From assembly GCA_051453625.1 (NCBI GenBank), contig JBOZIK010000001.1, positions 21,703,704 through 21,767,703 of the forward strand: a DNA stretch of 64,000 nucleotides. The letters are read 5' to 3'. Positions within the stretch are counted from its first letter, which is position 1, and every line of letters starts with the position of its first letter. The notes beneath the pieces were generated by a model. It ran no database searches. It saw nothing but the letters and a program-made list of their open reading frames with translations, and was not told the DNA's origin. This DNA comes from Welwitschia mirabilis (Eukaryota). Both the position numbers and the translations under genes were made by a program. Shown piece after piece: positions 1-64,000 of the stretch.

Positions 1-89
1 CAACATATTTAATTGGTAGAAAATCGTCTTATAGAGTGTTGTTTGATATCTATCATCCTTAGAACATGAAGGATGATAGCTAAAGACCT

Positions 90-2040
90 CAACCTAGAAC
101 TGAAGAAATTCCCCTAAGGTTTAAAATATATTTTTTGACTAATAATCAAACAAAACCCCTAATAATAAGTAACCTTATAACTCCTCAATAAGAATCCATA
201 TTGATCTCACTTTTAACCTCTAAAGAAGAAGCCTTTGCTTAGACCCATAAATACTTAGCTACCATTCCTCTTTTTATAGTTCAACATAAGATTTACCTTG
301 AAGATAATGCTAAGCCTATTAGATAACCCTAAACAAGGATCAATCCATCCCTTAAGCAAATAGTTAAAGATGAAGTCATTAAACTTATGGATGCTAGGAT
401 CATATATTCTATATCTGATAGTGAGTGATTAGCCCTTTAATAGTAGTCCCAAAGAAGAGGGTAAAATGGAGAATATGCATTGATTTTAGAAAACTTAATA
501 AGGTCACTAAAAATAATCATTGTCCTTTACCCTTTCTTGATTAAGTACTTAATAGAATCTAAAGTCATGTCTACTACTATTTTATTGATGGGTATAGTGT
601 CAAATTTGCATAGCAAGTGACAATATAGCTAAAACAACATTTACCTTATCCTTTGGGACCTTTGCCTTTAGATGAATTCTCTTTGAATTATGCAATGCCT
701 CTAAAACCTTTTAGTGATCTATGGTAGGAATCTTTTCTAATATGATTAATGACTCTATTAAAATTTCTATGGATGACTTCTCCATCTTTGGTGAAACTTT
801 TGAATAAATCATAGAAAGATTAGAGAAACTTTTGGATTAATGTATAGAGAGTGACTTACATTTGAGTTGGGAAAATAGTTTTCTCCTTATCAATCATGGA
901 ATTATTAGGACATCACATTTCAAATGAAGGGATTAGAATGGACCCTATCAAAGTTAATATCATTAAAAACCTTAGATCTTAAATCTATATCAAACAAGTT
1001 AGATCATTCCTTAGTCATGCTAGATTCTATTATCATTTATTCATGATTATGTCGAAATTTGTAAACCAATTCATTCCTTACTTAAAAAGGATGCTAAAAT
1101 TTATTGGAATAGTTCATATCAACTTACGTTTGAAACTCTTAAAGGAAACAGTTTTTTATGAATCTATTATTATGGGTCCCGATTTTAATAAGGATTTTAA
1201 ACTTATGTGTGATGCAAGCAACATTACTATGGGTGGAGTTCTTGGCCAAAAATATGAAAATGATTTTAAAGTCATATTATATCTTAGTAAAACTTTGTCT
1301 TAAGCTCAATCCAACTACACCACTACTGAGAAAAGAATGCTTACCATTATCTTTTATATTAATTATCTTTAACATTATCTTCAGTTTTCACATCAATGTT
1401 TACACTGATCACGTAGCTATCCACTATTTTATAACTAAGAAAGATTCTAGTACCAAACTTATTAGTTGAATCCTTCTTATGTAAGAATTCAATCTCACAA
1501 TCATTGATAAGGGTAGAAAACATAATAGTATTGTAGATCATCTATCTTGACTATCTTGTTCTCATGATGAACTTCCCATAAATGACTCTTTTTTAGATGA
1601 ATAGCTCTTTCCCATTAAATAACTTTATGCCATATCTTCTACTCAGATTGCTTCTTGGTATGTTGATATTATAGACTATCTTATTACTATGAAAACACCT
1701 CAGCATTAGACTCATAACCAATTCAAATCTTTTCTCTATAATATCGGTGACTATGAGTGAAATGAACCCCATCTTTATAGAAGATGTAAAGACCAAATCA
1801 TGCGTAAGTATATCCCTAAGTGAGAAAGCCTATGATTAAGTCCCTATTTTATAGAAAACATTTGTTTTAATGGCTCTATTGATATTTGTGACTTAGAAAC
1901 TAAGGAGATTCAGAAAGTTAATGGACAACGGTTGAACATATATGAAAAATTTTTTGATGCAATCTTAAACGTGGTAGAAGCAATTGTTTTGAAGGTTTTC
2001 CTTAGTGAGGAGGACTTCCTACCTATTATTGTTTGAATTT
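90..2040 (+). pseudogene. Decayed Ty3/gypsy Athila-like pol (RT, RNase H, integrase N- and C-ends; integrase core deleted)
   Basis: Motifs across frames: WRICIDFRKLNKVT (~468-510), YYYFIDGYS (~571-600), MDDFSIFG (~770-790), DFKLMCDASNITMGGVLGQK (ORF 1043-1303), VYTDHVAI, and KEIQKVNGQRL (~1900-1935). Many stops and frameshifts. Confidence 0.9.
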
Positions 2041-4532
2041 TTTCTTTGTATATTATTTTAGTGCATGTTATGATATCACTTAATTATTTTATAAAATTAA
2101 CTTATATCTCTGTTTTATGAAGTTTTCATAACTATTATTCGTACTTGGCCATTTTTATAGTGATAAGATTGGATTTACCCAATCTTAAGACATTTACATG
2201 TCTAATGAACTTTACTTTGCAGGAAGATTCCTTAGTTCTTATGTTTTTTTTAATGGTATGAGGTCTTTAGTTATTTAAGTGTGTTCTTTTCTATCTTTCA
2301 TCTTACTTATTCATCTTCATCTTTTTGAGTGTGTGATCATGTGGGAGTTATTCATGTCAAAAAAAAGATGAGGGGGAAGGGGAAGGGAGGATGAGAAAGA
2401 GAGAATAATAACCATGATCTATTATATCTATGCTAAAATCTATGATAAAATACATGGTCACTATGATGTCCTACCACACTAAGGTAATTTTTTTTAAAAA
2501 TAACCTTTAGCAGTGTTGATATTTATGGAAACTCTAATGGGGGGTCAATTAGCNNNNNNNNNNAAAAGTAGTAATTAAACTTTGAGGCTATCAAGTCAAT
2601 GGTGTTCTTAGTATCATTAGAGGCAGTGCTTATTTCCTAGACTCTTAGTATTCCCACATAATGATTTCACTTTTGAGTGTTCGGGTGTGTTTTGAGATGT
2701 AAGTAGGTAAGTTCATTTCTGAGTAGCTTTTAATCTTATAATTTATTATTCTAAGAATTTGATCTTTGATATCATCACAATCACTACTTTATTAAATGGA
2801 ACTTTATGAAGTTGATATGATTTATCATGCATTTTTACTCAAGTTACTTTATGATGTTTTCTAAGAGAATTTACTAGGTTAGAATTTAAGATAGGTAAGC
2901 TATTTTCTTTATGTTCCTTATGTCTGTGTTTTTCTTTGATTCTTTATTTTATTATTTCAAAGTCATTTTCATAATTTTTTATCTACATTTAGAACCTCAT
3001 CATTCATTAGTTTCCTTGTTGTTATTGATGTCATTTATTTCAATAACAAGTTTATTTTCTTTAGCATTTTAATCAAATCTTATTCTTCATGATTTTTATG
3101 CATTTTCTTTACATCTTCTAGAGTTTTACATATTTTAGGATTATTTATTTATTTACACATATTTCTTCATTTTTTTTTCTTTTTATAGCTTTCATCCTAC
3201 TTGGTGCATTTTTCATCAGCTTATCTTTTAATCCTTTTGTATTTTTCTTTTTAGTTTTATACATAATGACTTTTATCATTACCTATTTTTTGAGTTTTCT
3301 GATATATCTTGATACCTTCATGTTGATATATGAGCCTAACTTATTTAACTAAAATTTTTATTTTTCTAAATTTTTTACAGTTTTATTATCCACCTAGTTA
3401 TTCAGGTAACACTAGAAATGATATTAGGATTTTTTTTATAGTTGTCTTAGGGTTGTCGTTTAGATGATGCGACTAGACAATAGTGTGATAAAACCATGGT
3501 GTAACTTATTTTTTCTCATTTTTCTTCCATTCTCTATCATTTCTNNNNNNNNNNNNNNNNNNNNNNNNNNNNNNNNNNNNNNNNNNNNNNNNNNNNNNNN
3601 NNNNNNNNNNNNNNNNNNNNNNNNNNNNNNNNNNNNNNNNNNNNNNNNNNNNNNNNNNNNNNNNNNNNNNNNNNNNNNNNNNNNNNNNNNNNNNNNNNNN
3701 NNNNNNNNNNNNNNNNNNNNNNNNNNNNNNNNNNNNNNNNNNNNNNNNNNNNNNNNNNNNNNNNNNNNNNNNNNNNNNNNNNNNNNNNNNNNNNNNNNNN
3801 NNNNNNNNNNNNNNNNNNNNNNNNNNNNNNNNNNNNNNNNNNNNNNNNNNNNNNNNNNNNNNNNNNNNNNNNNNNNNNNNNNNNNNNNNNNNNNNNNNNN
3901 NNNNNNNNNNNNNNNNNNNNNNNNNNNNNNNNNNNNNNNNNNNNNNNNNNNNNNNNNNNNNNNNNNNNNNNNNNNNNNNNNNNNNNNNNNNNNNNNNNNN
4001 NNNNNNNNNNNNNNNNNNNNNNNNNNNNNNNNNNNNNNNNNNNNNNNNNNNNNNNNNNNNNNNNNNNNNNNNNNNNNNNNNNNNNNNNNNNNNNNNNNNN
4101 NNNNNNNNNNNNNNNNNNNNATGAGGTATGTTTTTCTCTCCCTCATTTTTTTCTTCCATTTCTTAGCCTTTCAACATGTAGTTTCCATGTATGTTGTTCA
4201 TTTTTTTAAGCACTTCGATTAGGAACTTATAGATCTAGTTTTTACTATGTATTTTAAAAGTTATGATGAATTTTGCATTTCACAATGTAGAATTAGGTTT
4301 TTAATTTTAAAAATCATTTTCTCACAAACCATAAGTTGAAACATAGTGGTCCTTTGGGGCAAAATAATCAGTACAACATGCTCTACATTTCTAGTGGATT
4401 AGATTTTTCATTTGATCACTTTTATTTTTGATGTTTTATGGGGCCTATTTGTTTTATAGTTTTCAATTTTCTGCATGTTTTATATTTTTCTTCGCATGAC
4501 TAGGAAATATGAGATGTGTGACACTTTTTTAT

Positions 4533-5930
4533 TATGGCAGAAAGGGAAGGAAGGTGGAAGCACATATTTTCAAAATCTTTACACATTTTAAACCAATTTA
4601 TGAGGTTATTTTGAGCATCTGCACGATGTATTTAACTACATTCATCTAATTTCACATGATATCTTACATATTTATGATTGAAAAGGCCACACATACATAG
4701 AGCTAGATAGGCTAAGGTTAAGGCTAAGGCTATTGAGTAAGAGGCAAACCCAGCAATACCATTGGAGATTAAGCAAGTAGAACTAGTCCATCATCCACCT
4801 TAACATACTCAATCTTTGACCATCTAGACTGTGGCCATTCGTGTCAAGAGGCACTTTGATGATTTAATGAGATGTGTGAAGCATGAGTTGGACTAGTAAC
4901 TTATGAGCTTATAGCTCTAATGGATCTTAGATGCTTAGGGGAAATATTATATATCTTAGACCAGAGATTTTTATGACATCATGCATATAGAGCATTGTCC
5001 TAATGCCCATGACCAACTAGTGAATATAATTATAATTATGATTCGAGGCCATGCAATTACCATCCTTTAGAATTACATTACATCAGTAATAGATCTTAGT
5101 AATTTTAGGAGCATTTATATACATTCAGCCAATGGGACGAAGGAGCACTATACATACATCACAGCATTAGATATAATAGTGGATTTAAATCTAGATAGGT
5201 GAGGCATTTTGGTAATATAGTTCATTCCTGCCTATCGAATTTTGTACAAAGGATTGATTCACAACATCATATTATCATTTCATAACAATCATGGCATGAT
5301 GACACATTTACAAATACTAGCAGTGTTCAGGTAAGGTGAGAAGATGGACTTATCAACATTCATATGGAGGAGACTCAGGTCTATAATAGAGGCATGATAA
5401 CTTTAGATTCTAGGATATCCATGCCTCTTCATCATATTTAGGTACTTTGGGATATCAAAACTTATAGGTGAGTGGTAATTCATGCACATATAGAATTTAG
5501 CTCATTACCTATAAGACATGGACATCTAGGTACCAAGAGAGCCAAAGAAACATTAGGTTTAGAGATCTGTGATTGGAACTTTACTTGATTATGTTTAGGA
5601 TTTCCTGACAAAGATCACTAAGATTATCAAATGAATTATAGACTAAGGAATCTCTATATTATAGTAGAGGATCAGAAGATTAAGAAAGAGTACAACACAC
5701 TAAGAAGCATCTAATCACTAAGGCTATCAAAGGGATTATAGACAAAGGCATCTCTATATTATAGTAGAGGATCTAGATGCTTAAGAAAAGAGTACAATGC
5801 ACTGAGAAGCATCTAGTGGATGTGTGACAGTGCACCCTATAGATAGAGCATAGTATGATGATGGATCTTCTAGTAATAGCATAAGTATGGAGAGACGAGA
5901 TAGCATGGATGATTATGACATCTCTTAACC
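4533..5930 (+). pseudogene. Decayed Athila extra (env-like / putative plant transposon protein) ORF downstream of pol
   Basis: ATG at 4533. Translated fragments YYIS*TRDFYDIM, IMIRGHAITIL*NYITSVI and GLIHNIILSFHNNHGMMTHLQIL resemble the LxREFYAN...VRG..I family. Contains an internal ~100-bp tandem duplication (5633-5815). Confidence 0.65.
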
Positions 5931-6555
5931 ACTATTTCCCTATAGATCTTAAGCATCCTTCTTCTTCTCCTCTTACACCTAAGCTTGCTACCCATCAGGA
6001 GTTCATTATAACCAGATGAGAGGAGTGACTATTTATTATTGTATTTTTATCTCCTTCCCTCCACGGATTATATTTAAACTCATTACTTTTTGAGTATTAT
6101 AAGGGTTCATAAATTTTTTGATAGATATCATGCATATTTTTATATACTAATTTTTTTTAATACTTTATGATGAGAACTATTTATATTACCCATGATTAGC
6201 TTTATCTACTGTACATTTTAGTGAAGTGGGAGACTATTAATTATTGGTTTATTTAATGTCTATCATTATAAAAAAAATTTTATAGGTTTCTATTTTTCAA
6301 GATCCATTTTTTGAGTTTATCATCCCTACATCATTTGAACGACCACTAGCATGACATTACAACTAGTTTCACTACATAGGTGAAGTGCTTAATTATCTAT
6401 TTTTAACATTTTTATTTCATATTCTAAGATTTATAAAAAAACTTTCTAAGCTTAATTTATAGTTTTATAATTGATTTATTGTTAGACAATTTAACTCATA
6501 ATCAAGGTCATTCGCCTAGTTTTGTTAGGAAATAACAAGACTAAGTGGGGGGCTA

Positions 6556-8577
6556 TGTTGCACTAACAAATTATATGTATTTGATAGGATATTTTGAGTA
6601 GTTTTATGGGAAATTAGATAGGTTTAAACTAAAGTTTAATGATAATGAAAATCTAAGGCAAATTTCACAGAAACGTACCATCTTCATTACATTTAATAGC
6701 ATTTAAAGCAATTTATAATACTTTCTATCTGAAGTAATAGTTCTATAATCAAAAAGGCTAATGCAAAGTATAAAATACTTTAGAAAAGCCTATTATTTAC
6801 CTCATCGTTCAGATGACTATATGGACAATAAAAACACTTAAGCTAAGGAGGATGCTAGCTAAATCAATCTAGTAGCTGATGTGGAATTATTATGAGGTGG
6901 CATCATCTTTTTTTAAATTTGGATGACTAGCAGGATGATAATTGAGTAAAATCTTCATTAAACTATACCAACTTATGGCCCTTTATCTTACACTTTCTTA
7001 CATAGTTATTAGTATTGTTTATGTGTTTGTTAATCTTTTCTAATTTTAGAGTCTATTTTATAATAAATATCTCTTCCAATTCGACTTCACTTTTATTTTT
7101 ATTTGCACTAGAAATTCTTGTGATTGGATATTTAAGGGCTAGAGATCCATCCANNNNNNNNNNNNNNNNNNNNNNNNNNNNNNNNNNNNNNNNNNNNNNN
7201 NNNNNNNNNNNNNNNNNNNNNNNNNNNNNNNNNNNNNNNNNNNNNNNNNNNNNNNNNNNNNNNNNNNNNNNNNNNNNNNNNNNNNNNNNNNNNNNNNNNN
7301 NNNNNNNNNNNNNNNNNNNNNNNNNNNNNNNNNNNNNNNNNNNNNNNNNNNNNNNNNNNNNNNNNNNNNNNNNNNNNNNNNNNNNNNNNNNNNNNNNNNN
7401 NNNNNNNNNNNNNNNNNNNNNNNNNNNNNNNNNNNNNNNNNNNNNNNNNNNNNNNNNNNNNNNNNNNNNNNNNNNNNNNNNNNNNNNNNNNNNNNNNNNN
7501 NNNNNNNNNNNNNNNNNNNNNNNNNNNNNNNNNNNNNNNNNNNNNNNNNNNNNNNNNNNNNNNNNNNNNNNNNNNNNNNNNNNNNNNNNNNNNNNNNNNN
7601 NNNNNNNNNNNNNNNNNNNNNNNNNNNNNNNNNNNNNNNNNNNNNNNNNNNNNNNNNNNNNNNNNNNNNNNNNNNNNNNNNNNNNNNNNNNNNNNNNNNN
7701 NNNNNNNNNNNNNNNNNNNNNNNNNNNNNNNNNNNNNNNNNNNNNNNNNNNNNNNNNNNNNNNNNNNNNNNNNNNNNNNNNNNNNNNNNNNNNNNNNNNN
7801 NNNNNNNNNNNNNNNNNNNNNNNNNNNNNNNNNNNNNNNNNNNNNNNNNNNNNNNNNNNNNNNNNNNNNNNNNNNNNNNNNNNNNNNNNNNNNNNNNNNN
7901 NNNNNNNNNNNNNNNNNNNNNNNNNNNNNNNNNNNNNNNNNNNNNNNNNNNNNNNNNNNNNNNNNNNNNNNNNNNNNNNNNNNNNNNNNNNNNNNNNNNN
8001 NNNNNNNNNNNNNNNNNNNNNNNNNNNNNNNNNNNNNNNNNNNNNNNNNNNNNNNNNNNNNNNNNNNNNNNNNNNNNNNNNNNNNNNNNNNNGATATAAA
8101 TCATGAGGGTAACCTTTATTAAGGTTGACATTATTAGTTTAGGTACATTGCATTTCATTTCCTAGATTACATTTGCATTGTTTGTATATTCTTTTCAATG
8201 TACTTGATATCTTAAGTTGATTTTGATCTGGTAACGGCTTTTCTTAATTGATCTAGATTATATAGAGCTGATCTCTTCATAATAAGTTTATTTGATAGTT
8301 AGACAAAAGTTACATTTAGTTTAGTCTTGCATTACATTTTAGTTGCATTGTGTCTTCATTTTCATTGTTATTTTTTATTGTTATTTTATACTAATTTGAG
8401 GATACAATATTTTATTTGTGAAATCAATTTTCTTTCTTCTCACCTAGGCCTTTAATAAGAATTTAATATTGGGTTACTCTGATCTATATTAGTGTGTTGT
8501 GTTATGAAAAATCTATATATATTTGTGATTTATAGGATCTATTTAAGGACATAAGTTATTTAAAAATACACACCACA
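6556..8577 (+). repeat. 3' LTR of the Athila-like element (contains an N gap)
   Basis: Begins TG just after the polypurine tract. No partner LTR in the window, so the end is uncertain. Confidence 0.55.
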
Positions 8578-8579
8578 AT

Positions 8580-9290
8580 AAATAGTAGCCATTTAAACTT
8601 TATAATTTCTATGTAATAGATAGAAGCATTAGGCATGCATCTCCATTTTTATTTGATATGAACCTTTATCTAAGACATATTTAATATTATAAATGTCTAC
8701 TAATAGTTAAACGTCTTTACCTAGTAGATGTCTTTAGTTAAGTTTCCTAGAAAATGATGAAACTTGTTTTGTATTAACTTTGATTCTTCATAATCATGAA
8801 TCCCTCATGGAAAACTTGATAGCTTCTCTAAATGTAAAGTATTAGTTAGAACACAAAATGATTATATTACCTATTTTAGTTTAACATAGATGTCTTCAAG
8901 CATTTATATATCTTTCATCAATATCAGGTCCAACTTTTAGCATAATCATCATTGATGAGATAGTTATCTTTAGTATAATTTGCAAACTTAGTATATCATA
9001 GACATCTTTAACCTATGGATTTATTCATTATAAATGTATTCTAATTGTATATGCTATAGAAATTTTTATATAACTAATTTTTCATTTTCAATTCTAAGCT
9101 TTTCATAAGATATCATCATGAAGGTCCATCATTAACTTATGCTTATCATGATCTGATTTTATTTGCAATGACTTGTCTACATGATGATATAATATATTTG
9201 ATAAGTAAAATCATTAAAACTAAATTTACTAATAATCTTCCACTTTTCAATGATATCCAAAACTTGGCAAATCTCATTAGTAAAATCTCA
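8580..9290 (+). repeat. Diverged direct repeat, copy A (homologous to 13430-13775 and 14515-15210)
   Basis: Colinear shared blocks such as atagtagccatttaaactttataat and atgtctactaatag...gaaaatgatgaaact. Rich in AGACATCT/AGATGTCT. Confidence 0.8.
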
Positions 9291-9869
9291 TTCAATCATC
9301 TGAAATTACATATTCACATTCAAGAGAAAAAGCATATAAGAATTTTTCTAATGATATTTAAAAATCATGATATTAACCATTTGAATAAGAATGTAGAGAA
9401 TAGAGTAAGTAAGAAATAAAACATTTAATAATTTCATTCAATAATATTAATAATTAATCAAGTAAGATATGCTAAAAGTAATGTGCTATAAATAAATAAT
9501 ATGAAGATCATGATAATTGTTCTCATGGTAATGTGCTAAAAATAAAAATTAGAGCATAACATTTTAGAAATATACCAACAAAACATGACATTAAAACATG
9601 AGAGTATGTTAATAGTAAAGATAACAACAAAGTGTACTAATAATATGTGTTAAATAATAACAATGGTAAAAATGACAAGACATGATAATGTGTACCAAAT
9701 AATAAGAGTTAGCATCAATGAATAATGGTATCACTCAAGGATCCAATTCATTATTTTAAAGCCAAGTATTCCATTTGCCCAATAAGATGTCCTTATGCTA
9801 AAGGCTAATGTATCTAACTAAATGCAACTAATTTACCCTTACTTCTTCATTGATTTTCTAAACTTATCC

Positions 9870-11619
9870 CTTTTTTTGAATAGCAAAGAAAAGTATCTAA
9901 TTACTAAGAGCAAAGTCAATAGTATAATGTGTGCCTTTTTCTTCTTTATCACTATCATCAGTATTGTCATGAGTGATGAAAGTCTGTAAGGTATAAGATA
10001 AGGTGGATTTGGATGGTGTAGTATGGTGCTTCCTAGAAGGATGCTGAGAGGTCTTACCTAGGCCCTCATAGTCCTATCTTCTCATACATTGGAATATTTA
10101 AAAAGTGATAGATATTCTAAAGAAGCTGGTTGTGGCTTTGTCTATGAAGGATGATGATAATTGAATGTGAATAGTGATGGTACATGAAGAGGCTATGTGT
10201 GAGACAAAGGTGATGATGGGATACACAATGGAGGTGGAGATGCTAAGTGTGATGAAGAAGAAATTCAAGAAGGTTATGATGGCTAAGGTAAGTGACAAAC
10301 TAGTATCTTATAATATGATAGGCAAAAGATGAAAGGCTAAAAATTTGAGCTCTTAGACTATAGCTCTTATTTCTACCTCTGTTGTAATGGACCAGGAGCT
10401 TATTTCTCTCCCTACACCTATTCCTTTATGTAAGCCAATTATTATCCTTGAATTTTTGTATCATCTTCTAATGGCTCATCTATAGAATCACTACTATCAG
10501 CTACTTTGCTAGAGGCATAACTTGTGTCTTATAAAGATGGTAGTGCTTCTTCTTCTTTTGATTTCCTCCTCCAAGTTTAATCATGTGGGAGTCCTCGTGG
10601 ATTCCTCGCTTTCTACTAGTGCCTTCATATTACTAGCTATAGACTTGTATTTCTTTAACCTCAACAAAGTTTTAACAATTTTGCTAATAATTTTTTCTAT
10701 TTCTTTTAATCCCTTCCTGACTGATTAAGAATTATGTGTAGCAGTGGAGAAAGATGTATGAAATTGTAAAGGATCCTTCTTATGTCCTTACTCAGTGGCA
10801 CTGGAACTTACCATTTTTCATTGAATTTAGATATAGGTTACTTTTGGTAAATGAAATTTACTTAAGAAATTATAATTTTGGCCCTGCTAACAATTAAACT
10901 AATAAGGCAAGGGTGACCCAAGGTCTATCCCTTATGAAACAATGAAATGATATTCATGCACAAGATAAAACCCAAATCTATCTTCAAATCACTAAGCAAA
11001 TAGAACACCATAGAAGTTTGCATTGATTTATAGTAACTACAACTACCTTCTCTAACTAGAATATTGTAGAATGTGTTTAAAATGAGAATGAAAATATTGT
11101 ATCTTTATGATCTATATTTTCAACAAAATTAATTCTAGGATGTATAAATAAAATATTTCTTATTATTCTCCAAGATGCATTGATAGCTCTAAAAGTGAAA
11201 ATTTCCTTAAACAAATGTGCATATAACTAAGGCCATTTAGAATCATCTATGCTAAGTAATGAATTTAAAAAACTAGGAGTAAGATGTCATGGATTAAATT
11301 TGACCTATCTTTGGAAGGAACTTGTGTCATCATCTATTTCATGGATGTTAGCAGAGAATTCCCTCACAACTAGATCTAGTATACTTTAGGCTAATTGAAC
11401 AATCATTTTCCAACTAAAGCATGTGAAGTAAGTCATAAATTAATCTTTGCATTTCTTCTAAAATTTAAGTGTTCTTTTTGTAATAATAGAATTTCTTGTC
11501 TAAATTCTATATCTTCTTGCTACTACCTCATGGTAAAACTAAGGCTCATACTAAGATCTTTAAGATTTTAAAGCTTATCGTTTGCCTTTTTAAGTATTGA
11601 CAGACTTTCTTCTAATCAT
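9870..11619 (-). pseudogene. Decayed retroelement accessory gene (putative plant transposon protein-like domain), probably spliced
   Basis: Minus-strand TATA CTATATAAAG at 11690-11699 and ATG at 11619. Translation FSWKMIVQLA*SILDLVVREFSANIHE (motif at 11347-11373). Candidate GT..AG intron at ~10932-11009. The left boundary is approximate. Confidence 0.55.
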
Positions 11620-11719
11620 TTTTATAAGATATAAAAAAATCTAAACCAAAACTTAATTGAAATTCAAATAAATAATGAAAATAATGCACCTTTATATAGA
11701 ATAACCCTATTCTTACTTA

Positions 11720-12165
11720 GTGTAAAGATGTTTCATAAATCCAAGATATCTTACTAGAGAAATCTAGAATATTAGCCTTGAAAAGTGCTCTGATAAGACA
11801 TCTACTAAATGAAGATTTGAAAATAAAATTTAGTTGCCTCTTTTCCAAATAAAAAGGATTAAAACCCTAGGTTTTTGATGTGTTTTAATTTCTTTAATGG
11901 TACAAGAAAGATTCTAACTATTGAAATACATCTAAGACACAAAAAGTAGATGTTTTTAAAGTTAAAGATGTTTGTTATCATAAATTTCACAATACATTTT
12001 TCTACTATTAAGATGTCTATCAAATTCAAGACATGTATTTTAAAAAATTTAAAAAGCATATCTAACTTCCAAAATATCTACAAACTCAAGACATCTAGTT
12101 TAAAGATGTCTAAAAATCTAAAGACATCTCTTTAATAGATGTCTTTAAAACTAAAGACATCTACA
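11720..12165. repeat. Array of AGACATCT/AGATGTCT motifs (deaminated palindrome AGACGTCT)
   Basis: Motif at ~11796, 12021, 12089, 12104, 12122, 12138 and 12155, spaced ~15-18 nt in the densest part. Confidence 0.8.
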
Positions 12166-12849
12166 ATAAAAGCTTCAAAAATTTTAAAAAAATCTATGGC
12201 TAATATAATCATAATAATAACTCTTTGAAAAAGTAAAATAAAAAGCACATAATTTAAATTTTACTACACCTAATTATAATCATAACTCATAAGATAATTA
12301 TAGGCCAAATATCCAAGTTCCTATACAAATTTTTAAACCTTTCAGTACCAAGAGATTTTTTGAATACATCATCAAGAAGATCATTAATATATTGTATTAT
12401 GATGTCTTTGTTGTGCTTTCTATGTTGTACTAAATTCTTTTCTTTTCAATATTTTTCTTATCTACTTTTCGTTTTGCATGCTTTATAGATTTGATTATTA
12501 ATTTCTTTTAACTTGAGGAGTCCTCTTATCCTTTTTTTTTTACAGATGATTTTTTCAGAAAGTCCTTATCTTCATGTCTAACATTTTTGTGCCATAGATC
12601 TGCCTCTTCTATTTTTCTTAAAAAACACTTATATCCTTTTTTATAAATATTTTGCAAAGAAGTGATGTATACATTTGACTTTCTTATACCACTAAATAAA
12701 GCTCTAGTATAATTTTATTCTTTAATAACACAATCATCTTTTCTAAAGGTAATAGAAAAATTTACATCATAGGAAAATAAACAAAAATATGTACATAGCT
12801 ATAATCACAAATTGAGATGCTCCTTCTAAGATAGTAACCTCTTATCCTC

Positions 12850-15210
12850 ATATAAATAATGCTTTTGGCTCATGACAAATCTTACAACAATATGAAAGTT
12901 GCCTTGTAAGACAATACTCTCTTCACCTTAATAAAGTATAATAGTAATGTAAGATGCTTCTCATAAGGTAGTAAACTCTTCCCCTTAGGGAAATACAATA
13001 ATGCAAGTTCTCACAACATAACCTCAATGCACAGCCATAGAAGGATTGCCTTATAATGAGTTTGATAATACAATAATGAACTTTATAATAGTATTCAAGA
13101 ATAAGATAGTCCAATAATATAGGACCCAAAAAATATAATACAAAAACAAGCTTGAATGATGTAGCTTTAATGATGAGTTTGAGTTCCTTATTGTCATCAT
13201 CTTTACAAGTGCCAATAAATGATGAAATAATGTAGGATCCAAGAACAAATATTATAGACACTATAAGCTCCTTTGAAAATGATAGCTTTAATCATTCATG
13301 ATAATTTTCAAATACCTATGCATTATTCATTATATATTTAATTTCATTGTTATTTTCTTGGAAGTGCTTGATTTATTCCATGATGTCATGCCTTTATACC
13401 ATTAAAGAGAAACTATCTATTTGACCTTGAATAGTAGTCATTTAAACTTTATAACTGTCACGTAATAGATATGATAATCTAGGAATTAGATGCACATATT
13501 CATTTTTATTTGATATGAATCTTGATCCAAGATGTCTTCAAAATTGTAGACATCTACTAATAGTCAAATGTCTTTACCTATTTAATGTCTTCAATCAACT
13601 TACAGAAAATGATGAAACTTGGTCTATATTAACTTGGGTTCCATGATCATTAATCCACTATGGAAAATTTGTTAGCTTCTTGAAACATATAATATTAGTT
13701 AAAATATGAAATAACTTTATTTTCTTATTTTAGTTCGGCATATACATGTTCAAACATGTAGATGTCTTCCATTAGTGTATGGCTTCCCAACCTGGGTATG
13801 TCTATAAATAAAGCATAGCTTTACTCACACCATTGGATATTCTTAACCTACATGAAAATAGTGGTTTTCTAGTGCATAACCAATCTTATAATAAGTAAAA
13901 GTCTTCTTGCAAGGTAATACTCTCTTTTCTACAATAAAATAGTGGTTTTTATAAGCACACCATAAACCTTATTTGAGTATCCTCGCAAGGTAGTACTCTT
14001 TTCCCCATAAGGAAATAATGGTTTTTTGGCTTACTAATAATCTTACAATAAGCAAGTACTTATAAGTAATATTTTAAGTGCAGAACCTTATAAGGATTAC
14101 CATACAATGAGTTTGATTCAATAATGTACTTATAATAATATTCAATAATAAGATAGTCTAATAATGTAGAACCATACATACAATAGAATAACGAGCTTAA
14201 AAGATGTATCTTTGATGAAGACTTAATATTCTTATTGCATTATTATCACCATGAGTGGAAATGAATGATGCAATAATGTAGGATCTAACAGTAATGATGA
14301 ACATAATGCAAGCTCTTATACAAATGATGTATTTGATCCTTCGTGAAATGATCCTTTTATCCATATGATTTCCATTCTATATTTCTTTTTTATCAATTAA
14401 TTGCCAAGATTTTAAAGCTTTATATTTGTTGAGGTATCAAGATTCAAAATTTATTGAATATTCTATCACATCATACCTTTATACAATCAAAGGGAATCTA
14501 GTTGTTTGAGCTTAAAAAGTAGCTATTTAACTTTGTAATTACTATGTAATGGATAGGTAATGTCTAGGTGTTAGGTATGTATCTTTCCTTTTCATCAACA
14601 TGATCTATGGTTTAAGACATCTTCACATTTGTAGATGTCTACTAATAATAAAATGCCTTCACCTTATAAATAACTTTAGTGAACTTATCTAGATTTTGAT
14701 GAAACTATTCTGCATAATCCTTGGGTCTCCATGATCATGAATTTATGATGTAAAATTTGATAGATCACTTAAAATGTAAAATATTAGTAAAAATCTAAAT
14801 TAGATCTATTAATTATTTTAGTTTAATATAGGCATCTTCAATCATGTAGACATCTTCACTAGTGTTAGGTTCAACTTTTAGTATGGTTGTTTTTTTATGA
14901 GATATTCATTTTTAACTTTTCAACTAAAATCTGGAACATCATAGATGTCTTCAAATTCTTAGATGTCTTCACCAGAGACATCTTCACTTCTATAAAAATC
15001 TTCAAACTATTGATTTTACATTTCAACATCTGATCCTTTTTGTGAGATATTGTCTTTGAAGATTCATCATTATCTAATATTTATCAAGATCTAATGATCT
15101 TTATAATGACATGTCTACATAACAACACAAACTATTTGGCAACTGGAATCATCAAAACTAGATTTTCCACTAGGATGTCAAAAAAAATTTTATACTAAAT
15201 TCATTAGTAA
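12850..15210 (+). repeat. LTR-like region with ~1.1-kb diverged tandem duplication (12850-13775 vs ~13990-14860)
   Basis: Shared blocks such as aatgagtttgat..aataagatagtc.aataat.tag and aataatgtaggatc. TATA ctataaata at ~13802 followed by short sub-repeats (gcaaggta.tactct...tagtggtttt). Confidence 0.7.
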
Positions 15211-17274
15211 ATAAGTAATAAAAATGAAACTATGTAGTGTAGTAATATAAAATATTAGCAAAATCCTAAAAAAATGAAAATGTAGAAAACTTAACAAGAA
15301 TTAAAAATTTAATCCTAGATGAAAATATTATTAAGAATAATGTTGAAAAATAAAAGAGGATTTAAGATTTTGTTTTATTTTTTAATATTTTTTAACTTTT
15401 TTATTTTTCAACACTTTAGCTCCTATTTAAGAGAAATACCAAGTAAGTAGAAATCTAAAAACACTTCTTAACACTATATAAAAAATTGATATAGAAATAA
15501 TAAACTTAATAGGACTAAAATCATTAATGAAATGTCAATAGAATGAAAATGAGAAAAAGGTAAGATTTCACTAGAAGAGACCAATACCACACCCTAGAGA
15601 GTGAAGTAAACAACCAAAAAAATAATAAAATCTTAGATGCAAGAAATAGAATTTGTGCATGCTTCACTATAGCTACTATGTCACTATCCCTTATAATGGT
15701 GTTAAGAAGCTTATTTGTGATAAATGTGTGGATATACTCATATCTTTATGTTGATATATGATAATATATTATTGTCTTAGGGATAAAAAAATTGTGATGT
15801 AAAATCTTAGCTTATCAATAAAATAGTTAGGACTTCCCTTTATTATATAGTCCCATTGTCAAATTTTCTGCTAAGGATACATGTGGTAGAAATAACAACA
15901 AAGTAAATACAAAACTATTGTAGTAAAATATTAAAAGTAATAATTCAAGTAGAAATTTAGGTACAAACAAAATGTTTTCAAATCAAATAAGAGAAATCTT
16001 GAAATGTAACATAGCTCTTAAGTACTAACATGTGCATTTCAAAAAGATAAGAGTCTTCCATTCCATGATATATTCATTGTTTTACATTAAATCCTAGTTT
16101 ATGATAAGTATCAATGAAGCTTAAAACATGGTAATATTATCTCATTCACCACATAAATAATGATGAAAAAGTAGTAAACTCAATCCAAAGATCATTACAT
16201 GAGTTAAATCATGAAACTAAAAAAAAAAAAAACATAAATATTAACTTGAGAAATATTATAAACTTGATATTTCACTTCAAGAATTAAAAGTATAAAAATA
16301 ATTATAACTTAAAATTAAGAAATGGAATTAATAATATTTATTATAAATTTAGAATAAAGAATTACATCATAGAATGAAAACATCAAACCTAAACATGAAA
16401 TATCCTACTAACCTCAAGCCTAGCCTATTTGCAAAAGGAAGGGTATTAGAAAGTAGACATGATAACAAGATTTCTCAACTTCAAACCCTAATTGTTCCCA
16501 AATTTATAGTTAATAGATGATATAATTCCAATAAAATAACGTACTAGATCTTTTTATATTGAAAAACTAGGATTAGTATTTTTTACTTTTTTTAAATCAT
16601 ATTTCAACTAAAAATAGAAAAACATTCAGATGCAATAAAGGACATGACCTAAAATCAGAAATGACTTATCTCATCATAACAAATCTCAGACATGTATTCT
16701 GGAGTAAAATTCCTTAAGAAACCAATGCCACCATGTTTATACTAGTATCACTAGCTTTCTATGCAATAATAGATCCATCTTTTAGCATATTCTCTAAAAT
16801 CTAGTTAATGACCTAAAAATTTCATAGATAAAGCATAAATGTCAATTATGACATTAAAAATATGATAAAACATGTTTTTATGATTAAAATAATGAAATTG
16901 ATGTCTTAACTATGATAAATTAACCCAAAATACTTAAAATAAATGATAATTTTTACATGCTAATAATGACGTATTAAGAGTATAATCCATTAAATAGATC
17001 TACGTCATGGTGCTTCGCTCCTAAATAAACTAGTATTTATGAATAGTACCACATGAAAGAGATAAGGTAAGTATATAAGTGTAAAATCTTAACTTTAAGA
17101 TTGAGTACAAAAGAAGAAAGATGAATAAATTTGCAGATGCCTTAAGTCAAGTGATGTACATGGCGAGAAATTACAAATTTGATGTTTGTTCATAATTCAT
17201 TATAGAGCTGTATCATTATGATCTAATCTTTAAGGATATTTAGGACAAGATAAAGAATCCTTTAGAAGAATATG

Positions 17275-20200
17275 TATTAAGATGCAAAAATTGACTTTTA
17301 GAACAAGTATGTTTGATTAATTTAGCTTAGTCAAAGATATTAAAATAGTTGTTTTATCATAAAATTATGTATTCAACCCTTTTTAATACAATTGCTAAAC
17401 TTATGCAGTTTTCTATGACAATTTTAGGTAACATGTTGCATGCTGGATGACATATTAGAATATGAAGATAATCTAGCTAAAAATGCAAATGTCGCTATTT
17501 AGGCACCAGTGCCACCAAGTCTTTAAAGAAAAATGTATCAAAAGCTATGTTTTAGAATCTTCATGAGAAATTAATCCCATTTTATTTGTAGTTTTAGTCA
17601 ATTATTAAATAAGAAATAATAAGTGTCTTTAATGGCATATGGTGATGGCATAGAAGATACATGGCAATAACATGTAACAGTGATACATATGATGGCATCA
17701 AAGACACATGGTAATAGCATCATTGATAGAAGAATTATGAACCCAAGGACATTTATTAAACTCATCGTGATGACCTTTACTTAATATAAGAAGACGAAGA
17801 CTCTACCTACAACTACTTAAAAAACATTATACTACCTACATACCACTATAAGACAAATGCTATCAATTATCTCTATTCCCTACTCACCTATAAAAGGGTT
17901 TTATTTCTTTATTTATAAAGGATTTTTGGCTAGATAAAATAGTGGGAACCTTTTAGAGTATTATCTATCAAGATGGTTTTCTAAGCTTCCTTTATGAAAG
18001 TAAGCTAGTTCAAGGCTAACTTTGAGGAGTCTTTATTAGCTTTGCTTTCATCCTCTGATAATAAAATAAGAGTTATTTATTTGTTATTTTGCATTGTGAT
18101 TAACCTTATAGTTTTAATGCCTAAGTGAAATAATATTGTTGAGTTCTTTCATTAAACCAAGTGAGTTTTTCAAGGTTACCTTATACTATAATCATCTTGT
18201 TTAATGAATCTTGAGCATTATAATTCTTACTTTACATGCTTACATTAGGTCATGAAAGATCAAAGGGAATGAAAAATTCATCAACAATCATGTGTGAAAT
18301 GAAATTATATCACTATGATCCAAGTTGTTATGACTTAGTAATTTAAGCTTTATTTTAGGAAGTTACAAGATATTGTTGAAGTTAAGGTTTTAATGTTGGA
18401 TAATGCAAACTATATCTCTATAGTTAGTTCATTTTTATACTTTACCATTTAATGGTTAACTCATCTTAAACTCGATTGTCATTTTTGTTTTGATTTTTAT
18501 AGGGATAGAAAATGTTGTGTTACATTTATTTAATCCTATATCGATTTAAGAATGACATCAAGACTTTACCATAATGGTAGTTTTAGTTGATATAAATTAT
18601 AAAACCTAGACATGATTAAGATTTTTTATGCATTTGTTACGGGATGATGGCATACTATCTTCATAGAAGGTGCACGAGTTTTTCTTTCTTGTGATTTGTA
18701 GTTTATTTTTTTAATTTTTAAGAACTTCTAGTGGTTGGTATTGCCCCCTTTTAATAATACCCAAATTGATTTGCTTTTCTTTTGAGTTATGTTTTTCTTT
18801 TATTTTCTATATTTCCTAGTGGTAAGTAGTGGTTTATTTCTAGTGTTATCCAAACTAGTCCTTTTTGGATTTCTATTTAATTTTCTCTCTAATTTAAACG
18901 TCATTTCCATGTTGAATATTTTATGTTGCAAGTCTAAGAAACTTTCCTATAGGCTACAACTAAAATAAGGATCAAAAGACAAAATGAAAAAATTATATAA
19001 GTTTTACTTTTATTTTTTTTAATAATTTTTTATTTTAGTCTTTAGATTTTGTTTTTAATTTTTGCATTTTAGATTTTCTTATTCAAAATTTTTAAAAAGA
19101 AAAAAAATTAGGTTGTTCCATAGGTTTTATTTTATTTCATTCCACTGTCATTTTATTTTACGCTACTTATTTTTTATGGATCATAACATGAAATGTTTTG
19201 TACAACTTCAAACATAACATGATTTAAGTTTCAAGATATTTCTCTTTAAAAACTAATACTACTAATAGACCTAATCAATATTACTAGCCTTCTTACACAA
19301 ATTACTTTCATATTTTGCAGAGGACTTTTCTTAAATCCTCTAAATGCTTTTTCATAATAGTTCCCTTTTGAACCCTCATAAAATTATTGAAATGTGACTC
19401 TAGTAGTAAATTTTATAAACCATTTTTAAACATTTAGCATGGATTGGAGTCATGACCCTTTTAGGAGACCATCTAAAATATCCCCTAAGTATTAAAATTT
19501 GTTTTCAACTCAAGAGCCTATTTAATATACACCTTCTTATTAGAATTTCTATACCCTACCTAATTGCATTTAATCTAAATAAACTATAGGAAAATATGAA
19601 AAAACCTTAAGGAATTTCTTTCTACTTAAATACTTAGATACTTCATTAGCTATTTAATATCATCTACCTTTTCTTAATAATAACCCACATGACTTTAAAC
19701 TACTAAATCCTTCCAATACAAGGTGAGCCAGTAGAGATTATCTTTAACATCTAAATACTCCTTCATACATAGATTAAAATCCTTATTATGAGTTTGAAAA
19801 GTCTTTTTTTTCACATAAGGATTTTGTTCGTATGCATTCCACCATTTCTTATGACCCATATTCTTCAACATTTAACTAACATCCTTTAGATTTTTACACA
19901 TAACAATCTTCTTCTTTAGAAGATACCCTTAAAATATTTATGAAATATCAAATGCAAATAAAATAAGACGTTCAAGCTATTACCTAGTGAAAATGTTCCA
20001 CCTTATACAATCTTGAAAAAATTCTCTAATAATTAAATGAAACCAAATCAACAAGAAGAGGAAAACCTTCCTAAATTCCATGAACATAATCTTAAGAGTC
20101 TTAAAAATCTTAAAATAAATGAGGATAGTGAAATTAATGATACTTAAGTCATATGATTTAGGAGTTAAAAAAACCTAGTAAGTAAATCCATAAGCACCTT

Positions 20201-23200
20201 AAGGATAAAAACTTATTAAAAAACTAGTAATTATTTTAGGAAATATATAACTTTAAGGAGAGTTATAAATAAGAGGATGAGTTGACAAGAGACATTAATG
20301 AAAAGAACATTAAATAAGAATGTTTCTTTGGATTACAATCATTATCACATGAGTAATTACATAAGGAGGATCCTCATAGCAATATTAATGAGGAAGAGAA
20401 CATTAACAAAGAGCTCACACATGAGCCATTGCATGAAGAACTTTTGCCCTTTTTTTAATAACTTTATGAATCATTCATTTGATCTTCATCTTCATCTTCT
20501 AAATAAGACCCAAACTTTAACGAAGGAAAAAAACCTTCATTAGCATTAAAACCATATTCTGATAATTTTATTAATGAACATTGACCTTCTCTAATGGCTT
20601 AAAACACACTTTTGTCTTTATCTCAAAATGATGTCTTACATCAGTTAGCAAGTAAGCATAAACAAGCTCAAGGATGAACTATTTCTAACTTTGCATGCAT
20701 TAAGTTTATCTCTAGTATTAATATTCTTTTTAATTTTATAGACTCATGCATATATATTTAACATGAAATCTCTCCTAGTTTAGAATGCTTGACATAATTT
20801 TAACAAATCATTCAACCTTTACTTTAAAACTCTAGAGCAACTTTCCATACATTACCTTAAAAAACCTATCATACTTTCAAAATTTTACTTTCTCTTTAGA
20901 GTTTTAGATTAATTATTTTTTTTTTATATTAGGTATAGGATGGGTAGTTCATTTATGTTAAAACTACTATTACATGATGGTGTAGCATTCATTGGACCAT
21001 CCAAGCATTTCCACCTGTGAAATCATTTCCTTAAGCCTTTTCATTTAGAAAATCCTAAACCCCACTCATTGCATAAAATAAACCACCATTAATTTAAATC
21101 TTATCATCCACCACTTTTACTTTAGCATTATTTAATAAGACTCATTAATCATTCATCTCTTCCATTCATCTATAATTTCATAAGACTTCGTGATCCTAGT
21201 TGATAACCCTTAACAAAGAAAACCTTAATATGTGATCATCTTATTAGTACAAGTTTAGGTAGAATTTAAGTATGCTTCTATTATTCAAAGATAGGTTACA
21301 CTTATTTTTAAATTATCTTATTAAGATTAGTTTCACTTGAGGTTTTCAATCTTGAAAAATATGAATGAAAAAGGTGAAAACTACTTTCATATTATACTTT
21401 TGTTTTTAACCATTTTATGAGAATAAGATTATTTTTAATTAGGCTAATGAACCAATGACCCCTCTTATGTGCATAAGAAAATGATGAATGTGAGAATTAG
21501 AACTAGAAGAAAATAAAATATATCTTATCCAAAAGTACCTTTTATTTTAATCAATTATTTGGTTTTAGTTAATTACATTAAGGCTATGGATACTCACTAG
21601 TACTATAGCCCTAATGACCTACTCATAACATTATCAACTGCATCGGGGCTATAGATACTCACTAGCAATGTAGCACTGATTTCTTTAAGAAGCAACATGT
21701 TTAATTCTATTAAAAGTAAATGTCACAATATTGGATGCTTAATATGACCTAAATGCTTGAAATAAAGATTATGTATAATTATGAAAAAGGTAAATTATGG
21801 AAAGAAAAGGTGGAATTAGGAGATACATTTATGTTACTTAACCTATGTACTTAAGAATTCACTTACAAATTTTTAAACTTTTCCAATTTTATTTAATAAT
21901 ATCTTACTTATTTGATATTTTAATTTATTAAAAATAAAATTCACAAAAATTTCAATAAAGTAACCATTAATTAACTACTTTTATATTTTGCATTCATGAT
22001 TGAAGTTCATTTCCCATTGCATTTTGTACCTATATTGTGTGCATTCCCCCTGCATATTTATGAGAAAGCATATGTGAAGGTACATATATGTTTATTGTTT
22101 TGAAATATTCCATTTCATGATTTATGATAAGACCCTAGTCTAAAAATGTCATTAAGAACTAACAATTCTTAGGCTTTAATTTTACTAAAATTTTATTCAT
22201 CTTAAGCCTCCTTATCACTTCACAACTTCACCCATTACATTTTCGTAACCATGACATGATCACATATTCATCATTCTGAATCTAAGAGCATTACCACAAA
22301 AATCCAGTAACACAGAAAAACCTCATTAGTCCTACTATTATTTTCCCTTTTTTAATAACATTCTTCTTCATATAACTTCTTATTTTGATCCATAGTCATC
22401 TTAGTTCATTAGTAGGTTATGATTCTTCATAGGATTAAATTATTACTTGGTCTTTCATTCATCTTAGTTTGACACTTTCTTCTTCATTCATTTTTATATT
22501 TTTCTCATTTCTACCTCTTCTTTCTCTTAAACTTTATCTCTCATTTCTTTCTACCCCTTTCATCTATAGTAATCATTTGTGGAACCTCCTTACTTAGCAC
22601 TTTATAATAGAATTACCTTTCACTTTATGCATCAGTTTAAACATTGTTTTTGACATTGCACTTTTTTTATTTTTTTTCCATTTTTGTTATCTACATATTG
22701 ATTTAAATTTTGCATTATACTGTGTCTCTAATTTATGGTGTAATAGAAAGTCATGTAATGAATTTTTTTTTCTTTTCAAAACTTTAACATGTTCGTAAAA
22801 AGTTGTATTAAATTTTCTCTATATTTAGAACTCTAAGGAAAAAATTCAATTTTTGTTATAAGGTATGGCATCCATTTTTCATAGAATTTTTTTGATTTTG
22901 ATGCCTTATTTTTTAAAAATTATCCAAAAATTTTGAAAAGATATATTATTTTTCATACTTGAGTTTTTTTTTCTTAGATTTTTTTCATGTTAAATTTTTT
23001 TATACTTTTTAGTAAGAATCTACTAGAATTTGATTAAGGGTGTGTTAACATGTAAAAATTGATATTCATACAAAGTATATTTGATTAATTTAGATTAGTT
23101 TATTAAAAAAGCTATTTTATCATAAACTTATGTCTTTGACCCTTTTTTAATATAATTTCTACACATATACACTTTTCCATGATAATTTGAGGTAAAATGT

Positions 23201-24389
23201 TGCATTCTAGATGACATACTAAAATATAAAGATAATCTAGATGAAAATGCTGGTATAGTTAAGGCATTAATACTATTAGTCCTTTAAAAAAAAGAATCAA
23301 AAGCTACCTTTTGAAGTCTTCATGGAAAATTAATCACATTCCAATTGTGGCCATATTTGATTATTAAATAATAAAAAACTAGTATATTAAATGGTACATG
23401 GGGATGGAGGAAAGAGACATGGTAGTGACATGTGGTAGTGATACATATGGTAATATCAAAGATGCATGGCTATAGTATCAATTGGTAGAATCATCATGAT
23501 CCAAATTCCACATGTTGGACTCATCATAATGACCTCCATCTTATACACAATGAAAACTCTATCTAAGGTACATAACAAATATTATAACTACCTAGCTACC
23601 ACCACAAGCCAAAGGCTCTGAACTACCTCTATCACATACCCACCTTAAAAGGACCTTGTGCCTTCATTTTTAAAGGATCTTTAACTAGTAAAAATAATGG
23701 AAAACCTTTAGAGTGTTAGCCATTAATATGGATTTCTAAGCTCCTTCTTTGAGAGTGAACTAACTTTGAGGATTTCTTATTAGCTTTGATTTCATCTTTT
23801 GATGTAATATAAATCCTACTTTTAATAAAGAAGTAGTTGTTCATTTTCTATTTTGAGTTACAATTAACCTCATACTTTTAATACTTAAGTGAAAATACAT
23901 TATTAAGTTCTTTCATTACCAAGTGACTTTTTTAAGGTTAATTTTCACTATAGTCATCTTGTTTGATGGATCTTAAGCATAATAGTTCTTACTTTCCATG
24001 CTTAAATTAGGCTATGAGAGATCAAAGGGATTGAGGAATTTACCAATACTTATATTATACATGAGATTATGTCATATGATCTAATTCATCACAACTTAAT
24101 AATTTAAGCTCTATTTCAAGAGTCATAGGATATTATTAAAGTGAAGGTATGCTATTATATAACTTAATTTAAAGCTCTTAATTTAGTTTATTATCCTATT
24201 TTCTTATCCAAAAATTAACTCATATCAAACTTGATTCTCATTTTTGTTTTGATTTCTTATAAGCTTAGAGGATGTTGTATTCCTTCTATTTAGTTATACC
24301 TCAATTTATCCCTATGAAAAGAATGACATCAAGTCTCTACTATAATGAGAGTTGTGATTTATATAAATTATAAAATTTTGACATGACCA
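17275..24389 (+). mobile_element. Non-autonomous LTR element with ~1.35-kb LTRs and ATATG target-site duplication
   Basis: LTRs 17275-18618 and 23043-24389 are colinear along their length. ATATG at 17270-17274 and 24390-24394. The 3' LTR is TG..CA. No RT/RH/INT motifs seen in the 4.4-kb interior. Confidence 0.88.
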
Positions 24390-26404
24390 ATATGATTGTA
24401 AGAACTTTCATATTTAAGATAACTTCCTCCATAAGAATAGTAAGTTGTACATTTCTAAGGATCATTAAGGTAGAACTTGTTGGGGAATTAAAAAAGCATT
24501 ATGAAGATATGTTTGAATATTATTGCTTGGATAAAAGACTTAATCCATTAAGGAGATCATACCATTAGTCAAATATTTATGAGAATGTATCATAGGTGAT
24601 GAAATTTGTTTACATATTAAAGAGTAAGAAAACAATCAATAAATGAAAGATTGTACATGTTATTACTAATTCCAATAAAGTCAGGATAGGACTTAAGCAT
24701 GGACTTCATTGTATGAATACTTGATTTTAAAAGAGATCATTATTCATCATGTTGGTCATCGAAAAATTCAATAAAATGATCTAATTTATTCCTTATGCTA
24801 ATATGAATGATTGTTCAAATAGGACTAATACAGTTCTTTAGAAAGATTGTGTATTTTCATGGGTTATAAAAAGTAACATTTTTATACAAATATTTCAAGT
24901 TTGTTTATTATTTTTAAAGGATTTTATGATGCATGATGGATACTAAGCTATAATATTTTGTAGTGTATCATCCATAGACAAATGAGTAGCTTAAGGTAAT
25001 GAATTACGACATTAGGATATTATAAAGATGATTTTGTGAAGGTAATCTAAATAGGTAAAATAATTAATTATGATATGTAAAATTTTATTACAATAACTAA
25101 ATGAGTAGAAGTAGATGACAATTACCATTTGAAGTGAAATACATATATCAATTGAGGATGCTAGATATGTTGCATGATATGCAAAAGACTTTAGTAATGG
25201 TAAAGGACTATGTTAAGAGCATTACAATGTCTAATCAGTATGTTTAACAAATTTTAAAAGAGTTAAACTTGAAGACTAAGAATGTATCAAATAAGAATAA
25301 AAGACATGTAAAGTCTAAGAAAAATGAAATAATGATGGCATACCTATGTAAGTAAAGATTTTCCACATGTACCTATTACAAAATTAAGTTCTAGAAGATT
25401 GGTTTATGAAAAACTTTGAAGAATATTTTACTAAATTCTTACTAGTTAGATCTTTTATAAAATGAGGATATCTCACTTATATTTAATGTTTCTAACTTGG
25501 TGAAGTATTATAGATAACCTACCAAGGATTAATCTTGGATTATAAAGTTGTAGAAATTAAAGAAAAGAAAGCAAAATTTAGATGAGAGATAAATGATTTG
25601 GATATCATAAGAAATAAATACGAACAAACATATATAAGAAGTACATAGTCTAATTACTAGTAGATTTTCTAGAAGATGAAATTTGAATTTTAGAGTACAA
25701 TAACCTATTAAGGGATCATAGAAGTCTAACAAAGAATAAATAATGTTCATGTGATAATGTACTTTTAAGTGGGGCAAGAATAATATAGGAGCATTGTAAT
25801 GTTACAAAATCATTAATTAAATAATGATGTATGTTAAGCACTAATGAAGCATGGTTAATAAGAGATTTGAATGGGTGTGACCCAAATATATAAATATGTG
25901 TTTCTTCATTATCTAATATAAGACTATGACATTAGGTGAGGTTGGATATACTAGGTGGATGTAATTGATAACAATCTTGGCTAAATCCTAAGATTCCTAG
26001 GAGGGGGACTAAGGTCGTAGTTTATGTCTTTACATATAACCACTAGTCCAAGGCTGTTTACTAATGATGTGGAATGTAATTTGCTGATATAAATAATAAA
26101 AGATTGTTTCTTTCTAAAATGGTCCTTTTTATTTCTATGAATCCTAGCATATTATTTTAAATGTTTCTTTTTATGCAAAGTAATCAAAAAATAGTAAAAT
26201 GGGAAACACTCCGTATCAGAGCCAATAACAAGTGGTAAACCACTACTTGAAGAAAAACAAGAAAGAAAATCTATTTATAAATTAAAAATAGTCAAAAGGC
26301 CAAATAGTACATTAAGGAATAAAAATATGGTGATCAAAGGAAATAAGGTATTAGCAGAAACAGGGTGCATAACACCTTAACAAAGAAAAAATCAAACATC
26401 ACAG

Positions 26405-28895
26405 TTAAGGAGAAGGAAGATCCTTCATGGAAAAAGTCATAAGATTATGGCCCTTTTTGCTTAGAATAGAAGGCTCCATGCCACTTAGAACTACTTTCAT
26501 CCTAGTAGGCCATGTAGGAACTACCATAGTACTAATTTTAATTAAAGAAGAAGCTACTGCAGAATCTACCTTAGTAATAGGATATAATAACTTATAGAGC
26601 CTTACATGAAGCTTACTATAAGTAAATAAAATCTCCAATATATGTTCTTTTGAGAGCTTCTTGCCATGATATATTACATTTATATCATTAATAGTAATGG
26701 CTAGAGGATCTACACAAACCTGAATCATCCTCTCACTTTTTGCTGGACAAGCAAATAAGGCAGCCTGACTTTCTTCTATTACAGCCACTTGTGAAGCATT
26801 TTCCCATGATTTCTTTTCTGACAAACATATGTTCTCTACCTCATTCTCCAACATTCGAAGGGAATCACTCATAGAATCTTACTCTTTAATTGCATGATTA
26901 TCCATGTAGTAAAATGACTTTATAATATTCATCATGTTATAGAAATCTTAGAGTGGAGTAAGCCATTCTCACTGTGGAGAATAATAGGAGGTGAAATGAA
27001 TAGAATGGCTGCATTCAAAATCCCATGATATAACTACTACCTTGGATCATTGATGGGTGTACATGTCATTTAGGCATGAAGCATGCATGACCTATGCATG
27101 CAGAAGACTAGAAAGGGACTAGTAATTTCCTATCTATTTTATTAATGCCTTGACCTTGGGGTATAGGATCTCTACCACTGACAGAAGCTGATCTATGCAA
27201 TAGGAAACTTGGCCCTGTTCATTTACAATAGACTAGGAAGCTATAGCCAGGCAGTGATAAAGCTCTAGAAAAGAGCAAATAATAAGAGGTCTTTAACCTA
27301 GAGGCTAAAAACAAGGGATGGAATAAGACATATCCCCCTAATCCATTAAGATGTAAAAATCATTAAGTACCTCTTCCCCTTGAGATTCAAAAGGGAATAA
27401 TAAATCCATAAAGAGGCTAGTAGAAGGAATAGAAGAAAATGTTTCACTTATAGAAATGCACTCCTCCCTTAGCTATCAAAGATATAGCTTCTTCATAGAC
27501 CTTGATAAAATCCATGTCCTTCTCTATCAAATTTTCTACACGAGAAACTTAAAATAAAACAAGAAAATGCCTATGTCAAAAAAAAAAGAAATAAATAAAG
27601 AAAAAAAGAGATGCTAGTGGATAATACCTTATGGGGTTGGTATCGCTAAGAAAAGCTAAGGGGTGCATCCTCTTCATCTTCAAGTTTCACAAGCATAGGG
27701 AGATTCACTAAATCTTTATCACATTTCAGGCAGGAAGAGTCATAAGATCCTGAAGCCTTACTCATCTGCAAAAATACCAAATTCCAAAAACTAGAGTTAT
27801 CAGAAATATACTTAAGAGTAAGATTCCTTAGCAAAACCCATATCTCATATGGAATAGAAAAAGTACCTTGAGATATCTCTTCAAGATTATAACACCTGAA
27901 GCCTTCATTCTTCATAGATGAGGAAGATCAAGGATGTAATAAAAATTAAGTTGAAATCTCATGAGGAGACAAAACATAAGAAAAATTTATAGAATCAGCC
28001 CTAAATATTTGTATATCCCATGGACCCATAGAAAAAAAATATAAACCTAATAAAATATGGCCACAAAAATACTTTCCACAATCACCATTTCTCTTCAAGT
28101 GGGTAAACTAGGAAATTGTAGAAGAATAAACAACTAAGGCAAAATTGAAAGAAGCTCCACTACTTAGAAAGGGGAACAAGTAAATTATATGGATGGGAAT
28201 CTCACTCATGCGATCATGAAGAAAGGACCTACCATCAATTAGCTCCCCACAAGTTGCAAAACATGAAGTGGTAAGATTGGTGGTAAAATCCCATGGTGGT
28301 GGGTATCCAGCTCCTATACATATACAAAATTATCCAAGAACTTTGCTAAGAAGTATCAAAAGTCCTCCTTAGAATTAGAGACTTTGGGAGAAACATGATT
28401 ACCTTCACTCATTCTGAAGACTATCCTAATGCTTTCCTCTGAAATCTGAATTGGACCATGCTAAGGATGGGTAATGGTATCAGTATCTAGATCAAAGGAA
28501 GAATACAAGGTATTCAAGATGAAAATAACAATAGTATAACAAAGATATAAGGATGAGAAGCCATAAAGATCTAAGAGATTAGAGAAGAAGATCCAGGAGA
28601 ATCCTTGCTCTAAAGCGTGTTCCTCTAATTCCAACACTGTAGACCTGAAATTGGTAGAATTCCAAGAAATGGTAGGCCAAAGTCTATAAGCCGTATCTTA
28701 ACTAAAAAAAGAAGTGCATTCACAAATGCTACATGAAACTTATATTTGTAAGAAAAAGTAGGTTGTAAAAGGACCTGTATAAAAATCAAAATAAAAATAT
28801 TAAAATAAAAAAGATATTAAAATAAAAAAAAAGAAGAAAAAGAGATAATCAGAAGAATAAATAAAAGAATTACCAATTTAACTATGGAGGCACAT
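26405..28895 (-). pseudogene. Antisense, intron-containing accessory gene remnant of unknown function inside the chromovirus leader
   Basis: Minus-strand TATA CTATAAATAG at 28930-28939. T-rich GT..AG introns at 28775-28873 and 27548-27627. Long residual reading frames (ORFs 27646-27915 and 26405-26872, plus an open stretch at ~28320-28110). Confidence 0.65.
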
Positions 28896-29064
28896 GATAA
28901 AAGAAGTAAAAAAAGAGGGGACAATGGAGCTATTTATAGTGGTGGACTAGGGTTTAACTTAATCCTAAAATACTAGTTAACCATAATTAACCAAACCTCA
29001 TTTAAATGTAATCAACTTTAGTTAACTAAAAAAAAATCAAGGCCCTAAACTATAGTAAACTAAA

Positions 29065-29750
29065 GGCTGACATCATACTATAGAGATTAACATCACTCTT
29101 TTGAATGGTTGACATTGCACTTTAGAAGCTAACATCACACTTCTAGAAGGCAAACATTGCACTTCAGTGGCCAACATCGCACTCTCAGAAGGCCCACGTT
29201 ACACTCTAGATGAATAACATCATACTTTAGAAGCCAAACCAAAGGCCAACGTCATACTTTGTATGCTAACATCACACTTAAGAGGCTAATATCCCACTCG
29301 TAGATGGTTGACATCAAACTTTAGTAGCTAAACCAGAGGCCAACATCATACTTTGAAGGCTTATGTTGTACTTGATCTTGTCAAACTCAACATAACATTT
29401 TGAAACTTCTCAAAGTCTAGCATCACACTTGGGTGGCCGCCGTCACACTTGGATGCCCAACGTTGCACTTGTTCTTCACAAGCTCAGATTCTACTACTTT
29501 TCAAAGAAATTACTTTTTCTATCTAGCTAACCAAGAAAGCCTAACATTGTACTTGGATGGCCAACACCGAACTTGCTACTCACAAGCCTAGAACCATCTA
29601 TCGCCTCTCTAAGATCACCTGTTTTGCTCGCTAGTACAAGGGCTCCAACATTGCACTTGATGGCCTAACATCACACTTGGTGGCCTAATGTCACACTTGG
29701 AGGCCCCACATTGCACTTATTACATATAGTTACCTAACTTTACACTTGAG
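29065..29750. repeat. Tandem array of ~25 degenerate 20-21-nt units, consensus GGCCRACRTYRCACTT
   Basis: Units such as ggctgacatcatact, ggccaacatcgcact, ggccaacgtcatact, ggccgccgtcacactt and gcccaacgttgcactt. Confidence 0.9.
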
Positions 29751-29984
29751 TTCTTGGCACCATCCCTAGATACCTAGCGACACATAGACCCCAGTGGTAG
29801 TTACTCCCCATGTTAGCAATTTTGTTATGGTAACTACTAGAAACTATTCTCTCTAATCATTTTCTTAGCTATCAGGTAGTTATAGGTTCCCAACTTCCAC
29901 TAGAAAAACTATAAAAGGGTAGTACCACTAAAGGAGAAAGTAGATCTGGAGTAAGAGAACACTTGCAGAATCAAGTAAAGGAAT

Positions 29985-32900
29985 ATGAGTTTAGAAGGAG
30001 ATTGAACCCACTAGCATATCATGGAACACAGGGTCAATAAGTGAATTGATGCACTAGAAGGCCATATTAATAATATTCACTCACAAAATGAATAGTTAGC
30101 CAGTAATCTCGAGAGCCTTCTTTCTCACTTGGAAGAAAGACCTACAGAACCCAATCATAGGGAATCTTAAGAACCATCTTCTACATTAGGATAGCATACT
30201 CTTACCACCGATGTTAACCTCAAAAACATCCAAATGAGGTTATTAAATACATTGGCTAATCTTTAAGCTTTTTTGACAAATAGTTCCAACAAGTCCAACA
30301 TTGAATAACGAGAAGGAGGAGAACTTGCAACGATGATATGTTTAAAAACCTATGAAGGTAAGGCTGAAACAAGTGAGGAAGCCATACCATGGATCTAGTA
30401 ATTCGAGAAACATTTTAAACTTCAAAATATATCTCCAGAAAAATAGTGTATATATGCTACTATATTTCGTGCAGGAAACGAACAAGAATAGTGATCGAAG
30501 TACCAATAAAAACACCTGTATAAGATACCATGGAATACTTTTATTGAGAATTTTAAAAAGAAGTTCATTCTAGAAGATTTTATTGATGACCAAATGGTGC
30601 AATTCCAATGCCTACACCTAGGTAAACATCCATTAGTTGAACATTAGTTAGAATTTCAGTGTCTTATGAATTACAAAAAGAATTTTTTCAAAAAAGTAGC
30701 TAGTTAGTAGCTTTATTAGGACTTTTCCATGAAAAGTATGAAGTGTTCTCTACCTTTGGAAATTAAGTCTATAGAGGATGCCTATTATAAAATAAGGCAC
30801 TATTAGTAATAACAAGAGGATAGATGGATGGATTAACCCCACTAAGGAGATAAACATCCTCCTTTAGCCACACCACTAGTAAGGAAGCCATACAAAACAA
30901 ATCTTACCTACTATGAGTGCCGCAAGAAAGGCCACATTATCATGAACTATCCTTCCAAAGCATGACCATCAAATGTTCCTTAGCACAGTTAGCCTCAAAC
31001 TCTATAGAATCAAATCATGCCATTGAAAATAGTCTATGCTATCATTCACATAGGTATAATTCACAACCAACACTCCATCTTAGAGTTATATGGTTATATT
31101 TCATCTTTTGTTATTTCATTCCTAGTCGATAATGATGTATCACATAATTTTATTTCATCATCTTTATTTTACAAATTAAATACTACCCTTTTCAAATAAT
31201 AAGCATCTATCATAGGAGTTATAAGGGGTAATGTTTTCCTATAAGATGGAACTATTGCTCTCATTACTTTTACCATTCATTACTTACATTTTAGAAATAA
31301 GTTTTATGTCTTTCAAATTTGAGAATATCATGCCATTCTAGGAATTCCTTTCTTAGTTTTATATAATGTTTGGATTAACTTTCTCCATAGAACCTTGCAC
31401 CCATTTATTTGGATAATAAATTTTTAAAGGGAGGGAAAGAGGAAGAAAATCTTTTCAACCTCATCCAAATTAATTACTAAAGTTATTAAAAAGAAATAGG
31501 GGTTCATTCCTCTAGTATAAGTAGAAGATCATAAAAAGGATTATTTTATACAAGAAGAACTAAAGGAATTTTTAGATGTATTTAAAGATTCAAAAATGCT
31601 ACCATCCAAGAGAAAAGTATAGTATGCAATCAATTTAATTCTGGGAGCATAACTAATAGCCAAAGCACCATACCATTTCTTAGTGGTAAAATTAATAGAA
31701 TTGAAGTTATAGATCAAATAGCTATTTTTGGAAGAAAAGATTCAACCTAGTCTATCATCATTGAGGGCATCGATGTTATTTGTTAGAAATAAAAATGATA
31801 TCTTGTGACTTTGCATTGACTATAGAGAATTCAACAAAGTGATCATTAAGAACAAATACTCATTACCATAGATCGATGACCTATTAGATCAACTATAAGG
31901 GAATAAGTACTTCTCAAAGATTGATTTAAAATTTGGCTACCATCAAATCCATTTTAAGGATGAAGACATCTACAAGACTGCTTTCAAAATAAGATATGGA
32001 CATTATGAATTTGCAATAATTCCTTTTGGTTTAATAAATGTCTTAGCTATCTTTATGAGTTTAATGAATGATGTTTTTCATTCATACTTAGATAAATTTA
32101 TGGTTGACATTTTAGATGATATCCTAATATATTCTAAAAAATAAGATGATCATATTACACATTTGAGAAAAGTGCTACAAGTTCTATCCAAACATAAATT
32201 TAAGGCAAAATTAAGCAAATGTAAATTTTTCAAATAGAAATTAGTTATCTAGGACATATCATCTCTGATAAAGAAATTATAATCAACCCAGCCAAAGTAT
32301 AAGCCATAAGGAAATGGTCATAATTAAAAGACGTCATTCAAGTATGAAGTTTGTTAGGATTAGCCAGCTTTTACTAGAAATCTATTCTAGGATTTTCTCA
32401 AGTTGCAGCACCATTAATAGATTTGATCAAAGAAACAAATACATTCTACTTTGATAAGAAATGCAAGAAGACATTTCTCAGATTGAATTTACTCCTTACA
32501 ACCATACTGGTCCTTAAGATTACAGGCGTAAATAGATCATAAAAGCTTGAAGTATTTTTAAAAATAACCCCTTCTAAATATGTGATAGAGGAGATGGGGT
32601 TAGTTACTTATAGAATATGATTTTAAGCTGTAGTAAATCCCTGGAAAGGAGAATAAAGTAGCAGACACTTTAAGCAGGATGTGATGTATGTTAGCTACCA
32701 ATGTCACATCCTACTTATCCGTTTTTCTCAAAACTTCCTTGAAACAAGATCCATACTTTAAGGAAATATACCAATAGGCTCAAGAAGGAAAAGAAGTATA
32801 CACATACATGATCTCACAGGATGGATTCCTTCTAAAAAGAAGATGACTGTGCATTTCACAAGGCCCATGGAGAAGGAAACTAATGTCTAAATTACAAGAA

Positions 32901-34120
32901 GTTCCTTATGTAGGACATCCAGGATTTGTCAGAAACTATTTCTAATTATAGAAATGCTACTTCTAATCTAGAATGAAGTTAAATTTAAAGGAATACATTT
33001 CCAACTATACTATATGCTAGTAGATGAAAATTGACTAACTAAGGCCCATTGGACTCCTTCAGCCATTGGGAATACTACAATGGAAATGGAAATAGGTATC
33101 TATGGATTTCTTCACTGGGTTATCCCTCACTAATAAATAGCATGATGAAATTTTTATTTTTGTAGATAGATTAGCCAAGATGGCTCATTTTATTGCATTC
33201 TAAAGTACAAATACAATACAACAACTAGCTCTTCATTTTGTACAAGAATTTTTTGGTTTACATGATGCACCTTTGGTCATAGTATCTAAAGTTTGGAAAA
33301 GCATCTTCCACCACTTGGGTACTAATCTCAGTTTCAATACTGCTTACCATCCAGAAAAATATGGCCAAATAGAAAGAATAAATTATATATTAGAAGACAC
33401 TTTAAGATTTTATGTAGCAGGAAGGCCTAAACAATGGGAGAACTATCTACATCTAGTAGAACCTGCTTATTTCTAGACATTTCAGACTTTTATCCGCTAT
33501 TCACCCTTCGAAGCAATATATGGTAGAAATTGTTTTACACCTATTACATGGTTAAATCCTTCACAAAGGTTAGAAACAAAGCATCTTCAGAATTAAAAAT
33601 GATGGAAGAAGTAATCAAAAAAATAAAAAGATAGCTACATGCAGCACATGATTGATATAAGAAATAGTACGATTAGAAGCATCAAACCCACATAAGTTTG
33701 ATAAGTAAACAAGTACTATTAAGAATCAAACCAAAAAGAAACTCCTTAAAAATGGGAAAGTATAGTAAACTAGAACCATGATTTTGTGGTCCTTTCAAGA
33801 TTATTGAAAATATTAAGAATCTAGTATACAAACTAAAGCTTCCTCTCCAAATGTCTTGAATACATCCAATTTTTCATGTAAGCACTATGAAACCATACCA
33901 TAAAGATAAAAACCAAGACTATACCTTGAACTGATAACATATAATGCTCAAACCTAATTTAAATTTTGTATTTCAACTAGAAAAATTCCTAAGTACCAAA
34001 TCTAGGTAACTAACAAATAAAGGTATAAACAAAGTACTTCTTCAATGGACCCATTGTAATCAGCAAACATGGAAAAATAGGGAGTACATGTAAGAGACTC
34101 TTCTCAAACTTTTTAATAAT
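29985..34120 (+). pseudogene. Decayed gag-pol: gag, zinc knuckle, protease, RT, partial RNase H, integrase, chromodomain
   Basis: TYYECRKKGHIIMNYP (~30906), FLVDNDVSHNFIS (~31120), LCIDYREFNKVIIKNKY (~31810), [21 protein letters not shown] (~32112), VSMDFFTGL (~33096), FNTAYHPEKYGQIERIN, FCGPFKII, IHPIFHVS, and chromodomain-like VLLQWTHCNQQTW (~34030-34075). Confidence 0.92.
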
Positions 34121-35396
34121 AAAAACTAATATACCATTTTTGTGTTATATTATCAATGTATTTGTAATTAAATGATATCTCCTCTCTTCTATTATGTCTT
34201 ATAGATTTTACATACAAAAATGTGGAGGAGCATGGTTTTAGAAGTAATGAAAATCAAGAAGAGACCGTACTCGAGGACGAGCACAATTCCTAAGAGGAAG
34301 GGAAATGTAATGTTACAAAATCCTTAATTGAATAATGATGTATGTTAAGCACTAATGAAGTGTGGTTAATAAGAGGTGTAAATGGGTGTAATCCAAATAT
34401 ATAAAGATGTGTCTTTCATTATGTAATATAAGCTTATGGGATTAGGTGGTGGTGGATAGACTGGATGGATGTAATCGACGACAACATTGGCTAATCTCCA
34501 AGGTTCTTAGGAGGGAACTAAGGTCATAATCCATGTCTTTACCTATAACCACTAGTCCAACGCTATTTGCTAATGATGTGGAATGTACTCTGCTGCTATC
34601 AATAATAAAAGCATGTTTCTCTCTAAATTATTCCTTGTTATTTCTATGGATCCTGGCATATTATTTTAAATGTTTCTTTTTATGTAAAGTAATCTGAAAA
34701 TAGTAAAATGGGACATTATAAGCATCCTATGTTTTCATTATTTAGAATTCTATTTTCTAAGGTTTAGTTTTCTTATATGAAAAAATAAAAAATCCACATG
34801 TCTAATTCTTATAAAGGAATGAGTAGATTTTTAAGTTAGCATGTTTTAGGAAAATACAGATGTAAGGCATATGCTATGTTTAGAAGATATTTCTAACAAA
34901 ACATATAAGAGGATAAGATTATAGTATTCCTTAATAATTATGATTCCTTTTAAGTCTTATAGAATAATAGTATCTCTAAGGAGCATTAAAGTGAGTTGTA
35001 GAGATCAAAATAAGGCTTTTTAAGGTCATTATTGAGGAGATCTTATGAAAGCTATATTAGATGTGATTTTAGTTTGTAAGCTTGTATTTTTTTTAATCAA
35101 TCATGTAAAGTTATTCTCTCATTGCCTTTAATACTTTGTTTTTAATCTATAATCTTGTATATTTTGTACCATTTATAATAAATGTTTCTTTCATTGCCTC
35201 TAATATCTTGTTTTCTTATGCATTTCTTTTTCTTTTTTATTTCTCACTAGATACACAATTCTAAAAGTTCTCTTAAGGTTTTTTGTTCATTTTCTTTTTA
35301 TAAATAATACTACAAGAGAATGCCTTTATCTACTTATTTAGAACTCTTACATATATCTTCATAGTTAGGACACATCTTCTAAGATCGTGACTTACA

Positions 35397-37700
35397 GTAA
35401 AAATCAAGTCATAGTACTAGGCATACTAATTCTACCTTTATAAAATAAGTATTTCTAACACCCCACCTTAACATTAAGTTTGTATAAAACATAACATCAT
35501 AAGTAGTATTAAATACCACTAAAAACATGCAAACTTGAAATAGTACTAAGAAATGTTAAAAATTTAGAACAAACTAGGAACAACTTTTGATAAACTCAAA
35601 ATATCTTGGGATAATTTCAGAAATTAACTTAAAAACTTGAAATTTATTTTTTTCTCCTGCTATTAAAATTTCTACATTTTCTAGTTTAAATTTTGCCATA
35701 AGTACTTGTTTTTAAAGTTTATAATATAGAATATACTTAAATTCTCATAGTAAATTATAGTTGGATGACTTAACTTTTAAAAATTAATACATTTACTTTA
35801 TTTTCTTGAAATCTTTAATTCCTCAAAATTAATGTTTCTTTTATGACTTTATTAATTTATTTTTTTAATATTCATTAACAAGTGTCAACATGATGCCTTT
35901 AGATGATGTTGAAATATTTTTAAGTGTGGAAACAATGTAACTATATCTTGATGGAAGGCTAAATAAGAGAATTAATTTTGTGTCATCTTCATCAATTTTG
36001 GAATTTATTGATGCATGCTATTTTAAATGTAATTTAAAAACGTTAATGTGCTAATCCATAACTCTTGTTTTATTCACTTGTAAACTATATAATTGGTGTT
36101 TTAATTCTTGTTTAGCTTGAATCCATCTTAAATTAAAAAGTGTAGATAGATAAGTCTAAACTTTCTTTGCTATGTTAGATGAATCTAATATAGTAAATTA
36201 GCTAATACATAAATATTTGAAACCCATGACCCTTAATGACCTCATAGAAAAGGATGATCTTATATTATAAATTTTTATGCAAACATTGTAAACAAGCTTA
36301 TGTCAAAATATAGGATCAAGATACAAGAGCCTTTGCTAAAGTTATAGTTTTACATGTGGACAAATCTATCTTCTAAGAATATCATAGAGAAAGGTATAAA
36401 TGATACATGTATCATAATAAAATACAAATCAATAATATAAGACATTCAACTAACTTATAAATGTCTAAGAAAATAAATTAAATTACTGTAATAATAATCT
36501 TATAAGGTATCATAAAGAATACATACATAACCTCATTATGTATATCATATATCTAACTGCACATGTGAAGAAAATCTCATAGTGGTAAAAGGAACTTTTT
36601 TGAGATAAATAAACAAGAATAATATTATTAAAGCTTGAATATTAAAGATTAAAAATATCATGTAGTATCAATAAAATTAGTCTTATAGTAAAGTCATGCA
36701 ACTATAACCAATATGGCTAGAACTGACAAAACTTAAACATGATGCAATAATACATGATTAAAATAAAATAGTAAGAGGATTCTAAATTAAATTATCTAAC
36801 ACAAAAAAATTATAAAATTAAATTAATATCACTAAAATATTAAACAAGAGTTCTATATAAGTACGAATTAATGGGGAAAGTTAAAAACGTAATTCACACT
36901 TATATATCTTAATCAAATATATAATAAAACACACACACACACATGCATATTTATATAATTATAAAGAATATTATTAATGAAAATAAATATCTATTTATAA
37001 AACCATTACTAAATAAACAAAAATGCTCATATGAAAAATCGTGACTTTACAATAAGGGTACAAGATCTTATCCTCAGATATAAAAGGAATAAGGTGATAT
37101 TTTGGAGTTGACATGATAAGAATATAAAATAAACATAAAGGATAATCCAAAGGTAAAAAATGTATATTCAATAAACTATATTATTAATACAACCCTTCAT
37201 ATAAGTAATGGAAAATATATAAGGTATTATATTAATCAAAGAATCCTTTCAAGGTATAACTTAATACAATGTTCTAAGATTAGAACTGTACTTTATGTTA
37301 TGTGAAGGAAATACTATTAAAAGTTTAATAGGATTACTAAGCAATAAAGAAAAATGATCATGATACAAGAACTCCTTACAAAGCATAGATCATCTTCAGT
37401 TTAACTTAATAATTTTATAGAGTCATATAAAATCTAATAAAGGATACCTATGATGTCTTAAAGACTGATAAGAATAATAATACTTACACTATGAGAGAGA
37501 ATAACATATGTAACCTTGTAGCCCTGTAAGGCACTAAAACCATAATCAACATCTCTAAGGCACATCTTTTGTGAGGGCTTATCAAAGTATATTTTGCATA
37601 AGGCATAGTGAATAATAGTATCAGATATGGTAGTGTGCCAAACATGAACTTGATCAAAGTCATAGTTGTTATTAGAAAAGCCTATAAATTAACCATGATA
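35397..37700 (-). mobile_element. Highly decayed Ty1/copia remnant
   Basis: Minus-strand PPT plus LTR start (aaggtgggg TGTTAG) at ~35455-35470. Integrase-like YYIRFI...AKKV*TY at ~36150-36197. The rest is barely readable. Confidence 0.5.
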
Positions 37701-37719
37701 ACCTTAGTTACCATCTAAG

Positions 37720-38256
37720 TGTTGGAACCTTTATCATTACACCAAAAGCCATGACTTAGGTGGAAACTAGAACCCATCATATTTACCCACTTGTTGGGCT
37801 AGGCATGGGAACCACATACCCAGTAAACTCTTCCTTGATCCACATGCCAAGTGGTCATATGAACTAGAAAGCCACCGAGAAGACTCAAACCCAAGACTAG
37901 CTAATAACCATGGCTCTAATACCAATTGTTAGGAAATGAATCAAATGTAAACGAAAAAATCAAAGAACACAAAACACACAAGATTTATGAGGTTCGGCAA
38001 ATTATCGTTAGGCCCTTTACTATAACACCAAAAGCCNNNNNNNNNNNNNNNNNNNNNNNNNNNNNNNNNNNNNNNNNNNNNNNNNNNNNNNNNNNNNNNN
38101 NNNNNNNNNNNNNNNNNNNNNNNNNNCACATGCCAAGTGCTCACATGAATTGGAAAGTCACCAGAGAGACTCAAACCCAAGACTATTCAACAACCATGGC
38201 TCTAATACCAATGTAAAGGGCATGAACTTTAGTGTGATGGTAATGGATCCAACACT
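37720..38256 (-). mobile_element. TRIM-like tandem with two PBS copies
   Basis: Short LTR-like unit at 37720-37824, PPT-like aaggaagagtt, ~100-bp interior ending in a Met PBS (tggtattagagcca on minus) at ~37911-37924. The unit repeats at 38006-38210 across a gap. Confidence 0.6.
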
Positions 38257-38823
38257 AAGCATATAGTATATATGATAGAGCAAGTTATAACCAAGATGTA
38301 TATAAGTACTAAAAATACTATATTACCTCATAGGAATCCATTTTTCATGAGTCTTATCAGATCCAAAACTCCCAAAAAGAGGAGAGGGGGTGGCAGGGAG
38401 AGGAAGGGAAGGGAAAAACGAAAAAAAACACACTACAGAGTTTAATGTAAACATATATATCATAAGAAAGATAAATATATCTTCTCCATAATCGCACTGA
38501 TGTCAATTAAAAATATATGAGTTTAATTTTTAAAATTAAAAGATTCATTTATGAATCATAGCCCTACTTTACACCCTTGATATTAGTTAATCTAAGATTT
38601 TCAATTGCAAATGAATGCTAGATGTATAAATATGAACATTAGGAAGAATTTCAAGATTAAGAGTAATGCAACTCAAATGCTAGATATAAACTATTTCAAC
38701 AAGAGTCATTTCAAACACTTACCAGAAATAGTAGGAAAAAAGATATCAATAAAATACTTTCTAATATAATTTTAAAATTTTTGGAAATTATAAAGAATAA
38801 TATTATATTGTTTCTGCCTGCAG

Positions 38824-38871
38824 ATATATGCTCTTGATTTGATGCAAGTCCATGTGCTTCAGGAAGCATAG
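38824..38871 (+). CDS. Candidate terminal coding exon (IYALDLMQVHVLQEA*) of a gene whose upstream exons are not visible
   Basis: Acceptor ttgtttctgcctgcag at 38808-38823, a 15-codon frame to TAG, then ~250 nt of non-decayed 3'-UTR-like sequence. Phase 0 is assumed and the product is not recognised. Confidence 0.4.
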   Translation: MYALDLMQVHVLQEA

Positions 38872-40115
38872 CATAGGTAATGGAATGAGGATGTAGCACC
38901 CAGCCAGTTTGTTCATTCTACCCTAGCAGGTCAATTTTTGTTTTTTTATTTTGTTTAGCTATGCCGAGATTTCTAGTTTTCTTTAGGCTGGAACAAATCC
39001 AGCCCCCAGCATTGTAAGAGGGAAGTTTTTTGCCTTCTATGCTTTTGTTTCTCATGGTGGTTGGATGGGTTTGTACTTTAAATGCTCCAGTCACTGAAAT
39101 TATTCACAACTTTCATTCAAAAAAATATTATATTATTTCTATTTTGTAATTCTCTATAAAGTTAGAGTCGTATTTTTCTATATGTGTAGTTTAAATGTGT
39201 TGTACTTTTTCTAAAAAGATTGGAAAACCTTTATATAAATTACCTGATCAATTATTGAGAGGCTAAGATTAAAATTTCTTGTTATCATTTCCTTCTTTTT
39301 GTAATACATTATGATTACTATCTAACAAGTGCTTTATTTAATTTTTGGGGACTTTGAGTTGTCAAAATAAAGAAAGTGTACTTTATGTAAAATTAAGAAT
39401 AAGGCTTAAATTGCTTAACTATCTTCTTAGTATTTTCATTGTGGGATACTTAAAAAATTTAGCATGCATTTGAATAGTTTCCATTTTGACATTATTAAAA
39501 AGGATATAATTTATTTTATTTTATCTTAAGGTGAAAAGTAAAAATATTATATAATTTTCTTGCATATTTTCTCTTTCGATATTTCAAAATATTAAACCCT
39601 AAGCTATCATAGATAACTTTTTTGTGTTTTAAATTACAAGAAATGAAGCCTTCTCTTTACACCTTGTTTCCTTTTTCTATTTTCACTATCTTATTATCTT
39701 ATTCTTATTTTTTCTTTATATAGTTAGAATATCATATAATGTTAAAGAATATAGTGAAACATTTTATCTTATGCAAATACATTATTGCATGTTTCATTGC
39801 AAAACAGCACATGTCATAATTGTAATTTGATGAAGTCCATAATTCACATTTTCATTTCAAATGAGCAATTGTTTCTATATGTTATTCCATATATAACTCA
39901 ATACAGTTGGTCTTCAGAAAATGTAATATGACATACCAGGTTTTGTTCTTCACCAAGCATGGTGATGTCAAATTCCTAATCTCTCTAACATACAAATCAT
40001 CCGAAACGGTGACTCTGCCAACTGTAAGTCGAGGGGTTGTTCTGGTTTGCACAGAAAAGAAAACCCACCTTATTAGAAGGGTGTTTAAGCAAACTCTGCT
40101 GACAAGCCAACCCAG

Positions 40116-40283
40116 AGTCTTTCTTGGATTATCAAGCCTTTGCTGAAAACTTATGCAGCAGAACGCTTTCTTCAACCGTCAAATCCTCTGGCAATCCAAT
40201 TAAAAGTCTTTGCTTGGATTTTCAAGCCTTGCTGAAAACTCATGCAGCAGAATGCTATCTTCACCTGTAAAATCTTCTGGAAG
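40116..40283. repeat. ~91-bp tandem duplication in the 3' UTR
   Basis: cttggatt.tcaagcctt..gctgaaaact.atgcagcagaa.gct.tcttca occurs twice. Confidence 0.88.
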
Positions 40284-40349
40284 TGAAACCGACCATCTTC
40301 TGTACTTACTGTCAAGTGAAACCAAAGTAGCTAAATGCAGAGAATGGGT

Positions 40350-40466
40350 TCAGGCTCTGAAGCAGTTTATAGCATGAGAGGTTGCAACGTTTCTGGAACA
40401 ACAGCCGAGTGTCAGCAGCTCCGGAGGATGGCAGCAGCTGATCATATTTCTCTTGAAGTTGAAGCT
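40350..40466 (-). CDS. Terminal coding exon of the DUF688-like gene (SFNFKRNMISCCHPPELLTLGCCSRNVATSHAINCFRA*)
   Basis: Acceptor ctgtttctgttattgccag at 40467+ gives an in-frame phase-0 join to ...KKHPLCM. The intron 40467-41516 is AT-rich. Total protein about 573 aa. Confidence 0.72.
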   Translation of the reverse strand, partial: SFNFKRNMISCCHPPELLTLGCCSRNVATSHAINCFRA

Positions 40467-40668
40467 CTGGCAATAACAGAAACAGATCGTTCTCAGATTA
40501 TTCATTTCTTTTAATTTTTAATTTTTAGAAGAAACTACTTTATGTTTTTTTAATTTATGGCATAGCACATAATATTTCTTAACCTTAAATAATCTAATTG
40601 GTATACTCTTGGAGTAACTGAAGATAAAAATTGAGATTCTTTGTATTATATTCTTAAGAATCTATAAA

Positions 40669-40760
40669 ATTTGTAAGACTGGAAAAAGCTTCAGTTAAAA
40701 TAATTAGAATAGAGATTTGTAAGACTGGAAAAAGCCACAGTTAAAATAATTAGAATAGAG
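40669..40760. repeat. 46-bp tandem duplication in the intron
   Basis: atttgtaagactggaaaaagc..cagttaaaataattagaatagag occurs twice. Confidence 0.9.
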
Positions 40761-40901
40761 TCTCAAAATAATGATCAAGATAGAGTGGAGGCATCGAAAC
40801 AAATCAGCACCCAAAGTTTTAAGTTTAATCCATTTAATATATTTGCATAAATTTTAACTTATAACTAAAGTTTAATAGTTTAATGTAAAAATTAAATTTA
40901 C

Positions 40902-40904
<3 letters not shown>

Positions 40905-40937
<33 letters not shown>
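40905..40937. repeat. (TA)n microsatellite
   Basis: Direct reading. Confidence 0.95.
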
Positions 40938-40938
<1 letters not shown>

Positions 40939-41516
40939 CTTTTACTTAATTTTATTGACGAAGGTAAATATTGAACTTTAGACTTGGATTCCCTACACAA
41001 ATGCATAATTTGTAAAATAACTTATGATTTTAGTGAAAATAAAACTTGAATTTACTACTGCTATGGATACTACATTCTTTGGCTCTCGTATTATATTATA
41101 TAAAGATTAGTTAGATTTTATATCATAAATACCTAAAAATATGTAAATCAAATTTTTATAAATTTAATATTTAATATATATATTTTAATTTTTTTAAAAG
41201 TGTTTTTCTCTTTATTTAGAATCAAATTCACAACCACAAAATCAAATTAGGGAGTACTGCTCTACCATTAACAGAAAACTCAATCCTATGCTTCTAGTTT
41301 TATATCTAACATAATACGATAATAAAACAAATAAAAAAGAAAACCAAATCACTCATAATATTTCTATGAATTTAGGAAAAGTAATTAATTCTTGTTATCA
41401 CCGGTTTCTTAATATTTTTACTTCGTTAGTGCCTATTTGTCACTTATTTCTCATTTGACGACAGACAAAGCAGAATTTCAGATCATTGCAGAGAGACAGC
41501 GAGACAGGTATAGTAC

Positions 41517-43121
41517 CATGCAGAGAGGATGCTTTTTCATTCGGAAGATGGTTCTTCTGGTCTGCTTCCTGTGAGTGCCAACAAGCCTGTCTCTGTCGGC
41601 TTCATCGAGGGGCGTGATCATCGCTGCGTCAACAGACGATCCCTGACTTGAATACTGTTGTGTTGAATACTGTTTACTCATCAAATCCTCCTGCTTTTCA
41701 GACCCACTTGAGCATTCTTGGATTTCTGATTTCTGTTCACCAGATTTCCCAGATGTTTCTTCACAAGAAGAAGTCGAAGAAGAAGATGAAGAAGACGAGG
41801 ATGAGGAAGAAGAAGAAGAGGCCGCTTCCAAAGCAGAATTATTGATCTGGCCAGAAGCTCTGGGCTCAATCTCAGTGGGCGATGGAAAATGAGTTGCAGA
41901 AGGTCTGGGCTCTGCAACAAACACAAAAGTGGATCCCATGGGCGAAGAACAGTAATCATAAGCAGTAATATCACTGTTGGTCTTCACCTGATGATCCCTC
42001 TCAACATCGGCAATACTGAGCTCAAGACAAGGGCTGTCAATGTTGCTGGCAGGCCTTATTAACCCATCGTCATGGGCTGTGAGAAGATTTCTGGATTGCC
42101 AGGGAAGGGAATGCAGAGACCCAGAAACCTCCCAGGAAGAAGCCAGCATTGTGGAAGATGGTCTGGCGCTCCCTCTCTCTAGTTCCTTCGAGCTTTTGCA
42201 ATGGCTTTTTCTGCTTTCCAGTTCCAATACACAGTTGCTGCTTCTGCAATGGCTTTTCCTGCTGTCCAGTTCCAGTTCCAGTACAGAATTGCTGCTTCTG
42301 CAATGGCTCTTTCTGCTGTTCAGTTCCGATACAGAATTGCTGTTTCTGCAATAGCTTTTTCTGCTATCCAGATCCAATACCGAATTGCTGCTTCTGCGAT
42401 CCTCCAGAGGCACTGCCCGGGACATTTCCATGACTGTCAGAAGGCAATTGGCAAGCAATGCCGGTGCAGATTCATGGTCCCTGCGCCTGCTGGGCGATGG
42501 TCTCCAAACTGAAAACTTTGATGCAAAAGAGGACTCTGAAAGAGCCTCACTTCTGCTATATGGCATGTCTTTGAAGGGTACAGAGGTCAGATCCAGTTCA
42601 AACATTTCATCCTCTGGTTCCGAGCAGTCTTCTGCTTCCTTGGCCTTGGGAGACTGTTTCTGGGGTTCCTGCACTGCTTCAGAGACCTTCACCGGGGCTT
42701 TCGTGGGAGGCTCAGGAGGATTCTTGAGCTGGAAAACGTTGAAGAGCTTGGATTGAAGTGTTTTCGACGAATTTGCAGGCTGAAGGACCTTAACAGGTTT
42801 TGGCGAGACTGGTTTTTCTTTGGGTGTTGGCAGAGTGAATGACAGAAGGGGGTCTCGTTTGGCCTGGATTTCCAGAGGCTTTTCTTTCTTAGGAAGGCTA
42901 ATTGGGCTTTCGGGAATGATTATTGGGGTTTCAGAGGGGAATGACTTCTTCGGCTTCCCTGGGCTTTCTTCCCATAGAAATGGAACAGATGCAGGTGGGG
43001 CAAATGAAATAGAGGCCAAGGAATGGCTTTCTTCAGTTATCAGAAGCTCTTTCTCATTGCCCTCTTCCAGTTCTTCGCTTGCAAATGTGTACAGCTCTGC
43101 AATCACTTCATGAAGCAACAT
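41517..43121 (-). CDS. Main coding exon of a DUF688-like, Ser/Pro-rich plant protein (535 codons from the first in-frame ATG)
   Basis: Long uninterrupted GC-richer ORF with motif PASVPFLWEESPGKPK near the N-terminus. Donor ATG|GTACTA at 41517/41516. Confidence 0.88.
42190..42402 (-). repeat. Coding tandem repeat of ~48 bp (RSSNSVLELDSRKSHC-like, 4+ copies)
   Basis: Directly visible in both the protein and the DNA. Confidence 0.92.
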
Positions 43122-43402
43122 TTTTTCACAGCTGCTGCAAAACCTGATATGCAATTGCGGACTTTTTAAGGCTCCAGATGCTACCCTCGGCCACAGATTT
43201 TCCTTTCCAGGGCTCAACTACCCAAGTGCCTGCTTGCCCTCAATTAGCAAAAGTACCCGTGAGCAAAAGAACCAAATACCCAAAAAAATCATGTAGGCCT
43301 CTGAAGCAAACTAATCAGAGGATTGGGCTAACAAAGCTAAGGGCTAGGAAAACTTTCTGCAACCAATTTAGTAACATTTCCAGTTCGTGCTGCCGCAAAT
43401 AC

Positions 43403-43950
43403 CTGGCCGGCCATGATGAGAAGCATCACCAAACAAATTCAGACATGAGGATCGTTCATTTTGGTGTTGACCGTTACCTTCAACCTCTGCATTTTATAAA
43501 TGGTTTAACGGCCGTCTTTGGTGGTTAGTTGCGAGTTCATGCTGAAGCACTTACAGCCGGACTTCTCTACATCTCTGCAACTATTTTCTGGAGTTATTTG
43601 ACCACGGCCGCTTCCTGCGCTTCCACAATATTATAATTCGGAGACTGCAATATATAATTTGATCTTGAAAAGTGAGAAAGGCGAGGTTGGTAAGTGAAAA
43701 CGGAGTACTGGGCAGACATCTTTTTTTCTGTAAATTCCGAGGGAGATTGGAGAGAGGTTAAAAGAGCAACATGTGGCAGACAAAGGCATTCCATATTTCA
43801 CAGATTTCGAAGGCTTTTTTTTGGGTACCCGTTAGGGTTACGTTGCTGCTTCTTTCCTTATGTTTGTCCGTATCATCATTGTAGGGCTCTGTTCTGTGTG
43901 TCGTGCCAAGTCTGAAGGATCCGCGCACTCTCAACTTATTGGTTTACTTT
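43403..43950 (-). promoter_or_regulatory. Putative first exon and promoter of the DUF688-like gene (CpG-retaining island)
   Basis: TATAAAA on minus at ~43492-43498, donor CAG|GTATTTG at 43403/43402. Many intact CGs compared with the surrounding TE DNA. Confidence 0.5.
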
Positions 43951-44399
43951 TCGCAGAATGATTTTGAAATAATGGAAATTAAAAGTAGAACCACATGAAA
44001 GTTGCAATCATGTTAGGGTTTGAAGGAGACTCCTGTTGGCTTCATTTTCAGAGCTTCCTTTTAAGGTCGTGGGCATGGTTTCAAGCCTCTCAGCCAAAAC
44101 TAAGATGCATTCTAATACATTTCCTAAAATGCATTGTAAATTGTATAGTAATAGGACATGGATTTGTGCTACACCTTTAAGTTACTTGACTTAAGTCTAA
44201 TTTTTAAATGTTAGCATGTTGTCTAACCTAAGTTATGATGACTATTGTAAAGTTATAATATATTTTGCTAATGTATTTTAAATCTATAGTTTTTGATGAA
44301 TGTCAAACTTAATGAAGAATTGACTATAAAAGCCTAAAAAGGCTTATAGAAGATAACATAGACAGAATTAGTATTCAAAATAACAAAAAAACCATTAAT

Positions 44400-47300
44400 A
44401 ATAGTTACTTACATTGAAGTGCAGATAAGGTGGTAAATGTCTATAGAAAATTGAAGGCCATCTATATCAAAAAATTATAGGGGGCAATTAACCTCAAAAA
44501 GGAACTTTTCTACTTGCCATCTTATTTGAAAAACAACATGATTTGAAATAGAAGCCTTCTCAACATAAAGTAAATCTTTATGAATGCCTTCATTATGAAA
44601 AACTAAATCAAATGATGTTTTTCCATATGTTACAAACAATAAGACAAATGCATTTCCATCGAAAAGGTAGAGCAAGAGGTAGATTAGGTGCATCACCAAC
44701 GAAAATATCTTTCTCTCATAGTTTATAACCTCCAAAACTTTAGACACCCACAACCAAATAGAAACTGCATATCTGCATTCATAAAAAGTATAGAAAAAAC
44801 TTTCATCTAAACCAAAAGAAGTGCTAATTACTTAAGCAAATCCAAGGTGAAACAAACAATGTTGGAAAAAAACCCATGATGTAAGAGATAACAAGGAAAA
44901 TGCTTCACTTTAGAATGAGTTGGAAATTTTCGAAGTGAATAGAAATGAGATTTTTAAATATGTTCTTACCCACATTCTATCGATGATTGCACCAACGAAC
45001 AAGAATGCAGGTAGAGTAAGAAGGTTGCAGAATTTTTTCGTTCAATAAATAAGATCCATCTACCTACTTAAGAGTGTCCTATATGGATTTATCCTTATTA
45101 ATCAACTAGAGNNNNNNNNNNTATCCACTTAAGAGAATTTCATGTGGATTTTCATTATAAGTCAATTGAAGAATACCTTCCAAAAAAATCCTATAGCTTA
45201 AAATAAGCAAGGCACATTATTGTTGATGAGCCTTATAACATTTAAAAATATTTCCATTGAATCCACTACTCATGAAAATGAATATAGCTTAAAGAAACAT
45301 GCTTTTTCTAAAATCACCTTGACATAGTTCAGCTTGAAAAGATCATATCTTGACCAAAGTCTTTTGCCTCTTCCATTTCTTCCCATCTAGTAAACATAGT
45401 GTTGAATATATATCATGTTTGATAAAACCAAACTTTTCATTATGAGTAATATAAAGTAAAACTAATTTCAAGATATAAGATACAAATTTGGCCAAAACTT
45501 TATATGAAACTTTAGTCAAACTGATTGAGTGTCAATTAATAAAAATATGAGAATCTTAAGATTTCGAAGGAAGTTGAATAACTACTCAATTAATATGAAA
45601 GCTTGAGAAGGCTTTGTAAATAGCTTCTTAAATTACATGCTAGTAGTCTTATCCTATGATATCCTAGTAATTTTATAACATTAGTTTAAAAATCAAAAAA
45701 ATGTAAAGCTTTCCTACTAACTAAAATAAAATAGTATTCTTTCAACGTCATGAGATTAACATTCTTTTCTAAATAAGAATTATGAACTAGAGTTAATTTT
45801 ATTTGGAATAAAAGTTGTGTTTTAAAGAAATAAATTATGATTAAAAATAGCTTCTTTAAAGGTATCCATGAAATAATCCATTGTAAAATTCAAAATACCA
45901 TCTACCTTAACTATCATAGAACTATCAATAAACAATGAAGAGAGACCCTCATTTTTGCTAATATTCAATTTCAAAAAAATTTTAAAAACTCTTTATAATT
46001 ATCATTCTAAATGTAAAACCAAGTTAATATATATTTATTTAAAATATTAGAATCAAAACAAACACCTTATACTTGTAACTAATTTCTAGTATTAGTTAAT
46101 AAATATTGCATTTAAACATTTAGGAGATCTTGCTAAATTTGATAAGATAAGGAGTTAAACATAGAAGAAATAAATGGATATTCATGATTACCAAGTTTAG
46201 CCAGTTGTTTTTGGAATTTATATGTATGATTCCTAATTATATATGAAGTCTAATTCCACTAATATAACCAACTAAAAGAGTAAGTAGGATGAGGTTCAAC
46301 ATTTCATAAAATTTTAAGTGAGTCTTTCCTTATTTCCAAGTAAAATCTTGATAATGCTATCAAATTAAGGATTTCTTTTTAGAGGGATTAGTTGAATGGA
46401 AGTTAACATCCATAAAAAATTAGGAAAAAATTACATAGAAGTATATCTATTAATACTTTAAACGTAAATTAAAAATCAATGATCTAACCTAGTTTGTTAA
46501 TTAATTAAATATTCACCTTAAATTTAATTCAACCTAATCATTGTAAACCTTCTAAGGAATGAGATATATTAAATATTTTTGAAAAATCTAGGTAATATTA
46601 GATAATCTAGAAACTAATTCCTACCATGAAAGGCATTGACTATAAGAATCATTTGAAGTGTAAATGACGCAACTTTTAAAAATACCAAAATTAGAAGTAA
46701 AAGTAGCCCAAGTTTTCCATTTTTAATTATCCTAATCATATGATTATAGAGAGTTATTCCACATTAGATGAGTTACAATACTATCACCTCTCCACCCTTA
46801 TAAATAATACATAGAAACATAGAATTCATTGAAGTCCTTATTAAAGGATAAAATTTTAATTTCTTAAAAAAGAATAAAATTAACAGAGGTAACTAAACAA
46901 AGACATGAACTAGTAAAGTAGTAACTTATCATGGTAACATAGGTCTATGAGACTATGTATCAACTTATATGTAGGAATGCTTAGAGTTTGATATATTGAA
47001 AAAATACATCATAATATTACAATAACTTCATAACCCAAAAAAATGGCAAAACATCCCTTATAAAATCATCAATAAAGGGAATGTTAAAATTAAAACTTTT
47101 AGTAATTATACCTTCTCTTGGGAGTACTAGCACTACAAATGCTAAAATAAATGATTTCAGTGAAAGCCACTAAAATCTAATAATTTCTCTTCACTTAAGG
47201 ATATAATCAACAAAGCTAGAATGGGATCTTATCATCTTAGAGTTAAAATAGATAAATGGAGTAATATTATAAAATATGAAGAACAAGTAGATTTTATTTA

Positions 47301-47800
47301 CAAAACATCATTAAAGATGGGCATTATATTTTCTTCAATGTTACTATCTAGAAATTTTTAGATGAAAATGGGATACGATTACTATAAAAATTTATTATTT
47401 ATTCTAACTTTACACTTTGAAGTTAGACCATTTTATTGAGGTAGTATTTTACAAATGCCTAATGAATCCATTAGCTATTTTCCTAAGCATATGCTTGGAA
47501 TTACATATAAATTCTAGTGCAATAGAGCATCCACATGTTCCAACTTATAACCTCTTATACAGAGGAAAAGTGTTTTACTAGTTGAACTACCACCCAGTTG
47601 GTAAAAAATCACTACTAAATTAATAAATATATTTATTATATAAAATAACAAAATAACTATGAAAAGATTAGAAATAATAAAATCATTGATCTTATATAAA
47701 ATCTTCATAACTATGAAATGTAAATTCAAATATATAACTAGAACAAATCTTCTCACTAATCATTATTTAAAGGTAAAAACACATATAAGAGGTGAAATCC
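44400..47800 (-). mobile_element. Decayed L1-type LINE ORF2 remnant
   Basis: zf-RVT-like HSKVKHFPCYLLHHG...ESFFYTFYECRYAVSIW (~44750-44930) followed by WKCICLIVCNIWKN..DLVFHNE (~44590-44660). Faint RT-like pieces at 46.3-47.2 kb. Confidence 0.65.
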
Positions 47801-48849
47801 TAATAATGAGATTATTTACTAAAGATAATAATTATGAAATTAATATGTAATTTATATTTTACATTGATGATGATAAGGATTCTACTTAAATTCTAATCAT
47901 TGGTGTGGTAATACTACATAGTTTTATTTAGTCAAATAAGAATATGCAAATGTTTAAAATTCTATTTAAATAATTTTCTTATCAAACTCTTTTTTAATTA
48001 CTTGTCTTATTTAAAAATTTTTCCTAGTCATTTCACAATAATTAAACATTTATTTTCAAGATCTTAGATTTTGTATTAAGATTTTATCATTTCTATGCCT
48101 TAGTACATAATAAGTTCTTAAAACATCCTATATTTTAGTCAATTATTATACATGTATTAAATTCATTTTGTTAATAAGAAAATTGCAAATCCTTAATTAT
48201 AAATTTTTTCTCTAAATAGTTTTAACTATTTTCTATAACATTTGTATTTAATTTTAATTAATAATTTGTTAATAAAATAATGTAATGACAATGGCTATCC
48301 CATCCAATCCATTTTTTTCTACCTAGTACCTAATGAAGATTAAGACATTAAAGAAACAGTTAGAACACTTAATTATTACATGTTTCAAAATTTTCATAAG
48401 AGATACTATAATATCTCTTACATATAATATGATCAAAATAATAATAAAACCATGTAATTATTTGTAAAGGCTATATCCACCATTGATGTAAAGCATGCCA
48501 TAAAATCATGGACATGGGATGAAAATAAAAAAGGAATGAATACATAAATATCAATAGTTAGATGCAAAAATTTTTAACTAATAATGAATCTTACTAAAAA
48601 TTCCTTTACAATAAAATAAAAGTAGGTTTTATACTAAAATATATTTCATTCATTCTCATTAATGCAATTCTACTTTATCTATATTAAGTATTCCCTCCAA
48701 TGATTGTTTGTCTTAGACACATGCATATTTCTTTTTCCAAATTCCCTTTATTTTCTTATATTTTTACCTTTATTTTTTTAATTTTTTATAGTTATGAATA
48801 AATCCCTTTATATTATTTATCAACTACATTTAATTTAACTAAAATATGT

Positions 48850-50500
48850 AATGTTTATGAGAACTTGTTAGTTATTATTTTTACTAATCTAGGGGTATCC
48901 TCTGAACTATTTATACTTTTCTCATATAATATGTAGATGACAGAATAGTAGAGTAGTTTTGGCATCTTTTAGTATAGGATTCTTAATTAATTATAAGTTT
49001 TCATTAAGATATCCTTTACTTTTTAGAATCCTATATTGATACTCCATGTTTTAATCATGGACTATGCTAATATTATGGAAATATCTTATACCTATACTAA
49101 TATAAAGATGTTTGAAAGATTAAATGATTAAATCAATATATGTGAAAAATTAAACACTAGTTATTAATTGGATGAATGAAACCTTAGTAGTATAGAAAGG
49201 TGAGAAATTCCTACTTTAATTTTCTAAAACTAGGAAATATGAGTTTGGTTTCATAAGAAGAAGAGAGAAAGAAATGCCTTTTATAGTCTAAAGAGCTATT
49301 TTTAATGATAGTATTTATGGTTTTCTATTATGACAATAAGTTGACAAACTAATGTATTTTATAAATATAATTATCTATAAATATAAGAAATTTGTACTTC
49401 ATGGACATACATTAAAAGATATATTAAAACATGTAAGAGTCGTTTTATGTTCTTCTTAGTTCCTTTTTTTTTAAAGATTAAAAAATAGCTTTTCTCTTTC
49501 ATGCAATATAATGAAAAATATGATTTTCACAAGCTTTTAATTTTAATCTTTATGTCATTTAATAAATATTAGAGTATAGGTTTTGAAAACATGGTGATAA
49601 TAACTACCACATTAGAGATAATATAATATCATATTTGAAGAAAAGATTAAGTAGATAAAAAAGTTTAATGAAAGCCATAATAAAGAAGTTTAATATATTA
49701 TTGAAAAATAATTTCATTCAATAATTTGACTAAGGATAATAATGGAGAGAAAAATCTTAAAGTTAGGTAATGAAAAGTAAGACTATAAAAATGTTTAAAT
49801 AATCTAGTAAATAGTAATAAGTATCAAGGTAAGGGATTATTTTTCCGTAGACTTGTAATCACATGTTTCTTGATTATAAAAGGGTTTAACATCTATTAAA
49901 TAACATTTTTAAATTAACATCTATCAAATAACATTTTTAAATTAACATCTATGAAATAAGGTTCTTATACTATCATAGATTTATTATATAGAGGTCATGA
50001 TAATATCAAAGTTAGTGGACATGTGGTTTCTAAAGTATGATTGGATATTACATTAATACTTTAGTAGAAAACTTGTATTGGGAAAACAAAGATCATTTTT
50101 AAGAATAAAAAATGGATTATTAAAAAACTTTAAAGATAACTCATGTAAAATTAGTTGGGATATTAAATTGTAAGAAACACTAGAAAATATAAGGATTCTT
50201 ATGAGAATTGTATGAATTCCTCTTAAGTTGAAGTGTGAATTTTTTAAATTCTCAACTTTGATAATAAGGCATGAAAAAAAAAGGAAAAAACACATCTTAT
50301 GACTTAGTAAAACTATCTATAACTTGATGTAAATGAGAATACGAATAGTGGAAATAACTTCTATTGAAATTACTTATAAAAAACATGATAATTAATTTCA
50401 ATTCAATTATCTATTCATGAAACATTATACTAATAAAAGTTTAAAAATATACTCATTTATCATAATAAAAGTGCATGGGTTGAAAATAATTAACTTAAAG
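48850..50500 (+). mobile_element. Possible very old Ty1/copia pol remnant
   Basis: LGYP-type motif at ~48890 and PLKLKCE...HEKKRKKHIL (RNase H-like) at ~50220-50300. Weak evidence. Confidence 0.35.
49886..49958. repeat. 28-bp tandem repeat, ~2.5 copies
   Basis: ttaacatctat.aaataacatttttaaa repeated. Confidence 0.9.
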
Positions 50501-53500
50501 ATCACAAAAAAGCGTTTGAAGCCAAAGTAACTCGCAACTAATGCAGGCTACAGTATAGTATTCAACTTTAGCTCACGATCATCACATGGCTTTTTATTTT
50601 TTAGGCTACCCTCACAAAGTACTATGTTCTAGGAAGGTAATGTGTCTAATGATAGAATTCCATGTGAAAATCCAAGTAACCCAACCTACATCACCATATA
50701 TAAAGAGTTATAAAGATCCATTATCTAATAGAATATTTTTTTTAAGGGATGATTTTATATAATATAAAATGCATATTGTGAGATTAAAATCTGGTTGGCA
50801 ATGTTGCTAATAGATTAACTCATTTTTCTTATTGCATAAGAGATATTTAGTTATATTATAGTGAGATAGATGAGGTTTCTAATGGAGTAATGATATTATG
50901 ATGTATCAACTAATAACTATCAATAGTAAAACTTCAAATGATTATTTCGTTTCATTATAAATTTGACTATATTAGTACAAAGGAAAGTTGTATTTATGAC
51001 AATGTCATGGATATATTTTAACTAGCTAATGTATATTATATCTTTATCTACATAATTTACCATAAAATACTTTAATGTACTAAGATCTTAAATTTGAAAG
51101 GTATCATAAAGGAATAAAAGTAAATCTTGTATGAAAATATTATCATTCCTAGTGATCATAAAATGAACATAAACTAAATGGTCATAAAGCTAAATCCAAT
51201 AACTAAAGTAAATAAGAAACAATTATTAACTTATTGGATTTATTTAATTACTTTGAGGGTTAAAAGAGAGAACAGCAAACTAGTAATAAAAGGCTTGATT
51301 CAAGTCATAAGTTTATTTCATTTTTGAAGGATGGGTTCATATGAAAATTAATTTTTGTTATTGGTAATAGTGTTAATTAACCTAATTAATAAAAGTTAAG
51401 AGTAAATAAAAATATTAAAAAATAACTAAAAATATTTATTACTTAACTAAAAATCCTTTATTATAAGAAGTATCCCTTAAGACTCCATAATGACATGATC
51501 TACTAAGATGATCTAAATAATGCCCATCAAACTAATAACTTATGAACCTAAATTAGTTTTTTAATGTATTATGCTAACATACTACGTTAATGGATTATTT
51601 TCATTTTATAACATATTACATTAATTTCACCTCAATCGTCCTACATGTTTATGATGTATCCTTATATGATTATAACAAACTTTAAGACCTTTAATTCTCC
51701 CATAAGCTTAGAATGTTTTAGTAAACATGACAAAGAATAGCATTCATAAAAATACAATTATTGNNNNNNNNNNNNNNNNNNNNNNNNNNNNNNNNNNNNN
51801 NNNNNNNNNNNNNNNNNNNNNNNNNNNNNNNNNNNNNNNNNNNNNNNNNNNNNNNNNNNNNNNNNNNNNNNNNNNNNNNNNNNNNNNNNNNNNNNNNNNN
51901 NNNNNNNNNNNNNNNNNNNNNNNNNNNNNNNNNNNNNNNNNNNNNNNNNNNNNNNNNNNNNNNNNNNNNNNNNNNNNNNNNNNNNNNNNNNNNNNNNNNN
52001 NNNNNNNNNNNNNNNNNNNNNNNNNNNNNNNNNNNNNNNNNNNNNNNNNNNNNNNNNNNNNNNNNNNNNNNNNNNNNNNNNNNNNNNNNNNNNNNNNNNN
52101 NNNNNNNNNNNNNNNNNNNNNNNNNNNNNNNNNNNNNNNNNNNNNNNNNNNNNNNNNNNNNNNNNNNNNNNNNNNNNNNNNNNNNNNNNNNNNNNNNNNN
52201 NNNNNNNNNNNNNNNNNNNNNNNNNNNNNNNNNNNNNNNNNNNNNNNNNNNNNNNNNNNNNNNNNNNNNNNNNNNNNNNNNNNNNNNNNNNNNNNNNNNN
52301 NNNNNNNNNNNNNNNNNNNNNNNNNNNNNNNNNNNNNNNNNNNNNNNNNNNNNNNNNNNNNNNNNNNNNNNNNNNNNNNNNNNNNNNNNNNNNNNNNNNN
52401 NNNNNNNNNTATATAGAGAGAGAGAGAGAGAGAGAGACTAATGACCTTAATTATCATCTAATCAATCATAAAAAATGAAATTCTCTAAGAGGACATTCTA
52501 TTCAAATTTAGCTGGTCTTTGATCTATTCAAACATGAATCTTGTAAAAGCATTCATTAAAATACTTACAACCTAATACAAACTTAGAACATAGCATACTT
52601 TAATTACTTCATTTTGAAAAGTTTACATATCATGTAAGNNNNNNNNNNNNNNNNNNNNNNNNNNNNNNNNNNNNNNNNNNNNNNNNNNNNNNNNNNNNNN
52701 NNNNNNNNNNNNNNNNNNNNNNNNNNNNNNNNNNNNNNTTTGAAAAGTTTACATATCCTGTAAGCCTTTTTTTAGGCATGCATTATGTGAGTATGTAACA
52801 CTATAATTTTTATCATGTAGAAAAATAATTTCTTATGTGCATTTAAATTATTAATCCTTTTCAAATGACATCCAAATTTTTCTAATAATGTTTGCATTCA
52901 TGAGACTTCTTTTGTCTCTTTTAAATTAGTTACATCTTTTACTTATACAAAAGAATCTATCATTATCATTTATTACTTAGATCTTGATAATATTAAAAAC
53001 TATTTAAAAACATTAGATAAAATTATGTTTATATACACATATGTTATAACTATTATCACTTAGTATAAATCTTTCTTAGGTTCTTTTAATGTAGCTTATT
53101 AATATTTTAATGGCATAATACATATCAGGTTGAGTATTTCTTGTTAGGACTAGTCTTCTTAGAGGTGAGCAGTAAATATAGAAATGTAAAGGAATTTTGC
53201 TTAAATTAAGAATAAATAACTACTATAATTATAATAAAAAATCAATAAAACTAAAAATTTCATACCAAAAAATATGTCAAACAAATTTCCATTTGTTTAT
53301 GTATTACAATAGCTACTCAAAGTACAATTGGAGCTTTCTAGTAGCTCTTATCTTTCTAGTGGTTATTAGTCTAGTATTAATTTATAATAAAACCTTCTTT
53401 TCATACCATGATTAGAGAAATAATTTTTTATATAAAAGTATAATTAAAATTAAGACNNNNNNNNNNTGAGAAAGTGATGTGGATATGAAAAGATGTAAGA

Positions 53501-55169
53501 AGGCTAATCATTTAATGAAACGATAGTAATGAATTTATATGCCATTCATTTTTGTAATTACTTTTTAATTATTTGATAAGTTTGGTATTGAAGGAAAAAG
53601 TTAAAATGTTTGAATTATACTTAACATTCAAAAAAATGGCTAACAAAACCTCCCATAACTATTTGCAATTTTTTCATTTTTATGATGTAAGTAATAAACA
53701 GTTGACCTAATGGAATTAGCTAATTGAATATTTACAGATGAATTGGAGTTCTAATGTAGTTAGCCTCATGTCATATCATATGCAATAATGCTATGGAATT
53801 AACCTACCTAATAGTTTCTAGTTATTTTCCATAGAAAAATATGATATGTTTATATTCTGTTTATCAGTGATTACATGCTCGGTTTTATCCATTATTTACT
53901 TTGTTTCAAATCTACATGCTTATCTATAATAGCTTCTTATTTGTAGTTACATCCTATGCCTTTTTCATTATCATTGTCTAGAGTAACTAAGCTTACAAAC
54001 ATATAATATATAAGAACATCAATTAATTTAATCATAATTTGATTAGTAATTAATTAGTAATTTAAAGATTAACAATATTTCCCTTTAGCATAGTTGACAA
54101 TCAAATTCATAATAGTTAGTATGTAAACTTTTAACTAGAAAATGATTTTCTTTTAATACATATACTAAACAAAGTATCCTGAGGAATACTTGATAAGGTT
54201 TAGTTTATATTACTACAAGAAATTTTAAATAACTATAATACTTTGCATAATTAGGTTTAGTTTCTTAAAGAATAAATATGTCAAATCAGTGATAAGCATA
54301 TTGTAGCTAATTGTATCATCACTATAACCAATGTTCAATAAGAATACTTATTAATCTATTCAATTTGGTACATCCTTATTTAGTCACACATACTTGGGAT
54401 GCATGAAGTGCATATAATACCTACAGGAAATTAATTTTGCATAATGTAAATATCACCATGATATTATAATGTTACAATATCTATCAAAGATAGATGTAAC
54501 TATCACAAACAAGCATGTGTACTTTTCTCCTTTAACTATTAGAAATAAACATGTGTACTCTTCCCCTTTATCATCATACTATTATTTAAATGTCATTTAT
54601 ATGAAAATGAAATACTTATTAATTTATATAAAAATAAAAATCAAATAATTATAACTTCTTAACATTACGAAAATAAAATAATTTAAAACTAAATATCATA
54701 TCTTGACATCATACTCTCCCCATTTTTCATTAGTGATAAAGATTGATGTAAAACTAGTCAAGTATAATATTCAAAGAAAGAATAAAAATATCAAAGGCCA
54801 GATGGACCAATAGTACTCACACATGAACAAAATAAGAAATGTGTCAAAAATTAGAAAAATAAAGAACTAATTATTTTTATTTACTAAGACTATTATAACT
54901 AGTATGTCTCCCCTTAAAGTAAGGAATACATCAAATGCTAGAGAATTCCAAGTGCTAACTAAAGTAAAAGTACTACTATTAGCCTATCTAAAGATGTAGG
55001 TTTTTGAAAAGATTAGATGATATAGAAGTAACTCCTCTAGTTCTTAGTACTATACTTAAGCAACTGATGGATTTTAAAAAAACATATTATGAATATTTTA
55101 AAAATTTGTAAAATAGGTTAAAACTCTAGTTAATTAAAAGTATGATATATTATGCATAATAATTATTAA

Positions 55170-56400
55170 AATAAATTTATAGAGTAATAACATGTATAAA
55201 TTAATATTTAGGCTAAGTATATCAGTCAATTTAGCTTAATAAAGATATTAAATTAATTATTTTATTACAAAAATATGTTTTCTATCATTTTTAATATCAT
55301 TTGTAAACTTATACATTGTCCATGATGATTTTAGACATTATGTTACATTCTAAAGTACATGTTAAAAGATGGAATTATTTTAGCAAAAAAGGTTAGTGTC
55401 ACCACATGGGTCAATAGCATCATAGGTCTTGTAGAGTGGAAAACCTTTAACATTACATTTTGGAGTCATCTTGTGAAGGTGATTGAATTCCATTTATAAG
55501 GTCAGATAATTACAGCATTAAACTTAGGTAAAATGTATGAGTGAAAAAGTGTTAAATTCTTACTTGTAAAACCATAAATAAAAATCTTATTTGAGAAACC
55601 CAAATCCTATTTTCACCTATAAAAAGGATCAAGTTCCCTCATTTGTAATAATATTTTATTGATGTCAACATTGTATTCTTTAGAGCATCAAATTTTTACT
55701 ATGTCTTTGTAAGCTCCCCCTTTGGGAGTGGGCTAGTTTCAAGGCTAGCTTAATGATTCCATATCATTTTTAGTTTTGTTTCTTCAATGTATCATAATTC
55801 TTATTATTTAATAAAATATAAGTAAATCTTTATTCTTAATTCAAAGTTTTAATTAACATTGTACTTTTAATCCTTGAACGAATCTTTATTTTATCAAATA
55901 TTCTTATTTTATGAGGGAGTCTCTTTTTCTCACATTATGATTTACAATTCATTGTGCTTAATGGTATTGGGGCATATTTGTCCTACTTTCCATGCTTACA
56001 TTAGATTGTGAAGGACCAAATGACTATGAGATCTCATCACTACTCATGTGGTGAATGATATTATGTTATCATAATCCAATCCATAAGAACTTGGTAATTT
56101 TAAGGTTTGTTTAGAAATTTGTAATATATTATTAAATCGAAGACTTTATTGTTAGAATACTTAAGTTAGTACTCTAAAGGTAGTTTGCTTCCCTACTTTT
56201 ATTCTTAAAAGACCTTTAATCAGAATTTCAATTTACATTTTTTTATTTTTTTGTATACATTTCAAGTTTAAAGAGGTTTTCTATTATTGCTATCTTACTT
56301 CCACATCAATTTATCCCTTTGAATTAAATGACACTAGGACTTTACTATAATGTAAGTATTAGTTAATTTTTGTAAATTTTATCTTTGAATATAGATACAT
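55170..56400 (+). repeat. Third, more diverged LTR related to the 17275/23043 LTRs
   Basis: Shared blocks tcacctataaaaagg, gctag(t)ttcaaggcta.ct, tactttccatgcttacattag and aatgacac.a.gactttactataatg. Boundaries approximate. Confidence 0.7.
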
Positions 56401-57279
56401 ATACTTTATTGAATTCAGCTTAAAATGCAAGATTAACATTTTGTCAAACATTTAGCAAGAAAATTAGTTATACCAGAAATAGGTTTACAAATCTCAACTT
56501 TAGTGAATTCAAATTAAAAAAAAAAACTTGTATATTTCACTTTTAGAAATAGTCCTCTCAATGTAAAGTTAAAAAATATTTAAAAATACTTAAAGAAGTT
56601 AGTAGAAACTTATCAAACTAGCCAAAACTAATACCTAAGAAAAAATAAATCTATAGGTCAAATGTTAAAGGATCTCAAGAAAGTCCAACATGATGAATCA
56701 ATTTTCTATATTAACTTCATTAGAGATTTAACGACCACCTTAGATACATATATTATAGCTATAGTTGCTCCCAAAGTAATACATAAGAAACCTTCATTTT
56801 CTTACTCCCTTTATGAAATTTGTGAATATAATTTTCATCTGACCAAAAAAATATTCAATGTCATCCACTTGTAAAGAGATGATTTTGAAGAATTTTGTGC
56901 TTTTAACAAAAGGTTTGATATGAATAATAAAAACAGTCAATAGGTTCAACAAAGAAATAATGGGTTACAACCTTCCTTTTAAAACATTTTTTAAAATAGA
57001 TTAAAAAATAAAAACTTCCAATCAATTTCTTTTAACTTTCAAAGTAATTGAGGTGATTTACTTTGTGATTTTATTAAAAAACTTAGGAAAATATAAGATA
57101 CCATCAATAAGAACATTGAAAATTAAACAAAGATTTTAAAAATCTTATAAGGATATTACAATAGACCATGTTATGAAATCAAATATCTTAAGGTACTCTT
57201 ACCGTCTAAAACTACCCTAACATAAATGATGTCAAAAAAGATTGGAAAGTAGTGACTAGAAGTGAAATACATACTTACC

Positions 57280-60200
57280 TGTCATAACCCACATTTTGTA
57301 ATAGAGTTTCTAAACTATGTAATAAATTTTGATATACATTTTAATGAAAATCCCTTTTTATTAAGAATTTATTTGTAGCCCTATAATCAATAATGTATTG
57401 TATGTCAAACATTATAGATACTCATAAGATTACTTAATTATTTAATCTTAGTNNNNNNNNNNNNNNNNNNNNNNNNNNNNNNNNNNNNNNNNNNNNNNNN
57501 NNNNNNNNNNNNNNNNNNNNNNNNNNNNNNNNNNNNNNNNNNNNNNNNNNNNAAAATTTTGGTGGCCAGGGATGAAAAAGGATATAGCAGAATTTGTATC
57601 AAAGTGTCTAAATTGTCAGCAAGTTAAGGCAGAACATAGGAATCCAACAGGACTACTCTATCCTCATAATATTCCAGAATATAAGTGGGATGTAATTTGC
57701 ATGGACTTTGTATTAGGGCTTCCAAGAACCCCAAGAGATAATGACTTAGTTATGGTTATAATTGATAGAGCAACTAAATCAGCACATTTCATTCCAGTGA
57801 AGTCTACTTATAGCACTAAGAATATAGCTAAAGTATATATTCAGAATGTTGCTCGTTTACATGGTGTACCCTTAGTAATTATTTCTGACAGGAACTTAAA
57901 ATTTACCTCTAAATTTTGGCAAGAACTACAATTGGGATTAGGAATTAATCCAAATATGAGCATAGCATTTCATCCTAAAATAGATGGTCAGGTAGAAAAA
58001 GCCAATCAAATCCTAGAGGATCTTCTTAGAGCATATGTTCTTGATGAGCCTAAGAGTTGGGAGGAATACCTACCATTAGGGGAATTAGCATATTATAATA
58101 GTTATCAAAGTTCTATTCAAATAGCTTCATTTAAGAATCCACTACATGAACAAAACCTGAGGAAATATTGACAATAGGACTAGAAATATTACAAGAAATG
58201 TACAGTAAGATGAGAACCATCAAGAATAGATTAAATAAAGCAGCAGATAGGTAAAAGATGTATGCATATCATTAAAGAAGAGACCTTGAATTCCAAGTAG
58301 GAGTTCATGTCTTCCTCAAGGTATCACCAATGAAATAAGATATGTAAGGAGTCAAGAAAACAAAACTAACGCTCAGATTTATTAGACCATTTTAGATATT
58401 GGAATGTATTGGATCTATTACATACAGACTTACTATACCTTCCCAATTATTGCACATTCCTAATGTTTTTTATGTGAATATGCTAAGAAAGTATATTGTA
58501 GATCCTTATCATGTGTTAAATTGGTCTCATATTTAGGTGGAATCCAATTGTTCAACTATAGAGGAGCCGAAAGCAATATTAGACTGACAAACTATCAGTT
58601 TACAGAACAAAGAGATTCATCAAGTAAAGATAAAATGGAGTAATAATATTCTTGATGAAGCTACTTGGGAGCCAGAAGAATCAATGAAAAATAAATATTC
58701 AAGTCTTTTTAAATTACATAATATATAATATTAGACTTTTAAATCATTATTTACTATGATTCTTAGGAGTGATTACTTTATAAGTAGGGGAGTATGTTAT
58801 AACCCACATTTTGTAAGCTTCAATTAATAAAGCTTCTAAATTATGTAATACATTTTAATATCGATTTTAATAAAAATCCCTTTTTATTCTTAGTTAAAAT
58901 TTATGTGTAGCCCTATAATCAATAATATATTATATGTTAAACATTATAGATATTCATAAGGTTACTTAGTTATTTTATCTTAGTTTTGGGTAATTTATTA
59001 TTTTAAGTTATTATAATGATTATAAGAAATAAACCTATTTATGATTAGGTAAGTCATTTTTCATGGTTAAATAGTTAAACTGAAAAAAATCCATATGAAG
59101 ATGTAAAATAATGTCTACAAAAGAAGAGACATGTAACATATTTATTTTAATCATTTGTTCATGTGTTTTATTCAAGTTTTAAAAAAAACTAAAATTACTT
59201 GGTAAAAGTGAAAGAATAAAAAGTAAGAGTACTATATTCAATGATGATAATTTTTCTTACAATCCATTATGACATCTATCTTACATTCAATTATGGCATT
59301 CCTTTCATGTTAATTTTTTTGTTGATATGATGGATCATGAAGAGTGTAAACATGTGAAAACAAGGACATGCACTCTTATCCATAAATTAAAAAGGATAAA
59401 TTAGTAGAATTTATTCTACTATAACTTTTATCCTTATTGATATTTATGGAAATACTTTATGCATAAAATATTATTTTTCTTATTATATCACATAACAATT
59501 TTAAAATTGATGCATTTGTTTTTTCAATGTATTTCAAATATGTTTTTGACTAATTATGATCCTATGAAAAATTAAGAAGGAACTAGCATGAAGAAATGAT
59601 GCATGCAATTAATCTTGTTAACTTAAGAAAGAAGATTACTCACTCAAATTAGGTGCATGAGTTATAAATAAGCTTCCTTTTATCATTCATACATCACTTT
59701 CATCTCTTACATAAGCTCTTACAACTTCTTATTGATTAATCTTATCAATGTCGCTTCTACACAAGCTCATCCAACATGTGATGAATCAATCTTATCATTG
59801 TCATTCACATGTGCAAATCACTTTTATATAAATTCTATCCAACTTGTTATTGATCAATCTTATTAAGTAAGAGAGCTTTCTTTATCTTGTGGGTAAAATG
59901 ATGTATATGGTCTTTAACCAATTATATCAAGGACCTTTGGTATACCATCTATCTATAAATACAGTCCTCTTCCTTCTTCTCAAACTAGTATTTTAAAGTA
60001 ATTTTATACTATCAAATTTTCTTCTCAATCTTTCTTCCTCTTGAGTGTGGAGTTGGAGCTTGGAGCTTGAATCTAGGAGTTTAAATTTTAGAACTTGAAG
60101 CTTGAAACTTGACGATAGGATCTTGGAGCTTAGAAATTCCTCAGTCTTCTTCAAAGATAATAAATCTTCTTTCCTCCAAGTAGGTTCTTCTTTTCTGAGC

Positions 60201-60900
60201 AATTTAGGTTTATTTATTGCATTAGGCTTATGCATATGATTTACATTTTTTTGTCTCATTGGCTAATACTAAGATAAAGAAGAGATTTTAGGGATCTCTT
60301 TATATGCTTAGTTGATGGATTTACCAATGGTTATAAATATATTTTCTTTTCTCCCGTTGGCATAGACTAAGATAAGGGAGATAGTTGAAGGACCTCCTAA
60401 CATGCTTAGCTTCTATATGTCTAATGGATGTTTTGGTCAAGTGACTAGGAGGTTCACTATAATTTTGGGTATCCATGTTATGTTGCATTATGTTATTATT
60501 TAAATGCATTTTACATCATATTTGCATTAGAGTCTTCTTAGGGTGAATGAAGCTGATCCTCAAAAATCTATTTAGGTTAGGCACTCCTTCTCAGAAAAAT
60601 TCTAAGGCTTATGGTATTGATGTATTATTTATTATAAGTTTATAATAATTATAATTTTTTTATTTATTTATAATAAGAATTCATAGTTATTAATTGATTT
60701 TATTTCTATAAACTAGTATGATTTCTCTTGTGCTTAGTTTACTTAAAGTTTACCATTTATTCTTTTTAAGTCAAAAAACTTAAAAAAGTCATAACTCATT
60801 TAATACTAAATAAAATTTTAAGAAATTTTTTAGGTAGGTCTATAATTATGTTAGAAAGTTAAAATCATAAAAATCATAAAATAGTAATTTTTATAGGGCT
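57280..60900 (+). mobile_element. Tekay/Del-like chromovirus: 5' LTR start, gap, integrase, chromodomain, PPT, long 3' LTR
   Basis: 57280-57452 matches 58795-58985 (tgt.ataacccacattttgtaa). PPT aagtaggggagta at 58782-58794. TATA at ~59953. The right end is approximate. Confidence 0.8.
57553..58715 (+). pseudogene. Ty3/gypsy integrase plus chromodomain remnant
   Basis: CLNCQQVKAEH, KWDVICMDFVLGLPRT, IISDRNLKFTSKFW, FHPKIDGQVEKANQILED and QVKIKWSNNILDEATWEPEE. Stops appear after 58171. Confidence 0.93.
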
Positions 60901-60914
60901 AAAATGATTTTTAA

Positions 60915-63900
60915 AGTATATTTTGTAAACATATCTCAGAATTTATAAGCAGAAAATAGCAAGCAATAAGTTTCTCCATAGAATAGATGACTATGAGTGA
61001 ATAGAGCCACTTTTGTATCGTAGCTGTAAATACCGAATTATGTAAAAATATATATTTGATTGGAAAAAATCTAAAATCCTTTATCTTTGTTATGGTGATA
61101 TTTATAGAGGTCATTTTAGTAGATAGAAGATGCTATGAAAATTTTTCATTTTGGTTTTTATTAGTCTACTTTTTTTTAGGATTTTTTTAATTTTACTATA
61201 AGGTGTAATTTTTGTTAATATTATGGTAGCCTTATTCATGTTCAAGAGATGCCACTTATTCCTATTCTTAAATGTAAACCTTTTTATTATTTAGGTATTA
61301 ATTTTATAATCCCTATTCACCCACCTTCTCATGATAAACATTATATTTTAGTGGCAGTAGATTATATTATTAAATGGATTAAAGCTATTCTTACTTCTTT
61401 GAATGATGTCCGAACTGTTTGTCATTTTTTTAAAACTCATATTTTTCAGAAATTTGGTTTTTCTAGGATTATCATTATTGATCAAGGAACTCATTTTATT
61501 AATCAGCATTTTAGAAAGCTTCTTTTATCTATTGGAGTAGGACATTAAGTATCTTATGCTTATCATCCTTAGACTAATGGATAAGCTAAAAATGCAAAGA
61601 GAGACATTAAGAAAATGTTGCAAAAATGTATCTCTATCAATAAGAAATCTTGATCTTCTAAGCTTAATGATGTTCTTTAGGCTTACCGTACTACTTGATA
61701 TAATTCTCTTGGTTTTTCACTTATAAACTTCTATATGAAAAAGTTTGTGTTTTACCTGTTGATGTGTGTTATAACTCTTATCGTGTTTTTTATGAACTTA
61801 ATATTATGGAATTTTATGAAAACCTTAAATATGGATTATCCCAATTAGATCACCTTGATGAAAAATATACTCATGCTATACATTATTAATTAATCCATAG
61901 ATCTTAAGCTAAGTTTAAACATGATAAAACTTTACTTCATTAAAAGTTTAAAGCTACTCAACTTGTCCTATTATATAATACTAGAGTACATATTTTGAAT
62001 AACAAATTAACCTCTAAATGGTTAAGTCCTTATTTTATAGAGAAATTTTATTCTATTCTCTCTATTAAGATTTTTGACTTAGAGACTAAGGAGATTTAGA
62101 AAGTTAATGAATAATGGTTAAAAATATATGAGGGATCTTTCAATGTAATCATGGATATAATAGAAGCACTTCTTTTGGAGGTTCCTGTTAATGAGGAGGA
62201 CTTCCACCCTATCATTCTCTAAATTCTTTATTAGCTTATTCCTTTGGTGGATGTTATGATGTCACTTGATCATCTTTTAGACTTGACTTATATGTTGCTT
62301 TATAAATTTTTTCATGACTAGTATTTATACTTGGGTATTTTATAGTGATAAGATTAGATTCACCCAATCTTGAGATATTTTCATGTCTATGAACTGGATT
62401 TTAAAGGAATATACCATAGTTCTTGTAATTATGTGGGAATTTTCAGGAAAAAAACATAAAGAAAGATTCATGATGTTCTACCATACTATAGTAATTTTTT
62501 TCAAGAGGAATATTTGGCAGTATTGGTAGCTATGGAAACTTTATTAGGGACTAGTTGATTATGCTTTATGACTTCTTACTTCTATAATTTTGGTTGTATT
62601 CCCTTCATCATGGAAAAGTCATAATAAAATTTGATGATATGGGATTAATGGTATTCCTGGTATCATCAGAGGCATTGCTTATTTCCTAGACTTTTAGTAT
62701 TCTTACATGATCATTTCACTTTTGAGGATTTAGGTGTATTTATGAGGTGTGAGTAGGTGAGTTCATTTCTAAGTAGCTTTTGATCTTGTTATTTATTTTT
62801 CTAAGCACTTAAGTTTTGGTATCACCATAATCACTACCTTTTTAAGTAAAACTTTATGGAGTTTATACATTTTGTTATACATTTTTACTCAAGTGGCTTT
62901 ATGATGTCTTCCTTAGAGGTTTACTAAGTTATAATTTAGGATAGATAAACAATTTTTTTCTTATTCCTTGTATTAGTTTTTTTTTCTTTGGTTTTTTAGT
63001 ATGTTATTTTAAAGTCATTTATACATTTTCTCATATTTTTATAGGACCTTATCATTCAGTAGTTTTTTTATTGTTTTCTCATGTAATATTATTTTTAGTT
63101 AGCATTTGAATTAATCAGAACATCTTTTACATTTCACAACTTTTATGAAGTTCCTTATACCTTTTGGAGCTTTATGCTTTATCTTGGTTTACTTTTTAAT
63201 TCAGGCAAATTCACTTAGTTTTCATTATCAAGTTTCAGCCTAGTTAGTTCATTTTCTTTCACCATAGTTTTCTTTTGNNNNNNNNNNNNNNNNNNNNNNN
63301 NNNNNNNNNNNNNNNNNNNNNNNNNNNNNNNNNNNNNNNNNNNNNNTAATAAAATCTGATACTTTGATGATCATATTTAAGTCTAATGTTTTTTGCTGGC
63401 ATCTTTATTTTTCTAGAAATTTTTATGATTATCTTAACATCAGGTGAATGATAGTCTGATTTTTTCTAAGAGTCATCCAAGAGTTGTTATTTGGATAAGA
63501 TAACCAGATGATAGTACAATAAAACCACAGTCCAAACCCTTTTTTCTTATTTTTTTTCATTGTCTTATCATTTCCTTCCATTTATTTAAGAAACGACAAT
63601 TCCTCTAAATCTTGCTAGAACCTTGGATTTTGTTCCACTTGATTTCATGTCCAAATTTTTAAGTTTTTAGTGAATTTTTTAAAATGAGGTATGTTTCTTT
63701 CTCCCTCTTGTTTTTCAATTTTTTTTTGGTATTTTTCATCCTTTTGACATGTAATTTTTACATATGTTTATTAGTTTTTTGTACTCTTTAATTTAAAACG
63801 TATGGATTTAATTTTTATTATGTATTTTCAAAGTTATAATCAGTTGTACATTTTATAAGAAACTTTTAACTTTCTATCCTTTACACTCACTTTCTTACAA

Positions 63901-64000
63901 ACCGTAGATCAAAACGTAGTGATCCTTTAGGAAAAAGTAATTAGTTTGATGTGTTCTACAATTCTATTAGATTATATTTTTTTTATTTGAGCACTTCAAA
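60915..64000 (+). mobile_element. Second copy of the Athila-like family (integrase and downstream spacer)
   Basis: Integrase remnant MPLIPILKCKPF..GINF..YILVAVDYIIKWIKA..IIIDQGTHFIN. The stretch 62020-64000 is colinear with 1833-4420. Confidence 0.88.

Follow-up and report, generated by a model that had tools for sequence, protein, structure and literature searches.

A candidate antisense extra open reading frame between the primer binding site and gag of a decayed Ty3/gypsy element from Welwitschia mirabilis

What fills the long interval between the primer binding site and gag in an LTR retrotransposon of Welwitschia mirabilis? The element lies at 25795-34720 of the window, the 64,000 nucleotides of genomic DNA analysed here (contig JBOZIK010000001.1, positions 21,703,704 to 21,767,703 of the forward strand). 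An earlier note, made from the sequence alone, had described an element bounded by a target-site duplication, with a gap of about 3.7 kb between primer binding site and gag. Both points were borne out: AGCAT stands on both sides of the element, and the distance from primer site to gag is 3.76 kb. The parts of the element are as follows.

25790-25794, no strand: target-site duplication AGCAT, 5′ copy, by direct reading; the identical 5 bases follow 3′ of the 3′ LTR
25795-26210, plus strand: 5′ LTR, beginning TGTAATGT, with 85.4% identity to 34306-34713
about 26211-26221, plus strand: decayed primer binding site of the initiator-Met tRNA type, by sequence reading
29040-29740, plus strand: degenerate tandem array, unit lengths about 20 and 42 nt, by repeat analysis
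29985-34120, plus strand: decayed gag-pol, comprising gag, reverse transcriptase (RT), integrase with an SH3_Tf2-1 tail and a chromodomain-like end, by Pfam
34292-34305, plus strand: polypurine tract AAGAGGAAGGGAAA, by direct reading
34306-34720, plus strand: 3′ LTR, by comparison with the 5′ LTR
34721-34725, no strand: target-site duplication AGCAT, 3′ copy, by direct reading

Both LTRs are present, and they are 85.4% identical over 410 nt. Their ends are of the TG..CA type, partly mutated here; the end of the 5′ LTR is damaged relative to other copies, which read ...ACATTACA ahead of the primer site. The primer site of those copies, taken from the loose-end consensus of aligned DNA contigs, is TGGTATCAGAG, and the site at 26211-26221 is one that we take to match initiator-Met tRNA. 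The domains follow the order that Ty3/gypsy requires, gag, RT and then integrase. Pfam matched RVT_1 (E=2.4e-26) and SH3_Tf2-1 (E=7e-17) in gag-pol, and gave matches under its cut-off to Integrase_H2C2 (E=0.0031) and, weakly, to Retrotrans_gag (E=0.017) where gag begins at about 29985. The window copy is dead: its LTRs have diverged by 15%, and it has stops and frame changes throughout. An Rfam search of the whole element gave no match.

Two features, an integrase tail of the SH3_Tf2-1 type and a motif that looks by eye like a chromodomain, lead us to call this Ty3/gypsy element chromovirus-like, an assignment that was not confirmed by profile. The motif is in the tail at 33968-34120, which we take by eye to resemble the chromodomains of plant chromoviruses; Pfam Chromo was unmatched both in the read-through frames and on this 51-residue tail.

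The interval between primer site and gag was analysed for open frames by comparison with shuffled sequences. On the minus strand of 26225-29000 (hereafter the stretch) the mean longest-ORF cover was 69.4, compared with 44.8 ± 5.1 in dinucleotide shuffles, none of 200 of which scored as high. The plus strand of the same DNA was at chance, with 59 of 200 shuffles as high. About 2.3 kb of decayed, coding-like sequence had been proposed for the minus strand, and a residual coding signal is indeed found on that strand and not on the plus strand. Both halves of the stretch were high on the minus strand when T-rich tracts were excluded (0 of 200 and 3 of 200 shuffles as high), and the half at 26225-27547 lay above all 200 dinucleotide shuffles. 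Open-frame cover was at chance in three flanks examined on both strands (six tests). The element's own gag-pol, used as a positive control, was equalled by 7 of 200 shuffles and scored lower than the antisense stretch. When the window was scanned per kilobase, the minus strand of 26001-27000 scored 95, a value exceeded only by an intact host gene and by the integrase ORF of another element. The frames of the minus strand, beginning at the primer site, are these.

26225-26404, minus strand: region beyond the stop at 26405-26407 that runs up to the primer site and would be the antisense unit's 3′ untranslated end
26408-26878, minus strand: open frame of 157 codons, the element's longest, belonging to no known family, from the ORF list; its stop is at 26405-26407
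26935-27547, minus strand: broken frame pieces of 25-46 codons, with frames changing, from the ORF list
27649-28329, minus strand: single frame with three stops, in pieces of 73, 53, 5 and 93 codons, from the ORF list
28317-28697, minus strand: 5′-most frame with two stops, in pieces of 78, 34 and 13 codons, from the ORF list

The open-frame excess depends largely on the 157-codon ORF at 26408-26878. Of 500 mononucleotide shuffles, 1 gave a frame at least this long and 191 gave one at least as long as the next-longest ORF, of 93 codons. The 157-codon ORF is longer than any ORF in gag-pol of the same element, where the longest has 90 codons. At the stop at 28356-28358 nearly all aligned DNA contigs have a different letter; among the 14 best-supported disagreements between contigs and the window copy in 26225-29000, one sits in an in-frame stop, and that break is private to the window copy. 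The minus-strand translations are not low-complexity. The minus strand of the stretch is T-rich, an unusual composition for a coding strand, and codon-position periodicity was indistinguishable between the antisense ORFs and control ORFs, stop-free controls showing periodicity too. The two halves of the stretch were also compared with each other as a possible old duplication, which was rejected: their DNA score was 27, against 26.1 ± 2.8 for shuffles, and the best alignment at the protein level was F/L-rich low complexity, equalled by 10 of 100 shuffles.

Upstream of and between the antisense frames lie motifs that had been read as the promoter and introns of a spliced transcription unit. The TATA box, the two T-rich GT..AG tracts and the terminal stop at 26405-26407 are all where the earlier note placed them.

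28930-28939, minus strand: TATA-like motif CTATAAATAG, by sequence reading
28775-28873, minus strand: candidate intron 1, 99 nt and 68% T, with GT at 28873-28872 and AG at 28776-28775, by sequence reading
27548-27627, minus strand: candidate intron 2, 80 nt and 60% T, with GT at 27627-27626 and AG at 27549-27548, by sequence reading

The 10-mer CTATAAATAG occurs once in the window and its 8-mer core TATAAATA 27 times, counting both strands. The window has 7 T-rich tracts of the intron type on its minus strand and 19 on its plus strand; two within 2.8 kb are only mildly unusual, and a GT and an AG adjoining such tracts are expected by chance. Individually, the promoter and intron motifs are no more than chance. 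Both T-rich tracts and the TATA motif are on the same strand as the frames. Candidate intron 1 falls in the would-be untranslated leader. Candidate intron 2 joins no open frames in the window copy: the 93-codon frame ends six codons before the donor, and joining 27628 to 27547 reaches a stop after three codons.

RNA was examined in two runs of the same species label, about a quarter of each being read. Over the whole element 31 and 21 reads aligned, and none in either set (0 of 31 and 0 of 21) was at least 95% alike to it. Depth over the stretch was below 1 in these samples, and no junction was listed at 28874/28774 or at 27628/27547. A lookup of RNA sequencing runs listed none as containing the stretch. 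The family may be silent in the sampled RNA. The proposal of a spliced transcription unit thus drew no support from the RNA, with no junctions and 0 of 52 reads at least 95% alike, or from the frames on either side of intron 2.

Relatives of the putative antisense protein were sought with several of its pieces. The 157-residue ORF gave 0 matches in an exhaustive HMMER search of 1.84 billion representative proteins. Word-based searches likewise gave 0 matches, for the 227-residue piece (27649-28329) among proteins of near lengths and for the 127-residue piece (28317-28697) among those of longer lengths, the second result being weak evidence. Pfam found nothing on ten minus-strand ORF pieces, three minus-strand read-through frames and three plus-strand frames of the stretch; that no domain had been recognised at first reading therefore agrees with the absence of any Pfam family from all six frames. 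In the ESM Atlas no relative of the 157-residue ORF was found (best score 0.76), and there was no usable match for the 93-residue ORF. Neither the 157-residue ORF nor an integrase piece found anything among metagenome contigs, and the 157-residue ORF also found nothing among viral contigs. AlphaFold, run on this ORF without an alignment, gave a poor fold (pLDDT 43.6).

These results might also be produced by a long non-coding leader, possibly with cis-acting or antisense-RNA roles, in which the minus-strand frames are not a gene and their excess stems mostly from one lucky 157-codon ORF and uneven local composition. In favour of such a leader, no homologue, family or fold was found; every ORF but one is within the range of the shuffles, RNA support is absent in the two runs (about a quarter of each), and the adjoining tandem array would indicate that the leader tolerates non-coding expansion. 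There are precedents: plant LTR elements are known to contain extensive non-coding DNA with tandem arrays (text of PMC6317226), and antisense transcripts that are non-coding have been recorded for retrotransposons (PMC7264820). We nevertheless consider a non-coding leader a possible but rather unlikely account. The open-frame excess is on one strand only, it is seen in both halves with T-rich tracts excluded (0 of 200 and 3 of 200), it is greater than that of the element's true gag-pol, and the translations are not low-complexity.

The distribution of the stretch within the family was investigated using DNA runs of two species labels, X1 and X2, with contigs aligned at a likeness of at least 85%. 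To 25700-34300 there aligned 22,992 contigs from X1 and 24,486 from X2. Summed X1 depth was 356-1834 at 26274-29143, 245-628 in gag (29718-30865) and 1126-3771 in pol, where summed contig depth is not copy number and other repeats sharing pieces of the stretch could contribute. The number of different X1 contigs at single places was 22-39 in the stretch, 14-17 in gag and 41-84 in pol. An LTR end is borne upstream by 36 X1 contigs that begin on the stretch at 26213. DNA depth falls to its minimum for the element (96-151, X1) in the tandem array at 29040-29740, which indicates that the array varies most between copies. The stretch is not bounded by terminal repeats, direct or inverted, and self-comparison found no second copy of it within the 64-kb window. 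Because the stretch is multi-copy, has its start joined to the LTR end and lacks termini of its own, it is part of the family and not a nested insert. Two doubts that accompanied the original proposal, that the stretch might be missing from relatives or might carry its own termini, are both removed by these multi-copy, LTR-linked contigs and the lack of terminal repeats.

A stretch shared by the family could still be a passenger, a fragment that an ancestor acquired once from a host gene or a different mobile element, by template switching or recombination, and that has since been copied with the family without a role for the element. Its own promoter-like motif and intron-like tracts are as in a genomic gene fragment, the uneven X1 depth (356-399 against 1169-1834, by bin) would fit pieces shared with other repeats, and LTR elements are documented to capture host sequence (PMC7264820). 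However, matches would have been expected for a conserved host gene or a usual transposon protein, and there were none; captured genes are usually sense and present in one or few copies (PMC7264820), whereas this stretch is antisense and multi-copy; and no termini of a second element were seen. An origin as a passenger is unlikely. An insertion into the window copy only, suggested by the large distance between primer site and gag alone, is hardly credible in view of the many variant contigs from two species labels, a depth like that of gag, contigs linking the start of the stretch to LTR ends, the lack of terminal repeats or a duplication of its own, and a decay resembling that of the rest of the element, and such a single-copy reading is contradicted by the DNA contig data.

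The reading that we prefer is that the stretch could well be what is left of an antisense extra ORF, orphan and of the known 5′-reverse type, and a regular part of a Ty3/gypsy chromovirus-like family. It is present family-wide, its open-frame excess is strand-specific, and it has neither termini of its own nor a known domain. As such a remnant, 26225-29000 would be a decayed extra gene on the opposite strand, between primer site and gag, in what is called the eORF-5′R arrangement. In live copies the candidate gene would be read from its own promoter near 28930 towards the 5′ LTR, and its product would be an orphan protein of roughly 600-750 residues. Introns antisense to the genomic RNA survive reverse transcription. 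The candidate gene has this orientation, and any introns in it would therefore pass reverse transcription unspliced. We infer that the gene would have its own promoter and introns and would be translated; any role of it in the life cycle of the element is likewise putative. It is doubtful that a fuller version holds, in which a seed-plant, possibly gymnosperm, chromovirus-type family keeps an intron-bearing antisense gene with its own promoter, encoding a protein without database relative that is needed by the element or regulates it.

Plant LTR elements commonly have extra ORFs, which are mostly orphan and have no known function, and attention to antisense and spliced retrotransposon transcripts has been called for (PMC7264820). 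A family-wide antisense unit 5′ of gag in a chromovirus-like element would extend such cases beyond the Tat, Athila and SIRE groups. Were the unit spliced, it would show in nature how antisense orientation lets introns be retained, and if the antisense gene is true, it would place an accessory gene in a lineage thought to be the plainest in its gag-pol layout. Given a dead copy, no protein relatives and no RNA support, the stretch is offered as a lead for a repeat-annotation study and not as a surprise.

In antisense-intron retrotransposition reporters and in retroviral antisense genes, the antisense intron stays in the genomic RNA and is inherited by new copies. HTLV-1 HBZ is named as a retroviral antisense gene in a passage of PMC11963269. 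The reporters and HBZ share this antisense-intron logic with the candidate introns here. Among chromoviruses, extra ORFs are said, in work of Steinbauerova and colleagues from 2011, to be rare and to occur only in the 5′ regions of grass elements. Our literature searches, which covered the text of PMC6317226, found no report of a 5′ antisense ORF in chromoviruses among the papers listed.

Another plant Ty3/gypsy element with additional coding sequence upstream of gag is Ogre, whose ORF1 has the plant mobile domain (PF10536). The Ogre ORF is in sense orientation, and PF10536 is given for 57% of Ogre elements in the text of PMC6317226, whereas the stretch is antisense and PF10536 was unmatched in it. 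The antisense genes of Tat/Retand elements (Grande gene23, RIRE2 and Retand ORF4 with Transposase_28) likewise lie antisense inside an LTR element, and are described, in the passages of PMC7264820 and PMC11963269 that deal with them, as found in most copies, often with tandem arrays at their flanks, and of unknown function. The Grande antisense unit has been shown to have its own promoter (PMC7264820). According to the same passages (PMC7264820; PMC11963269), these genes follow pol, ahead of the 3′ LTR, in non-chromovirus elements, whereas the stretch is located between primer site and gag. The Transposase_28 domain (PF04195), which those passages give for 97% of Retand clusters, was unmatched here.

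Extra ORFs in reverse orientation in the 5′ part of the element form a named category, eORF-5′R, in the text of Neumann et al. 2019 (PMC6317226), and the background given in the earlier note, in which extra ORFs lie mostly 3′ of pol or upstream in sense orientation, was thus incomplete. That text counts 314 eORF groups in Ty3/gypsy, states that only 21.4% of eORF proteins of Ty1/copia and Ty3/gypsy resemble a known domain, and places the shortest elements in lineages without eORFs (PMC6317226). Unlike the eORF-5′R category, which as worded there takes ORFs of at least 250 codons (PMC6317226), the stretch has a longest frame of 157 codons; this frame is short because the copy is decayed, and the shortfall is thus not telling for the family. 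Like the eORF-5′R described in that text (PMC6317226), the stretch lies upstream of the polyprotein, in reverse orientation and with no recognisable domain.

The element at 25795–34720, 8.9 kb long and with gag-pol on the plus strand, is a Ty3/gypsy copy that is both old and dead, and its anatomy was confirmed as follows.

25790–25794 and 34721–34725, target duplication AGCAT flanking both LTRs, read directly
25795–26204 and 34306–34713, direct repeats, 85.4% identical across 410 nt
29040–29740, tandem array, degenerate, with unit lengths of about 20 and about 42 nt, between the candidate antisense unit and gag

On direct reading, the 5′ LTR starts with TGTAATGT at 25795, directly after AGCAT; the 3′ LTR ends at 34720, immediately before the second AGCAT, and is directly preceded by a purine run, AAGAGGAAGGGAAA. 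The studied copy has a decayed primer site 3′ of its 5′ LTR. In other copies, loose ends of contigs and reads give this region as ...ACATTACA TT TGGTATCAGAG, which we take to be of the initiator-Met tRNA type. The distance from primer site to gag, put by the earlier note at about 3.7 kb, measured 3.76 kb, and the target duplication that it described was present on both sides. Read-through translations of the element matched Pfam RVT_1 (E=2.4e-26) and SH3_Tf2-1 (E=7e-17), with weak matches below the cut-off to Integrase_H2C2 (E=0.0031) and, in the frame beginning at 29985, to gag (E=0.017). The element is probably a chromovirus, as had been proposed: the SH3_Tf2-1 match and a tail at 33968–34120, which by eye looks similar to a chromodomain, point this way, whereas Pfam Chromo had no match in the read-through translations or the gag-pol tail. 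The window is strongly AT-rich: G+C content is 15–36% in every 2-kb bin but one. Three co-linear direct repeat families at 1832–2861 and 62018–62911 (75–81% identity, about 60.1 kb apart) may be LTRs, or else a different repeat present twice.

The stretch from the primer site to the gag side (26225–29000) genuinely belongs to the element throughout the family and has a coding-like signal on one strand. Each base was assigned the length of the longest stop-free frame that spans it, and regional means were compared with 200 dinucleotide shuffles.

Mean open-frame length by region: observed; shuffles; shuffles reaching the observed value
26225–29000, minus: 69.4; 44.8 ± 5.1; 0/200
26225–27547, minus, T-rich tracts excluded: 77.8; 39.4 ± 6.3; 0/200
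27628–28774, minus, T-rich tracts excluded: 67.7; 44.5 ± 7.8; 3/200
26225–29000, plus: 38.7; 37.0 ± 4.3; 59/200
gag-pol, plus (positive control): 44.8; 38.3 ± 3.3; 7/200
gag-pol, minus: 39.2; 38.9 ± 3.5; 76/200

The excess in the stretch was confined to the minus strand, in keeping with the claim that this strand is coding-like and decayed, and three flanking regions were at chance level on either strand. In a per-kilobase scan of the window, 26001–27000 on the minus strand scored 95; only the intact, probable host gene at 41–44 kb and an open integrase ORF scored higher, indicating that the measure detects genuine coding sequence. The minus-strand signal depends heavily on one 157-codon ORF (26408–26878), whose length was matched in 1 of 500 simple shuffles; that of the second-longest ORF, 93 codons, was matched in 191 of 500. 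Codon-position periodicity in ORFs of the stretch was indistinguishable from that in stop-free control ORFs. The one-strand excess speaks against a non-coding leader, a possible but rather unlikely reading.

Both higher-scoring ORFs were also characterised. The first (41481–43217, minus strand, 579 codons) is intact, lies in a 46% G+C island and exceeds every other ORF of the window in length by a wide margin. It had no Pfam match above chance; five homologues were found, four with precomputed DUF688 (PF05097), the best being 33–34% identical and the named ones coming from Ginkgo and Cryptomeria. This ORF is probably a host gene lacking introns, and it suggests a gymnosperm-like seed plant as host. 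The integrase ORF (57553–58171, plus strand, 205 codons) belongs to another Ty3/gypsy element, adjoins an N gap at 57453–57552 and had no DNA similarity to the studied element.

Sequence reading located every motif of the proposed antisense unit where the earlier note had placed it.

28930–28939, minus, TATA-like CTATAAATAG
28873–28775, minus, first GT..AG tract, 68% T
27627–27548, minus, second GT..AG tract, 60% T
26405–26407, minus, stop codon

Taken singly, the promoter and intron motifs are weak. The window has 27 occurrences of the core TATAAATA and a single one of the 10-mer. On its minus strand 7 tracts, and on its plus strand 19, reach 60% T or more over 70 nt, so that about 0.24 minus-type tracts would be expected in 2.8 kb against two seen, which is mildly unusual. 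The first tract sits in the would-be leader, where the sole upstream ATG runs for five codons before a stop. The 93-codon frame ends six codons ahead of the second donor, and splicing 27628 onto 27547 gives a stop after three codons. Of the two proposed introns, therefore, both GT..AG tracts are present but the second joins no open frames in the studied copy; decay could explain this mismatch, and the gene model is unreadable from this copy. The antisense unit has a putative promoter and putative introns, and may have a function.

Two RNA runs, sharing the species label of one DNA run, were read to about a quarter as raw reads and placed on 25700–34300 at a likeness of at least 85%. Across these 8.6 kb the runs gave 31 and 21 reads, concentrated on the LTR and the 3′ end; depth inside the stretch was below 1, and none of the 52 reads was at least 95% alike to the element. 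No joints were listed on the element in either run, so the junction reads looked for at both introns did not appear, and a second transcription unit active in the sampled RNA is unsupported. An old, silenced family would give the same picture.

The earlier note had recognised no domain in the antisense unit, and the searches agreed. Pfam gave no match in the ORF pieces or the six read-through frames of the stretch, the 157-residue ORF had no match at E≤0.001 among 1.84 billion representative proteins, and two further pieces had no homologue in word-based protein searches. An Atlas search of the ORFs gave no lead, metagenome and viral contig scans gave no match, and a single-sequence fold of the 157-residue ORF was poor (pLDDT 43.6). 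This absence of homologues makes the capture of a conserved host gene less likely, as it does a transposon protein of the usual kind, and so disfavours such origins for a passenger sequence without function, a reading we consider unlikely. It is typical for extra ORFs of plant LTR elements: just 21.4% of their proteins show likeness to any known domain, and the Ty3/gypsy ones form 314 groups (PMC6317226).

To follow the stretch in other copies, contigs of two DNA runs (X1 and X2, bearing two species labels) were placed on 25700–34300 at a likeness of at least 85%, yielding 22,992 and 24,486 placed contigs respectively.

Summed contig depth in X1, which is not copy number
LTR bins: 3811–8230
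26274–27134: 360–399
27135–27995: 1169–1672
27996–28856: 356–618
28857–29143: 1834
Tandem array: 96–151
gag: 245–628
pol: 1126–3771

Distinct X1 contigs at single places numbered 22–39 in the stretch, 14–17 in gag and 41–84 in pol. In 36 X1 contigs whose match to the stretch begins at 26213, the LTR end lies upstream. The stretch is thus clearly multi-copy, variable between copies and, in copies other than the studied one, connected to the LTR, and is present in other family members as the earlier note expected. No pile-up at its borders was seen among the best-supported loose ends listed (6622 further rows fall outside that listing), and neither direct nor inverted terminal repeats were found bounding it, in agreement with there being no separate insertion. 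A nested insert private to the studied copy is, given the LTR-joined stretches of other copies and the lack of such repeats here, very improbable. In both DNA runs the array had a lower depth than any other part of the element, making it the most variable part among copies. Deletion forms of the family exist: a joint from 28065 to 31299, in one contig of each DNA run, skips 3233 bases, with loss of the array, gag and the antisense unit's promoter side, indicating a deletion derivative. Among the 14 best-supported disagreements between contigs and copy in the stretch, compared by hand, one falls at an in-frame stop; that break is therefore private to the studied copy. Differences over 25700–34300 in X1 were mostly transitions (C>T at 408 places, G>A 362, T>C 312, A>G 275, against 16–101 for each transversion type), which, with 15–30% G+C in most bins, fits heavy loss of methylated cytosines.

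Steinbauerova et al. reportedly found in 2011 that extra ORFs of chromoviruses are rare and limited to 5′ regions in elements of grasses. The host here may be a gymnosperm, given the Ginkgo and Cryptomeria relatives of the 579-codon ORF, and would then lie beyond that range. A literature search covering article text turned up no record of a spliced antisense ORF lying between a chromovirus primer site and gag. Extra ORFs in general are described from upstream and downstream positions and in both orientations, most frequently 3′ of pol (Vicient and Casacuberta, PMC7264820). Retand carries antisense ORFs with a Transposase_28 domain 3′ of pol (PMC11963269), and Ogre a sense ORF with a plant mobile domain (PMC6317226); the stretch, unlike these, has neither domain. 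Neumann et al. 2019 (PMC6317226) distinguish four extra-ORF classes by place and direction, among them eORF-5′R, in the 5′ part and in reverse orientation. We see an even chance that the stretch is what remains of an orphan extra ORF, antisense and belonging to this known 5′-reverse class.
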